From contig JAJDAN010000038.1 of assembly GCA_029261855.1 (NCBI GenBank), positions 28,051 through 92,050 of the forward strand: 64,000 nt of DNA, in the 5' to 3' direction. Position 1 is the first letter of the stretch; every line of letters begins with the position of its first letter. This document shows positions 1 to 64,000 of the stretch, in pieces. Source of the DNA: Deltaproteobacteria bacterium (GTDB taxonomy: Bacteria > Myxococcota_A > UBA9160 > UBA4427). A model generated the notes under the pieces. It had not been told where the DNA came from. It saw only the letters and a program-made list of their open reading frames with translations, and did no database searches. Position numbers and translations under genes: made by a program.

Positions 1-217
1 GGGGCCCCGGAGCGCTGGCCTCCCGGTGGCTCTCGATGCAGAGCGCGGCGCCCACCGCGGCGGCTGCTTCGCGCAAGACGCGTGCGCTCGTCAGGTCGCG
101 GGTGTCGGCGCGGGGGCCGAGGACGATGGGGATTTCATCGGACTTGCGGGCGAGTGAGAAGTGACCGGGTTGCTCGAGGACCGAGCGGGGAGTCGGCAGG
201 ACCGGGGGCAGGGGCAT
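1..217 (-). CDS. hypothetical protein, N-terminal fragment running off the window edge
   Basis: ATG at 215-217 is the first start after an in-frame stop at 227-229. The frame stays open to position 1 (72 codons), with G/C-rich third positions and protein-like composition (MPLPPVLPTPRSVLEQPGHFSLARKSDEIPIVLGP...). It is absent from the supplied track because it has no stop in the window. No Shine-Dalgarno seen. Confidence 0.3.
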   Translation of the reverse strand, partial: MPLPPVLPTPRSVLEQPGHFSLARKSDEIPIVLGPRADTRDLTSARVLREAAAAVGAALCIESHREASAPGP

Positions 218-567
218 GGCGGGAGTCTAGAGGTCCCGCCGGAGCGCGCGCTTGCGTTCGCGAGCGTCGGGCGCCTGAAACGAAGAAGCGCCCGGAGCAG
301 CTCCTCGCACAAAGTGCGAAGGGAGGGGTAGCCGCCCCGGGCGCAGAGATCGAGTCTCTTTCTTCTCCCCGCCAGGTCTTGCGAACGTCTATCAAAGCAA
401 TCGCTGTGCCAGACATCCGCCCCGAAGTGACGTCCGGCTAAGTGGCTGGAATGTCGTGGTCTTCCTCACACGCGTTCCCGAGAGGCGGCAAGCGTCCCGC
501 AGGACACCGGCAGGCGGTGACGCAAATTGTGGTCCGACGACGGCGAGCGCCGGATCGAGTTGCGTGT

Positions 568-613
568 TGGCAGCGCGCGCGAGGACCTATTGGCAGCGCT
601 CGCGAGGACCTAT
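568..613. repeat. tandem direct repeat, 23 bp x 2 (TGGCAGCGC[G/T]CGCGAGGACCTAT), one mismatch
   Basis: Read directly: copy 1 at 568-590, copy 2 at 591-613. Copy 2 contains the complement of the mmuM stop codon (610-612). Confidence 0.85.
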
Positions 614-1494
614 GCGTTCGCGTCGAGTAGCTCGGCCAGGGCGCGCACGTGATCGGGGGTCGTGCCGCAGCAGCCGCCGATCATCCTGGCCCCGGCGTCG
701 AGCCACGTCTTCGCGTGCGCGGCAAAGACCCGCGGCGTGCCGTCGCCCCGGTGGAAGCTGCCGTCGGGAAGGGGTGCGCCCAGGTTCGCGTAGACGCAGA
801 AGGAGAGCCCCGAAGCGGACAGGAGGGAAAGGCAGGCGTCGGCGGCGGCGGCCGGCACACAGTTCACGCCCACTGCCGCGGGCCCGCTGCCCGCGACCGC
901 TTCGATCGCCGACGCCAGGGTTTCACCCGAGAGCAGGCACGCATCCGCGTCGACCACGAAGCTGACCCAGAAGGGCAGACCCGTGTCAGCGGAAGCCCGC
1001 GCGGCGACTCGCGCCTCGCGGACGCAGTTCATCGTCTCCACGGCGATCCCATCTACGCCCGCTGCCGCCAGGTTGTCGATGTGCTCCCGGTGCTCGCGCT
1101 CGAGCGCGCGTTCTTCGGGCACGAGGTCCGGCCGGTAGCAGTCTTCGAGAGGCGGCGCAGAGCCCGCGACGAGGACGTTGGGTGCAGCAGCTCGTGCAAG
1201 CTGGACGGCGGTCGCCGTCAGGCGCGCTGCGTCCGCGCCGGATCGTCCGGCGCGCTCGAGGGTGCGGCGCTGGGTACGGAAGCTGGCGGCCGTGAGCACC
1301 TCGGCACCAGCATCCGCGTAGTCCCGGTGGATGCGTTCGATTTCGCGAGGCGCTTCTTCCAGGGCATGTGTGGACCAGAGGGGCAGCGCGAGCGTCACCC
1401 CGCGGCGTTCGAGCTCTGTGCCCAGGGCACCGTCCAACAAGACCGGCGGACCCGAAGTCATGCGTGCGGCGAAACTGGCTCCGAGGACCGCCAT
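610..1494 (-). CDS. mmuM: homocysteine S-methyltransferase
   Basis: 294 aa. N-terminal LLDGALGTELERRG and C-terminal IGGCCGTTPDH zinc-ligand motif are typical of the S-methyl_trans family. Divergent from the 1515 gene with a 20-bp spacer. Confidence 0.85.
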   Translation of the reverse strand: MAVLGASFAARMTSGPPVLLDGALGTELERRGVTLALPLWSTHALEEAPREIERIHRDYADAGAEVLTAASFRTQRRTLERAGRSGADAARLTATAVQLARAAAPNVLVAGSAPPLEDCYRPDLVPEERALEREHREHIDNLAAAGVDGIAVETMNCVREARVAARASADTGLPFWVSFVVDADACLLSGETLASAIEAVAGSGPAAVGVNCVPAAAADACLSLLSASGLSFCVYANLGAPLPDGSFHRGDGTPRVFAAHAKTWLDAGARMIGGCCGTTPDHVRALAELLDANA

Positions 1495-1514
1495 CGTCTC
1501 TATACTCCGCCTTC

Positions 1515-4124
1515 ATGCCCGGGCCGTCCAGGATTCTGACTCACGGGGAGAGACTGCGCCTGGCACCGGTGCGGATCGGCGCGCGCGCCTTCGTCGGTGC
1601 CGGACCGCTTCCGGATGCGGGCGCGGCTGTCGTTCACTTCGCCGCGGACGAACTCGCGAGCGGCGAGCGACGCGTCGGCCCCCTGCACGTGTTTCTCGTG
1701 CGCCACGAGCAGAACCACTCGGCGACCCTCGAGATCGAGATCGAGAACCCGGGCGACGCGCCGGTGTTCGTCGAGAGCGTCGCGCTCGGCTTCCGGATGA
1801 CCGGCCACGACGAGGACGACATCCGTTTCCTGCGCAACGGCTGGCAGTCCTGGTCGCTGACCGCCACCAAACGACTCGACGAGGCGGGTGAGCCCGACTT
1901 CCCCTCCGGTCCGTGGCTGCGAGGCATGCATCACGTGGTGAACGAGCAGCCCGGGGACCGTGCGGGTTGGCACGAGTCGGCGACGGTCAGCGTCGCCGGC
2001 ACGGGCAGCGGCGGACCCGTGTGCCTGGCCGGTGTACTCGAGACCGGGCGCAACTTCGGGGTCGTGTACCTGCGCAAGGAAGCCGGCGCCGTGGCGGTCG
2101 AGGTCGAGCAGCGCGTCGAGACGCCTCTCGCGCCGGGAGAACGGCGTCGTCTCGAGGCGGTGCGGGTGGCGCTCGGTGACGAGCCCAATCGCCTGCTCGA
2201 GTCGTTCGGTGAGCTGTGGGGCCGCACTGCGGGCGCGCGCACGACGAGTCCCTTCCAGGTGGGTTGGTGCAGCTGGTACCACTTCTTCCACGACGTGACC
2301 GAAGACGATCTGCTTCGCAATCTGGAAGCGCTCGCGAAGTCCCGGGACGAGATCCCCGTCGAGGTCGTCCAGCTCGACGACGGCTACCAGCGCGCGATCG
2401 GTGACTGGACCGAGACGAACGACAAGTTCCCGCGCGGCCTCGCGCCCATCGCCAAGGAGATCCGCGCCGCGGGCTTCACCGCAGGACTGTGGACGGCGCC
2501 GCTGTGCGTCGTGGCCGAGAGCCGCGTCTACGAGACGCATCCCGAATGGCTGCTGCGCGAGGGCGATCGCTTCTTCCGCGGACTCGCGCACGACAAGTGG
2601 AGTGAGTCGTTCTGGGTGCATGCCCTCGATGCCACCCGCGAGCCCGTCATCGCTCACCTCGAGGCCACCTTCCGCGCCCTGACCGAGATGGGCTTCAGCT
2701 ATCACAAGATCGATTTCCTCCACGCCGGGGCCATGCTCGCGGAGGCCCACGACTCTCGCGTGACCCGCGCCGAGCGACTCAAGCGCGCGCTTCAGGCGAT
2801 CCGTCGCGGAATCGGCGAGGACTCCTTCCTGCTCGGCTGCGGCTCGCCCCTCGGTCCCGCCGTCGGCGTCGTGGACGCCATGCGCATCGGCCCGGACGTC
2901 GCGCCGCACTGGGATACCGCTCCGGACCCGATCCCCGGGCTCGAGCCCGTCGTGCCGTCGACCCGCACCGCCATCCAGAGCATCGTGCACCGGGCGTGGA
3001 TGCACCGGCGTCTGTGGGTCAACGATCCGGACTGCCTGATGGCCCGGCGCGAGCAGACGCAGCTCTCTCCGGACGAGGCGCGCTGTCTGGCGGACGCGAT
3101 CGCACTGACCGGCGGCATGGTTCTGGTGTCCGACGACGTCCCGCTGCTCGACGAGGCCAGCCGCACGCTCATCCGGCGCTGCGCAGAGGACGCGCGCCGA
3201 GTCGACGCGGCGGATACCCGTGGCGTCGCGCGCGTGGCCGACCTGCTCGCGGACGACGCGCCCGGGGTCGTGTTCACCGCGCGCGGTGTGGACGTCGCGC
3301 TTGCCGTGCTCAATACCCGAGACGAGGAGCGCGTCCTTCGTGTGGACGCGGGCCGTCTCGGCGTGCAAGAACGAGAGGTCGGCGAGCTGAACGCCCCGAC
3401 ACCGCCGCACGCGAGCAGCACGCACGTGCTCGCCGGCGCGCGGACGCTGGCCGTCTTCTGCGACTTCGACGGCACCTTCCTCGTGCAGGACGTCGGCTCG
3501 ACCCTGGCGAAGGCGCACATCCCGGAACGCCGCGAGCAGCTGTGGGATAGGTACGAGTCGGGTGAGCTCAGCGCCTGGGACTACACGCACGAGCTGCTCG
3601 ACGGCTTCGAGCTGCCCGAAGCCACGCTCGACGCGTTCCTCGATACCGTCGCGCTCGACCCGGGCAGTCGCGCGCTGGTGGCCTGGTGCGCCGATCAGGG
3701 CGTCGCCTTCGAGGTGCTCTCGGACGGCTTTGATCGCAATCTCGAAGCCCTGCAGCAGCGCAACGACATCCGCTTCGCCTATCGCGCGAACCATCTCGAG
3801 TACGTCGCCGGGCGCTGGAGCATCGCGCCGGGCCACCCGAGCTCGGTGTGCGGCTGCGGGACGGGAACCTGCAAGGGCACGATCATCGGCGCCTATCGCG
3901 CAGCGCACCCCAACGCGCTCTGCGTGCACATCGGGAACGGCCGCGTGTCGGACCTTTGCGGCGCTCGGGCCGCGGATCTGAGCTTCGCGCGCAGGGGCGA
4001 GAAGGACACCCTGGGTCCTGCACTCGAGGAATGCGGCGAGGCCTTCGGCTACTTCGAGACGCTGCACGACGTCGTCGCGTGTCTGGAGGCGCTTCGCAGC
4101 GGGAAGCCCCTCGTCCTGCCCTGA
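1515..4124 (+). CDS. fusion protein: clan GH-D (GH36-type) alpha-galactosidase-like domain + C-terminal HAD-IB/MtnX-like phosphatase domain
   Basis: 869 aa from ATG 1515; the track start at 1368 would overlap the divergent mmuM start. Glycosidase core motifs: WCSWYHFF, VQLDDGYQ, YHKIDFLHAG (Asp codon 2712-2714), GCGSPLGP..MRIGPD, WVNDPDCL. C-terminal ~225 aa: DFDGT (3462-3476), LSDGF, CGCGTGTCKG, IGNGRVSD, DLSFAR, arranged as in MtnX-type HAD phosphatases. Confidence 0.8.
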   Translation: MPGPSRILTHGERLRLAPVRIGARAFVGAGPLPDAGAAVVHFAADELASGERRVGPLHVFLVRHEQNHSATLEIEIENPGDAPVFVESVALGFRMTGHDEDDIRFLRNGWQSWSLTATKRLDEAGEPDFPSGPWLRGMHHVVNEQPGDRAGWHESATVSVAGTGSGGPVCLAGVLETGRNFGVVYLRKEAGAVAVEVEQRVETPLAPGERRRLEAVRVALGDEPNRLLESFGELWGRTAGARTTSPFQVGWCSWYHFFHDVTEDDLLRNLEALAKSRDEIPVEVVQLDDGYQRAIGDWTETNDKFPRGLAPIAKEIRAAGFTAGLWTAPLCVVAESRVYETHPEWLLREGDRFFRGLAHDKWSESFWVHALDATREPVIAHLEATFRALTEMGFSYHKIDFLHAGAMLAEAHDSRVTRAERLKRALQAIRRGIGEDSFLLGCGSPLGPAVGVVDAMRIGPDVAPHWDTAPDPIPGLEPVVPSTRTAIQSIVHRAWMHRRLWVNDPDCLMARREQTQLSPDEARCLADAIALTGGMVLVSDDVPLLDEASRTLIRRCAEDARRVDAADTRGVARVADLLADDAPGVVFTARGVDVALAVLNTRDEERVLRVDAGRLGVQEREVGELNAPTPPHASSTHVLAGARTLAVFCDFDGTFLVQDVGSTLAKAHIPERREQLWDRYESGELSAWDYTHELLDGFELPEATLDAFLDTVALDPGSRALVAWCADQGVAFEVLSDGFDRNLEALQQRNDIRFAYRANHLEYVAGRWSIAPGHPSSVCGCGTGTCKGTIIGAYRAAHPNALCVHIGNGRVSDLCGARAADLSFARRGEKDTLGPALEECGEAFGYFETLHDVVACLEALRSGKPLVLP

Positions 4125-4159
4125 GCTAAGCTCGCGCGCCGTACGACAGGATCCCCCCC

Positions 4160-5590
4160 GTGAGCGCTGACCCCCCCTCCGACACCTCCGCTGCAGAACG
4201 CCTCCCGGCCGCGTCTCATACCGCGGCACGGCTGCAGGACAAGACGGTTGCCATCGTCGGCGCCGGTCTTGCGGGTCTGCGCGCCGCGTGGGCTCTGCGC
4301 GTGGCGGGAGCACGTGTGGTCGTCGTCGAGGCGGGCGACGCCGTCGGCGGCAAGGCGGTGCTCGCGTCTCGGGACGGCTTCAGCACCGATCGGTCGCTGC
4401 AGGTTCTGGGTTTCGAGGACTCGCATCTGCTGAGATGGGCGAGCGAGGTGGACCTCGAATCGAGCTTGCTCCCGCTGCGTCCTGTCGCGACGGCCCAGCT
4501 GCACCGGGGCCGCGTCGTCGACTGCGATGCGCGCAGCCTGGCGGAGATCGCGCGCACGCCTGGAGTCCGCTGGCGCGACCGCGCGAGACTGCTCCGCCTG
4601 CCCCGATTGATGAACCGCTACGCCCCGCTGCTCGATCCGCTCCGCCCAGAGCGCGCGGCGGCCCTCGACTTTCGCAGCGTGTCCGACTTTTCCCGGCTCT
4701 ACCTCGGAAAGTCGATGCGCGACCGCTTCGTCGCACCGCGTATCGCGGCCGAGACCCTCGGTGACGAGTCCGAGCTGTCGCGCGTCGCGTTCCTGCTGCA
4801 GTGGCACCAGAGCCGCTGGGGCCAGGCGCGGCTGGGCGTCGCGGCCGCCGGTCTGGGAAGCCTGGCCGAGGCGACAGCACTCGCCGTCGACGTGCGGACG
4901 GGGCTGCGCGCGCAACAGGTCAAGGAGCTGCCCGGCGGCCGGCTCGCGCTGGAATGCAGCGGTCCGCGCGACAGCGGCCGGGACGAGAGCTTCGAGGTGG
5001 ACGCGCTGGTGATGGCGACGGCCGCGAGGGAAGCCGGTCGTATCTGCGCTTCACTCGTGACGCCTGCCGAGCGAGACTTCTTCGCCGGTGTGCGCTTCGG
5101 TCCGCGGATCACCCTGAGCGTCGCGAGCGATCGTCCGCTCACGGGGCTTCCCCAGCTCGTGCGCATCCCGCACGCCGAGGGTCGGACGATCGAAGTGATG
5201 CTGGTCGAGCCGGGTCTCGCGGGCGGCCGGGCGCCCGAAGGGACCGGGCTCGTGACCCTGTCCGCCACCCAACGCTTTGCCGAGCAGCACGCGAACGAAG
5301 ACGACGAGCGCGTCGAGGGGCAATTGCTCTCGAGCCTCGAAGCGATCCTGCCGCGACTCGCGTCGACACGGCGCTTCACCTGTCTGCAGCGCGACCCGCT
5401 CGGCGTCCCGCGTTTCGAAGTCGGGGCCTACAACGCTCTGGCGCGCTTCCAGGACGTCCAGAAGGACCGGCGATTCCTGGGTCGTCGCCTCTACTTCGCG
5501 GGCGACTATCTGGGCGGCCCGCGTTTCGAAGACGCGGTCGCATCGGGCTCCCGCGCGGCCGCAACGGCGATCTCTGACCTGGCGCGCTGA
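4160..5590 (+). CDS. FAD-dependent oxidoreductase, amine-oxidase/protoporphyrinogen-oxidase-like superfamily
   Basis: 476 aa, GTG start. Dinucleotide-binding VAIVGAGLAGLRAAWAL...VVEAGDAVGGK near the N-terminus and C-terminal LYFAGDYLGGPRFEDAVASG. Confidence 0.8.
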   Translation: MSADPPSDTSAAERLPAASHTAARLQDKTVAIVGAGLAGLRAAWALRVAGARVVVVEAGDAVGGKAVLASRDGFSTDRSLQVLGFEDSHLLRWASEVDLESSLLPLRPVATAQLHRGRVVDCDARSLAEIARTPGVRWRDRARLLRLPRLMNRYAPLLDPLRPERAAALDFRSVSDFSRLYLGKSMRDRFVAPRIAAETLGDESELSRVAFLLQWHQSRWGQARLGVAAAGLGSLAEATALAVDVRTGLRAQQVKELPGGRLALECSGPRDSGRDESFEVDALVMATAAREAGRICASLVTPAERDFFAGVRFGPRITLSVASDRPLTGLPQLVRIPHAEGRTIEVMLVEPGLAGGRAPEGTGLVTLSATQRFAEQHANEDDERVEGQLLSSLEAILPRLASTRRFTCLQRDPLGVPRFEVGAYNALARFQDVQKDRRFLGRRLYFAGDYLGGPRFEDAVASGSRAAATAISDLAR

Positions 5591-5612
5591 GGGCTCTGAC
5601 CTGGCCCGCTGA
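5572..5612. repeat. direct repeat, 19 bp x 2 with 22-bp period (CTCTGACCTGG[G/C]CGCTGA), one mismatch
   Basis: Copy 1 at 5572-5590 is the last codons plus the stop of the FAD oxidoreductase gene. Copy 2 at 5594-5612 lies in the 30-bp gap before the convergent mutS2 stop. A short CCCGC-TGAA-GCGGG hairpin (5605-5618) overlaps copy 2. Confidence 0.85.
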
Positions 5613-5620
5613 AGCGCGGG

Positions 5621-8011
5621 TCAGGATCCGACGATGGCGGTGGTGACGCCGTCGCCGCCGTGATCCGGGTCTCCGCCCTGGATGTCGCTGACGAATGGGG
5701 ATGCGGCCAGCTCTTCCCGCACCACCTGTCGCAGTGCGCCGGTTCCGATGCCGTGGATGAATTCGACGGCAGCGCGTTCGTCCGCCAGCGCGCGATCGAG
5801 TGCCTCGGTGACCCGTTCGCGCGCCGCTTCGGCGCGCAGGCCGCGCAGGTCGCAGTGCAGGGTTCCGCCGCCGGAGGGTGCGGTTTCGCGATGCGCCTTC
5901 TCGAGCACGACGCGCCCGTGCTCGGGGGGCGGCCCCGCGGCAGCGTCGACCGCGCCGATCTGGTCCACGGGCACGACCAGGGTGGCGCTGCCGCTCCTCA
6001 CCCGGACGCGCCCGCGCCGGTCCGGCAGGGATTCCAGCGCGCCGGGGGCTCCTCCCGGTAGCACGACACGATCCCCGACCCTCGCGTGCCTCCAGTCGAA
6101 GCGCTCGGCCGCAGGCGTGATGCGTGCGCGCACGCCGTGTTCCTCCTCGGCTTCGCGCGCGTCGGCTTCGAGTGCGAGCAGACGCTCTCGCGCCGCCGCC
6201 GCGTCCTGGGCCGAGCCGCCGCGTTGGACCTGGCGAATGATCGCCGCGACCTCGGCGTGGGCCTCCTTGAAGGAACGATCGAGGTCGTCGCGCATCTCGA
6301 TGAAGAGCCTGTCCCGGCGTTCCTGCAGGCGTTCGAGCTTCTCGCGGTACTCGTCGCGCAAGGTCTCGCTTTCGGCACGGGCGCTGGCGACCTCGCGTTG
6401 CTCGGCTTCGAGAGCCGCGCGACTCGACGACAGCTCCGAGAGCATGCGGTCCAGGCGTCGGTCCTCGCGGTCGAGCAGTGCGTTCGCGCGTTCGAGCACG
6501 CTGCCGGGCATGCCCATGCGAGCGGCCACCGCCGTCGCCGAGGAGGCACCCGGTGCGCCCATGTGCAAACGGTAGGTGGGGGCGAGGGTGTCCGGGTCGA
6601 AGTCGACACTGGCGTTGCAGAAGCGTCCGTCGACGCTCGCCATTTCCTTGAGCAGGTTGTAGTGGGTCGTCGCGATCACGCGTGTGCCCGCGTCGGCCAG
6701 GGTCTCGAGGATGGCCTGGCCGAGTGCCGCGCCCTCGCCCGGGTCGGTGCCGACGCCGACTTCGTCGAGCAGTGCCAGGCTGTTTTCGCCGGCGTCCTGG
6801 ACGATGCTCGACAGGTTCATCATGTGGGCCGAGAAGGTCGACAAGCTCTCGCGCATGTCCTGACCGTCGCCGATGTCTGCAAGCACGGCGTCGACCAGGG
6901 CCACGCGCGACCCTGGGTCCGCGGGGACGTGCAGGCCCGCGCGGACCATCAACGCCGCGAGGCCCAGGGACTTGAGGGCGACGGTCTTCCCGCCGGCGTT
7001 GGGCCCGGACACGACCAACACGTGCCAGCTCGTGCCGAGGGAAAGGTCGTTCGGGACCGCTTCGTCGGGATCGAGCAGTGGATGTCGCAGCTGGGGCAGC
7101 TCGAAGACGCCGTCCTCGGCGACAACAGGCTCGCTGCCCCGCATCTCCTGGGACAGGCGGCCCCGGGCGAACGCCAGGTCGATGAGGCCGAGCATCTCGA
7201 GGTCCACCCGCAGCACGTCCGCTGCTTCGGAGACCTGGACACTGAGCTCGCGCAGCACGCGTTCGATCTCGCGCACCACGGTGAGCTCGGCCTGCTTGAG
7301 GCGGTTGTTCAGGTCGACGACCGCCTCGGGCTCGATGAAGAGCGTCGTGCCCGAGCGCGATGCGTCGTGCACGATGCCGCGCACCGAACCGCGCGCGTCC
7401 GCCCGGACGGGCAGTACGTAGCGATCGTTACGGACCGTGTAGAAGTCGTCGGACAGACTCGGCGTGACCTTTGGGTCCTGCAGATAGCGGGCGAGTCGGC
7501 GCTGCAGGTCGCCCGCGAGCTGCTGGGCGTCGCGCCTCGCCGCAGCGAGCTCGCGCGACGCTTCGTCTCGGACCTCTCCGGCGGAATCGATGGCGTGGTC
7601 GATTTCCCGCTCGAGTGACCGATGATCGGAAATCACGTCCGCGAGCTCTGCAAGCTGGGGGCTGTTCTCCGCGCGGTCTGCGAGGAAGCGGGACGTCTCG
7701 CGCAGCGCCACCAGGCTGGTGTGCACGTCGCGCAGCTCGGCGGTCGTCATCACGCCGCCCTTGCCGGCGCGTCGGAAGCCGGCGGTCAGGTCGGAGACGC
7801 CCCCGATCGGCGGGATCTGGTCGCTGTCGAGCAGGGCCCGGGCCTCGCTGGTCTCGGCCAGACGCACCTTCACTTCGCGCAGGCTCGAGGCGAACTCTGC
7901 ACGCGGGTCCCCGGTCTTCGCCTGCGGGGTGCGGCAGAGCGCGAGCAGCCGCGCCGCCAGCTCGGGCCATTCGAGACGCTCGAGCGTGTTCTCCGTCACC
8001 CGAAAGCTCAT
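5621..8011 (-). CDS. mutS2: endonuclease MutS2 (MutS ATPase + C-terminal Smr domain)
   Basis: 796 aa from ATG 8011 (MSFRVTENTLERLEW...). Walker A GPNAGGKTVALKS, DEVGVGTDP, C-terminal Smr-like LHCDLRGLR...FIHGIGTGALR. The 348 codons upstream in the 1144-aa track ORF are antisense to murQ and were rejected. Confidence 0.9.
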   Translation of the reverse strand: MSFRVTENTLERLEWPELAARLLALCRTPQAKTGDPRAEFASSLREVKVRLAETSEARALLDSDQIPPIGGVSDLTAGFRRAGKGGVMTTAELRDVHTSLVALRETSRFLADRAENSPQLAELADVISDHRSLEREIDHAIDSAGEVRDEASRELAAARRDAQQLAGDLQRRLARYLQDPKVTPSLSDDFYTVRNDRYVLPVRADARGSVRGIVHDASRSGTTLFIEPEAVVDLNNRLKQAELTVVREIERVLRELSVQVSEAADVLRVDLEMLGLIDLAFARGRLSQEMRGSEPVVAEDGVFELPQLRHPLLDPDEAVPNDLSLGTSWHVLVVSGPNAGGKTVALKSLGLAALMVRAGLHVPADPGSRVALVDAVLADIGDGQDMRESLSTFSAHMMNLSSIVQDAGENSLALLDEVGVGTDPGEGAALGQAILETLADAGTRVIATTHYNLLKEMASVDGRFCNASVDFDPDTLAPTYRLHMGAPGASSATAVAARMGMPGSVLERANALLDREDRRLDRMLSELSSSRAALEAEQREVASARAESETLRDEYREKLERLQERRDRLFIEMRDDLDRSFKEAHAEVAAIIRQVQRGGSAQDAAAARERLLALEADAREAEEEHGVRARITPAAERFDWRHARVGDRVVLPGGAPGALESLPDRRGRVRVRSGSATLVVPVDQIGAVDAAAGPPPEHGRVVLEKAHRETAPSGGGTLHCDLRGLRAEAARERVTEALDRALADERAAVEFIHGIGTGALRQVVREELAASPFVSDIQGGDPDHGGDGVTTAIVGS

Positions 8012-8219
8012 GCGGGCGGAGACTAGCCGCGGTCTGCGACCTTTGCGTCGTCGCCGGTCTCCCCAGGACACTTCGCCCGGGGTCAGGCCCTGGCTGACGG
8101 CGCCCGCCGGAATCCGCTCGAGTCGCCGCCGACCGTCGTGTTGCCAGTGGCTTGCCGGCTGCGGATACGGCTGCAATCGGGCTTCAGGTCGCCCCCCGGG
8201 CGATCCGAAACAGGAATCC

Positions 8220-9062
8220 ATGGCCACCGATTCCTCGGCTGAGTCTCCGACCGAAGCGATCCTGGATGCTGCCCGGAATCTCGACGAGCAGAGCGTTCCG
8301 GACGTGCTGCAGCTGATGCACCGCGAAGATGCCGAGGCCCACGCGGCGGTCGGCCGGGTGTTGCCGGAGATCGCCGCGGCGGTCGACGTACTCGTGTGCT
8401 CCCTGCGCGGAGGCGGGCGCTGGTTCAACGTCGGTGCCGGCACGAGTGGGCGCATGGGCGTGCTCGACGCGGCGGAGATCCCTCCGACCTTCGGGATGCC
8501 CAAGCAGACCGTGCAGGCCATCATCGCCGGCGGCGAGCGGGCGTTGCGCGACGCAGTCGAGGGAGCCGAGGACAACGTCGACGCGGCCCGCTTCGAGCTG
8601 AACGAACGCGGGCTGGCCATGGGCGACGTGGTCGTGGCGTTGTCCGCGAGCGGCAGGACGCCGTATTCCCTGGGTGCCTTCGAGGCGGCGCACGCAGTGG
8701 GTGCGCGTCGCATCGCGATCACCTGCGCCCGGGGCTCCGCTCTGGCCGAGGCCGCCGAGATCGCGATCGTTCCCGAGGTGGGGCCCGAGGTCATCGCCGG
8801 ATCGACCCGCTTGAAGGGTGGACTGGCGCAGAAGATGGTCCTGCACCTGCTGTCGACGACGGTGATGGTCCAGCTGGGGCGGGTGAAGGGAAACCTGATG
8901 ACGAACATCGCCCCGGTGAACGAGAAACTGCGCGAGCGCGCGGTTCGCATCGTGGTGCAGCTCGCCAGCGTCGATCCCGTGCAGGCGCGAGCATTGCTCG
9001 ACGCCAACGACGACAACGTGGCGGCGGCGGTCCACGCCGCCCACAGTTCCGACAACCGTTGA
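8220..9062 (+). CDS. murQ: N-acetylmuramic acid 6-phosphate etherase
   Basis: 280 aa from ATG 8220, preceded by AGGA. SIS-domain etherase pattern: GAGTSGRMGVLDAAEIPPTFG, SASGRTPY, GSTRLKGGLAQK. Confidence 0.9.
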   Translation: MATDSSAESPTEAILDAARNLDEQSVPDVLQLMHREDAEAHAAVGRVLPEIAAAVDVLVCSLRGGGRWFNVGAGTSGRMGVLDAAEIPPTFGMPKQTVQAIIAGGERALRDAVEGAEDNVDAARFELNERGLAMGDVVVALSASGRTPYSLGAFEAAHAVGARRIAITCARGSALAEAAEIAIVPEVGPEVIAGSTRLKGGLAQKMVLHLLSTTVMVQLGRVKGNLMTNIAPVNEKLRERAVRIVVQLASVDPVQARALLDANDDNVAAAVHAAHSSDNR

Positions 9063-9118
9063 GCTGACTCGGGCCGGGGGCGTGCGCGGCAGCAAGCCCG
9101 AGGCTCCGATTCCGGCCG

Positions 9119-10291
9119 CTAGATCGCGCGCATTCCGGTGATGTGCTCGCCCAGGATCAGCATGTGGACGTCGTGGGTGCCCTCGTAGGTGCGCACCGTC
9201 TCGAGGTTCACCATGTGCCGCATGGCCGTGTAGTCGTCGACGATACCGTTGGCGCCGAGCAGGTCCCGGGCTTCTCGCGCGATCTGCAGCGCGATGTCCA
9301 CGTTGTTGCGCTTCGCCATGGAGACCATCGTGTGGTCGTAGCGACCGGCGTCCTTGAGGCGTCCCAGCTGGAGCGCCAGCAGCTGGGCCTTGGTGATCTC
9401 GGTCAGCATGAAGACGAGCTTCTGCTGGGTGAGCTGCTTGGACGCCAGCGGTCCGCCCTGGACGATGCGCTCCTTCGAGTACTCGAGCGCCTCGTCGTAG
9501 CAGCCCATGGCTGCGCCGATGGCACCCCAGGAGATGCCGTAGCGCGCCTGGGTCAGGCAGCCGAGAGGGCCTCGCAGCCCCTCGACCCCGGCGAGACGGT
9601 TCTCGTCGGGGATCTCGACGTCTTGGAGAAAGAGCTCCGACGTCACGGACGCCCGCAGCGAGAACTTGCCCTTGATGTCGCGCGCCTCGAAGCCCGGCCG
9701 GTCGGTCTCCACCACGAACCCGCGCACCTGGCCCTCTTCGTCCTTGGCCCAGATGATGGCGAGCTGCGCCAGCGTACCGTTCGTGATCCAGCGCTTGGTG
9801 CCGTTGAGCACCCAGCCGTCGCCTTTGCGGACGGCCCGGGTCGCCATGCCCGTGACGAAGCTTCCGAAGTCGGGCTCGGTCAGACCGAAGCAGCCGATGG
9901 TCTCACCCGCCGCCATGCCGGGGAGCCAGCGTTCTCGCTGGGCCTCGCTGCCGTAGGTGTGGATGGGATACATGCACAGGGATCCCTGCACGGAGGCGAA
10001 GGAGCGCAGACCCGAATCCCCGCGCTCGAGCTCCTGCATCATCAGCCCGTACGCGACGTTGTTCATGCCGGCGCAGCCGTAGCCTTCGAGATTGGCGCCG
10101 AACATCCCGAGCTCGGCGATCTGGGGCACGAGCTCCATGGGGAAGGAGCCGTCCTTGCGGACGTGCTCCTGAAGGCGCGGCAGGAATTCCTTCGAGACCC
10201 AATCGCGGACGGAGTCGCGAACGACACGCTCCTCTTCGCTGAACTGGGTGTCGTCGAGGCGCATGAAGTCGACGCCGGTGTAGTCGGCCAC
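9119..10291 (-). CDS. gcdH: glutaryl-CoA dehydrogenase (acyl-CoA dehydrogenase family)
   Basis: 390 aa. GYGCAG..VAYGL...ERGDSGLRSFASVQGSL, IGCFGLTEPDFGS, WITNG, C-terminal YEGTHDVHMLILGEHITG. Confidence 0.85.
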   Translation of the reverse strand: MADYTGVDFMRLDDTQFSEEERVVRDSVRDWVSKEFLPRLQEHVRKDGSFPMELVPQIAELGMFGANLEGYGCAGMNNVAYGLMMQELERGDSGLRSFASVQGSLCMYPIHTYGSEAQRERWLPGMAAGETIGCFGLTEPDFGSFVTGMATRAVRKGDGWVLNGTKRWITNGTLAQLAIIWAKDEEGQVRGFVVETDRPGFEARDIKGKFSLRASVTSELFLQDVEIPDENRLAGVEGLRGPLGCLTQARYGISWGAIGAAMGCYDEALEYSKERIVQGGPLASKQLTQQKLVFMLTEITKAQLLALQLGRLKDAGRYDHTMVSMAKRNNVDIALQIAREARDLLGANGIVDDYTAMRHMVNLETVRTYEGTHDVHMLILGEHITGMRAI

Positions 10292-10334
10292 GGGAATCTC
10301 CGCGTTGAGGGGCGGGCCAGGGTAGCGAACGTAG

Positions 10335-10369
10335 GAAGGGCCCGGCGGGCGATGCCCGCCGGGCCCTTC
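10335..10369 (-). terminator. GC-rich hairpin, 16-bp perfect stem / 3-nt loop (GAAGGGCCCGGCGGGC-GAT-GCCCGCCGGGCCCTTC)
   Basis: Read directly. Lies downstream of the phasin-like gene on the minus strand. No clear U-tract, so intrinsic-terminator function is uncertain. Confidence 0.4.
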
Positions 10370-10370
10370 C

Positions 10371-10398
10371 TTGGAGCTTCGTACTTGGAGCTTCGTAC
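10371..10398. repeat. exact tandem repeat, 14 bp x 2 (TTGGAGCTTCGTAC)
   Basis: Read directly: 10371-10384 and 10385-10398, between the two GC hairpins. Confidence 0.85.
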
Positions 10399-10410
10399 TC
10401 GAAACTTGCG

Positions 10411-10436
10411 GGCCCGGCGGGTCTTACCGCCGGGCC
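10411..10436 (-). terminator. GC-rich hairpin, 10-bp stem / 6-nt loop (GGCCCGGCGG-GTCTTA-CCGCCGGGCC)
   Basis: First hairpin after the phasin-like stop (10484) on the minus strand, followed on that strand by GCAAGTTTCGA (a weak T run). Shares the GGCCCGGCGGG core with the 10335 hairpin. Confidence 0.45.
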
Positions 10437-10483
10437 GGATCACGCTGAGAGACCGGCGTCTGGAAGCGACGCCTGGAGGATTC

Positions 10484-10879
10484 TCAGGCAGACGCCTGAG
10501 CCTCGGCCTTCTCCGCGGAGGGGGACGTGGTCTTTGCCGTCTTGGAGGCCTTTGCCTTCTCCAAGGCGTTCACCTTGCGGGTCAGCGTGGCGACCTTGCG
10601 CTCGAGGCGCTTGACCTCGGAACTGGAGGCCAGCGGAATCATTCCGAGCACGTTCTCGACGTTGCTCTCGATCTGCTTCTGGGTCTCTTCGCGGAAGGAC
10701 ACCAGGCGCTTGCCGATCGGGCTCCGCTCGAAGCGCTTGACCCGCTTCTCGGTTTCCTTCTCGAAGCGCTTGCGGCGCTTCTCGAGGTTCTTCTGCAGCT
10801 TGTCGAACTCGCCGCCAACGTTGCTCCAGGCTTCCTTGACCTGGTCGATTCCTTCGTCGATGAAGCTTGCTTGAGCCAT
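10484..10879 (-). CDS. phasin-like (PhaF/PhaI-type polyhydroxyalkanoate granule-associated) protein
   Basis: 131 aa from ATG 10879, preceded by AGGAGAAAATCG (good Shine-Dalgarno). Charged coiled-coil composition, with the ...LGMIPLASSSEVKRLERKVATLTRKVNALEK segment typical of this phasin family. The track start at 10987 was rejected. Confidence 0.65.
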   Translation of the reverse strand: MAQASFIDEGIDQVKEAWSNVGGEFDKLQKNLEKRRKRFEKETEKRVKRFERSPIGKRLVSFREETQKQIESNVENVLGMIPLASSSEVKRLERKVATLTRKVNALEKAKASKTAKTTSPSAEKAEAQASA

Positions 10880-10950
10880 CGATTTTCTCCTGTTCTGGTT
10901 CTCCTCCCGTGCGCGGGACGCGTCGGGAGTGCATTCGGGGGACTTGCGTC

Positions 10951-10969
10951 TCCAACGCAGTGCGTTGGA
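10951..10969. promoter_or_regulatory. 19-bp perfect palindrome TCCAACGCA-G-TGCGTTGGA, candidate operator upstream of the phasin-like gene
   Basis: Read directly. About 72 bp upstream of the phasin start, in the 284-bp divergent phasin/ndh intergenic region. Confidence 0.35.
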
Positions 10970-11163
10970 CGGGCGGCATAGTAACACGGCGCGTCATGAT
11001 GTCAATGCTTAGACTCGCCTTGGCCAGTTAGATGGCCGAATGACGCTCGGGCGCGTCAGAAAATACCGCCCGCGGGGGATGCGTTGCGTCAATACCACAG
11101 CGTCCGGGACGCCACCCGCTGAGATCGTGTAGAAGTCCTCCTCGGCCGGTGGAGGGGGCACGG

Positions 11164-12462
11164 ATGTCGGGACTGCACGGATCCGGGACGGGGACGCGGG
11201 TCGTGATCGTGGGGGGCGGCTTCGGGGGGCTGTCGGCAGCCAGGGCGCTGCGCCGTGAGGGCGTCGAGGTCAGCCTGGTCGACCGCCGGAACTTCCACCT
11301 CTTCCAGCCGCTGCTCTACCAGGTGGCGACCGGCGCCCTGTCTCCGGCGAACATCGCGACGCCCTTTCGCTGGGCGCTGCGCCGGCATCGCAACATCGAT
11401 GTCGTGCTCGGGGAGGTGACCGGCTTCGACGTGGCGGGGCGGCGGGTGCTGGTCGGCGAAGAAGCGCTCACCTACGACCACCTGATCGTCGCGGCGGGTG
11501 CCACTCACAGCTACTTCGGCAAGGACTGGCAGGACCTCGCCCCGGGCCTCAAGACCATCGAGGACGCAACCGAGATTCGCAGCCGCGTCCTGCTGGCGTT
11601 CGAGCGAGCGGACCGCGAGACCGACCCCGAGAAGCAGGCCGCACTGCTGACCTTCGTGATCGTGGGCGCGGGCCCGACCGGCGTCGAGCTCGCCGGGGCA
11701 CTGAGCGAGATCTCGCAGCACACACTCAAGAACGACTTCCGTCACATCCGCCCCGAGAACGCCAAGGTCATTCTGGTGGACGCCGTCGATCGCGTCGTTG
11801 CCTCGTACCCTCCCGAGCTCTCGGAAAGCGCCGCCCGCTCGCTCCGGGACCTCGGTGTCGACATCCTGGTCGAGACGCGGGTCACCGAGATCGAGCCGGG
11901 CCAGGTGACCCTCGATACCCGGGGCGAGTCGCGCACGCTCCCCTGCGCGACGGTGCTGTGGGCCGCCGGCGTGCAGGCGTCGCCGCTGGGTTCGCTGCTG
12001 GCCGACCAGACACAGACGACCATCGATCGGGCCGGGCGGCTCCCCGTCGAGCCGGATCTCACCCTTGCCGGCTTCCCCGAGATCTCCGTGATCGGCGATC
12101 TCGCGAGCTTCTCCCACGGCGTCGAGCGTCCGCTTCCGGGCGTCGCGCCCGTCGCGATGCAGCAGGGGCAGTACGCGGCCCGACGGATCGAGAGCATCGC
12201 GGCCGGAAAGCCGCCTCCGCCCGTCTTCCGCTATCGCAACCGCGGAACCCTGGCGACCATCGGACGCGCCCGGGCCATCGCGGACTTCGGTCGCTTCCGC
12301 AGCACGGGCTTCCCGGCCTGGCTGATCTGGCTGTTCGTCCACGTCATGGAGCTGACCCAGGCCGAGAGCCGCATCCTGGTTCTCACCCAGTGGGCGTGGA
12401 GCTATCTGACCTACAACCGGTCCGCCCGCTTGATCACGAACGGCGCGCCGCGGCGGGACTGA
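11164..12462 (+). CDS. ndh: type II NADH dehydrogenase (NDH-2)
   Basis: 432 aa from ATG 11164, preceded by GGAGGGGG. VVIVGGGFGGLSAA, RNFHLFQPLLYQVATG, second fold IVGAGPTGVELAG. Confidence 0.85.
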   Translation: MSGLHGSGTGTRVVIVGGGFGGLSAARALRREGVEVSLVDRRNFHLFQPLLYQVATGALSPANIATPFRWALRRHRNIDVVLGEVTGFDVAGRRVLVGEEALTYDHLIVAAGATHSYFGKDWQDLAPGLKTIEDATEIRSRVLLAFERADRETDPEKQAALLTFVIVGAGPTGVELAGALSEISQHTLKNDFRHIRPENAKVILVDAVDRVVASYPPELSESAARSLRDLGVDILVETRVTEIEPGQVTLDTRGESRTLPCATVLWAAGVQASPLGSLLADQTQTTIDRAGRLPVEPDLTLAGFPEISVIGDLASFSHGVERPLPGVAPVAMQQGQYAARRIESIAAGKPPPPVFRYRNRGTLATIGRARAIADFGRFRSTGFPAWLIWLFVHVMELTQAESRILVLTQWAWSYLTYNRSARLITNGAPRRD

Positions 12463-12468
12463 GCGGCT

Positions 12469-14118
12469 TCAGTCTGCCGCGTGCCCTTCGGGAGCCTCGA
12501 GGACCAGGACTTCGTCGTTCGGCTCGGGCGCAGAGCCTGCCGCCGCGACGAACTCATCGTCGCGGATGAAGCCCAACACCTGACCGGCTGTCGCGGATCC
12601 CTGTTCCGGCGAGTCCTGGCCCGGGGCCTGCGCGTCGCGCAGGACCAGCCGTCCGCCGCCGGGTAGCGCGAGGCCGATGCCCGCTCGCAGCAGCACGATC
12701 AGGTCGAGCGCCGCGCCCGGATCGATGGCGATGTGCCCGCCGCGCAGGATCGCGAGCGCCGTGGCGATGTGCTCTGCATGGTGGGCGGGAGAATCGGCAC
12801 GACCTTCGACCTGCGCCTCGTAGAGCGTCGGATAGGGCGAGCGTCGCGTGACGGCCAGCTGGACGACGAGAGCGAGAGACACGCCGAGCGCCGCCGGAAC
12901 CAGCAGCGCGTAGCCCCCGGTCATCTCCGTGACCATCAGCAGGGTTGCGATCGGCGTGCGCGCGGCGCCGGCGAAGACCGCGGCCATTCCCACGATCACG
13001 AGTCCGGCGGGAGGAAGCGAGAGGGTCGCGGCGACGGCGCCGCCCAGCATGGCGCCCACGTAGAGACCGGGCGCGAACACGCCGCCCGAGCCGCCGCTGC
13101 CCACGGTCAGCGAGAAGGCGATGGTCTTCGCGACCACCAGCAGCGCCAACAGCCGCAGCGGCAGCTGACCGTCGATCGCGTCCTGGATCCAGCCGTAGCC
13201 ACCCCCCAGCACCTGGGGCAGGACCAACGCGAGCAGGCCCACCGCCAGGCCCCCGAGTCCCGGCCGGAGCCAGACCGGGCCCGGCAGGCGTCCGAAGACC
13301 GCGCGCGTGGCGTAGAAGCACCAGGGAAGTCCTGCTGCCACGAGACCCGCGAGCAGGCCCAGCAGCCCGTAGCTGGCATAGCTCCAGGTGCTGTCCAGGC
13401 CGAGGTCCGAAGGCACGCTGAAGATGGGTTCCCAGCCGGAGACGACACCCGTCGCCGTGTAGGCGACGACCGAGGCGAGCAGGGTGTGGATCAGGGCCCG
13501 GGCCTCGAAGTCGTTGCCCCGGTAGAGCACCTCGACGGCGAAGATCGCGGCGCCGACGGGCGACCGGAAGATCGCCGACAGACCCGCTGCCATGCCCACC
13601 AACAGCAGGATGCGCCGTTCGTCTTCCGAGCGGCCGCGCCACCCTGCGTACAGGGACGCCAGGCCGGCACTGATCAGCGCCGCCGGTCCCTCGCGCCCGG
13701 CAGCACCTCCCGACCCGATGGTGATCGCGGACGCCAGCGTCTTGATCGGGACCACCCGCGCCCGCAGCGGCTCGCCTGCGTGGAAGCTCCGGACCGCGGC
13801 GTCGGTGCCGTGGCCTTCCGCTTCGGGGGCGAAGGTGAAGACGAGCCATCCGGACAGCAGCCCACCCACGGTCGTCGCGACCGGCACCAGCCACAAGCCG
13901 AAGGGGCCGACCCGCTGGACGGATGTGCCGCCCTCGGAGGGAAGTCCCGGCGGGTGAACGCCGGCGATTCCTTCGAGTAGCGCGCTCTCTGCAAACCCGA
14001 GCATCGCGGTGAACACCCAGGCACCGGCGGCACCGAGCAGCCCCAACAGCAGCGCGTCGGAAAGCAGGTACGCCTGTGAGCCGAGGATTCGCGAGATACC
14101 CACGCGCCCGAAGTTCAC
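12469..14118 (-). CDS. ClC-family chloride channel/transporter with C-terminal soluble domain
   Basis: 549 aa. GSGGAAGREGP and GSGGVFAPGLYVGAMLG selectivity-filter-type motifs, multiple TM segments. The GTG start overlaps the dedA stop (GTGA at 14115-14118). Confidence 0.85.
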   Translation of the reverse strand: MNFGRVGISRILGSQAYLLSDALLLGLLGAAGAWVFTAMLGFAESALLEGIAGVHPPGLPSEGGTSVQRVGPFGLWLVPVATTVGGLLSGWLVFTFAPEAEGHGTDAAVRSFHAGEPLRARVVPIKTLASAITIGSGGAAGREGPAALISAGLASLYAGWRGRSEDERRILLLVGMAAGLSAIFRSPVGAAIFAVEVLYRGNDFEARALIHTLLASVVAYTATGVVSGWEPIFSVPSDLGLDSTWSYASYGLLGLLAGLVAAGLPWCFYATRAVFGRLPGPVWLRPGLGGLAVGLLALVLPQVLGGGYGWIQDAIDGQLPLRLLALLVVAKTIAFSLTVGSGGSGGVFAPGLYVGAMLGGAVAATLSLPPAGLVIVGMAAVFAGAARTPIATLLMVTEMTGGYALLVPAALGVSLALVVQLAVTRRSPYPTLYEAQVEGRADSPAHHAEHIATALAILRGGHIAIDPGAALDLIVLLRAGIGLALPGGGRLVLRDAQAPGQDSPEQGSATAGQVLGFIRDDEFVAAAGSAPEPNDEVLVLEAPEGHAAD

Positions 14119-14696
14119 TCCGAGTCCCCCGCTCGGGCCCGTGCGCGTCTGCGCAGGTGGCGGAACGCCCAGAGGCTCGCACCCACCGCGATCACGATGC
14201 CGAAGGCCGCGATTTCGTACTGGCGCGCGTTCCCCAGAAAGGCCTCGGCGGCGTTGCCGACCGCATAGCCTGCGGCGCCGAACGCGACGGACCAGAGCGC
14301 TGCTCCCACGGCATTGAGGACCACGAAGCGCCCGGTCGTGATCCCCGCGCCCATTCCGATCACGAAGGGCGTGACCGTCCGTAGCCCGTAGAGGAAGCGG
14401 AAGCCCAGGATGAGTAGCGTGTCGTAGCGGGCAAGGAGGCTCTCGACGCGGTCGACACGTTGCTTCCAGGCAGGTCTGCGCGCGAGCACGGCGGGGCCGT
14501 GGCGCCTTCCCAGGTAGAAGAAGAGCTGATCACAAAGGAGCGTGCCGGCGAAGGCGGCGCCGATCACGCCGCGCTCGTCGAGGTAGCCCTGGTGTGCGGC
14601 GACGCCGCCGAGCACCAGCACGGTCTCTCCTTCGAGAAAAGTGCCGAAGAAGATGACCCAGTAGCCGTGCGTCTGGATCAGGGTCTCGAGCGTCAC
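14115..14696 (-). CDS. DedA (SNARE-associated) family membrane protein
   Basis: 193 aa. GYWVIFFGTFLEGETVLVLGG..., FRFLYGLRTVTPFVIG. The start abuts the fabH stop with no spacer. Confidence 0.85.
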   Translation of the reverse strand: MTLETLIQTHGYWVIFFGTFLEGETVLVLGGVAAHQGYLDERGVIGAAFAGTLLCDQLFFYLGRRHGPAVLARRPAWKQRVDRVESLLARYDTLLILGFRFLYGLRTVTPFVIGMGAGITTGRFVVLNAVGAALWSVAFGAAGYAVGNAAEAFLGNARQYEIAAFGIVIAVGASLWAFRHLRRRARARAGDSE

Positions 14697-15698
14697 CTAC
14701 CAGCGTGCGACGGCGCTGGCCCAGCTGAAGCCCGCACCAAAGGCGGTCATGCTCACCAGCTTGCCGGGGGTCAGCATGCCGTTGGCCTGGGTCTCGTGCA
14801 GCAGCATGGGGATCGCTGCCGCCGAGCAGTTGCCGTAGCTCATGATGTTGTTGAAGAGCTTGTCTTCGGGGATCTCGAGCTTGCCAGCGACGAACTCGTT
14901 GATGCGGAGGTTGGCCTGGTGGAACAAGAAGAGATCGACGTCCTCGATCTTCAGGCTCGCGGCGTCCAGGGTCTCGAGCAGCACTTCGGGCATGCGGGTG
15001 ACCGCGTGCTTGAACACGAAGCGGCCTTCCATGTGCGGAAAGACGCGCCCGTCGTCGATCATCTCGTGGGTGAGCCGCGACGGCGAGATGCCCGAGCCCG
15101 GCGCTTCGACCCACAGCCGCTTGGCATGCTCGCCCTGGGAATGGATGCGCACCTCGAGGATGCCGGGTGCGTCGCCTTCTTCCTCGCTGGCCTCGAGCAC
15201 GACCGCCCCCGAGCCGTCGCCGAAGATCACCGTGACGTCCCGGCCCCGGGTGCTGATGTCGAGTCCCGTCGAATGCACCTCGCACCCGACGACCAACATC
15301 TTGCGGTGGGTTCCCGCACGAATCAGGGCGTCGGCCAGCTGCAGCATGTAGAGGAAGCCGCTGCACTGGGCGCGGACATCCATACAAGGCGTGTCTTCGA
15401 GTCCCAGCTTGTGCTGCAGGAAGAAGGAGGTTCCGGGGAAGTCGGCCTGGGAAGACAGCGTGCCGAGCAGGATGCAGTCGATGTCGTTCGGCTCGAGTCC
15501 CGCCGCGTCGAGTGCCTGGCGGCAGGCGCGCTCGGCGAGGTCCGCGGGCTGCTGGTCCGGCCCGATCCAGCGGCGTTCCAGGATGCCGGTGCGCTGCTGG
15601 ATCCACTCGTCGCTGGTATCCATCCACTGCGCGAGGTCGTCGTTGGTGACGACCCGGTCGGGGACGTACATCCCGGTTCCCGTGATCTTCGTCCGCAC
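14697..15698 (-). CDS. fabH: 3-oxoacyl-ACP synthase III (KAS III)
   Basis: 333 aa. ITGTGMYVPDRVVTNDDL, active-site Cys context AQCSGFLY, FHQANLRI (His), YGNCSAAAIP (Asn). Confidence 0.85.
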   Translation of the reverse strand: MRTKITGTGMYVPDRVVTNDDLAQWMDTSDEWIQQRTGILERRWIGPDQQPADLAERACRQALDAAGLEPNDIDCILLGTLSSQADFPGTSFFLQHKLGLEDTPCMDVRAQCSGFLYMLQLADALIRAGTHRKMLVVGCEVHSTGLDISTRGRDVTVIFGDGSGAVVLEASEEEGDAPGILEVRIHSQGEHAKRLWVEAPGSGISPSRLTHEMIDDGRVFPHMEGRFVFKHAVTRMPEVLLETLDAASLKIEDVDLFLFHQANLRINEFVAGKLEIPEDKLFNNIMSYGNCSAAAIPMLLHETQANGMLTPGKLVSMTAFGAGFSWASAVARW

Positions 15699-15775
15699 CT
15701 GGCTTCCCCCCTCGTCCAGTCGTCCGACGGTTCGCGCGCTGCCTGTTGCCTATCGCCGATCGCTCGTCGCTTTGC

Positions 15776-17545
15776 CTAGGAGATCGCGGCGAGATCTTCG
15801 GCGTGCCGCGCGACTCCCGCCAGTTCATCCCGGCTCCAGAGCAGCTCTTCCGACTTCTTTAGCAGGTCTCCGAGCCCGGCGCGGGTCACGGCCGACACGG
15901 CCACTCCCCCGAGGCGTTCGGCCACAGCCTGGGCTTCGCCTGGCGGCAGGCGGTCCGCCTTGTTGAACACCAGAAGCTCCGGAGCGCCCGCCAGGCCGAG
16001 GTCGTCGAGGATCTTCCGCACCGCCGTCATACGGCGTTCGAGATCCGGGGACGACACGTCGACCACGTGCAGCAGCAGGCTGGCGTCGTCCAGTTCTTCG
16101 AGGGTCGCCTGGAAGGCGGCCATCAGTTCCTGGGGCAGGTCGCGAATGAACCCGACCGTGTCGGTGATGATCACCTCGCGTTCGCGCGGGAAGCGCAGCC
16201 GGCGCGATACCGGGTCGAGAGTGGCGAACATCTTGTCTTCGACGTGGACGTCGCTCTCGGTGAGCGCGCGCAACAACGTGCTCTTGCCGGCGTTCGTGTA
16301 GCCGACGATCGACAGCACCGGCACGTCCCGCCGTTCGCGCCTGCGCCGGCGGTTCTTCCGCTGCCCGCCCAGCTTTTCGAGCTCTTTCTCGAGGCGCGCG
16401 GCGCGGTCGCGGACACGCCGGCGGTCGGTCTCGAGCTTCGACTCACCGGGGCCGCGTCCGCCGATGCCACCCTCGAGACGGGACAGCGACAGGTCCGCTC
16501 GTTGTGCGAGGCGCGGCATCCGGTACTTGAGCTGTGCCAGCTCGACCTGCAGCTTGCCGTCCCGGCTGGTGGCGCGTTGGGCGAAGATGTCGAGGATGAG
16601 CTGGGTCCGGTCGATGACCCGCAGCTCCATGCGTTCCGAAAGGTTGCGCGCCTGGGTGGGCGTGAGGTCCTGGTCGAAGACCACGAGGTCCACGTCGCTC
16701 TGGAACGAGCGGATCATCAGATCCTGCAGCTTGCCGCTGCCGATCACCGTCTTGGGGTCGACCTTCGGTCGTTGCTGGGTGACGACGTCGACGAGGTCGA
16801 CGTCGGCAGACCGTGCCAGCTCGGTGAGTTCTTCGACGTGGGCCTCGAACTCGTCGCGAGAACGGCCCGCCGTCACCGAGACCAGGATGGCGCGCTCGCC
16901 GTCGCCTACTTCCTGGGCGCCGATGCTGCGCGCCAGGTCGTTCTCGAGGTCGCGGATGAAGCCGGGGAAATCGACGTCGAGCTGCGCGGGGTGAGCTGGC
17001 GTGAGCTGTTGCACGCCCCGGTCGAACCCCGCCCCGGCATCGGCTTCGCTGCCGTCGTCGGGCTTGAGGGCTGCCGTGTGGGCAAGGCCCGGAAGTCCGT
17101 CTTCGCCGACCGCGATGGTGACCATCGCGTCGAGGCGCAGCAGCAAGAGGTCCGTCAGGTCGTCCCGGGTGAGGCCCTCGCCGTGAAGATGGGTGTGGAT
17201 GCAGCGCAGACCGCGCAGGCGGCCGCGGCCGGCGCGCAAGCGGCCCCAGTCGGGCATCTCGATCGACCCGGCGTCGCCCACCATGACATGCGTGACGTCA
17301 CCGCGGCGGTCGACCAGGACCCCGACCTCGCGGCGGATGTCGCGACTGATCTCGGTGAGCTGGCGCGCGAAGTCGTTGCTGACGAAGCGGTCCGAGGGCA
17401 GGCGTCGCTTGTTCAGACGCTCGATGGCTCGGACCTGACTGGCCTTGAGACCTTGGGTATTGCCGAAGGTGTGGATGGACGGCTCCTCGGGGGCGCTGGC
17501 AGCGTAGGGTATGAATGGGAGAGGGGTGTGGCAACTCGGCGACAC
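15776..17545 (-). CDS. hflX: GTPase HflX with ~216-aa N-terminal extension
   Basis: 589 aa, GTG start. HflX N-domain begins at ERAILVSV (aa 217). G1 [10 protein letters not shown]3 DTVGF, G4 NKAD. Start uncertain. Confidence 0.85.
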
Positions 17546-17679
17546 CCCCGGTGCGCTCCGGGCGCGGGGTTCGGGCCCCGGGGGAACGCCCTGGGCTCAT
17601 CGGCGGGGTAACTTCCCGCCCCTCCACGGGGTCATACGCGGTCACGATCCGCTGGATGCCGGCCGAAACAAGGAAGCAG

Positions 17680-19062
17680 ATGGGCAACTCTCCCTCGAAG
17701 CTGGCGGTGGTGGTCCTGGCCGCGGGCCAGGGCACGCGAATGAAGTCGCGGCGCGCCAAGGTCCTGCACGAGCTGTGTGGGCGCCCGATGCTCGAGCACG
17801 TCCTGTGCGCCGCCGAGTCCCTCGATCCCGAGCGGCTGGTGGTGGTGGTCGGGCGCGACGCCGAGGAGGTGCAGGAACGCTTCTCGGGCCGCTGCGAGTT
17901 CGTGCTGCAGGCCGAGCAGAAGGGCACGGGTCACGCGGTGCTGCAGGCCGAGCCGAAGCTCGCGGACTTCGACGGGGACGTCCTCGTGCTGTACGCCGAC
18001 GTCCCCCTGCTTCGCAGCGAGAGCCTCCAGGCCATGCGCGCGGAGAAGCAACGAGACGGCGCGGACCTGCTGATCCTGACCGCCGAGGCGCCCACGATCC
18101 CCGGGCGCATCCTGCGTGATTCGGTTGGCCGGGTCGAACGGGTCGTCGAGATGCAGGACGCGACGAAGGAAGAGCTGGCGATCGCCGAGCGCAACACGGG
18201 CGTCTACCTGCTCGATGCGCAGCTGCTGCGCAGCTGTCTGGCAAGACTCGAAGCCTCGAACGCCCAGGGGGAGCTCTACCTCACCGACGTCGTGCAGCTC
18301 GCCGTGGGCGACGGCAAGAAGGTGTCCGCAAGCCTGCTCGACGACGCCGACGAGTGCCTCGGGATCAACACCCGGGAAGAGCTCGCGGACGCCGTGGCGG
18401 TGCTGCGAGGGCGGATCAACCGCCGCTGGATGGAAGAAGGCGTCACGATCGTCGATCCCGCGTGCACCTACATCGACATGGACGTCGAGATCGGCCGCGA
18501 CACCCTGATCGAGCCGGGCTGCCAGATCACCGGCGCGACCCGGATCGGAGAGGGTTGCCGCATCAAGGCCTATACGACCATCGAATCGAGCCAGCTGATG
18601 GACGACGTGGAGATCGGGCCGAACGCGCATCTGCGTCCCAACGTCGAGCTCGGCAAGGGCGTGAAGATCGGCAACTTCGTCGAGGTGAAGAACTCGGTGA
18701 TCGGGGCGGGAACCAAGGCTGCGCACCTGACCTACATCGGCGATGCCGACGTGGGAGCCGGCGTGAACTTCGGCTGCGGCAGCGTGGTCGTGAACTACGA
18801 CGGCATCTCGAAGAATCGGACGACCATCGGCGACGACGTCTTCATCGGCTGCAACGTGAATCTGCTCTCGCCCATCGTCGTGCAGGACCACTCGTTCCTG
18901 GCGGCGGGGTCGACCTTGAACCGAGAGGTGCCCCAGCACGCGCTGGCGGTGGCACGGGCCAAGCAGCGGAACGTCGAGGGCTGGATGAAGCGCCGGCAGG
19001 CCCAGAAGGAAGCTGCACAGAGAAAGAAAGAAGAAGCCCGCAAGGACGGCAGCGACGAGTAG
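17680..19062 (+). CDS. glmU: bifunctional UDP-GlcNAc pyrophosphorylase / GlcN-1-P N-acetyltransferase
   Basis: 460 aa from ATG 17680, preceded by AGGAAG. LAAGQGTRMKS, C-terminal hexapeptide-repeat beta-helix (IGNFVEVKNSVIGAGTKAAHLTYIGD...). ATG 17656 is an alternative start. Confidence 0.9.
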   Translation: MGNSPSKLAVVVLAAGQGTRMKSRRAKVLHELCGRPMLEHVLCAAESLDPERLVVVVGRDAEEVQERFSGRCEFVLQAEQKGTGHAVLQAEPKLADFDGDVLVLYADVPLLRSESLQAMRAEKQRDGADLLILTAEAPTIPGRILRDSVGRVERVVEMQDATKEELAIAERNTGVYLLDAQLLRSCLARLEASNAQGELYLTDVVQLAVGDGKKVSASLLDDADECLGINTREELADAVAVLRGRINRRWMEEGVTIVDPACTYIDMDVEIGRDTLIEPGCQITGATRIGEGCRIKAYTTIESSQLMDDVEIGPNAHLRPNVELGKGVKIGNFVEVKNSVIGAGTKAAHLTYIGDADVGAGVNFGCGSVVVNYDGISKNRTTIGDDVFIGCNVNLLSPIVVQDHSFLAAGSTLNREVPQHALAVARAKQRNVEGWMKRRQAQKEAAQRKKEEARKDGSDE

Positions 19063-19136
19063 ATCTCGCAGCCGATGGAACGCCCGGCCGCCGAGCGGTA
19101 GCCAAGCAGTCGGGGGCCGACCAGGAGACAGAGCGC

Positions 19137-20987
<1,851 letters not shown>

Positions 20988-21003
20988 GCGCTACCCCTCC
21001 TTC

Positions 21004-22455
21004 GTGACGGAGACGCAAGAGGGCTCCTCCTCGGGCTCCAACTCGGGCTCCAACTGGGAGATGCCCGCCTACGGGCTGCTGCTGGCCTGGTTCGCCGTCC
21101 GCATCGCATACCTGGCCTTCGAGCTGCATCCCTACGTCCCGCCCGACGAGGCGACGCACGTCGGTCGGGTGCTCGCCTACGCGAAGGTCTTCGGGGTGCC
21201 GGACAACGGGCCCGGGACCTTCGAGCTGGGCCTGCTCGATCACCGTCCCTGGCTCTACTACTGGGCCATGGCCCGGGCGCTCTCCCTGAACGTGTTCGGA
21301 CTGCAGGATCTCGTATTCCTGCGGCTGGTGAACGGGCTGCTCGGGCTGGCGACGGCGGCGGTGGGCATCCTCTGGGTGCGCGACTGGTGCACCAGTCCCT
21401 GGGCGCGGGTCCTGTTCGCCGCGTTGATCACGAACACGCTGATGTTCTCCGGCTTGTTTGCGAGCGTCAGCTACGACAACGCCGCGAACCTGCTGGCAGC
21501 GACGGCGGTCTTCGGGCTCACGCGTTTCCGCGCCCATCCGAGTGCTTCCGGCCTGTTCGCCCTGGTGGCTGTGCTGCTGGCGGGCTGCCTCACCAAGCGG
21601 ACCCTTCTGCCCTTCGCGCTCGGGGTGGGCCTGCTCGTGGTGGTGCGAGACTGGCGCCGAGTGCCCGCGCTGCTGGTGCAGGTCGCGTCGCAACGGCAGG
21701 CGCTCGGGTGGCTGGTCGTCGTCCTCGTCCTGGCTGGATTCAGCGCGGGTCTCTACGGGGGGAACCTCGTTCGCTTCGGGAAGCTGACGCCGGGCTTCGA
21801 GCAGGTGGTCGGCGAGCAAAACGCCATGTCGAATCGGATCTATGCGCGCGGCCGCATCCTGGACCGCTTTCGCGACGGCGAGATTTCCCTCGACGAAGCC
21901 CGCGCGCAAGCCCGCAACATCCAGCACCCGGGCGATCGCAACGCGACCCTCTTCCTGCTGAGGCGTGCGCAGGTTCCCGTCGAGTCGCTCGAAGGTCCGT
22001 TCACGTATCTCGGCGTCTGGGGCCGCGGCATGCTGCGCAGCAGCGTCGGATACCTCGGGCATCGTCAGGCACTGCAGTCCGGCGTGGGACTCGTCGGCTA
22101 CGGGGTCGTGCTCGCTGTGGCGCTGCTGCTCTTCGCATGGCGCTGGCGTCCGGGTGACGCGAGCGGCGTTCCGGCGGACGCCGCGTTCCTGGCCCTCGGC
22201 TACGCGTTCGTCCTGGTCGCGTTCGTCCACTATCCGGCCTATCAGAGCTCGCGCTACATCGAGCTGGCCCTGCAGGGGCGCTACCTCTTCCCGGTAGTGC
22301 TGCCGGTCTACGGTCTCGTCGCGTGGACGCTCGCCGAGCGGACGCCCCGGCAGCTGCAGCCGTGGATCGTCACGGTCGTGTCGGCGGGGTATCTGTACGG
22401 CGACCTGCCATGGTTCGTCCGCCAGATCGACGCCCGTTGGGTCATGCCCGGCTGA
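21004..22455 (+). CDS. polytopic membrane protein, DUF2142/GT-C-like
   Basis: 483 aa, GTG start 16 nt after glmS. About 10 hydrophobic segments. First loop has PPDEATHVGRV, reminiscent of the PDE..H motif of DUF2142-type membrane proteins. Family assignment is tentative. Confidence 0.6.
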   Translation: MTETQEGSSSGSNSGSNWEMPAYGLLLAWFAVRIAYLAFELHPYVPPDEATHVGRVLAYAKVFGVPDNGPGTFELGLLDHRPWLYYWAMARALSLNVFGLQDLVFLRLVNGLLGLATAAVGILWVRDWCTSPWARVLFAALITNTLMFSGLFASVSYDNAANLLAATAVFGLTRFRAHPSASGLFALVAVLLAGCLTKRTLLPFALGVGLLVVVRDWRRVPALLVQVASQRQALGWLVVVLVLAGFSAGLYGGNLVRFGKLTPGFEQVVGEQNAMSNRIYARGRILDRFRDGEISLDEARAQARNIQHPGDRNATLFLLRRAQVPVESLEGPFTYLGVWGRGMLRSSVGYLGHRQALQSGVGLVGYGVVLAVALLLFAWRWRPGDASGVPADAAFLALGYAFVLVAFVHYPAYQSSRYIELALQGRYLFPVVLPVYGLVAWTLAERTPRQLQPWIVTVVSAGYLYGDLPWFVRQIDARWVMPG

Positions 22456-22518
22456 GCGGGATCGCGTACTCTCGCACTCCCCCCTTTCCCACCCCAGCGT
22501 CTTCCGGAGAGAGCCCCC

Positions 22519-24726
22519 TTGCTCGCCGATTCGATCCTCGAGGGTCTCAACCCCGAGCAGCGCCGCGCCGTCGAAACCACCGAAGGGCCGCTGCTCGTGC
22601 TGGCAGGCGCCGGCAGTGGCAAGACCCGTGTGCTCACCAGCCGCATCGCCTACCTGATCGGGGCCTGCGGGATTCCCGCCGAGTCGATCCTGGGCGTCAC
22701 CTTCACCAACAAGGCCGCGGGCGAGATGCGCGAGCGGGTGGAGAAGCTACTGGGGCCCTCGGCGGGTGGCTTGTGGTTGTCCACCTTCCATTCCATGTGC
22801 GTGCGGATCCTGCGTCGCGACATCGGCGCCCTCGAGCGAGCGCGTGGCTTCGTCATCTACGACGACGCGGACAGCCTCGGCATCTGCAAGCAGGTGCTGA
22901 AGCGCCATCGCCTCGACCCCCGGCAGTACGACCCGAAGAAGCTGCGCTGGCGAATCGATGAATGGAAGAACCAGGGGCTGCTGCCCGCGGCGGCGGCCGC
23001 CCAGGCGTCGGACATCGACGACGAGCTCAGCGCCGAGCTCTACGGCACCTACCAGCGGCTGCTCTTCGACGCGAACGCCCTCGACTTCGGTGACCTGCTG
23101 CTCCAGACCGTCGAGCTGTTCAAGCGCGCTCCCCAGGTGCTTGCCCACTATCAACGTCGCTGGCAGTACATCCTCGTCGACGAGTACCAGGACACGAACC
23201 GGGTCCAGTACGACCTCGTTCGTCTGCTGGGCGATGCCCACGGAAATCTCTGCGTGGTGGGAGACCCGGACCAGTCGGTGTACGCGTGGCGCGGCGCGGA
23301 CATCCGCAACATCCTGGATTTCGAGAAGGACTATCCGCGCGCGAAGTCGATCAAGCTCGAACGCAACTACCGCTCGACCCAGCCGATCCTGTCCGGGGCC
23401 ACGGCCGTCGTCCAGAACAACCTCGGGCGCAAGAAGAAGAACATGTTCACCGAGCGGGAGGGTGGCGACCTCATCCACTTCTTCGAGGCCCAGGACGAAC
23501 GCGAAGAGGCGAGCTTCGTCATCGGGCACATCCTGCACGGCACGCGCAACGAGGACAAGTCGCTCGGCGACTACGCGATCCTCTACCGCACGAATTCCCA
23601 GTCGCGCGCCTTCGAAGAAGAGCTGCTGAAGTACGACCTGCCGTACACGGTGGTGGGCGGGGTTCGCTTCTACGAACGCGCCGAGATCAAGGACATCCTC
23701 TGCTACTTGCGGCTGCTGGTGAACCCCGACGACGCCCAGGCCCTCGCGCGCATCGTCAACAAGCCGGCGCGTGGCATCGGCAAGACGACCCTCGACCGCG
23801 CCTACGAGCTGTCGGCGGAACGCGAGATCTCGCTGCGCGCGGCCCTCGCGGCCTTCGCCAGCGAGGGCGCCGCCAAGCGGACCGCCAACAAGATCCGTGA
23901 ATTCCTCGACATGATGAACGACCTCGAACGCTTCGCCGAGCGGCCGGTGGACGAGGCCATCAGCGAGACGCTCGAGCGCAGCGGCTACATGAAGGCGCTG
24001 GTCAGCGAAGACAACCCGGACGCGGAGGTGCGCATCGACAACCTGCGCGAGCTGGTCTCGAGCGCCGAGGACTTCCACTCGGTGAACGCCGAGGTCCAGG
24101 ACGAGGACCGCACCGAGCTCGAGCTCTACCTCGACCAGGTGGCGCTGATCTCGGATCTCGACAACTACGAGCACAAGCCCCAGAGCGTGTCGCTCATGAC
24201 CGCCCATTCCGCCAAAGGCCTCGAGTATGCGACGGTCTTCCTGGTGGGGATGGAGGAAGGGGTCTTCCCGCATGCGTCGTCGTCGTACGACGAAGAGCGG
24301 CTCGAGGAAGAGCGGCGCCTCTGTTACGTCGGGATGACCCGGGCCATGGAGAAGCTGTTCATGACCTGCGCGCGTGAGCGGAGGCGCTTCGGGAGCCACA
24401 GCTACCAGTCGCCGTCCCGCTTCCTGCGCGAGGTGCCCGAGGAGCTGATGCAAGTGCAGAGCTCGGCGGCGCGGGGCCGCAGCCCGCGACGAGAACGCCC
24501 GGTGCGACGTTCGCGCGAGGACAGGCTCGACCGGACCTATACGCAGGAAAGCTACGATGAGGGCGACGGCGTGCGACCCGGCATGCGCGTGCGCCATTCC
24601 GTCTTCGGCGTGGGATCCATCGAGGCCGTGGTGGGGGATGGTCTCAACCAGAAGCTGAAGATCAAGTTCGACCGGGCGGGGATCAAGACCGTGATGGTCC
24701 GCTATGCGAACCTCGAGCCCGCGTGA
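22519..24726 (+). CDS. pcrA: ATP-dependent DNA helicase PcrA/UvrD
   Basis: 735 aa, TTG start. AGAGSGKTRVLTSR, DEYQDTN, QSVYAWRGA, YRSTQPIL, and a C-terminal Tudor-like tail. Confidence 0.9.
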   Translation: MLADSILEGLNPEQRRAVETTEGPLLVLAGAGSGKTRVLTSRIAYLIGACGIPAESILGVTFTNKAAGEMRERVEKLLGPSAGGLWLSTFHSMCVRILRRDIGALERARGFVIYDDADSLGICKQVLKRHRLDPRQYDPKKLRWRIDEWKNQGLLPAAAAAQASDIDDELSAELYGTYQRLLFDANALDFGDLLLQTVELFKRAPQVLAHYQRRWQYILVDEYQDTNRVQYDLVRLLGDAHGNLCVVGDPDQSVYAWRGADIRNILDFEKDYPRAKSIKLERNYRSTQPILSGATAVVQNNLGRKKKNMFTEREGGDLIHFFEAQDEREEASFVIGHILHGTRNEDKSLGDYAILYRTNSQSRAFEEELLKYDLPYTVVGGVRFYERAEIKDILCYLRLLVNPDDAQALARIVNKPARGIGKTTLDRAYELSAEREISLRAALAAFASEGAAKRTANKIREFLDMMNDLERFAERPVDEAISETLERSGYMKALVSEDNPDAEVRIDNLRELVSSAEDFHSVNAEVQDEDRTELELYLDQVALISDLDNYEHKPQSVSLMTAHSAKGLEYATVFLVGMEEGVFPHASSSYDEERLEEERRLCYVGMTRAMEKLFMTCARERRRFGSHSYQSPSRFLREVPEELMQVQSSAARGRSPRRERPVRRSREDRLDRTYTQESYDEGDGVRPGMRVRHSVFGVGSIEAVVGDGLNQKLKIKFDRAGIKTVMVRYANLEPA

Positions 24727-24769
24727 TCCACCTTCGAGTGCTGGAGCCCGTCAGCTGGAGACCACGAAG

Positions 24770-24949
24770 ATGAAGCGAATCCGGATCCTGAGCGGGCTGG
24801 TCTGTGCCGCGGCCCTGCTGTCTCTCGGCTCGACCTGCGTGGTCGTCGAGGAAGGCGACCCCGAAGAGCCCGCCTATCGCAACGAGAGCGCCGAAGAGCA
24901 GACAATGGACGACCAGATGGAAGAGGTGGACGAACAGATCAACCGCTGA
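24770..24949 (+). CDS. small secreted acidic protein (hypothetical)
   Basis: 59 aa from ATG 24770, with GGAG ~9 nt upstream. Signal-peptide-like MKRIRILSGLVCAAALLSLGSTC followed by a very acidic tail. Short, with no family recognised. Confidence 0.4.
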   Translation: MKRIRILSGLVCAAALLSLGSTCVVVEEGDPEEPAYRNESAEEQTMDDQMEEVDEQINR

Positions 24950-25580
24950 GGCGGTAGATCTTCGCCGCGATCGTGGGAGAGTCGACGTCCGGGAAGGTGC
25001 GGACGCGGTAGTTCGCGAGCGCCTTCACTGGATGTCCCGGGTTGCCGGGGCGCTGCGGCTCGCCGGCGAGCACCGTCGCTCCACGGACAGCGGCCGCGCG
25101 ACGAAAGCGCTGCATGACCCCGCGCAGGCTCGCTTCGTAGAGGACGTCGCTCGCGAGCAGCAGGTCCCAGTCGTCCGGCACCCGCGCGGCGGCGCGGAAA
25201 ACGCCGGGCTCCAGGCCGTTCAGTGTCGCATTCGCGACGGCGACATCGCGGGCCGCCGGATCGACGTCCACGGCGACGACTTCGCGCGCGCCCGACATCG
25301 CCGCGGCGATGCCGGCGACCCCGGAGCCGCAACCGAAATCCACGACCCGGCGTCCCCGGGCCTCTGCGGGATGATCGAGCAGGAAGCGCGCCAGGGCCTG
25401 CCCGCTTCCCCAGCAGAATGCCCAGTACGGCGGCGAATCGCCTTCGTGCAGTTCATGACATCCTGCTTCCAGGTCCACCTCCTCGGCGATCAACCACAGC
25501 GCGATCTCCGGGCACAGTGGTGGTTGCTGCAGCGAGAGGGAGTGGCCGAAGGGGCGCGGAAGATGGGCCTGCCGGGACAT
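24939..25580 (-). CDS. class I SAM-dependent methyltransferase (PrmA/protein-lysine MTase-like)
   Basis: 213 aa from ATG 25580; the track uses TTG 25607. VVDFGCGSGVAGIAAAMSGAREVVAVDVDPAA SAM-binding motif, followed by DLLLASDVLY. Confidence 0.75.
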   Translation of the reverse strand: MSRQAHLPRPFGHSLSLQQPPLCPEIALWLIAEEVDLEAGCHELHEGDSPPYWAFCWGSGQALARFLLDHPAEARGRRVVDFGCGSGVAGIAAAMSGAREVVAVDVDPAARDVAVANATLNGLEPGVFRAAARVPDDWDLLLASDVLYEASLRGVMQRFRRAAAVRGATVLAGEPQRPGNPGHPVKALANYRVRTFPDVDSPTIAAKIYRLSG

Positions 25581-25606
25581 CGCAGCGAGCGTATCATCCT
25601 GCGCCA

Positions 25607-26962
25607 ATGGCCGACCCCCACGCGACCGACTCCGACGATTCCCTGCCCCGCGCGCCGATCCAGCGCATTACGAAGCCGCTCTCGGACTTCCTGCACGTCG
25701 AAGCGGCGGGTGGCGTGGTTCTCGTCGTCACGAGCGCGCTCGCGCTCGTCCTCGCCAACAGCGATCTGAGCGACGCCTATCTGGCGCTCTGGAAGACGAA
25801 GTTCAGTATCGGCTTCGAGCCGATGACCCATTCCCTGAAACACTGGATCAGCGACGCGCTGATGGTGATCTTCTTCTTCGTCATCGGCCTCGAGGTCAAG
25901 CGCGAGATCGTCGTCGGCGAGCTTCGCGACCGCCGCAAGGCCGTGCTTCCCATCGTGGCCGCGGTTGGCGGGATGGTCGTCCCGGCGGGCATCTATCTCT
26001 TGTTGCAGTGGGGCGAGCCCGGCCAGCACGGCTGGGGCATCCCGATGGCGACCGACATTGCCTTCGTGGTGGGCTGCATGGCGGTGCTGGGCTCGCGGGT
26101 ACCGCCGGGTCTCCGCGTGCTGTTGTTGTCCCTGGCCATCGCCGACGACATCGGTGCGATCCTGGTGATCGCGGTGGGCTACACGGAGACGATCCACTGG
26201 GTTCCCCTCGGCCTCGCGTTCGCAGGGCTCGCTGTCACCTATTCGATGATGCGACTCGGTGTTCGCAGTATCGGCCTGTACGCGGTCGTCGGCGTCGGCG
26301 TGTGGCTGGGCTTCCATGAGTCTGGCGTCCACGCGACGATCGCGGGCGTGATCCTCGGCGTGATGACGCCGCCGGATCGCTGGGTGAGCCAGGGGCGACT
26401 GCAGCAGGTGTTCGGGCAGGCGCACGAGTTCTTGCACGGGGACTGGAGCCTGGCGAGTCAGCGCCGGGCCTTGCTCCAGCGCATGCAGACCGCCGCACGC
26501 GAGGCTCTCTCGCCCCTCGAACGGCTCGAGTACGCACTGCACCCCTGGATGAGCTTCGCGATCGTCCCGCTCTTCGCGCTCGCCAACGCGGGCGTGCCCT
26601 TCGAGCTGGGAGACATCGGCGAGCCGGTGGCCGTGGCCACCGGTCTCGGCCTGGTTCTCGGCAAGCCGCTCGGAATCTTCCTGGCCAGCTTCATCGCCGT
26701 GAAGCTCGGATGGGCGCAGCTGCCTCAGGGTGTCACCTGGGGCGTCCTGATCGGCGGCGGCTTCCTGGCCGGCATCGGGTTCACGATGGCGCTGTTCATC
26801 GCGGGGCTCGCGCTCGACGGCGACATGCTCGACTACGCGAAGGTCGGGACCCTGGCCGGCTCGATCGTGGCGGGTTGTGCGGGCATGGGGCTGCTCTACT
26901 GGCTGCTTCCCGCGGCGGCAGCGTCGCCGCCGGCCGCAGCCACGGCGGCTCCTCCGGAATAG
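25607..26962 (+). CDS. nhaA: Na+/H+ antiporter NhaA
   Basis: 451 aa from ATG 25607. FFFVIGLEVKRE, WGIPMATDIAF, LSLAIADDIGAI. The 128 codons upstream in the track ORF are antisense to the methyltransferase. Confidence 0.9.
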   Translation: MADPHATDSDDSLPRAPIQRITKPLSDFLHVEAAGGVVLVVTSALALVLANSDLSDAYLALWKTKFSIGFEPMTHSLKHWISDALMVIFFFVIGLEVKREIVVGELRDRRKAVLPIVAAVGGMVVPAGIYLLLQWGEPGQHGWGIPMATDIAFVVGCMAVLGSRVPPGLRVLLLSLAIADDIGAILVIAVGYTETIHWVPLGLAFAGLAVTYSMMRLGVRSIGLYAVVGVGVWLGFHESGVHATIAGVILGVMTPPDRWVSQGRLQQVFGQAHEFLHGDWSLASQRRALLQRMQTAAREALSPLERLEYALHPWMSFAIVPLFALANAGVPFELGDIGEPVAVATGLGLVLGKPLGIFLASFIAVKLGWAQLPQGVTWGVLIGGGFLAGIGFTMALFIAGLALDGDMLDYAKVGTLAGSIVAGCAGMGLLYWLLPAAAASPPAAATAAPPE

Positions 26963-29136
26963 TCGACGAAGATCGGGGAGGACCAGGCGCGTTCCTCCAC
27001 GGGACCGAGGCAGTCTTCGTCCTCCGGCACGCTCGCGCATGCGATCGGGTCCGCGTCGATCGCGAGGCTGGGCGCCTCGATGGCGCGCACGTAGTAGACC
27101 GCATCGCGTTGGCCGGCGGCGAAGTCGGGGTCCGTGAACGTGACCCGGCAGCCGGCGGCGTCGGGCTCGCAGGGGATCACCCGCCAGGGATCTTCGACGA
27201 GGGCTTCGATGGCCTCGTCGTCGCGCGTCTGCGGACGGATGCGGACCACCTCGATGCGGGTGATCAGCCGCCGTTCGTCCGAGGGGTTGTAACATTCGCC
27301 CTTGCACAGCCGCGCGAGTGCCTCGGGTGTCAGGGCTGCCTCCGCGAAGTCGGGGCAACCGGGTAGCTGCTCGAGGGATCCGACGGCGCGCACGCGGAAG
27401 ACCGGGTTGCGGGACATCTGCGCGGCGGATCCCATCGGGTACTCGCCACCCCGGGTGCCCGGCGGATTGAGCAGGTCGAACCACAGCAGGATGCGCGGAC
27501 CGCTGGTGCCGTAGACCTCCTTGCGCTTGAGGGCGTCCCAAACAGCGCCGCGATCGCGGCCCTGCGCGTGGGCCGCGACCAGACCGCCCGTCAGGAAGTA
27601 GGACGCCTGTCGCTCGGTCTCGAGCGCTCCGAAGAAGGCGTTCGGGTCGACCTCGATCTCGGCGACCGAGTAGGCGAGGGGGTCGCTGGACCCGAACTCA
27701 CCGCCGAGGATGCTCGACTGGAAGCTCCCGAAGCGCATCTCGGTGGTGTCGCGCCGGTCGAATTCCTTGTAGCCGGTGCCGGGCCGCGCCGAGTGATTGT
27801 CGCTCGACGCCATCATCCCGAAGCGGAAGCGCAGGGGATCGCCGTTCGCGTCCGTGCGTCCCAGGGCCAGGATGTACTGCGCGGCGCCGCGGGGCCGGTA
27901 GTTGAAGGCCGGCAGGAAGCAGTCGCGGCACTGACCGGCGTCTCCCCATTCGGCAGGAGTCTCTCCTGCCACCGTGTGGTGCCCCAGGATGTCGTTCTTC
28001 GCGTAGTTCTGTCGGGCCTCGGCTGCGCGCGCCGCGCACTCTTCTGCGGACTCGCCGGCGCCTGCGCAGCGCTCGGCGATGATCTCGCCGGCACGCCAAC
28101 ACGAGGGCAGGTAGCTCGGTGTGGGTTCGGGGCAGCGCACGCTGCCATCGGGCTCGAAGATCACCTCGCGGTAGCTCTCGAACTCTTCCGAGTTGCCGTG
28201 TCCCGAGTACACCTCGATCATGGTCTGGCGCTCGGGGTCGTGCATCTGCGGCGTGAGCTGCTTGTCCCACTTCGAGCCCATGGGCGTGTAGTAGCCCCAA
28301 GTCGTGCCGTGGGGGATCACGATGGACTCGTGACCCCAGTCATCGAGCTTGGCGAAGAGCAGGTCCGGGGTGGAAGCGGCCTCGAAACAGTCGTCGGGAA
28401 GATCGCGCACCGGGACACCTTCGGCGCACAGCTTGCGGTCGAGCATCTCGTCGAAGTACTTGACCAGCTCGACGCCAGTGCCGCCCATGGCGAGAGGCAG
28501 GATGCCGAGCTCGAAGGCGCTGGGGCCGCCGTCCAGACGAGCGCGGCGGGGCAGCCCGGCGGAAATGGGGCGCGTGGGAATGTGGGCGTCGTCGAGGTCG
28601 CGCAGGACCACGTTCTTGTGGCCCCAGTGGTTTTCCGGCGTGGTGCCGACCTGGGTCCATTCCCAACCGAGGAATGCATGCACGTCGGCGTTCTCGACGT
28701 CGCCGGCGACCTCGTTGCAGGACCGGATGGCCTCGACGGTTTCATCCCACCGTCGCGTGGTCAGCGCCAGTGCGTGGTCGTTGATGGACCAGAAGTCGAG
28801 CTCGGAACAGAAACGCGCGTAGTCGCAGGCGTCGGACACGGGCCGCGCGCCGTCTCCTCCGGAGAGTGGCAGGCTCATCATGAACGCGTCTGTCGAGAAG
28901 CTCGAATGCACGTGCAGGTCGCCGAACAGGATCTGGTGGGCGCCGTCGCCGCCGGCGTTTCGCGCCGCGTCGGTCTGCGCGGCGCTGCGGGACGAGAGGA
29001 CACCGGCAGGAATCGTCGCCGCGGTCGGCTCGCCGCCGTCCTGCGCCTCCCCAAGCACCCCGCTCCCGAGGAAGCGCAGCAGTGCAAGGAAGAGGACGAC
29101 GACGATGGCCAGCAGTACGAGGATTCGCTTGAGCAT
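26896..29136 (-). CDS. DUF3604-family protein (PHP-like metal-dependent hydrolase fold), membrane-anchored/secreted
   Basis: 746 aa from ATG 29136, preceded by AAAGGAG. N-terminal anchor MLKRILVLLAIVVVLFLALL, FGDLHVHSSFSTDA, FWSINDHA, C-terminal ERAWSSPIF. Confidence 0.8.
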   Translation of the reverse strand: MLKRILVLLAIVVVLFLALLRFLGSGVLGEAQDGGEPTAATIPAGVLSSRSAAQTDAARNAGGDGAHQILFGDLHVHSSFSTDAFMMSLPLSGGDGARPVSDACDYARFCSELDFWSINDHALALTTRRWDETVEAIRSCNEVAGDVENADVHAFLGWEWTQVGTTPENHWGHKNVVLRDLDDAHIPTRPISAGLPRRARLDGGPSAFELGILPLAMGGTGVELVKYFDEMLDRKLCAEGVPVRDLPDDCFEAASTPDLLFAKLDDWGHESIVIPHGTTWGYYTPMGSKWDKQLTPQMHDPERQTMIEVYSGHGNSEEFESYREVIFEPDGSVRCPEPTPSYLPSCWRAGEIIAERCAGAGESAEECAARAAEARQNYAKNDILGHHTVAGETPAEWGDAGQCRDCFLPAFNYRPRGAAQYILALGRTDANGDPLRFRFGMMASSDNHSARPGTGYKEFDRRDTTEMRFGSFQSSILGGEFGSSDPLAYSVAEIEVDPNAFFGALETERQASYFLTGGLVAAHAQGRDRGAVWDALKRKEVYGTSGPRILLWFDLLNPPGTRGGEYPMGSAAQMSRNPVFRVRAVGSLEQLPGCPDFAEAALTPEALARLCKGECYNPSDERRLITRIEVVRIRPQTRDDEAIEALVEDPWRVIPCEPDAAGCRVTFTDPDFAAGQRDAVYYVRAIEAPSLAIDADPIACASVPEDEDCLGPVEERAWSSPIFVDYSGGAAVAAAGGDAAAAGSSQ

Positions 29137-29162
29137 GGCGGCTCCTTTGCCTCCTTCGGCGT

Positions 29163-29651
29163 CTAGGGTCCGGGCGAGTCTTCGGGCTCGCTGTCCGGTT
29201 CCGGCGGACCCTTGAGCTCGACGGTATTCCCGTCGGGATCGAGCAGGTAGATGGAAGGCCCGTTGCCCTGAGCGCCGTAGCGACGTCCGACCTCGCCGGC
29301 CTCGATGCCGTGAGACAGGAGGTGAGCGCGGATCGCGTCGGCGTCGAAGCTCGCGATCTGGAGGGCGAAGTGATCCATGTTGCGGCCGCCGGCGCCGGCG
29401 GCTGGTGCCGCGCCTCCGCCCGCGCGACCCAGGGGCGAGTCGACGGGAACGAGGTCGATCAGGGATGCCCCCGCGCGGAGCTGGACGAGACCGATGCCGT
29501 CGATGCGACGCTCTTCCGCGCAACCGAGGGCGTCCCGGTAGAAGGCGAGCGCGCGTTCGAGATCCGCGACCCGGATGACGACGTGGTCGAGGCCCTGGAT
29601 GTCGACGGGGCTGTCGACGGGATCGTCGCTCGAGGTGTCCTTGGCCGTCAT
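29163..29651 (-). CDS. VOC/glyoxalase-family protein
   Basis: 162 aa from ATG 29651. LDHVVIRVADLERALAFYRDALG, MDHFALQI, LLDPDGNTVEL. It is only the last part of the 1090-aa track ORF. Confidence 0.8.
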   Translation of the reverse strand: MTAKDTSSDDPVDSPVDIQGLDHVVIRVADLERALAFYRDALGCAEERRIDGIGLVQLRAGASLIDLVPVDSPLGRAGGGAAPAAGAGGRNMDHFALQIASFDADAIRAHLLSHGIEAGEVGRRYGAQGNGPSIYLLDPDGNTVELKGPPEPDSEPEDSPGP

Positions 29652-29680
29652 ACGTCCCGGGGTCCCACCTGCCGCTGCGG

Positions 29681-30898
29681 TCAACAGTCGAGGAGCACCC
29701 GAAGGTACCGATCGATCGCCGCATCTGCCGCGAAGCCTTCCGCCCGATCTCGGAGCGGCTCGGGGGCGGGCGGGTGGGCGAGCCCCCGCAATATCGCGTG
29801 CGCCAGGGCGTCGGGGTCGCCGACGGGCACGAGGTCGCCGTAGCGGCCATCGGCCAGGATCTCGCGCGGTCCGCTCGGACAGTCCGTGCTGACGACGGGG
29901 CAGCCGCAGGCGAGCGCTTCGATCAACGCCCCGGGGAGACCTTCCCAGACCGAGGAAAGCACGAAGACCCGTGCGCGCGACATGAAGGCGTAGGGGTTCG
30001 CCACGTAGCCGGGCAGCGACACCCGTTCCCGGAGGCCGAGTCTTTCGATTGCGGAGGTCAGACGCTTTCGCTCGTCGCCCTCGCCCAGGATGACGAGCCG
30101 CAGGCCCGGGTTCGTCGCGCCGATCTTCGCGAACGCCTCGAGCAGGGTCGTGAAGCCCTTCTGCCGGACGAGCCTTCCCGTCGCCAGGACGACGGGTTCG
30201 CCTCCGTCGAGCCAGGCATGGTTCGCGGGCTCCGCGGCCAGACGGCGGATGCGTTCGAGGTCGATCGGGTTGTAGAGCGTGTCGATCCGTTTGCGATCGA
30301 TACCCGTCGCGGCCGCGAGATCGTCGGAGACGCCGTCGGACACCGACGTGATCGCGTCGGCCCGCGGATACATTCGCGCCACGAGCGGTGCGACCCCGCG
30401 CCAGCGGCCCGCGCGCTTGCGTGAAATCTGCTCGGACAGATGCGTGCGTTCGCTGACGACGACGCGCGTGCGCGACTGGGACAGCTCCCGCGCCCACAAC
30501 GCGGCCAGGTTCGAATGTGTCTTGCCGGAAAGCAGCGCGTCGGGCCGAGCACTCGTGAGATAGTTTGCGAGCGCGCCGACACAGCGGTACGCGGGCGGGT
30601 CGGAAAGAGAGAGCAGGACCGGTCGCAACAGCTCCCGCCAGGGCCCCGGATGGACCCCCGCCAGACGGCGCCGGGACGCGGCTCGGCTTTCCTGTGCGAG
30701 GGGGATGATCTTGACGGCGGGATCGACACGCTCGAGATGGGGTCCGTCGGCACGGCAGAGCACGAGGTCGACGTGGCAGCCGCGCGCGCTGAAGCCGTTC
30801 GCGAGGTCGACATAGGTTCGCGCGACACCTCCCGCAACGAGGGAGGGCAGGAACATCGCCACGTGCCGGCCAGTCACACTTTCGGTTCTGTCGCTCAT
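29681..30898 (-). CDS. glycosyltransferase family 4 (GT-B, Glycos_transf_1)
   Basis: 405 aa. ATGRLVRQKGF, SSVWEGLPGALIEALACGCPVV (E-x7-E motif). Confidence 0.85.
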   Translation of the reverse strand: MSDRTESVTGRHVAMFLPSLVAGGVARTYVDLANGFSARGCHVDLVLCRADGPHLERVDPAVKIIPLAQESRAASRRRLAGVHPGPWRELLRPVLLSLSDPPAYRCVGALANYLTSARPDALLSGKTHSNLAALWARELSQSRTRVVVSERTHLSEQISRKRAGRWRGVAPLVARMYPRADAITSVSDGVSDDLAAATGIDRKRIDTLYNPIDLERIRRLAAEPANHAWLDGGEPVVLATGRLVRQKGFTTLLEAFAKIGATNPGLRLVILGEGDERKRLTSAIERLGLRERVSLPGYVANPYAFMSRARVFVLSSVWEGLPGALIEALACGCPVVSTDCPSGPREILADGRYGDLVPVGDPDALAHAILRGLAHPPAPEPLRDRAEGFAADAAIDRYLRVLLDC

Positions 30899-30955
30899 CG
30901 TCGAGCGGGGAGCCTACCCGAGCGACACGGGTGCGAGCGAGACCCGACGGACCCG

Positions 30956-32962
30956 CTAGCCCAGAAAGGACAGCGCGATGCACCCGGCGAGAGTCGCCAG
31001 CCAGCCGCAATAGGCCCAGCGCAGGGGTGCGACGCGGCTCGGCAGACGTTCGAGGGGCCAGGCAAACCCGAGTCCAGCAAAGATCGACAGCGGAACGATG
31101 GCGCAGAGCACGTAGAAGGCCTTGGCCTGGGCGTAGAAGGGCAGCTGGAAGGTGATCGCCAGCAGCGCGAAGGAGGCGACTCCGGCGAAGACGACGAGCA
31201 GGCAGCCCGCGAGTCGCAGACCGAGGTCCGATTCGGTGAGGCAGAAACGGACTGCCCGCAATGCGCCGGCCAGCAAGAGCAGGCTCGCCGGGAACGCCAG
31301 CCAGTAGCCCGCCGTCATGTAGTCGTAGCGCCAGGCGTCGTGGCGCGTGGCGACCTGCACCATCCCCGCGACCAGCCCGTCTCCCCAGAAAGTGGAATAG
31401 ACGCCGTCCCAGAACGACGCGTAGCCCGCGAAGAACGGGTAGGACAAGGCCTGACCGAAGCTCGTGTAGTAGGTCGAAGTATGGAAGCCAGGCTGCTCCC
31501 ACCAGGCGATCTGTCCGGGCAGATTCCAGTTGCCGACGACGGGGCTCCCGAACAGTCGCCAGCTGCGCCAGTAGAACCAGCCGCCGATGGCCGCGACCCC
31601 CGCCAGTACCGCAGCCGTTGTCCCGAGCGCCCGAGTCGGTCGCCAGCGGTCGACGAGCCACAGCTTGACGGCCAGGAAGAACCCGATGACGGGCACCGCC
31701 AGCAGCGCCGTGAACTTGGTGAGGATCGCGAGCCCGAGCAACACGGAGAGGGACGCCATGCGGCGAAGGGAGCCGGTGGGGGCGACGAGCAGCGCACACG
31801 CCACGCACAGGGCGGCGCTGACCAGGGCGGCGTGAACCGGCTCGTTGGAGACGTACGCGCTCATGGTGAGGCTCATGGGCAAGAGCGCGGCGAAGCCCAC
31901 CGCCAGGCTGGTGCGAAGGGGGTCGCCCGCGAAGAGGCGGCGCGCGGTGAGCCACACGGCGAAGACGTTGACGAGCCCCGCAACGAAGCCGGGCAGTCGG
32001 TAGACCCAGCGCGCCGCTTCGTCCGCGGGTGCCACCCCGGTGAGCGAGCCCAGGCCGGCGATCAGCGCGTGTGCCAGGGGCGGGTGGTACATCGACCACC
32101 CGTCCGTGGCGAGGGGCAGCGCGCCGCGCTCGAGCAGGAACTGGATGTAGGCGAGGTGCCCTGGGATGTCGAAGCCCATGAGCAGGGGCAGGCGGCTGGT
32201 CTTCGTGACGTAGACGGCGGTCCAGAAGAGGATCGCGGCAGCTACGGTGGCTTCGGGCGCACGGCGGCGGAGACGCTCCGGCAGGCTGCGCCCCAGGGCG
32301 AAGGAGGCCGCAACACCCAGCGCGAAGAGCAGGCCCAGGACGCCGGCCCGCGCGACGAGTGCGCTGCCCGTCGATGGCAGCTCGAAGGACTGGGGGGCCG
32401 GACGCGTGTCGCTTGCGCGCATGGTCTCGACCCAACGCGCCTCGGGGTCGAGCGCGCGCCAGCTCGCGTCGCTCGAGACGATCGTCTCACCCTCGTCGCC
32501 CGGTTCGGTCGCGACGATCCGTAGCTGCAGGAGCGCGGGGCCCCGAGGGTTCGCGACGCGCACGCGGATCTCGTTCGCGCCTGCGCGCAGTGCGTTGGTG
32601 ACCTCACCCGTTTGGGTCCGCTTCCAGTTGGCGTCGCGCCCCGTCTGCCACAACCGGGTCTCGTTGACGCGAAGCTCGCCTTCGCCGACGGCGCGGATCT
32701 CGAACTCAGCCCGCGACGGCACCTCCTCGAGCTCGAAGGCCTTGACGAAGGTGTAGGCGGGCACGTTCGTCAGGTCGACGCGGATCCCATCGCTGTCCAC
32801 GGGGTGGTAGGGGGTGATCCAGTCGCCGCCACCGTTCGTCAGGAACGGCACGTCCGTTTCGAAGAAGACCGCTCGGGTGATCCACCCCGCTGCCAGCGCC
32901 AGCGCCAGTAGCGCGAGGCCCAGCTGCCAGCGGGTAATCCAGGCCGTCGAGTCGGGCTTCAC
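30956..32962 (-). CDS. GT-C-type (ArnT/PMT_2-like) membrane glycosyltransferase with N-terminal ~190-aa extracytoplasmic domain
   Basis: 668 aa. TM1, then a soluble beta-rich segment (..NALRAGANEIRVRVANP..LQLRIV), then ~12 TM with MGFDIPGHLAYIQFLLERGALP and YHPPLAH, typical of PMT_2-type GT-C proteins. Confidence 0.75.
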   Translation of the reverse strand: MKPDSTAWITRWQLGLALLALALAAGWITRAVFFETDVPFLTNGGGDWITPYHPVDSDGIRVDLTNVPAYTFVKAFELEEVPSRAEFEIRAVGEGELRVNETRLWQTGRDANWKRTQTGEVTNALRAGANEIRVRVANPRGPALLQLRIVATEPGDEGETIVSSDASWRALDPEARWVETMRASDTRPAPQSFELPSTGSALVARAGVLGLLFALGVAASFALGRSLPERLRRRAPEATVAAAILFWTAVYVTKTSRLPLLMGFDIPGHLAYIQFLLERGALPLATDGWSMYHPPLAHALIAGLGSLTGVAPADEAARWVYRLPGFVAGLVNVFAVWLTARRLFAGDPLRTSLAVGFAALLPMSLTMSAYVSNEPVHAALVSAALCVACALLVAPTGSLRRMASLSVLLGLAILTKFTALLAVPVIGFFLAVKLWLVDRWRPTRALGTTAAVLAGVAAIGGWFYWRSWRLFGSPVVGNWNLPGQIAWWEQPGFHTSTYYTSFGQALSYPFFAGYASFWDGVYSTFWGDGLVAGMVQVATRHDAWRYDYMTAGYWLAFPASLLLLAGALRAVRFCLTESDLGLRLAGCLLVVFAGVASFALLAITFQLPFYAQAKAFYVLCAIVPLSIFAGLGFAWPLERLPSRVAPLRWAYCGWLATLAGCIALSFLG

Positions 32963-32989
32963 GAACGCTCCGGGAAGTTCGTCAGACGA

Positions 32990-33736
32990 TCAGCGCAGAT
33001 AGCGCTGACGAATGCGGTACAGCTCGAACAGGGACCGGAAGAAGTCTCCCGGTCTCACCTTCGATCCGGCGACGTCACGCCATTCACGCAGGGGGATCTC
33101 CCGGATCGCGTGCCTCGGGTCCGGCCCCTCCCCGCGTCGATGCGCCTGGATCATGCGCGCGACGATCTCTACGTCGAAGATCCAGTTGGCCTCGAAGCGC
33201 TCGCGGAAGAGCGCGCGTGACCCGGCGGATGCGCGGAACAGCTTCGCGCCGCACTGGGTGTCGTAGACGGGCAGGCCGAGTGTGGCCGAGATGGCGGTCG
33301 CGCTGACCCGTCCGAGATAGTGGCGGGCGGCCCTTCGCTCGATGGTGCGACCCAGCAACCTGACGCGACTGCCGAAGAGCACTTCGAGTGCCGGGTGGTC
33401 GTCGAGAACGCGGGCGAAGCGCGGGACCTCGTCGAGAGGTGTCGCGAGGTCGGCGTCCCAGAAGCCGGCGTAGTGCGCACCGCGCTCGAAGGCCTCGAGC
33501 ATGCCTCGTCGCACGGCCTCGGCCTTGCCCTGGTTGGTCGCCTGGGCGAGGACCGAGAGGGAAGCATGGTCCGCGGCGAGCTTCTCGAGCAGCTCGCCGG
33601 TGCGATCGCTGCTGCCATCGTCCACGAAGAGCAGCTGGACGTCGTCGTGGCGCCGGACGAAATCGACGATGCTGTCCTGCGGAAGCCGGTGCGCTTCGTT
33701 GTAGCAGGGGACGACGATGCAGGTCTTCACGGGCAC
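32990..33736 (-). CDS. GT2, polyprenyl/dolichyl-phosphate beta-glucosyltransferase (ALG5)-like
   Basis: 248 aa. VVPCYNEAHRL, FVDDGSSDRT, NQGKAEAV, FWDADLATP, YDTQCGAKLFR, WIFDVEI, WRDVAGSK. Confidence 0.85.
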   Translation of the reverse strand: MPVKTCIVVPCYNEAHRLPQDSIVDFVRRHDDVQLLFVDDGSSDRTGELLEKLAADHASLSVLAQATNQGKAEAVRRGMLEAFERGAHYAGFWDADLATPLDEVPRFARVLDDHPALEVLFGSRVRLLGRTIERRAARHYLGRVSATAISATLGLPVYDTQCGAKLFRASAGSRALFRERFEANWIFDVEIVARMIQAHRRGEGPDPRHAIREIPLREWRDVAGSKVRPGDFFRSLFELYRIRQRYLR

Positions 33737-33739
33737 AGT

Positions 33740-35446
33740 CTAGTCGGCTGTCCGGCTTCGTCGCATGAGCAGGACGAGCCAGACGAGCATTCCCGACGCA
33801 GCCAGCAGCGACGTCGCGTTGGCGATGCTTCTTGCAGGGGTGTTGCCGAAGTGCGCGGTGACGCGATGGTCGCCGGGTGGGAGATCCACGCGCAGGCGTC
33901 CGAGGCGATCCGGAGACCCCGAGATCGGGACCGGCTTCCCGTCGACCTCGAGACGCCAACCGGGGAAGTCGTAGCTGTTGAGTGTGAGCAGCCGCGTCGC
34001 CGGTCCTTCCACCCGGACGTCGAGGCTGATGCGGCGGCTCGATCGGGAAGCGTCTTGGACCGCGATTCCCGCGGCGGGCTCGGCGGGAGGCGGCAGGACC
34101 CGTGGCGGATTCGCCAGGAATGCATCGAGATCGACACCCGCTGGGAGGAAGTCGAACAGGCCGTGGCGCGACCTGGCGACCTCACGAGGGTTGGCGAGCA
34201 CCTCGTCGCGAACGTCGTGCATGGCCCGGGGCTGGAACCAGCTCCACGATGTCGCGATCGCACACGCGCACAGCACCCCGGCCGCGATGTCGGCGGCGCG
34301 GCCCTGCTTGCCGAGGGCCTGGACCGCGTAACCGGCGGCAAACGAAAATCCAAAGGTCGCGAGCGAGAGGAAGCGCCAGGGAAACTGCAGAAACGCGAGC
34401 GGAGGCAGCGCGTCCCAGACGGGCCGCGAGGCGGCCAGGGTCATGGCCAGCGCCGCGACGCCGGAAGCCAGCAGCCACGCCGTCGCAGATCCGGCGGGTC
34501 CGACTTCAGCGCGTCGTGCTCGAATCCCCAGCACCCCGGCGGCAGCCGCGGCCGCCATCAGCTGGACGGGGCCGACGAACAACGACATGCCGTCGGCGCT
34601 CCGGAACGGGCCGTAGGACCAGCTGCTGCCCAGGGCGAAGAGCTCCGTGAAACGGAGGTAGTTGTTTTCGAAGCGTGCCCAGGGCTGCAGGCTGGTGAGG
34701 GTCTCGGCATGAATGTGCCCGAGCTCGAGCAGAGCGGGCGCGACGAACCACGCGGCGAGTGCCACCGCGAAGCCATGACCCAGCAAGACGTCGCGCAGGG
34801 CCCGGGTGCGATGCGGTGGCCTCACGTCGCGCAGCCACCACAGCAGCCAGGCCGCGTAGGGGACGGCGATCATGAGCGCCGTGATGTCGTGGGTGAGGAG
34901 CAGCGCCGCCCAGGCGAGCGCGCAGGCGAGCGGCCACAGGCCGCCGCCACGAAGCGTGCGCTCGCCGGTCCAGAAGACGAGCGGAATCCATGCGAGGGCC
35001 CACGTCTCCGCGAAGGCGCCACGTACGAAGATGTCGAGCGCCTGGTAGGGCGCGAGGGTGTAGACCACCGCCGCGGCGATCCCGCCGTTCGTTCCGAAGA
35101 ACGAGCGGGCCAGGCCGTACATGCCGAGTGCCGACACGAGGAGCGCGAGCCACAGCGCGCCCTTGACGGCAACCAGGAAGCCGGCGCCCAGCGCGCGGAG
35201 GCCCGCGGCGATGTGGGTGGGGAGGGGTGGGTAGAAGTTGAACAGCGGGTAGCCGTAGCCCGCGCCCATGTGCGGGACCCAGCGGCAGGGGATCTGCGCG
35301 TCGGCGAAGCAGGCTTCGAGCTCGACCAGACGATGCAGGTTCAACAGTCCGTCGTGAGAATCGTAGTAGCCGGGTCGGGCGAGCGAGCTGCCGGCAAGCA
35401 GGGCCACCGCCACGACGACCACCAGGCCGAGAACCTGTCGCCGCAC
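33740..35446 (-). CDS. YfhO/COG5617-like polytopic membrane protein (GT-C-like)
   Basis: 568 aa. N-terminal YYDSHDGLLNLHRL...GYGYPLFNFYPPL, many TM segments, C-terminal soluble part with NSYDFPGWRLEVDGKPV as in YfhO-type proteins, and a terminal TM. Confidence 0.7.
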   Translation of the reverse strand: MRRQVLGLVVVVAVALLAGSSLARPGYYDSHDGLLNLHRLVELEACFADAQIPCRWVPHMGAGYGYPLFNFYPPLPTHIAAGLRALGAGFLVAVKGALWLALLVSALGMYGLARSFFGTNGGIAAAVVYTLAPYQALDIFVRGAFAETWALAWIPLVFWTGERTLRGGGLWPLACALAWAALLLTHDITALMIAVPYAAWLLWWLRDVRPPHRTRALRDVLLGHGFAVALAAWFVAPALLELGHIHAETLTSLQPWARFENNYLRFTELFALGSSWSYGPFRSADGMSLFVGPVQLMAAAAAAGVLGIRARRAEVGPAGSATAWLLASGVAALAMTLAASRPVWDALPPLAFLQFPWRFLSLATFGFSFAAGYAVQALGKQGRAADIAAGVLCACAIATSWSWFQPRAMHDVRDEVLANPREVARSRHGLFDFLPAGVDLDAFLANPPRVLPPPAEPAAGIAVQDASRSSRRISLDVRVEGPATRLLTLNSYDFPGWRLEVDGKPVPISGSPDRLGRLRVDLPPGDHRVTAHFGNTPARSIANATSLLAASGMLVWLVLLMRRSRTAD

Positions 35447-35447
35447 G

Positions 35448-36923
35448 CTAGTTGCGGCCCTTGGCGTCGAGTGCCCGCGTCAGCGCCCACACGCAGGCGG
35501 CGAGTGCCACGAGATCCAGTCCGACGAGGACGAGCACCGCGACCGGGCTCCCCGTGAAGCCCGCCCAGCCCTGCCAGACGTCGGCGAGCCACGAATCGTA
35601 AGGGCCACCGCTCACGAGCAGTCCCGACATCACGACGACTGGGCTGCGCGCCGCGACGAACAGGAAGTCCGCCTGGTCCGGACCGTTCACCGGATAGCCG
35701 GCGAGGGTCGGGACCGAGCCCCAGCGCACGACCGTCGAGACGACCTGCACGCCGAAGCCCACGACACCGAGCCCGACCGCCACGAGCCAGCGCGAGCGTC
35801 CATGCAACCACAGTCCGAGCGGGGCGAGCAGCAGTGGGACCAGTACGAACAGGTACCGGGGGCCGGGCGCCGACCAGAGTCCGCTCCAACCGTCGAAGCG
35901 CGCATAGAAGACCAGCCAGGTCGCGGTCATGCCCAACAATGCCAAGGCCATGGATCGCTCGCGGCGCCACAGCGCCGCCAGTCCGAGCGGCGCGATCAAC
36001 AGCAGCGGGGAGTAGACGAAGACGCTCGAGCCCGGGCTCAGCAGCAACCCCGCCAGGCCGCGCAGTATCGGGTGTCCGAAGCGGCTCTGCTGCTCGACCA
36101 TCGGCGACCCGAGCCACGAGCCCCAGCGTGCCTCGTTGATTCCGAGGTGCAGCGCGATGGCCACTGCGAGCGGCAGGAGGATCGCGCCGAGCACGCGCGT
36201 CTGGTGGGGCACCGAAGCCCGCAGGTCTCCGCGTCGCTGCAGCGCCCACAGCAGGTAGCCGGCGAGGACCGGCGCCGCGAGCGCAGCCGGGACCCGGACC
36301 AGCAAGGTCAGCGATGCGAGCGCGCTGCCCGCCGCCAGCGCTCCGAGAGAGGCTCCGTGCGCATACCGACGGAACAGCAACAACGCCCCGAGCAGGGTCA
36401 CGGCCTCGGTGCCGTGACGCAGGAAGTAGGTGGACATCACCAGGGTGTGGGTCGAGGCGGCCAACAAGGCGGCAACCCCGGCGGCACTGCGTTCGGGTAC
36501 ACCCAGATCGCGCTCGAACTGATAGAACAGGCCGATCAGGCCGGCGGCCATCAGCGGGCCGAGCATCCCCACCAGAGTCGCCTCGAGCTCGCCGCCGAAG
36601 CGGTAGGGTCCGCGTTGCCTGGGTGGGCCGGACATCGCCTGGACCGCCCGCGCTGGGAGCAGTTCGCGCAGGGGTGTGGCCAGGGCGTAGAGGGGCAGTG
36701 CCAGCGCGGACTGGCCCGGCGCGAAGTAGCTGTAGCGGCGACCGTCGACACCGACTTCGGTGTGGCGCAGCGGCGGCACGACGAGATCGCCGCGCTCGTA
36801 GAGAGAGCGCGTCATCTCGAAGACGGCCAGCTCGTCGCTGCCCTTGAAGTGGCCGTGATGGAAGAGCAGGAAGAAGAGGAAGCTCGCGCAGCCGAGCAGC
36901 AGTGCGATCCGGCGCTCGTTCAT
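35448..36923 (-). CDS. GT-C-type membrane glycosyltransferase-like protein
   Basis: 491 aa. First loop HFKGSDELAVFEMTRSLYERGDL (acidic loop-1 motif), ~11 TM. Its stop lies 1 nt from the next start (35446/35448). Confidence 0.7.
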   Translation of the reverse strand: MNERRIALLLGCASFLFFLLFHHGHFKGSDELAVFEMTRSLYERGDLVVPPLRHTEVGVDGRRYSYFAPGQSALALPLYALATPLRELLPARAVQAMSGPPRQRGPYRFGGELEATLVGMLGPLMAAGLIGLFYQFERDLGVPERSAAGVAALLAASTHTLVMSTYFLRHGTEAVTLLGALLLFRRYAHGASLGALAAGSALASLTLLVRVPAALAAPVLAGYLLWALQRRGDLRASVPHQTRVLGAILLPLAVAIALHLGINEARWGSWLGSPMVEQQSRFGHPILRGLAGLLLSPGSSVFVYSPLLLIAPLGLAALWRRERSMALALLGMTATWLVFYARFDGWSGLWSAPGPRYLFVLVPLLLAPLGLWLHGRSRWLVAVGLGVVGFGVQVVSTVVRWGSVPTLAGYPVNGPDQADFLFVAARSPVVVMSGLLVSGGPYDSWLADVWQGWAGFTGSPVAVLVLVGLDLVALAACVWALTRALDAKGRN

Positions 36924-36946
36924 GCCGGTACGATACCCTCACGCCC

Positions 36947-38491
36947 GTGCCCGAGCGATCGGAACGCATCATCCTGGCGCTCTGTCTCGTCGCGGCGGCG
37001 GGCCATGCAGCCCTGTACCTCGGGCTGTCGCTCGAACGCATCTCCTATCCGTTCGAGCTCGAGTGGATGGAGAGCGGATCCCTCGAGCATGTCATGCGCG
37101 TGCTCCGCGGTCAGTCGCTCTACGTGGCGGCGTCCGTCGAGTTCGTTCCGTTCCCCTATCCGCCCGTGTACTACTACGTGTCCGCCGGGCTGGCGGGGCT
37201 GTTGGGCCCGGGCTTCCTGGCCCTGCGCGCGGTCTCCTTGTTGGCTTCCCTGGGCTCCGCCGCGGTCATCTTTCGCTTCGTCGCGCGAGACAGTGGCCGC
37301 CCGGTCTACGGCTTCATCGCGGCGGGGATCTTCCTCGGGACCTGGCGGGCGTCGGGGCTCTATTTCGACGTCGCGCGCCTCGATTCGCTCTTCACCTTCC
37401 TGCTGCTGGCAGCGGTCTTCGCTCTGCGCTTCCAGCGCGGTCGTCGAGGTCTCGCCGTCGCGGCCATCCTCGCTGTCCTCGCCGTGCTCACGAAGCAGAC
37501 CGGGGCCGCGGTGTTCGGGCTGCTTGCGCTCTGGTGCATCTGGACCGACTGGCGGGCCCATGGGCGCGACTGGGCGACGCTTCGGGACTGGGACCGGCTC
37601 TGGTACTTCGTGTTGCCCCTGGCGGGCGGCATCGGGCTCGCGACGGCGCTGCTCGAAACCCTGGACGGTGATTTCGTCCGCTACATCGTCGCCGTACAAC
37701 CGGGACACGACGTCAAGTGGGGCATGATCGGTTGGTTCTTCTGGCACGACCTGCTGGTCATCCTGCCCCTGCCGTCGCTGGTGGTGGCTGCCTGGCTGGG
37801 GTTGCTCGCTCCGTCCGGCGAAGCACGCAGTCGCGAAGAGGAGAGCAACCGCGTCTTCTACCTGGCCGCGCTCGTGGGCGTCTTGATCGCCTGCCTGGTG
37901 CCGCGAATCAAGGTCGGAGGCGCCGCCAACAATCTCATCCTCGTGCACGCCTGGCTGGTCGCCATGTTCGGGGTGGGTGTGGTTCGGCTGGATGCCTGGC
38001 TCGGCCAGGGGAGTCCGCGGCTTCGGGCGCGGCTTCCGGTCATCGTCGCCGTGTGTGCGTTGGTGCAGCTGCTCGTGCTCGTGCGTCTCCCCACCGGCTA
38101 CGTGCCGAGCGAAGCCGACCTGCGGGCGGGCCGCGCCCTTGCGGCCCGCGTTGCCGAGATCGAGGGAGAGGTCCTGATGCCCGTCCAGGGTCATGTCGCG
38201 GGGGACGCCGGCAAACGCGTCTACGCGCACCAGATGCCGGTCCTCGACTACTCGAGGAGCGGTCTCTCCGACGTCGACGATCTGCTCGCCTCCTACGAGA
38301 CCGCGATCCGGGAGCGACGCTTCGCCGTCGTCATCGACAGCAACACCGCCTTCCTTCGCCGCTATCTGTCGGACGGACTGCTCGAAGAGCACTACCGCAT
38401 GCAGGGTTGGTTGTTCCAGGACCCGAGAATTCTCACGCCAGTCTCCGGTGCCCAGATCCGCGTCGGAACGCTGTGGGTCCCGCGGGACTGA
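36947..38491 (+). CDS. GT-C-type (ArnT/PMT_2-like) membrane glycosyltransferase-like protein
   Basis: 514 aa from GTG 36947; the track start at 36902 would overlap the divergent 36923 start. YPFELEWMESGSL..LRGQSLY...PFPYPPVYYY loop-1 pattern, ~12 TM, C-terminal soluble domain. Confidence 0.7.
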   Translation: MPERSERIILALCLVAAAGHAALYLGLSLERISYPFELEWMESGSLEHVMRVLRGQSLYVAASVEFVPFPYPPVYYYVSAGLAGLLGPGFLALRAVSLLASLGSAAVIFRFVARDSGRPVYGFIAAGIFLGTWRASGLYFDVARLDSLFTFLLLAAVFALRFQRGRRGLAVAAILAVLAVLTKQTGAAVFGLLALWCIWTDWRAHGRDWATLRDWDRLWYFVLPLAGGIGLATALLETLDGDFVRYIVAVQPGHDVKWGMIGWFFWHDLLVILPLPSLVVAAWLGLLAPSGEARSREEESNRVFYLAALVGVLIACLVPRIKVGGAANNLILVHAWLVAMFGVGVVRLDAWLGQGSPRLRARLPVIVAVCALVQLLVLVRLPTGYVPSEADLRAGRALAARVAEIEGEVLMPVQGHVAGDAGKRVYAHQMPVLDYSRSGLSDVDDLLASYETAIRERRFAVVIDSNTAFLRRYLSDGLLEEHYRMQGWLFQDPRILTPVSGAQIRVGTLWVPRD

Positions 38492-38509
38492 GAGCGCGCC
38501 GCGGGCCGC

Positions 38510-39439
38510 TCATCGCGACCGCGAACGCAGGTAGCGGAGGGTCTGCCAGGCGGTGCCCGGACGCAGGCCCAGGACATCGCGCAGCGCCCGGTACAACAGG
38601 TGCAGCTTCACGATCCGCTTGTGCCGCGAAACACGCGCCGTCTCGTGCCAGCCGAGCTCGGCTGCGCGTTCCCCGACCTGGTCGAAGAGCCGGAACTCTT
38701 CGTCGAAGCGCAGCCGGTTGCGGGACTGGAGGGTGGTCGCGCTCTGTTCGTGTCGTCGGTACGCGTAGGCGACCTCATCGGACCCGACGAGGTGCTCGCC
38801 CTCCATCAAGAGCTGGATGCTGAGCGCGAGGTCCTGGACCTGGGCCCACGACTCGTCGAAACGGCGGGCGCCCAGTCGTTGCCTGCGGAAACAGAGGGTC
38901 GGACACATGATGAAGTTGCCGCGCATCAGCGCGGTGGCCCCGCTCTCGCCTTCGAGTCGGGTGACGCCGCGCCCGGACGGGGCGAGGAAACCCTTCACCG
39001 TGTCCGCCAGGGAGAACACGTCTTCGCCCCGGGAGCCGATGATGCGGGCGCCGCAGTAGAGCGCCACCGCATCCGGGTGATCCGCGGCCACGCGTCGAAG
39101 GCTCGCGACGTAGCCGGGGAGCAGCCGATCGTCGCCGTGCAGGAGCGTCACGAGATCCGTGTCTGCGAGCTCGAGGCAACGGTTCCAGTTCGCCACCATG
39201 CCGAGATTCGCCGGGTTGCGTAGGTAGCGGATGCGGGGGTCTCTGAAGGATGCAACCAGGGCTTCCGCCGTCTCGCTTCCGGACCCGCTGTCCCCGGAAT
39301 CGTCGACGACCCACAAGCGCCAGTCCGGGTCCGACTGCGCGACGACGCTGGCGACCGCCTCCCGCAGATAATCGAGGCCGTCGTAGAAGGGGATGGCGAT
39401 GCCATAGCTGTTGCTGCCGAGCGTCGTGTCAGCCGTCAT
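38510..39439 (-). CDS. glycosyltransferase family 2
   Basis: 309 aa from ATG 39439, which overlaps the upstream stop (ATGA at 39436-39439). IAIPFYDGLDYLREAVASVVAQS, WVVDDSGD, NLGMVANWN, LLHGDD. Confidence 0.8.
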   Translation of the reverse strand: MTADTTLGSNSYGIAIPFYDGLDYLREAVASVVAQSDPDWRLWVVDDSGDSGSGSETAEALVASFRDPRIRYLRNPANLGMVANWNRCLELADTDLVTLLHGDDRLLPGYVASLRRVAADHPDAVALYCGARIIGSRGEDVFSLADTVKGFLAPSGRGVTRLEGESGATALMRGNFIMCPTLCFRRQRLGARRFDESWAQVQDLALSIQLLMEGEHLVGSDEVAYAYRRHEQSATTLQSRNRLRFDEEFRLFDQVGERAAELGWHETARVSRHKRIVKLHLLYRALRDVLGLRPGTAWQTLRYLRSRSR

Positions 39440-40443
39440 GCCAGGCCGTCCTGGCGGGTCATCGCGCCGGGGCGCCTGCCCAGCAGGAAGACGCCGAGTC
39501 CGATGACGCCCCACAGCAGGGCTGCAGCCAGCACGGACAACGAGAGCGCGAGGGCGGCTTCGGGTCGCATGCCCACGGCACCGAAGAGCGATACGTACAG
39601 CAGCTCACGCACGCCGGTTCCGCCGATGGTCACGGGCAGCAGCGAGACGAGGGTCACGAAGGGGACGATCACCGCAAACCAGTACCAGGGCACGAGGGCG
39701 TCGAGCGGTACGGCCAGCATCACCAACGCGACGACGGGCAGCCCCTGGTTCAGGAGACTCCAGCCGAACGCGCGGACCACGACACCGGGCTGGTCGGCCA
39801 GGCCCGCGACCGCATCGAGCCCGCGTTCCCCAGCCTCGGCGACCCGGGGTGAAAGCAGGGACAGCCGTCGCGAGATCGCCACCAGCATGCGATTCACCGG
39901 CGGCAGCAATACCGCGACTGCGAAGAAGACGAAGGCGCCGCCCGCCAGCACCAACCCCACCACCAGGGCCCGGTCCCCTTCGATGGAGGGGACTGCCGGT
40001 GCGACGGCCAGCGCCACGGACCCGAGCGCCGCCAGGCTGAGGACGCGTTCGAGGACGATGACGCCCAGGACGCGCCCACCTGCGCCGGTGTCGCGTCGCG
40101 CATCCCAGAAGCGATACACGTCTCCGAGCATGGCGCCGGGCAGGACCAGGTTGAAGAAGCTGGCCACGAGATAGGCGCGGAAGAGGGTCCCGAGGTCGAC
40201 GTCGAGTCCAGCTCCGAGCAGCAGCCCGCGGAAGCGCAGCGCGCCGATGCCGAGACTGATTCCCAAGAGCAGCCAGGCGCCTCCGAACCAGGCCAGCGAC
40301 TCGAGCGGGGGACCCTGCCAGGCATCGAGCAGCAGGGACGCGATGTCCGTATCGCTCGATGAAAGAGCCAGCCGGAATGCGAGCGCGAGCCCGAGGGCGG
40401 CGACTCCGAAGCGGAGCGCCAGCACGACGGCACGCCGGGTCAC
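39436..40443 (-). CDS. flippase-like UPF0104 / LPG_synthase_TM-family membrane protein
   Basis: 335 aa, ~8 TM. FFNLVLPGAMLGDVYRFW and a C-terminal PVTIGGTGVRE pattern typical of this family. Confidence 0.75.
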   Translation of the reverse strand: MTRRAVVLALRFGVAALGLALAFRLALSSSDTDIASLLLDAWQGPPLESLAWFGGAWLLLGISLGIGALRFRGLLLGAGLDVDLGTLFRAYLVASFFNLVLPGAMLGDVYRFWDARRDTGAGGRVLGVIVLERVLSLAALGSVALAVAPAVPSIEGDRALVVGLVLAGGAFVFFAVAVLLPPVNRMLVAISRRLSLLSPRVAEAGERGLDAVAGLADQPGVVVRAFGWSLLNQGLPVVALVMLAVPLDALVPWYWFAVIVPFVTLVSLLPVTIGGTGVRELLYVSLFGAVGMRPEAALALSLSVLAAALLWGVIGLGVFLLGRRPGAMTRQDGLA

Positions 40444-40459
40444 CGGGACTCCAGGCGCG

Positions 40460-41467
40460 TCATTCCGCCGGCTTCGGAGGCTTCGGGGGCTGCGCGGGCC
40501 GAGAGGGTCGAGGGGACGCGGGCTCGAGGCGTCGGTGCAGGATATCCCGCGGAACGTTCTGCAGGTCGTAGCTGAGGAAGGCGAGGACGAGCTGGACCCC
40601 GACGATGACCGGCAGGGCGGCGACCATGACCGTTCCGCTCGTCGCCGGAACGTTCGCGCGGTAGCCCGCGATCCACTGGGTCGCCCCGAACCAGGTCCCG
40701 AAGCCGAGGAACATCCCGCCCGCCAGGATTTCGATCGAGGCGATATTGAAGTTCCGCAGGTAGTAGCTGTAGAAGATCCGCTTCACCGTGTTCACCACGT
40801 GCTTGCCTGTGAACTCTGCCAGCACCCGGCGAACGACGAGGTTGCTCGACTCGTCGGAATAGATGGCGGGCATCGGGACTTCGCAGACGACTGCGCGCAG
40901 GATGCCGAGACGGAAGAGCATGTCCGACTCGAAGAACCAGCCCTTGGAGATCTTCGCGAAGGGCAGGCGCCGCGCGACGGCTGCGTGGATCGCCGTGAAG
41001 CCGTTGGTCGGATCGAAGACGTTCCAGTAGCCGCTCGAGAGCTTGCTGGCGAACGAGAGCAGCGAGTTTCCGAGCACCCGGATCAGGGGCATGGAATCGA
41101 GGCCGTCGAGCTCGAAGAAACGGTTGCCCTTGACGTAGTCGGCTTCACCGTCCTGGATGGGTCGCGCCAGGCGCGGGATCCAGGCGGGATCCATCTGTCC
41201 GTCGCCATCGAGCTTGACGACGATCGCGGCGCCGGCGTCGAGGGCGGCCGCGTAGCCGGTCAGGGTTGCGGCGCCGACGCCCTGGTTCTTCGCGTGACGC
41301 AGCACCTTGACGCGCGGGTCGCGGCACTCGGCTTCGACATGGTCGCCCGTTCCTTCCGGGCAGGCGTCGTCCACGACGAAGATGGCCGGGCATTCCGGTC
41401 CGATGCCGGACAGAACGTCCAGGATGCGCGTCTTCACGCGATAGCACGGGATGACGACGGCAATCAT
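40460..41467 (-). CDS. GT2, polyprenyl-phosphate glycosyltransferase (GtrB/ArnC/DPM1-like) with C-terminal TM helices
   Basis: 335 aa. VVIPCYRV, VVDDACPEGTG, NQGVGAA, KLDGDGQMDP, two C-terminal TM segments, Pro-rich tail. Confidence 0.85.
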   Translation of the reverse strand: MIAVVIPCYRVKTRILDVLSGIGPECPAIFVVDDACPEGTGDHVEAECRDPRVKVLRHAKNQGVGAATLTGYAAALDAGAAIVVKLDGDGQMDPAWIPRLARPIQDGEADYVKGNRFFELDGLDSMPLIRVLGNSLLSFASKLSSGYWNVFDPTNGFTAIHAAVARRLPFAKISKGWFFESDMLFRLGILRAVVCEVPMPAIYSDESSNLVVRRVLAEFTGKHVVNTVKRIFYSYYLRNFNIASIEILAGGMFLGFGTWFGATQWIAGYRANVPATSGTVMVAALPVIVGVQLVLAFLSYDLQNVPRDILHRRLEPASPRPSRPAQPPKPPKPAE

Positions 41468-41534
41468 GCGCGATCCGCCGCGCAGCCTACCACAGCGGCG
41501 CGTTCCGTTCGTCCTGCAAGACTTTCGTGTCGCT

Positions 41535-43607
41535 TCACGGGCGCTCCGTCTGGGCGTTCGGCATGCGTCCCCACACCTGGTAATCGGCGTTCTGGTGGAT
41601 CTTCTGGAAGCCGGTCTCGCCGATGAGCGCGATCAGCTCGGGCCAGCGCAGGGCGCCCCGCGACAAGGCGACCACGCGCAGGTCGTCCTCGAGGATGGCA
41701 CTGCGCAGGAGCGCCAGGGATCTCGGACCGCCCGTCCGTCCCGAAACCAGACGCAGCAGCCGCATGCGGCGTTCGAGCTCGGCTTCCCCCAGCACCGGCG
41801 CCAGCACCGGCAGGTACTCGACGCGAACGACCACCGCTGCCGGGTGCTGGTGGAAGGTCGGGATCCACGGCGCGACGCGCACCGGTGCGAGCACGAGGTC
41901 TTGCGGACCGGTCGCTGCCACGATCGCGCGCGCGGCATCGAACTCGCTCTCGGGCACCTTCCAGCGGGGCGGCCCGAGCTGCACGAGATTCGAGGGAGAC
42001 AGCGCGAAGGACTTCGGGTTCAGCGCGACGAGCGCGCCGAAAACGAGAGTGGGCGCGACGGCCGCCATCGCCCAGGCGGTGCGGCCGTGCCGGCCCTCGA
42101 GTCCCGCGCTGAACACGATCGCGGTCAGTGCCGGCAGCGGCAGCAGCCAGAGCACGCGCCAGTAGGTGGCGGCGCTCGTCAGCTGGGCGGCGATCGCATC
42201 GGCAAAGAAGGGGTTCCAGAAAAGCACGGCAGCGCCGGCCGTGAACGCGCACAGACGGCTCGCGGTCCGGGTCTGCGCGAAGCCCCAGGCGCCGATCGCC
42301 ACGAAGAGCGCGAACGCGCCGGCCGGGCCGGAACCGAAGACCGCATCGACGGCCTGGCCGGCGAGCGCGCCGCTCGACAAGCTCATCTCCGGGCTCGGGA
42401 TCACGGCGTCGCGGAAGGCCGCCACGGTGTCTGCGCGCATCGACAAGGCCGCCGCGACGACATAGCTCGACGCGGCGAGTCCTGTCGCGAGGCGCTTCAG
42501 CGCGTCGCCCGGCCGCGCCGATGTCACGCTCGCCATCAGCGCGGTGCCGGCGACGACGGGCGCGAGCCAGAGCGCCGAGGCGCTGATCCCCACTGCCGCG
42601 ATCTGGGCGGCGGCGAGCATCAGCCACGCACGCGCGCCCCCGCGTCGCCCGAAGTCGAGTGCGTAGGCGAGCACGGCGGGCAGGGCGAGTGTCAGCAGCA
42701 GGCCCTTGCCCTGGTGCAGTCGCAGCAGTCCGAAGTTCGCCCAGCCGTGACTCGCGCTTGCGGCGAAGAGCAGGAAGGCAATGCAGATCGCCGTCGCGAC
42801 GGGCCACGCCTTCGGGGTCAGCGGGCGCATGCGACGGGCGTAGACGAAGGGCAGGAAGAACCCGGCGAGCGCCGGTAGCCAGAGGTGCGCGACGTCCAGG
42901 ACGGGCCGACCCGTGAGACGCGCGATCCCGCCCTGCAACAGCTCGAGGGAATGCAAGCGGTAGATCGGGAGGACGAGTGGCGCATCCGCGACCCGGTGCA
43001 GGGTGTCGGACGCCAGCAACGGTGCCCGGGGATCGTCGGCAGCCGAGACGGCGACGTTCAGGTAGAAGGAGTCGTCCGCGTCCGGCCTCTGGGCGAACAG
43101 CGCCACGGAGACGCATACGAGCGCCAGAACCACGAGTGCGCTCGTGGTCGCCGGTCCGTCCGTCCGCGCGGTCGCGGCTGGCGTCCCGGGTCGGGCGAAC
43201 GCGAGGATTTCGCGCAGGCAGCAGAACGCGACCGTGACCCCGGCGAGTGACCAGACGGCGGTGAGAGGCAGGTCGAGGGCGAGTCCCAGAGCGCACAGGC
43301 CAGCGCCTGCGATCACGAGCCCACGCGATCCGACGGTCTCCGTTGCCTGGGTCGTTCCCTCCGGTGCCGACTCGAGTGGGGCCGGTGGCGCGCATCCTTC
43401 GACGGGCGTGCGGTCCACCGCGCGCCGACGCGCCGCCACGAGACCGCATGCGAGGGCAGCGGTCCCGGCCGCGACTGCCATCGCTCCCAGCGCGTCGAGC
43501 CCCCATCCCAGCGCGACCGCCAGGTGCGCGCACAAAGTCCACAACGCGAAGGCGAGCACTCCGCCGTCGAAGACGCGATCGATGACCCGTACGAGCGAGG
43601 CGCTCAT
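41535..43607 (-). CDS. large polytopic membrane protein, family not recognised (possibly GT-C-like)
   Basis: 690 aa from ATG 43607, which overlaps the upstream stop (ATGA at 43604-43607). About 14 hydrophobic segments, a DADDSFYLNV loop after early TMs, and a C-terminal ~170-aa soluble domain. Confidence 0.65.
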   Translation of the reverse strand: MSASLVRVIDRVFDGGVLAFALWTLCAHLAVALGWGLDALGAMAVAAGTAALACGLVAARRRAVDRTPVEGCAPPAPLESAPEGTTQATETVGSRGLVIAGAGLCALGLALDLPLTAVWSLAGVTVAFCCLREILAFARPGTPAATARTDGPATTSALVVLALVCVSVALFAQRPDADDSFYLNVAVSAADDPRAPLLASDTLHRVADAPLVLPIYRLHSLELLQGGIARLTGRPVLDVAHLWLPALAGFFLPFVYARRMRPLTPKAWPVATAICIAFLLFAASASHGWANFGLLRLHQGKGLLLTLALPAVLAYALDFGRRGGARAWLMLAAAQIAAVGISASALWLAPVVAGTALMASVTSARPGDALKRLATGLAASSYVVAAALSMRADTVAAFRDAVIPSPEMSLSSGALAGQAVDAVFGSGPAGAFALFVAIGAWGFAQTRTASRLCAFTAGAAVLFWNPFFADAIAAQLTSAATYWRVLWLLPLPALTAIVFSAGLEGRHGRTAWAMAAVAPTLVFGALVALNPKSFALSPSNLVQLGPPRWKVPESEFDAARAIVAATGPQDLVLAPVRVAPWIPTFHQHPAAVVVRVEYLPVLAPVLGEAELERRMRLLRLVSGRTGGPRSLALLRSAILEDDLRVVALSRGALRWPELIALIGETGFQKIHQNADYQVWGRMPNAQTERP

Positions 43608-44560
43608 CGCAGGAACAGATCCTGGGCGACGCTCCTCCAGCCGTAGGAGAAACGTGCGTAGCGCCCCGCCCAGGCTTCGCGCTGGACCGCGCCGAGTCGC
43701 TCGAGCAGCCGCGGGGACAGGTCCCGCCGTGCACGTGCATGGGCGAGCTTCTCGTCGATGGCGCCGAGCAGCTGGGGGTCCGCATCCGCGAGCCGGGAGC
43801 GCGCGGCTTCGAAGAAGTCGATCGCGTACCCGAGAGCGTCCGTGTCGATCTGCTCGCGAGCCTTCGCGAGCTGATCGCGCAGGCCGAGCCGACGAATTCC
43901 GATCTGGTTGTCGCCGTGCACGCGATACCGGATGAGCGGGCGCTCGACGAGTGATATCCGCGCCCTCGCGGCGATGACGAACGCGGTGAAGGCATCGTGG
44001 CAGCTGCGCAGGTCCGGGAAGGGGAGCGCGTCGTCCCGGAAGTGGGCGCGAAACGCCATCGTCGTGCCGGCAGCGACGACATGGCGCAGGAAGACGGAGG
44101 CCGCGAGCCCGGCACGGACCCGGGCGCGCTCGCCCGCGTCGAAGCCGAGAGCCTGCCAGAGAGTCGTGCCGTGGGGCGAGAGGGTCGCGTCGACGACCTC
44201 GCCGTCGGAGAAGACGGCTCCCGTTTCGGGTTCGCGGGCGAGGACGCCCGTGAGCGTCTCGATCTTCTCGGGCAGCCAGACGTCGTCCTGGTCGGCGAGC
44301 AGGATGACGTCTCCGGTGCAGGCGGCGATCGCGCGTTCGAAGTTGCGCGTGATCCCCAGGCGTCGCTCGTTCTGTTGCGGTCGCACTGCGAAGCCTGCGC
44401 GGCCGGCGAACTGCTCGACACGTGCGAAGGTGGTATCCGTGGAGGCGTCGTCGACGACGACCAGCTCGTCGGGGGGCCGGCTCTGCTGGGCGATGCTCTC
44501 GAGCTGTTCTTCGATGAAGCGTTCTCCCTGGCAGCTCGCCATGGCGACCGAGACCTTCAC
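43604..44560 (-). CDS. glycosyltransferase family 2
   Basis: 318 aa from GTG 44560, which overlaps the upstream stop (GTGA at 44557-44560); ATG 44542 is an alternative. VVVDDASTDTT, LLADQDDVW. Confidence 0.8.
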   Translation of the reverse strand: MKVSVAMASCQGERFIEEQLESIAQQSRPPDELVVVDDASTDTTFARVEQFAGRAGFAVRPQQNERRLGITRNFERAIAACTGDVILLADQDDVWLPEKIETLTGVLAREPETGAVFSDGEVVDATLSPHGTTLWQALGFDAGERARVRAGLAASVFLRHVVAAGTTMAFRAHFRDDALPFPDLRSCHDAFTAFVIAARARISLVERPLIRYRVHGDNQIGIRRLGLRDQLAKAREQIDTDALGYAIDFFEAARSRLADADPQLLGAIDEKLAHARARRDLSPRLLERLGAVQREAWAGRYARFSYGWRSVAQDLFLR

Positions 44561-45681
44561 GGGCCGACCCCTTCGATCGCTCGAGCTGCCTTCTCTTCGG
44601 TCCGCTCCCCGGCTTTCTCGCCCGCCTTCTCGCCGGCCTTCGCTCCAACGACGAGCACCTCTTCGCCGACGGAGCGCCCGAGACGGATGAGTGCGAGCTC
44701 GAGCATCCAGAAGGCGATGCTCTCGATCCACGACGCCGGAGACACGCCGCGGACGCGCGCACCGGGGAGTTTCCCGTTGCGCTCGATCAGGGCGCTCGCC
44801 TGCCACACGAAGTGCGCACTGCTGCCCGGCGTCGAGACCTGGTGGATCCCGAATCCGGCGTCGCGGGTGGCTCGTTCGAGGGTCGCCGTATCGAACAGGT
44901 GCAGGTGCCGGGGCGGGTCCCAATGCAACCAGCTGGCACCAAAGGCGCGGGCCCCCAGGCTGCGGGTGTTCGGCGTTACGCACACGAGCAGGCCTCCCGG
45001 CGCCAGCAACTCGTGGCAGCGCCGAAGCGTCGCGACCGGGTCGGGGACGTGCTCGATGACGTGGGACAGTGTGATCGCGTCGAAGCTCCCCGGCGCGAGG
45101 GAGTCGTCGTCGAGGCTCGGCGCGACCGCAACGTCTGGCCCCAGGCGGTTCTCCGCCCCGGTGCGCGCGGCCGCGTCGGGCTCGACCCCCGCGACCTCCC
45201 ACCCGAAGTCGCGCATCCGCTCGAGGAAGGCGCCCGAGCCGCAGCCGACGTCGAGCAGTCTTCCCCTGCGCGCGACGGGCAACCACATGACGGCGTGCTC
45301 TGCGATCTCGCGCAGGGGTGGAACCAGGGCGAGGGCCCGTGCGAGCAGGCGTTCGATGGTGTCGGTGGCCGGCGGCTCCGGGTAGCCCATGCGCACCGCG
45401 GGAATGCCTCGGATGACCGCGCGTTCCAGGAGAGACGCGTCCGTGGGGTCGTCGTCTTCGTGGGTGTAGTAGCGGTCGTACAGCGCCCCGATTGCTTCGC
45501 GCGGTGGCATCGGGTCGAGCCAAACGAGGGAGCAGGACTCGCAGGTGAGCAGGCTCCACGGGACACCACCGGGGCCCGTGGCCGCAGCGTCGAAGAGACG
45601 ATCCTCGAGTCCTTCGTAGAGGGTCGCGCCCGGGCGTCCGCAGAGTGCGCACGCGTTGGCGACTTCCGCGGCTTCGGTCAC
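44557..45681 (-). CDS. class I SAM-dependent methyltransferase with N-terminal CxxC...CxxC zinc-ribbon-like segment
   Basis: About 374 aa. CALCG...CESCSLVWLDP, LLDVGCGSGAFL, ITLSHVIEHVPDP, and a C-terminal KAGEKAGEKAGE repeat tail. The start is ambiguous (GTG 45681 or GTG 45753). Confidence 0.75.
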   Translation of the reverse strand: MTEAAEVANACALCGRPGATLYEGLEDRLFDAAATGPGGVPWSLLTCESCSLVWLDPMPPREAIGALYDRYYTHEDDDPTDASLLERAVIRGIPAVRMGYPEPPATDTIERLLARALALVPPLREIAEHAVMWLPVARRGRLLDVGCGSGAFLERMRDFGWEVAGVEPDAAARTGAENRLGPDVAVAPSLDDDSLAPGSFDAITLSHVIEHVPDPVATLRRCHELLAPGGLLVCVTPNTRSLGARAFGASWLHWDPPRHLHLFDTATLERATRDAGFGIHQVSTPGSSAHFVWQASALIERNGKLPGARVRGVSPASWIESIAFWMLELALIRLGRSVGEEVLVVGAKAGEKAGEKAGERTEEKAARAIEGVGP

Positions 45682-45745
45682 CTGCGGAGTATCGCCGAAC
45701 CCCCTCCGGGAAGCGAGCGAGCTTTCTCCCGCCTCGGCCGTTGTC

Positions 45746-45772
45746 TTGCGCACGAGTTGCGTATCAGTTGCC
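45746..45772. promoter_or_regulatory. three direct TTGC(G/C) repeats at exact 11-bp spacing in a divergent promoter region
   Basis: TTGCG at 45746, TTGCG at 45757, TTGCC at 45768, plus TTGTC at 45741. They lie 30-56 bp upstream of the ATG at 45802. Confidence 0.3.
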
Positions 45773-45801
45773 GGCCGGGACGCGGTATCCTGCGGCCCTC
45801 C

Positions 45802-47184
45802 ATGTCGCCGATCGTCTGCCGTCGCGCCCCCCCTCCGTTCGTCGCGGTGCATGTCCTGATGGGGCTCCTCGTTGTGAGCGCGGCACTGTCCGGCTGCTCT
45901 TCCGGGCGGGACGCCGGACGGCCGGACGTCCTGCTCATCACCATCGACACGCTCCGCGCGGACTTCGTTCACAGCTACGGCTTCGCGGTCGAGACGACGC
46001 CCCGGATCGACGGCCTCGCGCAGCGGGGGGTCTTGTTCGAGATGGCCATCGCGGCATCGACCGCGACCGCGCCGTCTCACGCGTCCATCATGACCTCACG
46101 CTACGTCCGGGAGCACACGGTCGGATCCCTGAACGGCGCGACGCGCCTCGAAGGCATCGAGACCCTGGCTGACTCGTTCCGGGAAGCGGGCTACGACACC
46201 GCCGCGTTCGTGAGCAACGTCGTCCTGAAGGCGCGCAGCGGACTCGATCGCGGCTTCGACCACTACGACGACGAGCTCCCCGAGTCCGAGGCGAACCGCC
46301 TGATGTACTTCGAGCGCGTCGGCGCCGACACCGTCGCCCGCGCGCGCGCCTGGCTCGAGAAGCCCCGCGAGACGCCCTTCTTCGTGTGGGTCCACCTGCA
46401 GGACCCCCACGGCCCCTACACCCCCGGCGAACCGTGGTCGGAGCTGGCTCCCGAAGTGCCCCTGCGGACGGACCGCGCGTTGCCGGTGCTGAGCGTCAAC
46501 CGTGGCCGGGGCGGCATTCCCCACTACCAGGCGCTTCCAGGGGTCCGCAGGGGGCCGCGTTACGCCGGGCTGTACGCCGGTGAAGTGGCGCGGACGGACG
46601 CCCAGGTCGGCGAGCTGGTGGACGCGGCCGAGCGGGCAACCACGAGCGGGCTGGTGATCGCGCTGACCGCCGACCATGGGGAGAGCCTCGACGAGGACGG
46701 CTTCTTCTTCCAGCACGGCCACACGGCTTCGCCCGAGCAGGCGCAGGTCCCCCTCGTGATCGTGGCGCCGCAGCTTCCCACCCGCCGTATCGCCGGCGTC
46801 GTCAGTCACGTGGATCTTGCGCCGACCCTGCTCGAGCTGGCGAGCCTCGATCCCCTTCCCCACCAGAGCGGGATCTCCCTGGTGCCGTTCATGCGCGAGG
46901 GCCGGCCGCTTCCGCCGCGGGCCGTCCTCAGCGATGTCGGTCACGAGATCGGCGCGTACGACGCCGAGGGATACTGGACCATCAAGGTCTTCGGGGAAGG
47001 ACTGGACTGGCAGCGCTACCAGCGGGACGGCCGCGGCTTCCGCAAGGTCGACGAGCCGAAGCTGCCGTCGGACATCGACCGCTATCTCGCGCGCGAAGTG
47101 GAGCCCGTCCCCGCACGCGCCATGAGCGACCAGGACCTCGAGCGCCTTCGCGCCCTCGGCTACCTGCCGCCGGACCCCAACTAG
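45802..47184 (+). CDS. sulfatase-fold (alkaline-phosphatase superfamily) lipoprotein with variant active-site motif
   Basis: 460 aa. Signal peptide with canonical lipobox LSGC. LLITIDTLRAD metal-site motif, T-A-P-S-H (46066-46080) in place of C/S-x-P-x-R, WVHLQDPHGPY, LTADHGE. Confidence 0.8.
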   Translation: MSPIVCRRAPPPFVAVHVLMGLLVVSAALSGCSSGRDAGRPDVLLITIDTLRADFVHSYGFAVETTPRIDGLAQRGVLFEMAIAASTATAPSHASIMTSRYVREHTVGSLNGATRLEGIETLADSFREAGYDTAAFVSNVVLKARSGLDRGFDHYDDELPESEANRLMYFERVGADTVARARAWLEKPRETPFFVWVHLQDPHGPYTPGEPWSELAPEVPLRTDRALPVLSVNRGRGGIPHYQALPGVRRGPRYAGLYAGEVARTDAQVGELVDAAERATTSGLVIALTADHGESLDEDGFFFQHGHTASPEQAQVPLVIVAPQLPTRRIAGVVSHVDLAPTLLELASLDPLPHQSGISLVPFMREGRPLPPRAVLSDVGHEIGAYDAEGYWTIKVFGEGLDWQRYQRDGRGFRKVDEPKLPSDIDRYLAREVEPVPARAMSDQDLERLRALGYLPPDPN

Positions 47185-47186
47185 CC

Positions 47187-47909
47187 GTGTATCGAGGTCT
47201 CAAGGTGATCGCGATGGCGCCGGTCCTGGACGAAGAGGCCAAGATCGGGGAGGTCGTGCGACGCACGCCGCGCGACATCGTCGACGACCTGCTCGTGATC
47301 GACGACGGCTCGACCGACCGCTCGGCCGACGTCGCCCGGGAAGGAGGCGCGCGAGTGCTCGCCATGGGGCGCGTGGCCGGCGTGGGAGCCGCCTTGCGCG
47401 CCGGGTACGCCGAGGCCCTGCGCGGTGGCTACGACGTCGCCGTCGTGATGGCGGGCAACAACAAGGACGCCCCCGAAGAGATCACGCGCTTGCTCGACCC
47501 CATCGCCGACGGCCGCGCAGACTTCGTTCAGGGGTCGCGTTTCCTCGAACGGGGCGCCGACTTCGGCGAGATGCCCCTCTACCGGCGGATCGCGACGCGC
47601 GTTCACCCGTTGCTCTTCTCCCTGGTGACGGGGCGGCGCGTCACCGAGTCGACCAACGGCTTTCGTGCGGTGCACCGTCGCGTGCTCGAGGACGCGCGCC
47701 TCGATCTCGACCAGAGCTGGCTCGATGAGTATGAGCTCGAGCCCTATCTCTACATCCGCGCCATCCAGCTGGGCTATCGCACGGTGGAAGCGCCGGTTTC
47801 GAAGGTTTACCCTCCGAAGAGCATCGGACAGACGAAGATGCGTCCGTTCATCGGCTGGTGGTCGATCCTGAAGCCATTGCTGCTGCTGGGTCTGCGGCTC
47901 AAACGCTAG
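47187..47909 (+). CDS. GT2, polyprenyl-phosphate glycosyltransferase-like (DPM1/GtrB-like), one C-terminal TM
   Basis: 240 aa, GTG start 2 nt after the upstream stop. APVLDEEAKIG, VIDDGSTDRS, TNGFRAV, C-terminal hydrophobic IGWWSILKPLLLLGL. Confidence 0.8.
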   Translation: MYRGLKVIAMAPVLDEEAKIGEVVRRTPRDIVDDLLVIDDGSTDRSADVAREGGARVLAMGRVAGVGAALRAGYAEALRGGYDVAVVMAGNNKDAPEEITRLLDPIADGRADFVQGSRFLERGADFGEMPLYRRIATRVHPLLFSLVTGRRVTESTNGFRAVHRRVLEDARLDLDQSWLDEYELEPYLYIRAIQLGYRTVEAPVSKVYPPKSIGQTKMRPFIGWWSILKPLLLLGLRLKR

Positions 47910-47943
47910 TCCGAGAAAATTCCGAGAGAGGTCGAACTACCTG

Positions 47944-48978
47944 ATGGTCCGTATCGCAGTCATCGGTGCGGGGCACTGGGGCCCGAACCTGATCGCCAAC
48001 TTCCACGACCATCGCCGCAGCGAGGTCACGTGGGTCGTTGATCTCGATCGGGATCGCCGCGAGGCCGTCACCCTGCGCTTTCCGGACATCCGCGTCTCGG
48101 ACGATGCCGCGGCCGTGATCGCGGACCCGGCTGTCGACGCCGTCGTCGTCGCGACACCCACGGGTACCCACTTCGCCCTGGCCAGCGCAGCCCTCGAAGC
48201 GGGCAAGCACGTGCTCGTCGAGAAACCGATGGCGGCGAACGTCGCCGACGCGGAAGCGCTCTGCGAGATCGCCGAAGCAGCCGGCCGCACCCTCATGGTG
48301 GGCCACATCTTCATCTACAACGGTGCGTCCCAGCAGGCCAAGGGCTATCTGAGCGACGACGAGCTCGGCCGCATCTACTACGTGTCGATGACGCGGACGA
48401 ACCTCGGGCCCATTCGCGTGGACGTGAACGCCGCCTGGGACCTGGCGTCCCACGACATCGCCCTGGCCAGCTACTGGCTAGACGCCGAGCCGGTGAGTGT
48501 TTCGGCGACCGGGCGGGACTGGATCAACCCCGGGGTCGAGGACGCGGTCTTCGCGACGCTGCGCTACCCGGGCGATGTCCTCGTGCACCTCCACGCGTCC
48601 TGGTTACACCCGAGCAAGACTCGCGACATCATCGTCGTCGGAGAGAAGCGAATGCTGAGCTTCGACGACATGAGCCTCACCGAGCCGTTGCGGATCTACG
48701 ACAAGCAGGTCTCGCCGGCGCGCACTTCGTCTTCGTTCGTCGACTCGTTGGCGACCTTTCGCATGATGGTCCGCGAGGGCGACATCCGGATCCCGAAGGT
48801 GCCGCCGAGCCAGCCTCTGCGGAACGAATGCGACCACTTCCTGGATTGCATCGAGAGCGGCGCGACCCCCATCACGGATGGGCGGGAGGGGCTCGCCGTC
48901 GTGCGGGTGCTCGAGGCCATCAACCAGTCGATGCGAGAGGGCGGACGCGAGGTACGCATCGCCACCCGAGGCGGTTGA
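47944..48978 (+). CDS. Gfo/Idh/MocA-family NAD-dependent sugar (nucleotide-sugar) dehydrogenase
   Basis: 344 aa. IAVIGAGHWGPN Rossmann motif, HVLVEKPMA, MVGHIF. Confidence 0.85.
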   Translation: MVRIAVIGAGHWGPNLIANFHDHRRSEVTWVVDLDRDRREAVTLRFPDIRVSDDAAAVIADPAVDAVVVATPTGTHFALASAALEAGKHVLVEKPMAANVADAEALCEIAEAAGRTLMVGHIFIYNGASQQAKGYLSDDELGRIYYVSMTRTNLGPIRVDVNAAWDLASHDIALASYWLDAEPVSVSATGRDWINPGVEDAVFATLRYPGDVLVHLHASWLHPSKTRDIIVVGEKRMLSFDDMSLTEPLRIYDKQVSPARTSSSFVDSLATFRMMVREGDIRIPKVPPSQPLRNECDHFLDCIESGATPITDGREGLAVVRVLEAINQSMREGGREVRIATRGG

Positions 48979-50102
48979 TGAAGATCCCGCTCGTCGATCT
49001 CGCGTGGCAGCACGACCAGATCGCCGACGAGGTGCGTGCCGGGCTCGATCGCGTCGTCGCCGAGGGCGCCTTCATCCTCGGCCCGGAGGTGGCGTCCTTC
49101 GAGCAGGAATTCGCGCGGGCCTCTGGCGTCGCGCACTGCGTCGGCGTCGGCAGCGGGACGGACGCCCTCGAGCTCTGCCTGCGCGCCGCGGGCGTCTCCG
49201 TCGGCGACGAGGTCGTCGTACCGGCGAACACCTTCATCGCGTCGGCGCTCGCCGTCGTGCGCGCGGGCGCACGTCCGGTGTTCGTCGACGCGGACCCGGA
49301 CACACACTTGATCGATGTCCAGGCCGCCCTCGACCGCGTCGGTCCGGCGACGCGCGCGATCCTGCCCGTGGATCTGTTCGGCCAGATCGCGCCCATCGAG
49401 CAGCTCGCAGACGGTCTCGGTGGACCTGCCGGGACAGCGGCTGGGCCGATCATCGTCGAGGACGCCGCGCAGTCCCAGGGCGCGCGGCGACATGGGCGGC
49501 ATTCCGGTTCGTTCGGCTCGATCGCGGGCACGAGCTTCTACCCGGGCAAGAACCTGGGCGCCTGGGGCGACGCCGGTGCGGTCATGACCGACGATGCCGA
49601 GCTGGCCGGGCGGGTGCGTCGGCTGCGGCAGTACGGCAGCGAGACGAAGTACGAGCACCCGGAGCTGGGTTTCAACTCGCGGCTCGACAGTGTCCAGGCC
49701 GTGGTGCTGCGCGCGAAGCTCGCGCGCCTCGACGCGTGGAACCAGCTGCGTCGTGAGGCTGCCGCGCGCTACGACGTCCTGCTCGCGGACCTGCCCGACG
49801 TCGTGCGCCCCGAGACCTTGCCCGGCAACGAGCACGTCTGGCACCTGTACACCGTGCGTGTGCCGGAACGCGACCGCGTGCTCGCGGCTCTCCACGCGGC
49901 GGGCGTCGGTGCCGGAGTCCACTATCCGGTGCCGATCCATCTGCAGGGCGCGTTCGCGGGTCACGGGCACCGCGCCGGCGATTTCCCCGTGGCCGAGGCG
50001 GCTGCCCAGCAACTGATTTCGCTGCCGATCTACCCCGGCATCGAGCCGGCCCAGCAGGAACGGGTGGTGTCGGTGCTCGCAGACGCGCGCGCGGCGGCCT
50101 GA
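48978..50102 (+). CDS. DegT/DnrJ/EryC1/StrS-family PLP-dependent sugar aminotransferase
   Basis: 374 aa from ATG 48978, which overlaps the upstream stop (TGATG). GVGSGTDALEL, DAAQSQGA, SFYPGKNLGAWGDAG (PLP Lys), NSRLDSVQA. Confidence 0.9.
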   Translation: MKIPLVDLAWQHDQIADEVRAGLDRVVAEGAFILGPEVASFEQEFARASGVAHCVGVGSGTDALELCLRAAGVSVGDEVVVPANTFIASALAVVRAGARPVFVDADPDTHLIDVQAALDRVGPATRAILPVDLFGQIAPIEQLADGLGGPAGTAAGPIIVEDAAQSQGARRHGRHSGSFGSIAGTSFYPGKNLGAWGDAGAVMTDDAELAGRVRRLRQYGSETKYEHPELGFNSRLDSVQAVVLRAKLARLDAWNQLRREAAARYDVLLADLPDVVRPETLPGNEHVWHLYTVRVPERDRVLAALHAAGVGAGVHYPVPIHLQGAFAGHGHRAGDFPVAEAAAQQLISLPIYPGIEPAQQERVVSVLADARAAA

Positions 50103-50110
50103 ACCGGGGG

Positions 50111-52357
50111 ATGCGGCCGGCCGTCGTCGCGCTGTTGCTGGGACTCGCGTTGGCTCTCGCGCTGCTGCTGCGCGCCCTCGGCTTCGAGTGGGTCTTCGTC
50201 GACGACGCGACCCTGGTGTTCGCGCCGGGCGACGCCCAATACCACGCGCGCCGAGCCCTGTACGGCTTCGTCAACTTTCCCGAGGTGCTGTTCTTCGACC
50301 CGTACATCAACTTTCCGGGCGGCGCGGCGATTTCATGGCCGCCGGGTTTCGACTTCACGCTGTCCGCATTCGGGCGCCTGTGGGTCGACGAGCCGGCGGC
50401 GTTCCTCGCCATGGCCGCCTGGGCGCCCCCGGTCCTGGGAGCGCTCGCGCTGCTGCCGGCCTTCGCGGTCGCGCGTCGCATCGCTGGCGCGGGTGTCGGA
50501 CTCGGCGCCGCGGCGTTGATGGCTTCGCTGCCCATGAGTGTCAGCTACAGCCGCGTGGGACAACTCGACCATCACTGTGCGGTGGCCTTGATCGGCGCCG
50601 TGCTGCTGTGGGTACTGGTCCGAACGATCGACAGCGATCGCGTTTCGTGGCTCTCGTTTGCAGTCCTCGCGCTGGGCCGCATCGCGATGCTGCTGACCTG
50701 GCATGGCAGCCTGCTCTACCTGGCGGCCGTAGAGGGAGTGCTGTGGGTGGCGGCGGCAGTGACGGGCCGACGCGATCTCTACGCGGTGCAGGCCGGCAGC
50801 GCCCTCGTCGCCGTCGCCGTGGTGGCGCCGCTGGTCTGGCTCTTCCCCGAGCCCCTCGGCGGGGCCTGGTCGGCCATCGCGCTCTCGCGCCTGCACGTCA
50901 CCGCGATGTGTGCCGTGGCGGCGGTGTCGGGCGGACTCTGGTGGCTCGAAGGTCGGGGCAGTACGCGTTCTGCCTCGGCACGCCTCGTGTGGACGCTCGT
51001 CCTGGGTCTGGGGGTGATCGCGGTGCTGGGACTGTTGCCCGCGACCCGTTCGGGGATCGAGCCGGCGTTGCGTTTCGTGACCCTGCAGGACGGCGTGGGC
51101 CATCGCACTGGAGAACAGCTGCCGTTGTTCTCCTTCCTCGGTCGCGCGAGCGGTCGTCCGGTCTGGGAAGTCTGGGGACTGCTCGGGTACGCGCTTCCGG
51201 TGTTGCCGTTCGCGACGGTGTGGGCGGCGGCCCGGGAACGGCGGCCGGCCGCATGGGTGGTCGCGGCCTGGTGTGCCTGGTTCGGAACCCTCGCGCTCGT
51301 GCAGCGCCGCTACGGCAACGACCTCGGTCCGGCGGCAGCCGTCGGCTTCGCCCTCGTGATTGCCGCCGTCGCGCACCGAGGCGGGTCGATCGCCGCGTCG
51401 CGCACGGGTGCGGGTGTACCGGTCTCCGCAATCGCCGTGGTGCTCGGTCTACTGCTGCTGTCGCCGCCCGTCTTCGGAGAGTGGCTTCCGCGCCTCGCGC
51501 GCAGCGCCCAGGCAATGGGGAAGGAGCCGCCCCTGGTCGACCCCGCACTGCGGACCCCCGCTGGCTCGCTGACGCGTTTCCTCGAGCAGGTGCGGCAGCT
51601 TACGCCCGAGACGTCAGGCTATTTCGACGCCCGAATCGCGCCCGAGTACGGCGTGGTTTCCCACGCCAACTTCGGCCACGCCGTCCAGAACATCGCCCGA
51701 CGGCCGACTCCGACCGACCCCTTCTGGGCCTTCATCGGCGTCGACAACTGGGACGCCGCGTTCGGTCTGCTCAGCGCGAAGTCCGAGAAGGAGGCACTCG
51801 ACCTGGCCCGGCAGCTGCGCGCCCGGTACGTGATCACCCACGCGAGCGCCGACCCGGGTGGCTTCGAGGCGTGGTTGCACCATCACGACGGGCTGCAGAA
51901 GGGCCCCCGCCCCGCCGCACGACACTTCCGACTGGTCACCGAGGGACCGAAGGGCGGCGCGCACATCGCCCAGGTGCTGGAGGTGCGAGACGACGAGAGC
52001 GCCGGTTCGCGCCGCACGCCCGGACTCGACGATCTGCCCTACAAGCTGTTCGAAGTCGTCGAGGGCGCCGTCATCCAGGTGCGCGCGGAGAGGGGTGAGA
52101 CGGTCGACGTCGAGCTGCGACTGGAGACGCCCAGCGGTCGCGAGGTCGTCTGGAAGGGGCACGCGAACGCGGCGTCGGATGGCTTCGCCCGGCTGCGCGT
52201 TCCCTATTCGACTTCGGCGACTTCGGCGAGTTCCACTCCTTCCCAGTCGGTACGCGCGCTCGCGCCCTACCGCGTCACCGTCGGATCCCGGAGCGTCGCG
52301 GTCCCGGTCGACGAGGACGACATCCAGCAGGGGCGAGCCGTGGTCGCGACGTTCTGA
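50111..52357 (+). CDS. STT3/AglB-like oligosaccharyltransferase homologue (GT-C) with degenerate WWDYG motif
   Basis: 748 aa. Loop-1 GDAQYHARR..NFPEVLFFDPYINFPGG (Asp codon 50231-50233), second motif QLDHH (50567-50575), ~13 TM. The C-terminal soluble domain begins with HANFGH (51662-51679), then ...SAKSEKEALDLARQLRARYVI, matching the archaeal AglB layout. Confidence 0.75.
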   Translation: MRPAVVALLLGLALALALLLRALGFEWVFVDDATLVFAPGDAQYHARRALYGFVNFPEVLFFDPYINFPGGAAISWPPGFDFTLSAFGRLWVDEPAAFLAMAAWAPPVLGALALLPAFAVARRIAGAGVGLGAAALMASLPMSVSYSRVGQLDHHCAVALIGAVLLWVLVRTIDSDRVSWLSFAVLALGRIAMLLTWHGSLLYLAAVEGVLWVAAAVTGRRDLYAVQAGSALVAVAVVAPLVWLFPEPLGGAWSAIALSRLHVTAMCAVAAVSGGLWWLEGRGSTRSASARLVWTLVLGLGVIAVLGLLPATRSGIEPALRFVTLQDGVGHRTGEQLPLFSFLGRASGRPVWEVWGLLGYALPVLPFATVWAAARERRPAAWVVAAWCAWFGTLALVQRRYGNDLGPAAAVGFALVIAAVAHRGGSIAASRTGAGVPVSAIAVVLGLLLLSPPVFGEWLPRLARSAQAMGKEPPLVDPALRTPAGSLTRFLEQVRQLTPETSGYFDARIAPEYGVVSHANFGHAVQNIARRPTPTDPFWAFIGVDNWDAAFGLLSAKSEKEALDLARQLRARYVITHASADPGGFEAWLHHHDGLQKGPRPAARHFRLVTEGPKGGAHIAQVLEVRDDESAGSRRTPGLDDLPYKLFEVVEGAVIQVRAERGETVDVELRLETPSGREVVWKGHANAASDGFARLRVPYSTSATSASSTPSQSVRALAPYRVTVGSRSVAVPVDEDDIQQGRAVVATF

Positions 52358-52359
52358 GA

Positions 52360-54027
52360 TCAGCGCAGGAAGCGCACCTCGAAGCGGCCGCCGAAGGCGA
52401 GCTGGTGCGGGCGCGCAAAGCGGATGCTGTAGAAGACGGTCTCGCCTTCGCGGTCCGTGTGCGCGCGAATCTCGACGTCGTCGGCGGGTAGGGCGTGGGC
52501 GGCTTCGAGGAGCTTCGGTCCCAACCCGAACAGGTCGTAGCGGGGTGCGAACACCAGGTAGTGGTGTGAGGCGTCGCCGCGATGGGTCCACGCGCGACCC
52601 CGGGCGAGCTGATTGGGAAGCGCCCAGATGGGCTCTTCGAGCCGGTTCTCTCGCGTGAGGAACTGGAGCGTTTCGTGGAAGCCCCAGTCGAGCGAGACGG
52701 CTGTCGCACCGGGGTCGGCCGTCAGCTCTTCGGCAAAGGCGTCGAGCGCGTTCGAATAGCGACCCCGGCCGCCGGTGTCTGCAATGAGCGTGCGTGTCTC
52801 GCGCACGACGTAGAGATTCGCGACGACGATCGCGATGGCGATCGCCGCGGCGAGGCCTCGCAGCACTCCCGTTCGTCGACCGAGATCGACCAGCAGCAGG
52901 GCGAGCAGCAGGTGCGTGAAGGGCATGAGGTTGAGCATGTGGTGCGCGCGGACCGCACCGGGCAGTGCCAGCATCGCCGCGCCCAGCACCGCGACGGTGA
53001 CACCCAGGAAGACGAGGCCTGCTCGGCTCGACGTGCGCGCCGGCGTCCTGGGGTCGTCCGCGAGAGCGCCCTCGAACCCTCGGAAGCGGGCCCCGACAGC
53101 GGAGCCAACGAGCGCGACGACGATGCCGAAGCCCAGCAGCCCGCCCGGCGCCGAGCCGTCGAAGATCCGCTCGAACACGCCCCCCACGTCGATCACGCGG
53201 AAGTAGTATGAGCCATCGAGCGTGCTCCACAGGACGCTGGCGCGGTACGCGAGATCTCCGCGATCCGCGATTCCCGATTCGACGGTGAGCAGGTCGATGG
53301 CGGACAAGAGCATCGGGAGCGAGCCGAGCACGAGGCAGCCCGCCGCGGCCAGCACGGTGCCCGGCCGTTCGCGCATCTCGGCGACCGAGGCGCGACCCCG
53401 GGCCGCGAGCAGCCCCAGAGCCGCGGCCGCGCCGATGATCACGAAGTCGGCCCGGGCATAGACGCCGAGACCCATGGCGAGGGCGCCGGCGGCCACGACC
53501 CAGCCGCGCCGGGTCTGCCAGCCAGCGGTCAGCAGGTAGAGACCCGCGCAGCGGCAGAGCAACAGGGTCGTATACGGACCCCATTCGCAGGCACCGAAGA
53601 AGACGAAGCTGGGGTCGAAGGCGACGAAGATCGCGCCGAGCAGTGCCGTCGGCAGTCCGAACACCCGCCGGGCCCAGAGTGTGGCCAGCAGCAAGGCGAG
53701 CAGCGCGGTGCCGAGGGTGGCCAGGCGCAGGGTGTGGAGATCCGGCCCGAACAGCGCGAAGGGCGGGATCAGCAGCTGCGGCTTGAGCGCCCCCAGGTAG
53801 GCGGCGTTGCGCAGCGGGAAGCGCCGGCCAAAGAGGAAGGTCGAGCGTTCGCTCGGGGGATGGGTCGTCTGGCGCTCTGGCTCGAGGAAGTCCCGGGCCT
53901 GCTGGCCGAGGAAGGCTTCGTCGTAGTTGAGACCGGGCTCGCCTTCGGGAGGCACGAGCACCAGGACGACGATCGCAGAGAGTACGAGCCAGGCGGCAAT
54001 GACGATCGCCGTCTCAGAGCGGAACAT
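52360..54027 (-). CDS. GT-C-type (ArnT/PMT_2-like) membrane glycosyltransferase-like protein
   Basis: About 555 aa from ATG 54027; the track start is 54078. Loop-1 NYDEAFLGQQARDF, ~12 TM, C-terminal soluble domain. Its stop lies 2 nt from the convergent STT3-like stop. Confidence 0.7.
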   Translation of the reverse strand: MFRSETAIVIAAWLVLSAIVVLVLVPPEGEPGLNYDEAFLGQQARDFLEPERQTTHPPSERSTFLFGRRFPLRNAAYLGALKPQLLIPPFALFGPDLHTLRLATLGTALLALLLATLWARRVFGLPTALLGAIFVAFDPSFVFFGACEWGPYTTLLLCRCAGLYLLTAGWQTRRGWVVAAGALAMGLGVYARADFVIIGAAAALGLLAARGRASVAEMRERPGTVLAAAGCLVLGSLPMLLSAIDLLTVESGIADRGDLAYRASVLWSTLDGSYYFRVIDVGGVFERIFDGSAPGGLLGFGIVVALVGSAVGARFRGFEGALADDPRTPARTSSRAGLVFLGVTVAVLGAAMLALPGAVRAHHMLNLMPFTHLLLALLLVDLGRRTGVLRGLAAAIAIAIVVANLYVVRETRTLIADTGGRGRYSNALDAFAEELTADPGATAVSLDWGFHETLQFLTRENRLEEPIWALPNQLARGRAWTHRGDASHHYLVFAPRYDLFGLGPKLLEAAHALPADDVEIRAHTDREGETVFYSIRFARPHQLAFGGRFEVRFLR

Positions 54028-54143
54028 CCGCGGCAGGGTACAACGCCCTGAGACCGAGTCGACTTCTGTATCTTCCACGCCCGTCGTTTCGCCGAAGCAC
54101 CGGAAGCGAGAACCCAGCCCGAGAGAAGGGGAAGACAGCGCCC

Positions 54144-55781
54144 TTGAGTCCGCGCAAGGCCACGAAGCCCTCGCCGGGAATCCTGTTCGCCGGTTTCGTC
54201 GTGGCCGCGTTCGTCATCTACGCGCCCGCCCTGAACGGCACCTTCATCTCGGACGACGAGCACTACGTCCAGCGCAACGTATTCGTCCACCACCCCCTGG
54301 ACAACTGGGTGGCGATCGTCGACCCCACCAGCGTGCTGGCGGAGATCGTCGAGAACTACGCGCCCGTGCACGTACTGCTGCACGCGTTGGAATGGCAGCT
54401 CTTCGGGCCCGAGACCTTCGGCTACCACGCCGTCAACGTGACGCTGCATGCCCTCACGGCGTTGCTGCTGGTGCTGCTCCTTCGCCGCAGCGGCGTTTCC
54501 GGAGCCGCTTCGGCTCTGGGCGGGGCCTTCTTTCTCGCCCACGCCGGGAACGTCGAGGCGGTGGCGTGGATCAACCAGCTCAAGACCTCGTCGGCCATGG
54601 TTCTGTGTCTGGCCGCGCTGCTGCTGCATCCACGCCGACCCGCGCTGGGCGCCTTGCTGTTCGCTCTTGCGCTGATGGCCAAGCCCACCGCCGCGGTCGC
54701 GCTCTTCGTCGCTGCCGCCTTCGGCTGGGCACGCACCCGTCACGACCCCGCAGAGGGTGTCGAAGCAGTCGAAGCAGAAAGCCCCTGGCGCTGGGGCTGG
54801 CTCGGCGTGTGGGCGGGCATCCTCGTCCTGTTCGCGGTCGCCGAGTTCGCGGCCTTCTCACAGACCGCCGGCCAGGCGCCGGCACTCTACGCGGACCTGG
54901 CGGACCGCGTCCGCAGCATGTTCGCCATCGCTCTTCGCTATCTGGCGATGGCGGGGAGCACCTGGGGGCTCTCGACCTTCCACGAACCCGAGCCCGCGGG
55001 CCCGTTCGATCCGTGGTGGTTGATGTCGCTTCCGGTCTTCGCCGCGCTCGGATGGCGGACCTTCGTGTGCCTCCGCGAGCGACGCGAAGAGGCGGCCTGG
55101 TGGATCTTCGCGATCGTCTCGTTCGGTCCCGTGAGCGGGCTGATCCCCCTGCCCTTCCCGATCGCCGACCGCTACCTGTACTTCATGCTGCCGGGCCTGA
55201 TCGGTGGATGTCTGTTGGCCGGCCCTGCGTTGCTGGCGAGGTTTTCACCGTCTCCCAGGTTCTGGCGCGGGGTTCGCGTGGCATCGGCGGTCGTCATCGT
55301 GCTGTTCGCCGTTCGCAGCTTCGATCGGGCCCGGGTCTGGCAGACGCCGTTTACCGCCATGGCCGACTCGATCGCCCACTATCCGGACGGGGTCGCTGCC
55401 AAGACCCAGCGCGCCACGCTGGCGGCGCAGTCGGGGGACGCGGGCGCGGCCGTCGCGCTGCTCGAGGAAGCCCACGCGCGAGGCTACAACCGACTCGATC
55501 ACCTGCTGATGCCGGGCTACGGCCCGATCCAGAGCGATCCGGCGTTCGTGCGCCTGAAGAAGCAGTGGGCCCGGGAATGGATCGAGCGGCTGTCGCGGAA
55601 CGAGTCGCCGTCCCAGCATGAGCTACAGCTCGTCGCCCAGGCACAGCTGGTGTTGGAGGACCTGCCCGCCGCACGGGACACGATCCAGAGAGCCATCGCC
55701 GTTGGCGGCCCGATCACGGCGAACCTCGAGGCCGACCTCGCCGAAGTCGAGCGCGCCATCCGCTTCTCGCGGCTTCGCTAG
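54144..55781 (+). CDS. TMTC-like GT-C membrane protein with C-terminal TPR domain
   Basis: 545 aa, TTG start. Loop-1 FISDDEHYVQRN (the F-x-x-DD...N pattern of TMTC/DUF1736-type proteins), ~10 TM, then TPR-like helices. Confidence 0.7.
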   Translation: MSPRKATKPSPGILFAGFVVAAFVIYAPALNGTFISDDEHYVQRNVFVHHPLDNWVAIVDPTSVLAEIVENYAPVHVLLHALEWQLFGPETFGYHAVNVTLHALTALLLVLLLRRSGVSGAASALGGAFFLAHAGNVEAVAWINQLKTSSAMVLCLAALLLHPRRPALGALLFALALMAKPTAAVALFVAAAFGWARTRHDPAEGVEAVEAESPWRWGWLGVWAGILVLFAVAEFAAFSQTAGQAPALYADLADRVRSMFAIALRYLAMAGSTWGLSTFHEPEPAGPFDPWWLMSLPVFAALGWRTFVCLRERREEAAWWIFAIVSFGPVSGLIPLPFPIADRYLYFMLPGLIGGCLLAGPALLARFSPSPRFWRGVRVASAVVIVLFAVRSFDRARVWQTPFTAMADSIAHYPDGVAAKTQRATLAAQSGDAGAAVALLEEAHARGYNRLDHLLMPGYGPIQSDPAFVRLKKQWAREWIERLSRNESPSQHELQLVAQAQLVLEDLPAARDTIQRAIAVGGPITANLEADLAEVERAIRFSRLR

Positions 55782-58700
55782 CCCGTCTGGCGTTTCCGCA
55801 GCTGGGCACGGACTTTGTTGCGCAGGAGGGTCTGCCGCTTCGCGTCCAGGAGACCCGGGGGCAGGCCGTCGATCGCGACGATCGCGGCGCTCAGGGCGCG
55901 CGTGTGAGCGGGACTCGCGTCGTTCTTTCGAAGTAGCTCGTTGATCGACGAGGCGACCCCGCGTTCGAAGCCGGCTGCCGCCGCGGCGCGAGCACGCAGC
56001 ACGAGGTCGTTGCCGGAGCCACCCGTCGCCAGGATGCCGTCCAGCAGCTGCAGTGCCACGAGCGCGTTCTCCTTTCCGCCCTCTGCCAGCCGCCAGCGTG
56101 CGCGCAGGCGACCGGCCTCCGCAAACGCCGGGTCGTGAGCGTGAACCGCGGCGAGGCTGGCATCCCGTTCGCGCAGGGCGGTCCAGTCCGATGCGTTCGC
56201 GAGCTGCCAGGCTTCGAGCAAGAGCCGGGCATACGGGATGGGTTCTACGTCGAACGCGTCGTCGACATTGCCGGTAGGCGAGAAGCCGAGCAGTGCGATC
56301 TGGGCTTCGCCGTTGCGCGGGTCGTCCGCCAGCGCCCGGCGGTAGGCGCTCGCCGCCGCCTGCGCGTCGCCCCGACGTTGGGCCATCAGCCCGAGCGCGA
56401 CGTTTCGTTCGACCGGATCGCTGGCGGCTTCGGCGAGTCGCCTGGCGCGTCCGGTGTGCCCGCTCGCGAGCGCACGCCGGATCAGGTACGCGCGGTCCCA
56501 AGCCAAGGCGTCGCGCACCAGGGGGTCGAGAGGTGCGAACAGCGGGTCGGGATCCAGCCGCCCGACGCTGCGGACGACCCGGGGCGATCGCATCTGGAGC
56601 AGGTTGCGATCGTCGGTGCTCACGGGTGCGCCCGCTGCGAAGACACGGGCGGCTTCCTCGTCGAGCATCATGTGAACCACGATGTCCGCGCCGCCGTAGA
56701 TTCCGAACTCGGCCGCCTCGTCGGGCGCGAGGCGGATTGCTTCGGACGCCAGGCGCTCGGGCTCGAAGGGTGCGGCGGAGGCGGAGAAGAGCAGACCTCC
56801 GGGTGCCGGCTGATACACGCGGACGTAGGGGAAGACGTCCTGCAAGGTCGCGACGAGAGTCCGCAGCAGGTCCTCGTCGATGAAGCCCAGACCCATCCAC
56901 TGCACGAACACGCCGTCCTCGGCGAGGTGGTTCTTGACCAACTCGAAGAATTCCCGCGTGTAGAGATGCGAAGCGGAACCCGTCCAGGGATGGGACGGCT
57001 GCGAGACGATGGTGTCGTAGCGTTCGTCGGTGAGCAGCAGAGCGCTGCGTGCGTCATTGACGATCAGCTCCAGCCGTGGGTCGGCGAGCGGGTCTTCGCG
57101 TCGCTCGCTCGCGATGACCTCGTTGGCGCGAATCACCAGCGGCTCGATCTCGACGACGTCGATCTTCTCGAACAAAGGCGGAACGGCCTCGACGACGAGT
57201 CCTCCCCCGAGACCGATCACGAGCATGGACTTCGCTTCCGGGCGTCCCCAGCTCGCCAGCTGCGCGAGCCAGAGGCCGATGACGTAGCGCCCGACCCGTA
57301 CCCCCGGTCCATTGATGACGGCTTCCGGCAGGCCGTTCGAGCTGAGCGCGAAGCCGTTCGGGGCGCGCTGCACCATGACGGTGGCCCCACGACCCACGCC
57401 GAAGTACACGATGGGCGCCTGCCTCACGCGTGTCGACAGGGCGCCGGTGCGAAGCAACTGCCAGGGCGGCTCCGGGCGCACTCCCGCGATCGCGACGCAG
57501 ACGGCGACGGCGGCGACTGCGGCTGCCGTGGACCTCGGCCGCGCCCGCAAGGCGGTCGCGGCCGCCAGGGCCGCATTGGTCGAGACGGCGATGACGATCG
57601 TCCATGTGAAGCCGACGGCGGGGATCAGGAAGAAGCCCGCGCCGACCGCTCCCGCGATCGCGCCGACCGTATTCCACGCGTAGACCCGGGCACTGGCGGG
57701 CCCCGCTTCTTCCCGCGAGCGCGCGAGCACGCGCACGGCGAGCGGGAAGGTGGCGCCGATGCACAGCGCACCCGGCAGCAGGATCGCCGCGCTGATCCCG
57801 GCGTCGAGCAGGAGGCGCGCGTCGCCGCGCACGGCGCTCGACGCGACCCAGCCCGGTGTCGAATCGATGGCGACGTAGGCGGCGAGGGAGAGCAGTCCCG
57901 TTCCGATCTGCACCCAGGCGAACGCAGTCGTCGCGGTGCGCCGGTCCGCGACAAGGCGCCCGGAAGCCAGGGCCGATCCGAGTGCGATGCCCAACAGGAA
58001 GGTCGCAAGCATGGTGGCGAACGCGTACACGCTGCCGCCGAGGACGTGACCGAGCAGTCGGGTCCAGAAGACCTCGTAGGTGAACGACACGGCGCCCGAG
58101 ATCGCGATCAGAGGGAGGATCCAGCGGTTCGGCGCGCGCGGGTCGGGAGTCGCCCGTTGCACGGGTGTCGGCTCCACGGCGGGAGCGCGCAGCGCGAGCG
58201 CGGCGGCGGCCGCGAAGACCAGGCCGTTCGCACACACCGCGACCCAGATCGTCAGCGACAGGCCGAGCGCGGGAAGCAGGACGAAGCCCGTGAGGACGGT
58301 GCCGACGACGGCCCCTGCCGTGTTGGTGGCATAGAGCTGCGCGACGCGGCTTCCGATCTCTTCCTCGCGGCGGACGGCGTGGCGCGCCAGGAGCGGCAGG
58401 GTCGCCCCCATCAGGGAGGTGGGTACCAGGAGGATCACGAACGAGCAGACGAGGTAGAAGAGCGCGGTCAGCAGCCCGCCCTCGTCCGCCGGTGCGTTCT
58501 GCGCGCCGAAGATCGCGATGTAGAGCGAGGTCGCCGCGCCCACGCCCAGGGGCACCGCGAGCGCGGTCAGACCGATGGCGAGCTCGAGCAGTCCGTACAC
58601 CCAGATCGGTCGCTGGATGCGTGGGGCGATGCGGCCGATCACCGCCGCGCCCAGGGCGAGCCCGCCCATGTATGCGGCCAGCACACTTGCGACGGCGAGC

Positions 58701-58840
58701 TCGGAGGTGCCGAAGACGAACGCGAACTGACGCGTCCAGGCGGTCTGGTAGATCAGCGCCGCGAGGCCGGAAAGGAAGAAGCAGAGGAGGAGGAGCCCGA
58801 AGTACCTGCCCGGCCGGGCAGGTGAGGCGTCAGGAGGCAC
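55778..58840 (-). CDS. fused polytopic membrane domain / spermidine-synthase-like domain / C-terminal TPR domain
   Basis: 1020 aa. N-terminal ~490 aa has ~12 TM (LSGLAALIYQTAWTRQF...). Class I MTase-fold SpeE-like core: MLVIGLGGGL at 57197-57226, VVEIEP, NDARS, DTIVSQPSHPW at 56984-57016. C-terminal ~250 aa is helical and TPR-like. Confidence 0.8.
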   Translation of the reverse strand: MPPDASPARPGRYFGLLLLCFFLSGLAALIYQTAWTRQFAFVFGTSELAVASVLAAYMGGLALGAAVIGRIAPRIQRPIWVYGLLELAIGLTALAVPLGVGAATSLYIAIFGAQNAPADEGGLLTALFYLVCSFVILLVPTSLMGATLPLLARHAVRREEEIGSRVAQLYATNTAGAVVGTVLTGFVLLPALGLSLTIWVAVCANGLVFAAAAALALRAPAVEPTPVQRATPDPRAPNRWILPLIAISGAVSFTYEVFWTRLLGHVLGGSVYAFATMLATFLLGIALGSALASGRLVADRRTATTAFAWVQIGTGLLSLAAYVAIDSTPGWVASSAVRGDARLLLDAGISAAILLPGALCIGATFPLAVRVLARSREEAGPASARVYAWNTVGAIAGAVGAGFFLIPAVGFTWTIVIAVSTNAALAAATALRARPRSTAAAVAAVAVCVAIAGVRPEPPWQLLRTGALSTRVRQAPIVYFGVGRGATVMVQRAPNGFALSSNGLPEAVINGPGVRVGRYVIGLWLAQLASWGRPEAKSMLVIGLGGGLVVEAVPPLFEKIDVVEIEPLVIRANEVIASERREDPLADPRLELIVNDARSALLLTDERYDTIVSQPSHPWTGSASHLYTREFFELVKNHLAEDGVFVQWMGLGFIDEDLLRTLVATLQDVFPYVRVYQPAPGGLLFSASAAPFEPERLASEAIRLAPDEAAEFGIYGGADIVVHMMLDEEAARVFAAGAPVSTDDRNLLQMRSPRVVRSVGRLDPDPLFAPLDPLVRDALAWDRAYLIRRALASGHTGRARRLAEAASDPVERNVALGLMAQRRGDAQAAASAYRRALADDPRNGEAQIALLGFSPTGNVDDAFDVEPIPYARLLLEAWQLANASDWTALRERDASLAAVHAHDPAFAEAGRLRARWRLAEGGKENALVALQLLDGILATGGSGNDLVLRARAAAAAGFERGVASSINELLRKNDASPAHTRALSAAIVAIDGLPPGLLDAKRQTLLRNKVRAQLRKRQTG

Positions 58841-61082
58841 CGGCGCCGCGTCTCCCCTCGAGGGCTTGTCTGGCGTGGTCGGCTTCGGGGAAGGTGGTGC
58901 TGATCGAGAGCGCCTTTTCCAGGGCCTTCGTCGCTTCTTCGTCCCGGTCGAGGGCCTGGAGCGCCATTCCCATGACGAAGTACACGCTCGGGTTTCCCTG
59001 GTCGCTCTCGAGCGTCTGCTCGAGGGTGGCGACCGCTTCGGCGTCTCGTCCGCTCATGTGATAGAGGCGACCCAGCAGCAAACGCCGCTCGTCGCTCAGT
59101 GCGCCGGCATGTGCGGCGGCTTCGGTCGCGGCCAGGGCCTCGGTGAGCTCTCCCTTGCGCAGATGCAGCGCGACCAGCAGCTCGAGTGCTCCGCGCAGAC
59201 GGGGTTGCAGCTCGAACGCCGCGCGCGCGTCCTCGAGCGTGTTCTCCTCCCGTCCCATGTCGGCGTTCGTCCGGGCCCGCAGCAGACGGATCGGTGCGGG
59301 AGTCTCGTCCTTCATGAGGCCGACGACGCGGTCGAGTCGCGCGAGTGCCAGCTCCCCGAGGCCATCCTCCAGGTCGAGACGGGTGAGCTGGACGAGGATC
59401 TCCCAGTTTCGCGGCTCGCGACGCGACAGCAGATCGAGTTCGCGTTTCGCGAGCTTGCGCGCTTCGGCGTCGCTTCCCTCGCGTCGCAGATACTCGAGCA
59501 CCGCATCCGCTGATTCGATGCGTCTCGCGATCAGCTCTTTCAGCAATTGGCGGCCGCGTTCGACGTGGCCGAGCTCGTAGCGGCAGCGCGCCATCAAGAG
59601 CTGGTCCTTCGGCATCAACCCTGCGCGTTCCTCGAGGGCAGTCAGGCTCTGGAGTGCGGCCGGCCAGTCGCCGCTCTCGGTGAGCAGCTCCGCCCGCATG
59701 CGATGCGCTTCGATGAAGAAGACCGGCTGCGCCTCGATCGCTCGATCCAGCGCCGCCTGTGCGGCTTCCCGGTTGCCGAGCGCTCGCTCGGCGCGCGCGA
59801 GCAGGAGCAAGGCGTCGGGATCCGCGTGGAGCTCGGTCGTCGCTCGTAGGCTCGCGACGGCCTTGCGCATGCGTCCGCTGCGGATGTCGAGCTGAGCCCG
59901 GCCGAGAATCGTCCGAGGGTGGTCGCGGTGCTCCTTCTCGAGGGCCTGGATGGTCCGCTCGGCGTCCTCGATCCGGCGGGCCGCGATCTGCGTACTCGCC
60001 ACCGCGCTCTTCAGCACCGCGGGATCGATACCCTCGGCCGCCTTCTTGTCGAGATAGGCGAGCGCCTCGTCGAGCTTCCACTGGGACACCAGGAAACGCG
60101 CGTACTCGATGTGCGCCTTCGGATCGTCCGGCCTGGCGGCGACGAGCTCGGCCCAGGTTTCCTGGGGATCCTTGCGCAGGCGGGCGCGCGTCTCGGCCAG
60201 CTCACGCCACGAGCTGTAGTCCCGGGGTTCGCTCTCTACCAGGATCTCGAGGGCGTGCTCCTGCAGCTCCCAGTTTCGGACCGATCGGGCAAAGGTGAGC
60301 GCACGCGCGGCTCCGTGCTGCAGGTCGCGAACGCTGCCCTTCTGGCGCGCGTTCTCGAGTGCGATCTTGAACTGCATGGCCGCCTGCGGGTTGTTCCCTT
60401 CCCACGCAGCCATGATCCGGGCTTCTTCGATCTGGGCGTTCCAAGGGCTGTCGCCGCCCTTCTTGATGTATCGCTCGAGTGAGGCGAGGGCGCTCTGATA
60501 CACCGAGTCCTCGACCGGCTCGCCGGTCACCTGCCCTTCTCGGATCATCGCTTGCAGCGCATAGCCGAGCTGGAAGTCGGCCCGGGGATCGTCCGGCGCC
60601 ACTTCCATGGCCTTGCGTGCCGCGAGAACCGCCGCACGCGTTCGCCCGCGGACCAGGGCGAGATTCGAACGCCCGATGTAACCGAGGGCGTTCTCCGGAT
60701 CCCGGTGGATGACGCCCTCGATCAGGGCCTCGGCCTGGTCCGTGTCGTGACTCTCGAGCATCGACGCCAGGTTCAGCGCCGCCACGCTGTTCGTGGGGTC
60801 GAGGTCGTACGCCTCCTGCATGTGGATCAGCGCCGCCGGCGTATTCCCCGCCTTCAGCTCGAGGACCGCCAACTCGTTGTTGGCCTCGACGTTCTGCGGG
60901 TCGAAGCGCAGGGCACTCTGGAACTCGAGCTTTGCCTCGACGCTGCGACCCTCGGCCAGGTGGGCGCGGCCCACGGACAAGTGGTCGAGCGCGCGGTCCT
61001 CACTGGAGGAGCAGGCAACGGCGAGGACCAGGATGCCGATCGTCGCGGCAACCCGGACCGGGAGGAGGGATCCCGTTTCCAT
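58830..61082 (-). CDS. large TPR-repeat protein with signal peptide (probable lipoprotein)
   Basis: 750 aa. Signal ...IGILVLAVAC-SSS, then TPR-like A/L/Y-patterned repeats throughout. Its 3' end overlaps the next start by 11 nt. Confidence 0.8.
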   Translation of the reverse strand: METGSLLPVRVAATIGILVLAVACSSSEDRALDHLSVGRAHLAEGRSVEAKLEFQSALRFDPQNVEANNELAVLELKAGNTPAALIHMQEAYDLDPTNSVAALNLASMLESHDTDQAEALIEGVIHRDPENALGYIGRSNLALVRGRTRAAVLAARKAMEVAPDDPRADFQLGYALQAMIREGQVTGEPVEDSVYQSALASLERYIKKGGDSPWNAQIEEARIMAAWEGNNPQAAMQFKIALENARQKGSVRDLQHGAARALTFARSVRNWELQEHALEILVESEPRDYSSWRELAETRARLRKDPQETWAELVAARPDDPKAHIEYARFLVSQWKLDEALAYLDKKAAEGIDPAVLKSAVASTQIAARRIEDAERTIQALEKEHRDHPRTILGRAQLDIRSGRMRKAVASLRATTELHADPDALLLLARAERALGNREAAQAALDRAIEAQPVFFIEAHRMRAELLTESGDWPAALQSLTALEERAGLMPKDQLLMARCRYELGHVERGRQLLKELIARRIESADAVLEYLRREGSDAEARKLAKRELDLLSRREPRNWEILVQLTRLDLEDGLGELALARLDRVVGLMKDETPAPIRLLRARTNADMGREENTLEDARAAFELQPRLRGALELLVALHLRKGELTEALAATEAAAHAGALSDERRLLLGRLYHMSGRDAEAVATLEQTLESDQGNPSVYFVMGMALQALDRDEEATKALEKALSISTTFPEADHARQALEGRRGAGAS

Positions 61083-61091
61083 GGTCGTGGC

Positions 61092-63491
61092 TCAGTTGCT
61101 CTCGAGGCGGGCCAGCTCTGCCCGGGCCTGCTGCAGCTCGGGAAAGGACTCGTCCTCGAGCGCCTTGGCGAGATTGACGCGGGCGGACGCGGCGTCGCCG
61201 GCCTGGCTCTGAGCCATGGCCAGGCGGTACCGCACCGACGGCGAATCGGGGTCGGCTTCGAGCGATGCTTCGAAGGACTCGACCGCCTCCGTCGCGTCGC
61301 CGCGCTTCAGCTGTACGAAGCCGAGGGTGTCGAGGGTCTCGGCCCGGCGATCGAGCTGGACGGCGCGCTTCGCGAGGCGCATGGCTTGATCGAGGTCCCG
61401 ATCGTTCTCTGCGAGATGCCAGGCGAGATCGTTGACGGCCGCGACGTGCCCGGGCGCCAGGCTCACGACCTTCCGGAGCCGATCGATGGCGTCGTCCGCG
61501 CTTCCCATGCGCAGCGAGACACTGGCGGCGCGATAGGCGTAGTCGGCGTTCTCGCCGTCTGTCGCGGCGGCGCGGTCATAGAGGGCGAGCGCTTCTTCGA
61601 GACGCCCTGCCTGCTCGGCGTAGACCGCCTTGACCTCGAGTGCGGGACCGAAATCCGGGCTGGCGGCGAGCGCCTTCTCGACGGCAGCCTGTGCTTCGGC
61701 GTCGCGGCCGGTTCGCGCGAGCAGACGTGCGCGGATGTCGAGGAGTCGCGGGTTGGTCGGATGCTTTGCCAGGGCCTTGTCGACCCGGGTGAGTGCTTCG
61801 TCCTGTCGGCCGAGGCTGATGAGATCGAGGGTGAGCGACGTCAGCGCCATCGCGTTCGCCTCGTCCTCGAGGTCGAGGTCGCTCTTCTCGATGACGGCGA
61901 CGGCCGCTTCGACGCCGTCCTTCTTGCGGACGACCGCCGCATTCTCGACGGCCACCACGTTCCGCATTTCTTCCCGCGTGTTCAGATTGCGCAGGATGCT
62001 CTCCGCCTTCTGCCACTGCTCGAGTTCGGCGGCGGAGCGGACGGCGATGACGTGTGCGTCCTCGCTGGTGAAGGGGCGCTTGCCAATGTGCCTCTCGGCG
62101 AACTGCAGCGCCGCGGGATAGCGGCCCAGCGAGTAGTAGATGCGCGCCATGGCGAGCGCAGCGTCCGTGGCCTCGGCATCGACGCGTGTGGCCTCGCGGT
62201 ACTCCGCGAGAGCCCGCTGCAGATCACCGAGCTGCAACGCGGCCTGCCCCGCGACGTAGCGAGCGCCGGCGTTGTTCGGCCACAGGCGCAAACCCGACTC
62301 GAGGAAGCCCAGCGCGGCTTCGGGCTCGCCTTCGGCGAGCTTGACGCTACCCCGAATGAGGGCCCGATAACTCGGTTCTTCCATGGTGCCGGCGATCTCT
62401 TCGGCGCGCGCGTAGTCGCCCTCGGAGATCAGCATGTCCGCGAGTGCGAAGCGAAGTGCCGGCGGCTCCTTGTGAGACTTCTCGAGGGCCTTCTCGAGGG
62501 CCAGTCGCCCTTCCTTCAGGTTGCCTTCGCTGCGGTAGAAGGCCGAGAGCAGTTGCCAGGCCTGGCTCGTGTCGAAGAGCTCGGCGGTCTCCTTGTAGAC
62601 CGCCTCGGCCTCGGTCTTCTTGCCCGACTCGGCGAGAACGCTGCCGAGCTTCGCGCGGAGCGCGATGTCCTCGGGCGATCGTTCGACCGCCTTGCGCCAC
62701 ATGTCGATGGACTTCTCGGGTTGGCCGATCGCACGGAAGTAGTCGGAGGCGTATTGCTGGACCATGGCATGCGTCGGGTAGGCGTCGACGCACTCGAGGA
62801 TGGTTGCGGTGGCTTTCTCCGGATTCTCGCGACTCGCGTAGAAGCGTCCGAGCACCGCACAGGCACGCGCAGCCGTGTCGTCGTCGCCCGCTGCTTCGGC
62901 GGCTTGCTTGAGGCTGACCTGTACGGCTTCGGCTTCGTCGAAGCGCTCGAGATCGATCAGGGCGGCGACCCGCAGGGTCGACCCCATGAAGTCATCGGGT
63001 CGCAGCTCGGCGATCCGGTTCGCGTCGACCAACGCGTCTTCCGGCGCGCCTGCCGAGATGTTCGCGCGGGCTCGGGTGTACAGCGCGGCAACGCGGTCGG
63101 GGTCGGCGGAAAGGACCTGATCGGTCGCGCGGATCGCTTCTTCGTACGACTCCGTCGACAGCAGCGTGCTGGCCAGGAGGAGCCCTGCCTGGATGTTGAA
63201 GTCACCGGATTGGGCCGCCTTCTGCAGAGGCCAGACGGCCAGGCTCGGCCGGCCGGTCTGAACGAGGGCGACCCCGAGGCGATAGTTGGCTTCCGGGTGG
63301 TCGGCTTCGGCGGTCAAGAAGACTCGCAGCGGGGCGATCGATTCCTCGAACTGTCCGGCGGTCTGCAGAGCGCGGATCTCGGCGAGTCGGGAGTCCCGGT
63401 CGTATTGGCACGCGGTCGAGCCGGCAAGCAGGAGCGCGGCTGCGAGGATCATCGCCGTCGAGCGCAGGGGGCGGGGGTGCAAACGGTGCAT
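61092..63491 (-). CDS. large TPR-repeat protein with signal peptide (probable lipoprotein)
   Basis: 799 aa; ATG 63452 is an alternative start. Signal MILAAALLLAGSTAC, then TPR repeats throughout. A 9-nt gap separates it from the next gene. Confidence 0.8.
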   Translation of the reverse strand: MHRLHPRPLRSTAMILAAALLLAGSTACQYDRDSRLAEIRALQTAGQFEESIAPLRVFLTAEADHPEANYRLGVALVQTGRPSLAVWPLQKAAQSGDFNIQAGLLLASTLLSTESYEEAIRATDQVLSADPDRVAALYTRARANISAGAPEDALVDANRIAELRPDDFMGSTLRVAALIDLERFDEAEAVQVSLKQAAEAAGDDDTAARACAVLGRFYASRENPEKATATILECVDAYPTHAMVQQYASDYFRAIGQPEKSIDMWRKAVERSPEDIALRAKLGSVLAESGKKTEAEAVYKETAELFDTSQAWQLLSAFYRSEGNLKEGRLALEKALEKSHKEPPALRFALADMLISEGDYARAEEIAGTMEEPSYRALIRGSVKLAEGEPEAALGFLESGLRLWPNNAGARYVAGQAALQLGDLQRALAEYREATRVDAEATDAALAMARIYYSLGRYPAALQFAERHIGKRPFTSEDAHVIAVRSAAELEQWQKAESILRNLNTREEMRNVVAVENAAVVRKKDGVEAAVAVIEKSDLDLEDEANAMALTSLTLDLISLGRQDEALTRVDKALAKHPTNPRLLDIRARLLARTGRDAEAQAAVEKALAASPDFGPALEVKAVYAEQAGRLEEALALYDRAAATDGENADYAYRAASVSLRMGSADDAIDRLRKVVSLAPGHVAAVNDLAWHLAENDRDLDQAMRLAKRAVQLDRRAETLDTLGFVQLKRGDATEAVESFEASLEADPDSPSVRYRLAMAQSQAGDAASARVNLAKALEDESFPELQQARAELARLESN

Positions 63492-63911
63492 CGGGCGGGA
63501 AGTCCTCCAGAAATCGAACGACGGAGCTTAGGGGGCGGCGTTCTGCCTTCCAACAAATTCCGTTTTGCGTGCGCCACCGGCCTTCGGTGTCCACGTGAGT
63601 GCCCCGGCCGGTGATAAGGTGAGGTCTCCAGCACACCCCGGAGGTCGTCGCACCCGAGAATGAAGGTGACTTCCCCCGCGGGTGGCGCAACCAGACCCAG
63701 GACGCGCCTGCCCCTCGGGGAGACTCCGAAGAGACTGGTTCAACTTGAGAGGCCGCTGCTCGTGCGCTGGTTCACGTGCGGTTCGAGTGGCCGGGGTGCT
63801 CTACGGGAACGGGACCGAGATTTGGGAACGCGTTCGCTGAGAGTCGAGACGCTACACTAACCGGCCGATTCGGCAGCCGAATCCGGCAGCGACGCGAACG
63901 ACAGGGCGAGG

Positions 63912-64000
63912 ATGACCGAGGCGGGCAGCGACACGCGGGGTTGGCTCTTTGGCTCGGGCGTCGACCTGGTGCTGGGCTGCGGCGTCGGCTCGATGGCCCT
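63912..64000 (+). CDS. hypothetical protein, N-terminal fragment running off the window edge
   Basis: ATG 63912 preceded by GGGCGAGG. MTEAGSDTRGWLFGSGVDLVLGCGVGSMA..., with G/C-rich third positions. Only 29 codons are visible. Confidence 0.25.
   Translation, partial: MTEAGSDTRGWLFGSGVDLVLGCGVGSMA

Follow-up and report, generated by a model that had tools for sequence, protein, structure and literature searches.

Which acceptor can an oligosaccharyltransferase (OST) homologue serve when the catalytic residues of its archaeal relatives are in place and the WWDYG motif is gone? The question is raised by a gene at 50111..52357 (forward strand) of the window, the stretch of 64,000 nucleotides analysed here, which encodes an AglB/STT3 homologue of 748 aa. 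The host is an uncultured marine myxobacterium (Myxococcota). We found no publications on the family to which the protein belongs; it is a large and uncharacterised family, and what is new in it is a set of AglB-type enzymes that lack WWDYG and keep the catalytic site.

An AglB-type enzyme in a bacterial host

The assignment to the AglB lineage draws on Pfam, AlphaFold2 and Foldseek. The protein matches Pfam STT3 (PF02516) with an E-value of 4e-10 and 40.2 bits, above the gathering score of 24.5, and its C-terminal residues 652-744 (52064..52342, forward strand) match the peripheral beta domain AglB_L1 (PF18079; 8.9e-17, 61.4 bits against a gathering score of 23.6), a domain of the type seen in 'long' euryarchaeal AglBs that also appears as a second HMMER domain against residues 772-867 of AglB-L from Archaeoglobus fulgidus (AfAglB-L; O29867; PDB 3WAJ, 3WAK, 5GMY and 7E9S), an archaeal OST of CAZy family GT66. 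The match to Pfam AglB_core-like is under threshold, and that to NCBIfam TIGR04154 archaeo_STT3 (the archaeosortase A system-associated OST) reaches 254.3 bits, below the cut-off of 450, and covers residues 8-590 only. Sequence identity to AfAglB-L is only 16-18%; a family profile built from 24 sequences finds the same protein with an E-value of 1.6e-38.

The AlphaFold2 model (pLDDT 94.1, pTM 0.93) superposes on AfAglB-L, whose entries 7e9s and 3wak are the top Foldseek matches (TMq 0.77-0.79, E about 1e-30, prob 1.00), and shares its domain order including AglB_L1; eukaryotic STT3 chains score 0.46-0.60. Together with PF02516, the modelled GT-C membrane domain and C-terminal globular domain indicate an OST fold. 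Campylobacter PglB (PDB 3RCE, 5OGL and 6GXC), a bacterial N-OST, likewise consists of one GT-C polypeptide, carries a periplasmic domain and follows the same Asp/Glu logic in catalysis, but is far more distant (TMq 0.43-0.46). An assignment to the ArnT/PMT_2 type (GT83/GT39-like) was rejected, as Pfam PMT_2 gives 21.7 bits, under its gathering score of 26.1, and the model reaches a TMq of 0.33-0.35 to ArnT against 0.77-0.79 to AglB. The STT3 relationship proposed in the initial annotation thus holds, and sequence and model support a bacterial AglB-lineage GT-C enzyme of the GT66 fold with an intact metal and catalytic site.

Retention of the catalytic, metal and phosphate-site residues

The motifs on which the initial annotation was built (GDAQYH, FDPYINFPGG, D153-H154-H155, HRTGEQ and HANFGH) were all located in the ORF. 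We followed their conservation through 226 family representatives, which have diverged to about 30% identity; clustering at 50% identity divides the family into at least 150 groups, and its hosts are almost always Myxococcota where the source names the organism. In GDAQYH (aa 40-45), D41 (50231..50233, forward strand) aligns with D47 of the first DXD motif in AfAglB, a metal ligand that is also involved in acceptor activation (PMC8342417), and is Asp in 223 of the 226 representatives. FDPYINFPGG (aa 62-71; 50294..50323, forward strand) in external loop 1 corresponds to FDPFTYYPYG of AfAglB; its D63, P69 and G71 are near-invariant, with D63 in 224/226. The second DXD motif, D153-H154-H155 (50567..50575, forward strand), is placed by phmmer and family-profile alignments opposite D161-H162-H163, the metal ligands of AfAglB (PMC8342417); D153 is kept in all 226 representatives and H155 in 222. 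The initial annotation had given a D-x-H variant for this motif in archaeal AglB, which agrees with the Asp-His-His described by Taguchi et al. 2021 (PMC8342417).

An acidic residue of external loop 5 (EL5), suspected earlier in HRTGEQ, can now be named: E335 in R332-T-G-E335 (51104..51115, forward strand) stands opposite E360 of the AfAglB TIXE-type motif T357-I-A-E360 and is conserved in 225/226, with a conserved QxPLF immediately after it. In AfAglB the L356-F365 segment is critical for activity, and the EL5 segment pairs as a beta-strand with the acceptor peptide (PMC8342417); in the family this segment is conserved as [TVN]-x-E-Q-x-P-L-F. R400 (51308..51310, forward strand; Arg in 225/226) aligns with R426 at the lipid-phosphate site of AfAglB (PMC8342417). 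AfAglB H81, also of the phosphate site, is not conserved and is faced by S75, which is Pro in most family members.

D41, D63, D153, H155, E335 and R400 all fall between the 0 and 3rd entropy percentile of the family, and we read the set D41, D153, H155, E335 and R400, as aligned and modelled, as that of a catalytically competent enzyme. The missing signature motif and the sub-threshold AglB_core-like match could instead be taken to mean that an archaeal aglB was transferred and survives here as a relic, inactive or with a structural role only. Near-invariant active-site residues at about 30% identity, the intact reading frame, the confident model and the conserved synteny point to strong purifying selection on the active site, and we consider a relic very improbable.

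Loss of the sequon-binding pocket

The structural explanation of the N-x-S/T rule rests on WWDYG (PMC8342417). At the position of WWDYG(H) the protein reads H518-A-N-F-G-H523 (51662..51679, forward strand; cac gcc aac ttc ggc cac, with HANFG at 51662-51676), so that both Trp residues and the Asp are replaced and G522 and H523 are kept. The phmmer alignment to AfAglB-L (3WAJ) sets YGVISWWDYGHW opposite YGVVSHANFGHA without a gap, and the family profile of 24 sequences sets the same columns opposite WWDYG in three paralogues, A. fulgidus AglB-L, 3VGP and 3VU0; the placement, as first suggested from the sequence, is therefore not reliant on a single pairing. A genuine WWDxG elsewhere in the protein would have spoken against it, and both the protein and 234 sequences of at least 600 aa, drawn from the family with a few sister sequences, are free of this motif and of W[WYF]DxG.

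Two further elements of the peptide site have changed. D536-P-F-W539 (51716..51727, forward strand) lies opposite the N-P-F-Q571 segment past the WWDYG position in AfAglB, in a region that we take to be where PglB carries DGGK. In the alignments and column counts the Q571 equivalent is replaced by a conserved Trp (W539); Q571 is counted among the peptide-site residues of AfAglB (PMC8342417). The region equivalent to the DK motif (G584...W588-L-H-H-H-D-G594; 51860..51892, forward strand), delimited by the phmmer alignment, column counts and entropy, has lost the DK Lys: K618 of AfAglB faces G584, which is Ser or Thr in most members and Arg in others, and the Met/Ile slot four residues past K618 is occupied by W588, a position where most members have Arg. 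In place of the DK motif the family has a signature of its own, [RW]-L-H-x-x-D-G. The protein thus shares with AfAglB-L the first DXD Asp, Asp-His-His, the TIXE-type Glu, Arg426 and the NPF-type segment, but differs in WWDYG (HANFG), Lys618 (Gly), Gln571 (Trp), the unconserved His81 and its bacterial host.

The columns equivalent to WWD are variable in the family (entropy percentiles 92, 32 and 73), while G522 and H523 lie at the 2nd and 6th percentile; with the columns of W550, D552 and K618 at the 92nd, 73rd and 73rd, pocket positions are among the most variable of the protein. Since the WWD residues and the DK Lys are gone and their positions drift freely, the acceptor is presumably not picked by a +2 Ser/Thr. 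The loss of the WWD clamp and the DK Lys is, as judged from the alignments, a trait of the whole large family and extends beyond one gene, and the family appears to have lost the N-x-S/T-reading pocket with its catalytic residues retained. This upholds the earlier proposal of a kept metal site and a missing sequon clamp, to which the loss of the DK Lys is an addition.

The pocket of a conventional N-x-S/T OST might also have been rebuilt from H518, N520, W539 and [RW]-L-H-x-x-D-G. N520 (Asn in 79/226) and H518 could still hydrogen-bond a hydroxyl, a conserved family-specific motif replaces the DK motif, the catalytic and EL5 elements are all intact, and relatives grade from WWDYG (P0297) via xWDYG (P0087 and P0260) to xWxxG. 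A specific pocket would be expected to be conserved, however, whereas the three WWD-equivalent positions and the K618 equivalent are variable, with H518 at the 92nd entropy percentile. Changes of WWD to Ala reportedly inactivate PglB and yeast Stt3. WWDYG is, moreover, described as shared by all AglBs (PMC4287180) and as important for activity (PMC4287180; PMC8342417), and a rebuilt pocket is in our judgement unlikely.

A further comparison is with the uncharacterised Anaeromyxobacter-type AglB-like sister family (P0087 and P0260-P0286, with the fragment P0287 from cultured A. oryzisoli), which has in common with the protein a Myxococcota host, the architecture and a degenerate WWDYG. Unlike the protein, these sisters retain Trp at the second position and in many cases the Asp (xW[DSENT]xGH); their second motif is D-Q-H, they carry a long insertion at the DK region, and their genes stand alone among housekeeping genes.

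The amino-sugar operon and the glycosylation island

In about 20 of 34 loci the AglB-like gene is the last of an operon with a phosphatase-fold lipoprotein, a GT2, a 3-dehydrogenase and an aminotransferase. The first gene (45859..47184, forward strand) encodes a lipoprotein (lipobox LSGC) of the sulfatase/alkaline-phosphatase fold (Pfam Sulfatase, 4e-44). It has T70-A-P-S-H where true sulfatases carry C/S-x-P-x-R, T70 falls on the formylglycine position when the protein is aligned with 4UPH, and every homologous locus conserves T-x-P-x-H, with two paralogues in many. With Thr at the nucleophile position, a formylglycine sulfatase, as the 'sulfatase' annotation would have it, was rejected; the sequence suggests that the protein is probably a phosphodiesterase or phosphotransferase with a Thr nucleophile.

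The second gene (47214..47909, forward strand) encodes a small GT2, a predicted polyprenyl-phosphate sugar synthase on the strength of NCBIfam, PDB and synteny; it retains 71-89% identity between loci, more than any other gene of the cluster. Its matches in both databases are polyprenyl-phosphate glycosyltransferases only: AglJ, Dol-P hexose transferase and PpgS are the best in NCBIfam, all under their cut-offs, and P. furiosus DPMS and ArnC are the only ones in the PDB. It is followed by a Gfo/Idh/MocA oxidoreductase by Pfam (47944..48978, forward strand), a predicted WbpB-like UDP-GlcNAc(A) 3-dehydrogenase with archaeal UDP-GlcNAc 3-dehydrogenase as the best NCBIfam match (1.7e-46, under cut-off), and by a WbpE-like DegT/DnrJ/EryC1 sugar aminotransferase (48978..50102, forward strand; Pfam 9.9e-104), whose stop codon lies 8 bases upstream of the AglB-like start codon. 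The amino-sugar operon named in the initial annotation is thereby recovered, and its most likely product, judging from the AglJ/DPMS/ArnC-like GT2, is a polyprenyl-monophosphate-linked 3-amino sugar. Twelve related loci also have an acetyltransferase. The amino-sugar genes are missing in four loci (L003, L004, L024 and L025) and in a LysRS-linked subclade (L011-L014), so the amino-sugar product may serve the neighbouring PMT_2-type enzyme instead.

That neighbour (52360..54027, reverse strand) is a convergent PMT_2-type GT-C membrane glycosyltransferase by Pfam (PMT_2, 5.5e-9) and synteny, with an invariant YYDEAF loop-1 motif, and is kept beside the gene in 26 loci. Next to it lies a gene for a conserved 545-aa membrane protein (54144..55781, forward strand), modelled with a GT-C membrane domain and C-terminal TPR-like repeats (AlphaFold2 pLDDT 92.1) and carrying an invariant F[IV]SDDxHYV past TM1. 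It has no sequence match in Pfam, NCBIfam or the PDB; the top Foldseek matches of its model are Pmt4, PglB, ArnT, AftA, DPY19 and TPR proteins, all weak (E >= 1.6e-3, TM <= 0.43). A pair of long genes for TPR lipoproteins (750 and 799 aa; 58830..63491, reverse strand) stays close to the AglB-like gene even in a subfamily of 31% identity. The stretch from 29.7 to 55.8 kb of the window forms an island that encodes no fewer than six GT-C-like proteins along with six GT2s. PEP-CTERM secreted proteins adjoin homologues in three loci (L033, L002 and L012), not clearly above background.

The Agl pathway of Haloferax volcanii consists of AglJ, AglG, AglP, AglB, AglD and AglS. The island has in common with it a DPM1-like GT2 (AglJ being the best NCBIfam match) for loading the first sugar onto a lipid monophosphate, an AglG-like GT2, SAM methyltransferases and an AglB-type transferase, and its extra GT-C/GT2 pairs could add sugars from lipid-phosphate-linked monosaccharides after transfer; all matches are under equivalog cut-offs, however, and the setting is a Gram-negative periplasm. 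The PglB donor, by contrast, is undecaprenyl-pyrophosphate-linked and started by a phosphoglycosyltransferase. No initiating phosphoglycosyltransferase domain was detected among the window proteins scanned, which fits a monophosphate-linked donor of euryarchaeal style. Haloferax AglB has WWDYG and acts on N-x-S/T, and PglB has WWDYG and the MI motif and needs D/E-x-N-x-S/T, whereas the protein lacks WWDYG.

Proposed mechanism and the class of acceptor

The analysis shows homology, fold, the retention and loss of motifs, conservation throughout the family and synteny; which donor is used, whether the operon's sugar reaches the AglB-like enzyme, and what class of acceptor receives it are matters of inference. 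In the pathway we propose, the oxidoreductase and aminotransferase encoded on the same transcript would generate a UDP-3-amino sugar, or a 2,3-diacetamido sugar where the acetyltransferase is present, which the AglJ/DPMS/ArnC-like GT2 would place on polyprenyl monophosphate; further GT2/GT4 enzymes encoded in the island may lengthen the glycan, and the lipid-linked product would be flipped to the periplasmic face. There the AglB-like enzyme would bind the lipid phosphate via R400 and a divalent metal on D41, D153 and H155, with E335 acting through water, as in AfAglB, and pass the glycan to an acceptor nucleophile set between D41 and E335. The acceptor would be a side chain of a protein, in the simplest case an Asn amide, read without the canonical sequon and possibly with the help of the conserved TPR lipoproteins.

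Our preferred reading, an active archaeal-type lipid-linked glycan transferase with a protein side-chain acceptor and no canonical sequon, is tentative, at a probability of about 0.42. To our knowledge all characterised members of the fold family near the protein are protein N-glycosyltransferases. Ancestry, the EL5 segment and the GT-C, TPR and PEP-CTERM neighbours, generic as these neighbours are, argue by analogy for a protein acceptor, which we regard as no less likely than a lipid or glycan. Metal binding would preserve D41 and E335 whatever the acceptor, and relaxed constraint at the old peptide pocket is just as compatible with an acceptor other than a peptide. Transfer to a non-sequon acceptor, be it another residue, a lipid or a glycan, as the initial annotation had suggested, is a reasonable reading of the sequence that fits the relaxed conservation of the former pocket.

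The same chemistry could be directed at a non-protein acceptor, with the OST fold recruited as an Arn-type envelope glycosyltransferase or ligase that transfers a polyprenyl-phosphate-linked 3-amino sugar or short glycan to lipid A or LPS core, to a different glycolipid, or to a polysaccharide that is exported or lies in the periplasm. By analogy, the combination of dehydrogenase, DegT aminotransferase, polyprenyl-phosphate GT2 and GT-C in the operon is also that of systems which modify lipid A and the cell wall with amino sugars, namely Arn (lipid A aminoarabinose) and mycobacterial PpgS/Rv3779: the gene order mirrors the logic of ArnA/B/C/T and PpgS/Rv3779, in which a sugar aminotransferase (ArnB) precedes a polyprenyl-phosphate GT2 (ArnC) and an extracytoplasmic GT-C (ArnT), and the GT2 matches ArnC and PpgS. 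In the Arn system, however, the GT-C is of the ArnT/PMT_2 type and the sugar chemistry is 4-amino, whereas an STT3/AglB-type GT-C and a 3-amino sugar are predicted here. Six or more GT-C and six GT2 enzymes in one island are what is typically seen where envelope polymers are assembled from lipid-linked monosaccharides; the phosphatase-fold lipoprotein, the most constant partner, has the Thr nucleophile type of the glycolipid-modifying enzymes EptA and LtaS; the peptide Ser/Thr pocket is gone and evolving freely; and one subclade stands alone beside housekeeping genes. Yet we know of no characterised STT3/AglB/PglB enzyme with a non-protein acceptor, the peptide-pairing EL5 segment and the whole C-terminal globular domain are well conserved, the likeness to ArnT (TMq 0.33-0.35) is far weaker than that to AglB, and no lipid A or LPS core genes were seen in the window. 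We regard a non-protein acceptor as possible without expecting it. A broader proposition is that this family would be the first case in which an OST-fold (GT66) lineage has given up N-x-S/T protein glycosylation entirely, for a non-protein envelope acceptor or for proteins chosen by TPR partners without a sequon; it may hold, at somewhat less than even odds, and under both options a large bacterial clade would harbour a natural AglB scaffold that works without a sequon.

Implications

WWDYG has been treated as the signature of every OST, and this family departs from it. It offers a natural experiment in which catalysis is split from sequon reading, the catalytic apparatus being under strong selection and the pocket decaying, and it marks an uncharacterised periplasmic glycosylation island of marine Myxococcota in which three or more GT-C enzymes are encoded together with a Thr-nucleophile phosphatase-fold lipoprotein and with TPR lipoproteins. 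If active, the enzymes would represent either a new acceptor rule for protein N-glycosylation, which would serve glycoengineering, a field limited by the sequon requirement, or the recruitment of the OST fold to another acceptor class, which would bear on the spread of N-glycosylation machinery between archaea and bacteria.

Assignment of the protein to the AglB lineage

The AglB-like gene (50111-52357, + strand) is a 748-aa ORF whose start codon follows the stop codon of the upstream DegT gene by 8 bases; G+C content is about 70% across the whole window, and the frame is rich in G+C at third codon positions, as a genuine gene should be. The initial annotation described its product as an AglB/STT3-like oligosaccharyltransferase with intact acidic motifs and HANFG at the position of WWDYG, and every motif it cited is found in this ORF where it had been placed, including the second motif D153-H-H155 (50567-50575) and H-A-N-F-G-H (51662-51679; codons cac gcc aac ttc ggc cac).

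Bioinformatic analysis places the protein among the AglB/STT3 homologues. The Pfam STT3 (4e-10) and AglB_L1 (8.9e-17, residues 652-744) profiles both score above their gathering thresholds, whereas PMT_2 and AglB_core-like fall below theirs; the sole NCBIfam match, archaeo_STT3 (TIGR04154), scores 254 bits, short of its cut-off of 450. A search of PDB sequences with the single protein returned the Archaeoglobus fulgidus oligosaccharyltransferase AglB-L (AfAglB-L) at 6e-10, and a profile of 24 family members matched it at 1.6e-38 and also matched the C-terminal domains of two short A. fulgidus paralogues. The AlphaFold2 model (44 homologues as input) has a pLDDT of 94.1 and a pTM of 0.93. Foldseek ranks the four structures of AfAglB-L first (TMq 0.72-0.79, E 1e-28 to 1e-30); next come STT3 chains from eukaryotes (TMq 0.46-0.60), then DPY19 (about 0.52), PglB (0.43-0.46) and ArnT (0.33-0.35). 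Membership of a generic PMT_2 family, which the initial annotation named as an outcome that would overturn its reading, is ruled out by the weak PMT_2 score beside the strong STT3, AglB_L1 and fold matches. These results identify the protein as a GT-C enzyme of the AglB lineage. It is homologous to the GT66 oligosaccharyltransferases, and its donor side very probably works as theirs does.

Relatives were located in genomes with an alignment of 24 closer family sequences. All 28 species-level loci come from uncultured bacterial MAGs, many of them marine, with titles mostly naming Myxococcota, Myxococcales or Deltaproteobacteria and a few reading plain "bacterium", Proteobacteria or Spirochaetaceae. 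These titles, bacterial at 28 of 28 loci, and the bacterial housekeeping genes of the window (MutS2, UvrD, GlmU, FabH and HflX) rule out archaeal contamination. Only "a few bacterial homologues" were reported within the euryarchaeal AglB clade, and these were read as transfers from archaea (Lombard 2016); the AglB_L1 domain and an NPF segment like that of AfAglB-L fit such an origin.

Retention of the catalytic set and loss of the Ser/Thr pocket

Alignment to AfAglB-L, with residue roles from Taguchi et al. 2021 (PMC8342417), gave the following correspondences. The metal-binding residues D41 (AfAglB-L D47, first DXD motif) and D153-H154-H155 (D161-H162-H163, second DXD motif) are kept, as are R332-T-G-E335 at the TIXE motif (T357-I-A-E360) and R400 at the phosphate site (R426). 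In the pocket that reads the +2 Ser/Thr of the N-x-S/T sequon, H518-A519-N520 replaces W550-W551-D552 and G584 replaces K618 of the DK motif; W539 in the peptide site (Q571) and S75 in the phosphate site (H81) are changed. By this alignment both halves of the Ser/Thr pocket, the WWD side and the DK side, are gone. A genuine WWDxG elsewhere, which would also have spoken against the initial annotation, is absent from the protein and from the 234 sequences of the family and a few sister sequences searched by regular expression, and the protein likewise holds no W[WYF]DxG.

The loss is not peculiar to this protein. A word-indexed search returned 93 clusters, and an exhaustive profile search over 1.84 billion representatives gave at least 150 matches at E <= 1e-172, nearly all full-length, so that, clustered at 50% identity, the family numbers at least 150 clusters; below 1e-30 there are a further 2,637 proteins, a set that must include ordinary AglBs. 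Among the 226 representatives of at least 600 aa, the catalytic residues are nearly invariant (D41 in 223, D63 in 224, D153 in 226, H155 in 222, E335 in 225 and R400 in 225) and WWD occurs in none. Column entropies lie in the 0-3rd percentiles at the catalytic columns and in the 2nd and 6th at the flanking G522 and H523, and reach the 92nd, 73rd and 73rd at the equivalents of W550, D552 and K618. By these alignments, catalysis is under strong selection, whereas selection on the former Ser/Thr pocket is relaxed. The enzyme combines the AglB fold with a full AglB set of metal, phosphate and EL5 (external loop 5) residues under purifying selection, and lacks the Ser/Thr pocket.

The entropy pattern argues against a dead enzyme, and with catalytic residues this close to invariant, an inactive relic is highly improbable. 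The case that it makes against a rebuilt Ser/Thr pocket is weaker, but the relaxed, high-entropy columns there still make a conventional sequon oligosaccharyltransferase unlikely.

Of two subfamilies, one (164 sequences), to which the query belongs, has no Trp left and most often reads H[AP]N.LGH; the other (46 sequences) retains the second Trp of WWDYG. A sister family located from the protein P0087 (proteins P0260-P0297; genome loci L035 and L036) includes Anaeromyxobacter-type bacteria, one record being a 514-aa fragment from the cultured Anaeromyxobacter oryzisoli. Its members carry xW[DSENT]xGH at the WWDYG position and a D-Q-H second motif, and their DK region is enlarged by a long insertion; among the search matches of this family only the most distant, P0297, has WWDYG. 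At the level of sequence, the series looks like a stepwise decay of WWDYG.

The operon and the surrounding glycosylation island

Genes were annotated from the gene calls on the identical public contig together with Pfam and NCBIfam scans. The AglB-like gene is the fifth of an operon that begins with a lipoprotein of "sulfatase" fold (45859-47184, + strand), followed by a small GT2 (47214-47909), a Gfo/Idh/MocA oxidoreductase (47944-48978) and the DegT aminotransferase (48978-50102). The GT2 matches only polyprenyl-phosphate glycosyltransferases, both in NCBIfam (AglJ, Dol-P hexose transferase, PpgS and ArnC) and in the PDB (Pyrococcus furiosus DPMS and ArnC), and the top NCBIfam match of the oxidoreductase is an archaeal UDP-GlcNAc 3-dehydrogenase. 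The AglB-like gene is co-transcribed with predicted 3-amino-sugar and polyprenyl-phosphate glycosyltransferase genes. The five-gene order is retained in about 20 of 34 loci, the GT2 being the best-conserved operon gene (71-89% identity). Twelve loci have a hexapeptide-repeat acetyltransferase between the DegT and AglB-like genes (e.g. L002, 9463-10035), which is absent between 50102 and 50111 of the window and in its three closest relatives; in the window, the 3-amino group of the sugar may thus stay free, or a gene located elsewhere may provide for its acylation.

The operon lies in a 26-kb glycosylation island (about 29.7-55.8 kb; 29681-55781) whose genes encode at least six membrane proteins resembling GT-C enzymes (two PMT_2, a YfhO/PTPS_related, a DUF6077, the AglB-like protein and a 545-aa protein), six GT2s, one GT4, one methyltransferase and a flippase-like LPG_synthase_TM protein. 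The island has a polymer-assembly look. Across loci, the AglB-like gene is accompanied most widely by the phosphatase-fold lipoprotein, a convergent PMT_2 GT-C, the 545-aa protein and a pair of TPR lipoproteins (about 750-800 aa); the phosphatase-fold lipoprotein and the TPR pair also adjoin a 31%-identical relative. The AglB-like gene stands alone among housekeeping genes in the L011-L014 subclade of loci and in the Anaeromyxobacter-type family. The subclade has lower G+C and is 38-40% identical (e.g. L014, 8241-9920; L012, 2239-4089), with a class I lysyl-tRNA synthetase gene directly upstream and no glycosylation genes nearby. Between the GT-C and TPR genes of the window lies a 1,020-aa fused MFS/spermidine-synthase-like protein (NCBIfam MFS_SpdSyn; 55778-58840, - strand), which is conserved in L005, L006, L016 and L028; elsewhere, a 918-aa ORF (1368-4124, + strand) has an unusual fusion of Melibiase (alpha-galactosidase-like) and HAD hydrolase domains.

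No partner of the AglB-like gene is more constant than the phosphatase-fold lipoprotein. It carries a lipoprotein signal peptide and has T70-A-P-S-H where sulfatases have the formylglycine motif C/S-x-P-x-R; the Thr motif is kept in every homologous locus (L002-L032), many of which have two adjacent paralogues. It is therefore assigned to the Thr-nucleophile members of the alkaline-phosphatase superfamily and is, by its motif, probably not a sulfatase but a phosphodiesterase or phosphotransferase. In the PMT_2 neighbour, the loop-1 motif YYDEAF is invariant.

The 545-aa membrane protein (54144-55781, + strand) has no sequence match in Pfam, NCBIfam or the PDB; its family exceeds 1,000 clusters and has an invariant F[IV]SDDxHYV after the first TM helix. 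Its AlphaFold model (pLDDT 92.1) matches only GT-C enzymes (Pmt4, PglB, ArnT, AftA and DPY19), with TPR proteins matching the C-terminus, all weakly (E >= 1.6e-3, TM <= 0.43). By this model it is a probable, unclassified GT-C that ends in a TPR-like tail, the architecture of TMTC-type enzymes.

At 3 of 34 loci, secreted proteins whose tails are of PEP-CTERM type ([VI]PE[PA], then a hydrophobic helix and RR) are encoded less than 10 kb from the AglB-like gene (L033, 1075-3032 and 14169-17844; L002, 18782-22279; L012, 9662-10558). L033 has five such proteins, flanked by the sulfatase-fold gene on one side and by the TPR genes on the other. The two TPR lipoproteins of the window have PrsT of the XrtA/PEP-CTERM system as their best NCBIfam match, below cut-off. 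A link to PEP-CTERM/exosortase sorting is a lead at most, as 3 of 34 is not clearly above chance for a PEP-CTERM-rich genome, the PrsT match is sub-threshold and the window has no PEP-CTERM-tailed protein; the co-occurrence may be due to chance.

Proposed reaction and acceptor

The function proposed for the family is drawn from sequence and genomic context only. The donor would be a lipid-monophosphate-linked glycan containing the 3-amino sugar of the operon; no initiating phosphoglycosyltransferase of the Bac_transf or MraY type occurs among the window proteins scanned, in keeping with a monophosphate donor of the euryarchaeal kind. Transfer would take place at the periplasmic face through the AglB mechanism, to an acceptor that would not be selected by a +2 hydroxyl, a reading to which we give a probability of about 0.8.

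As to what the acceptor is, a protein without a canonical sequon is our tentative proposal, because of the ancestry of the enzyme, the TPR-bearing neighbours and the conserved EL5 strand, which in AfAglB pairs with the acceptor peptide (PMC8342417). A non-protein envelope acceptor is considered somewhat less likely; the operon logic, which is Arn-like and PpgS-like, the freely drifting pocket and the resemblance of the island to polymer assembly all point that way. A small remaining probability is assigned to none of the readings considered here.

In published accounts every AglB carries WWDYG (PMC4287180), and sequon recognition rests on this motif (PMC8342417). The searchable literature, whose coverage is incomplete, yielded no account of bacterial AglB homologues without WWD. 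Across the sequences compared, its loss is real, family-wide and surprising to a specialist. A functional N-x-S/T oligosaccharyltransferase has both WWDYG and the DK/MI motif, whereas the AglB-like protein lacks these two defining features; it should therefore not be annotated [quoted passage not shown], as is done in some sources. With WWDYG lost in this family, the separation of catalysis from the reading of the sequon becomes a testable matter.
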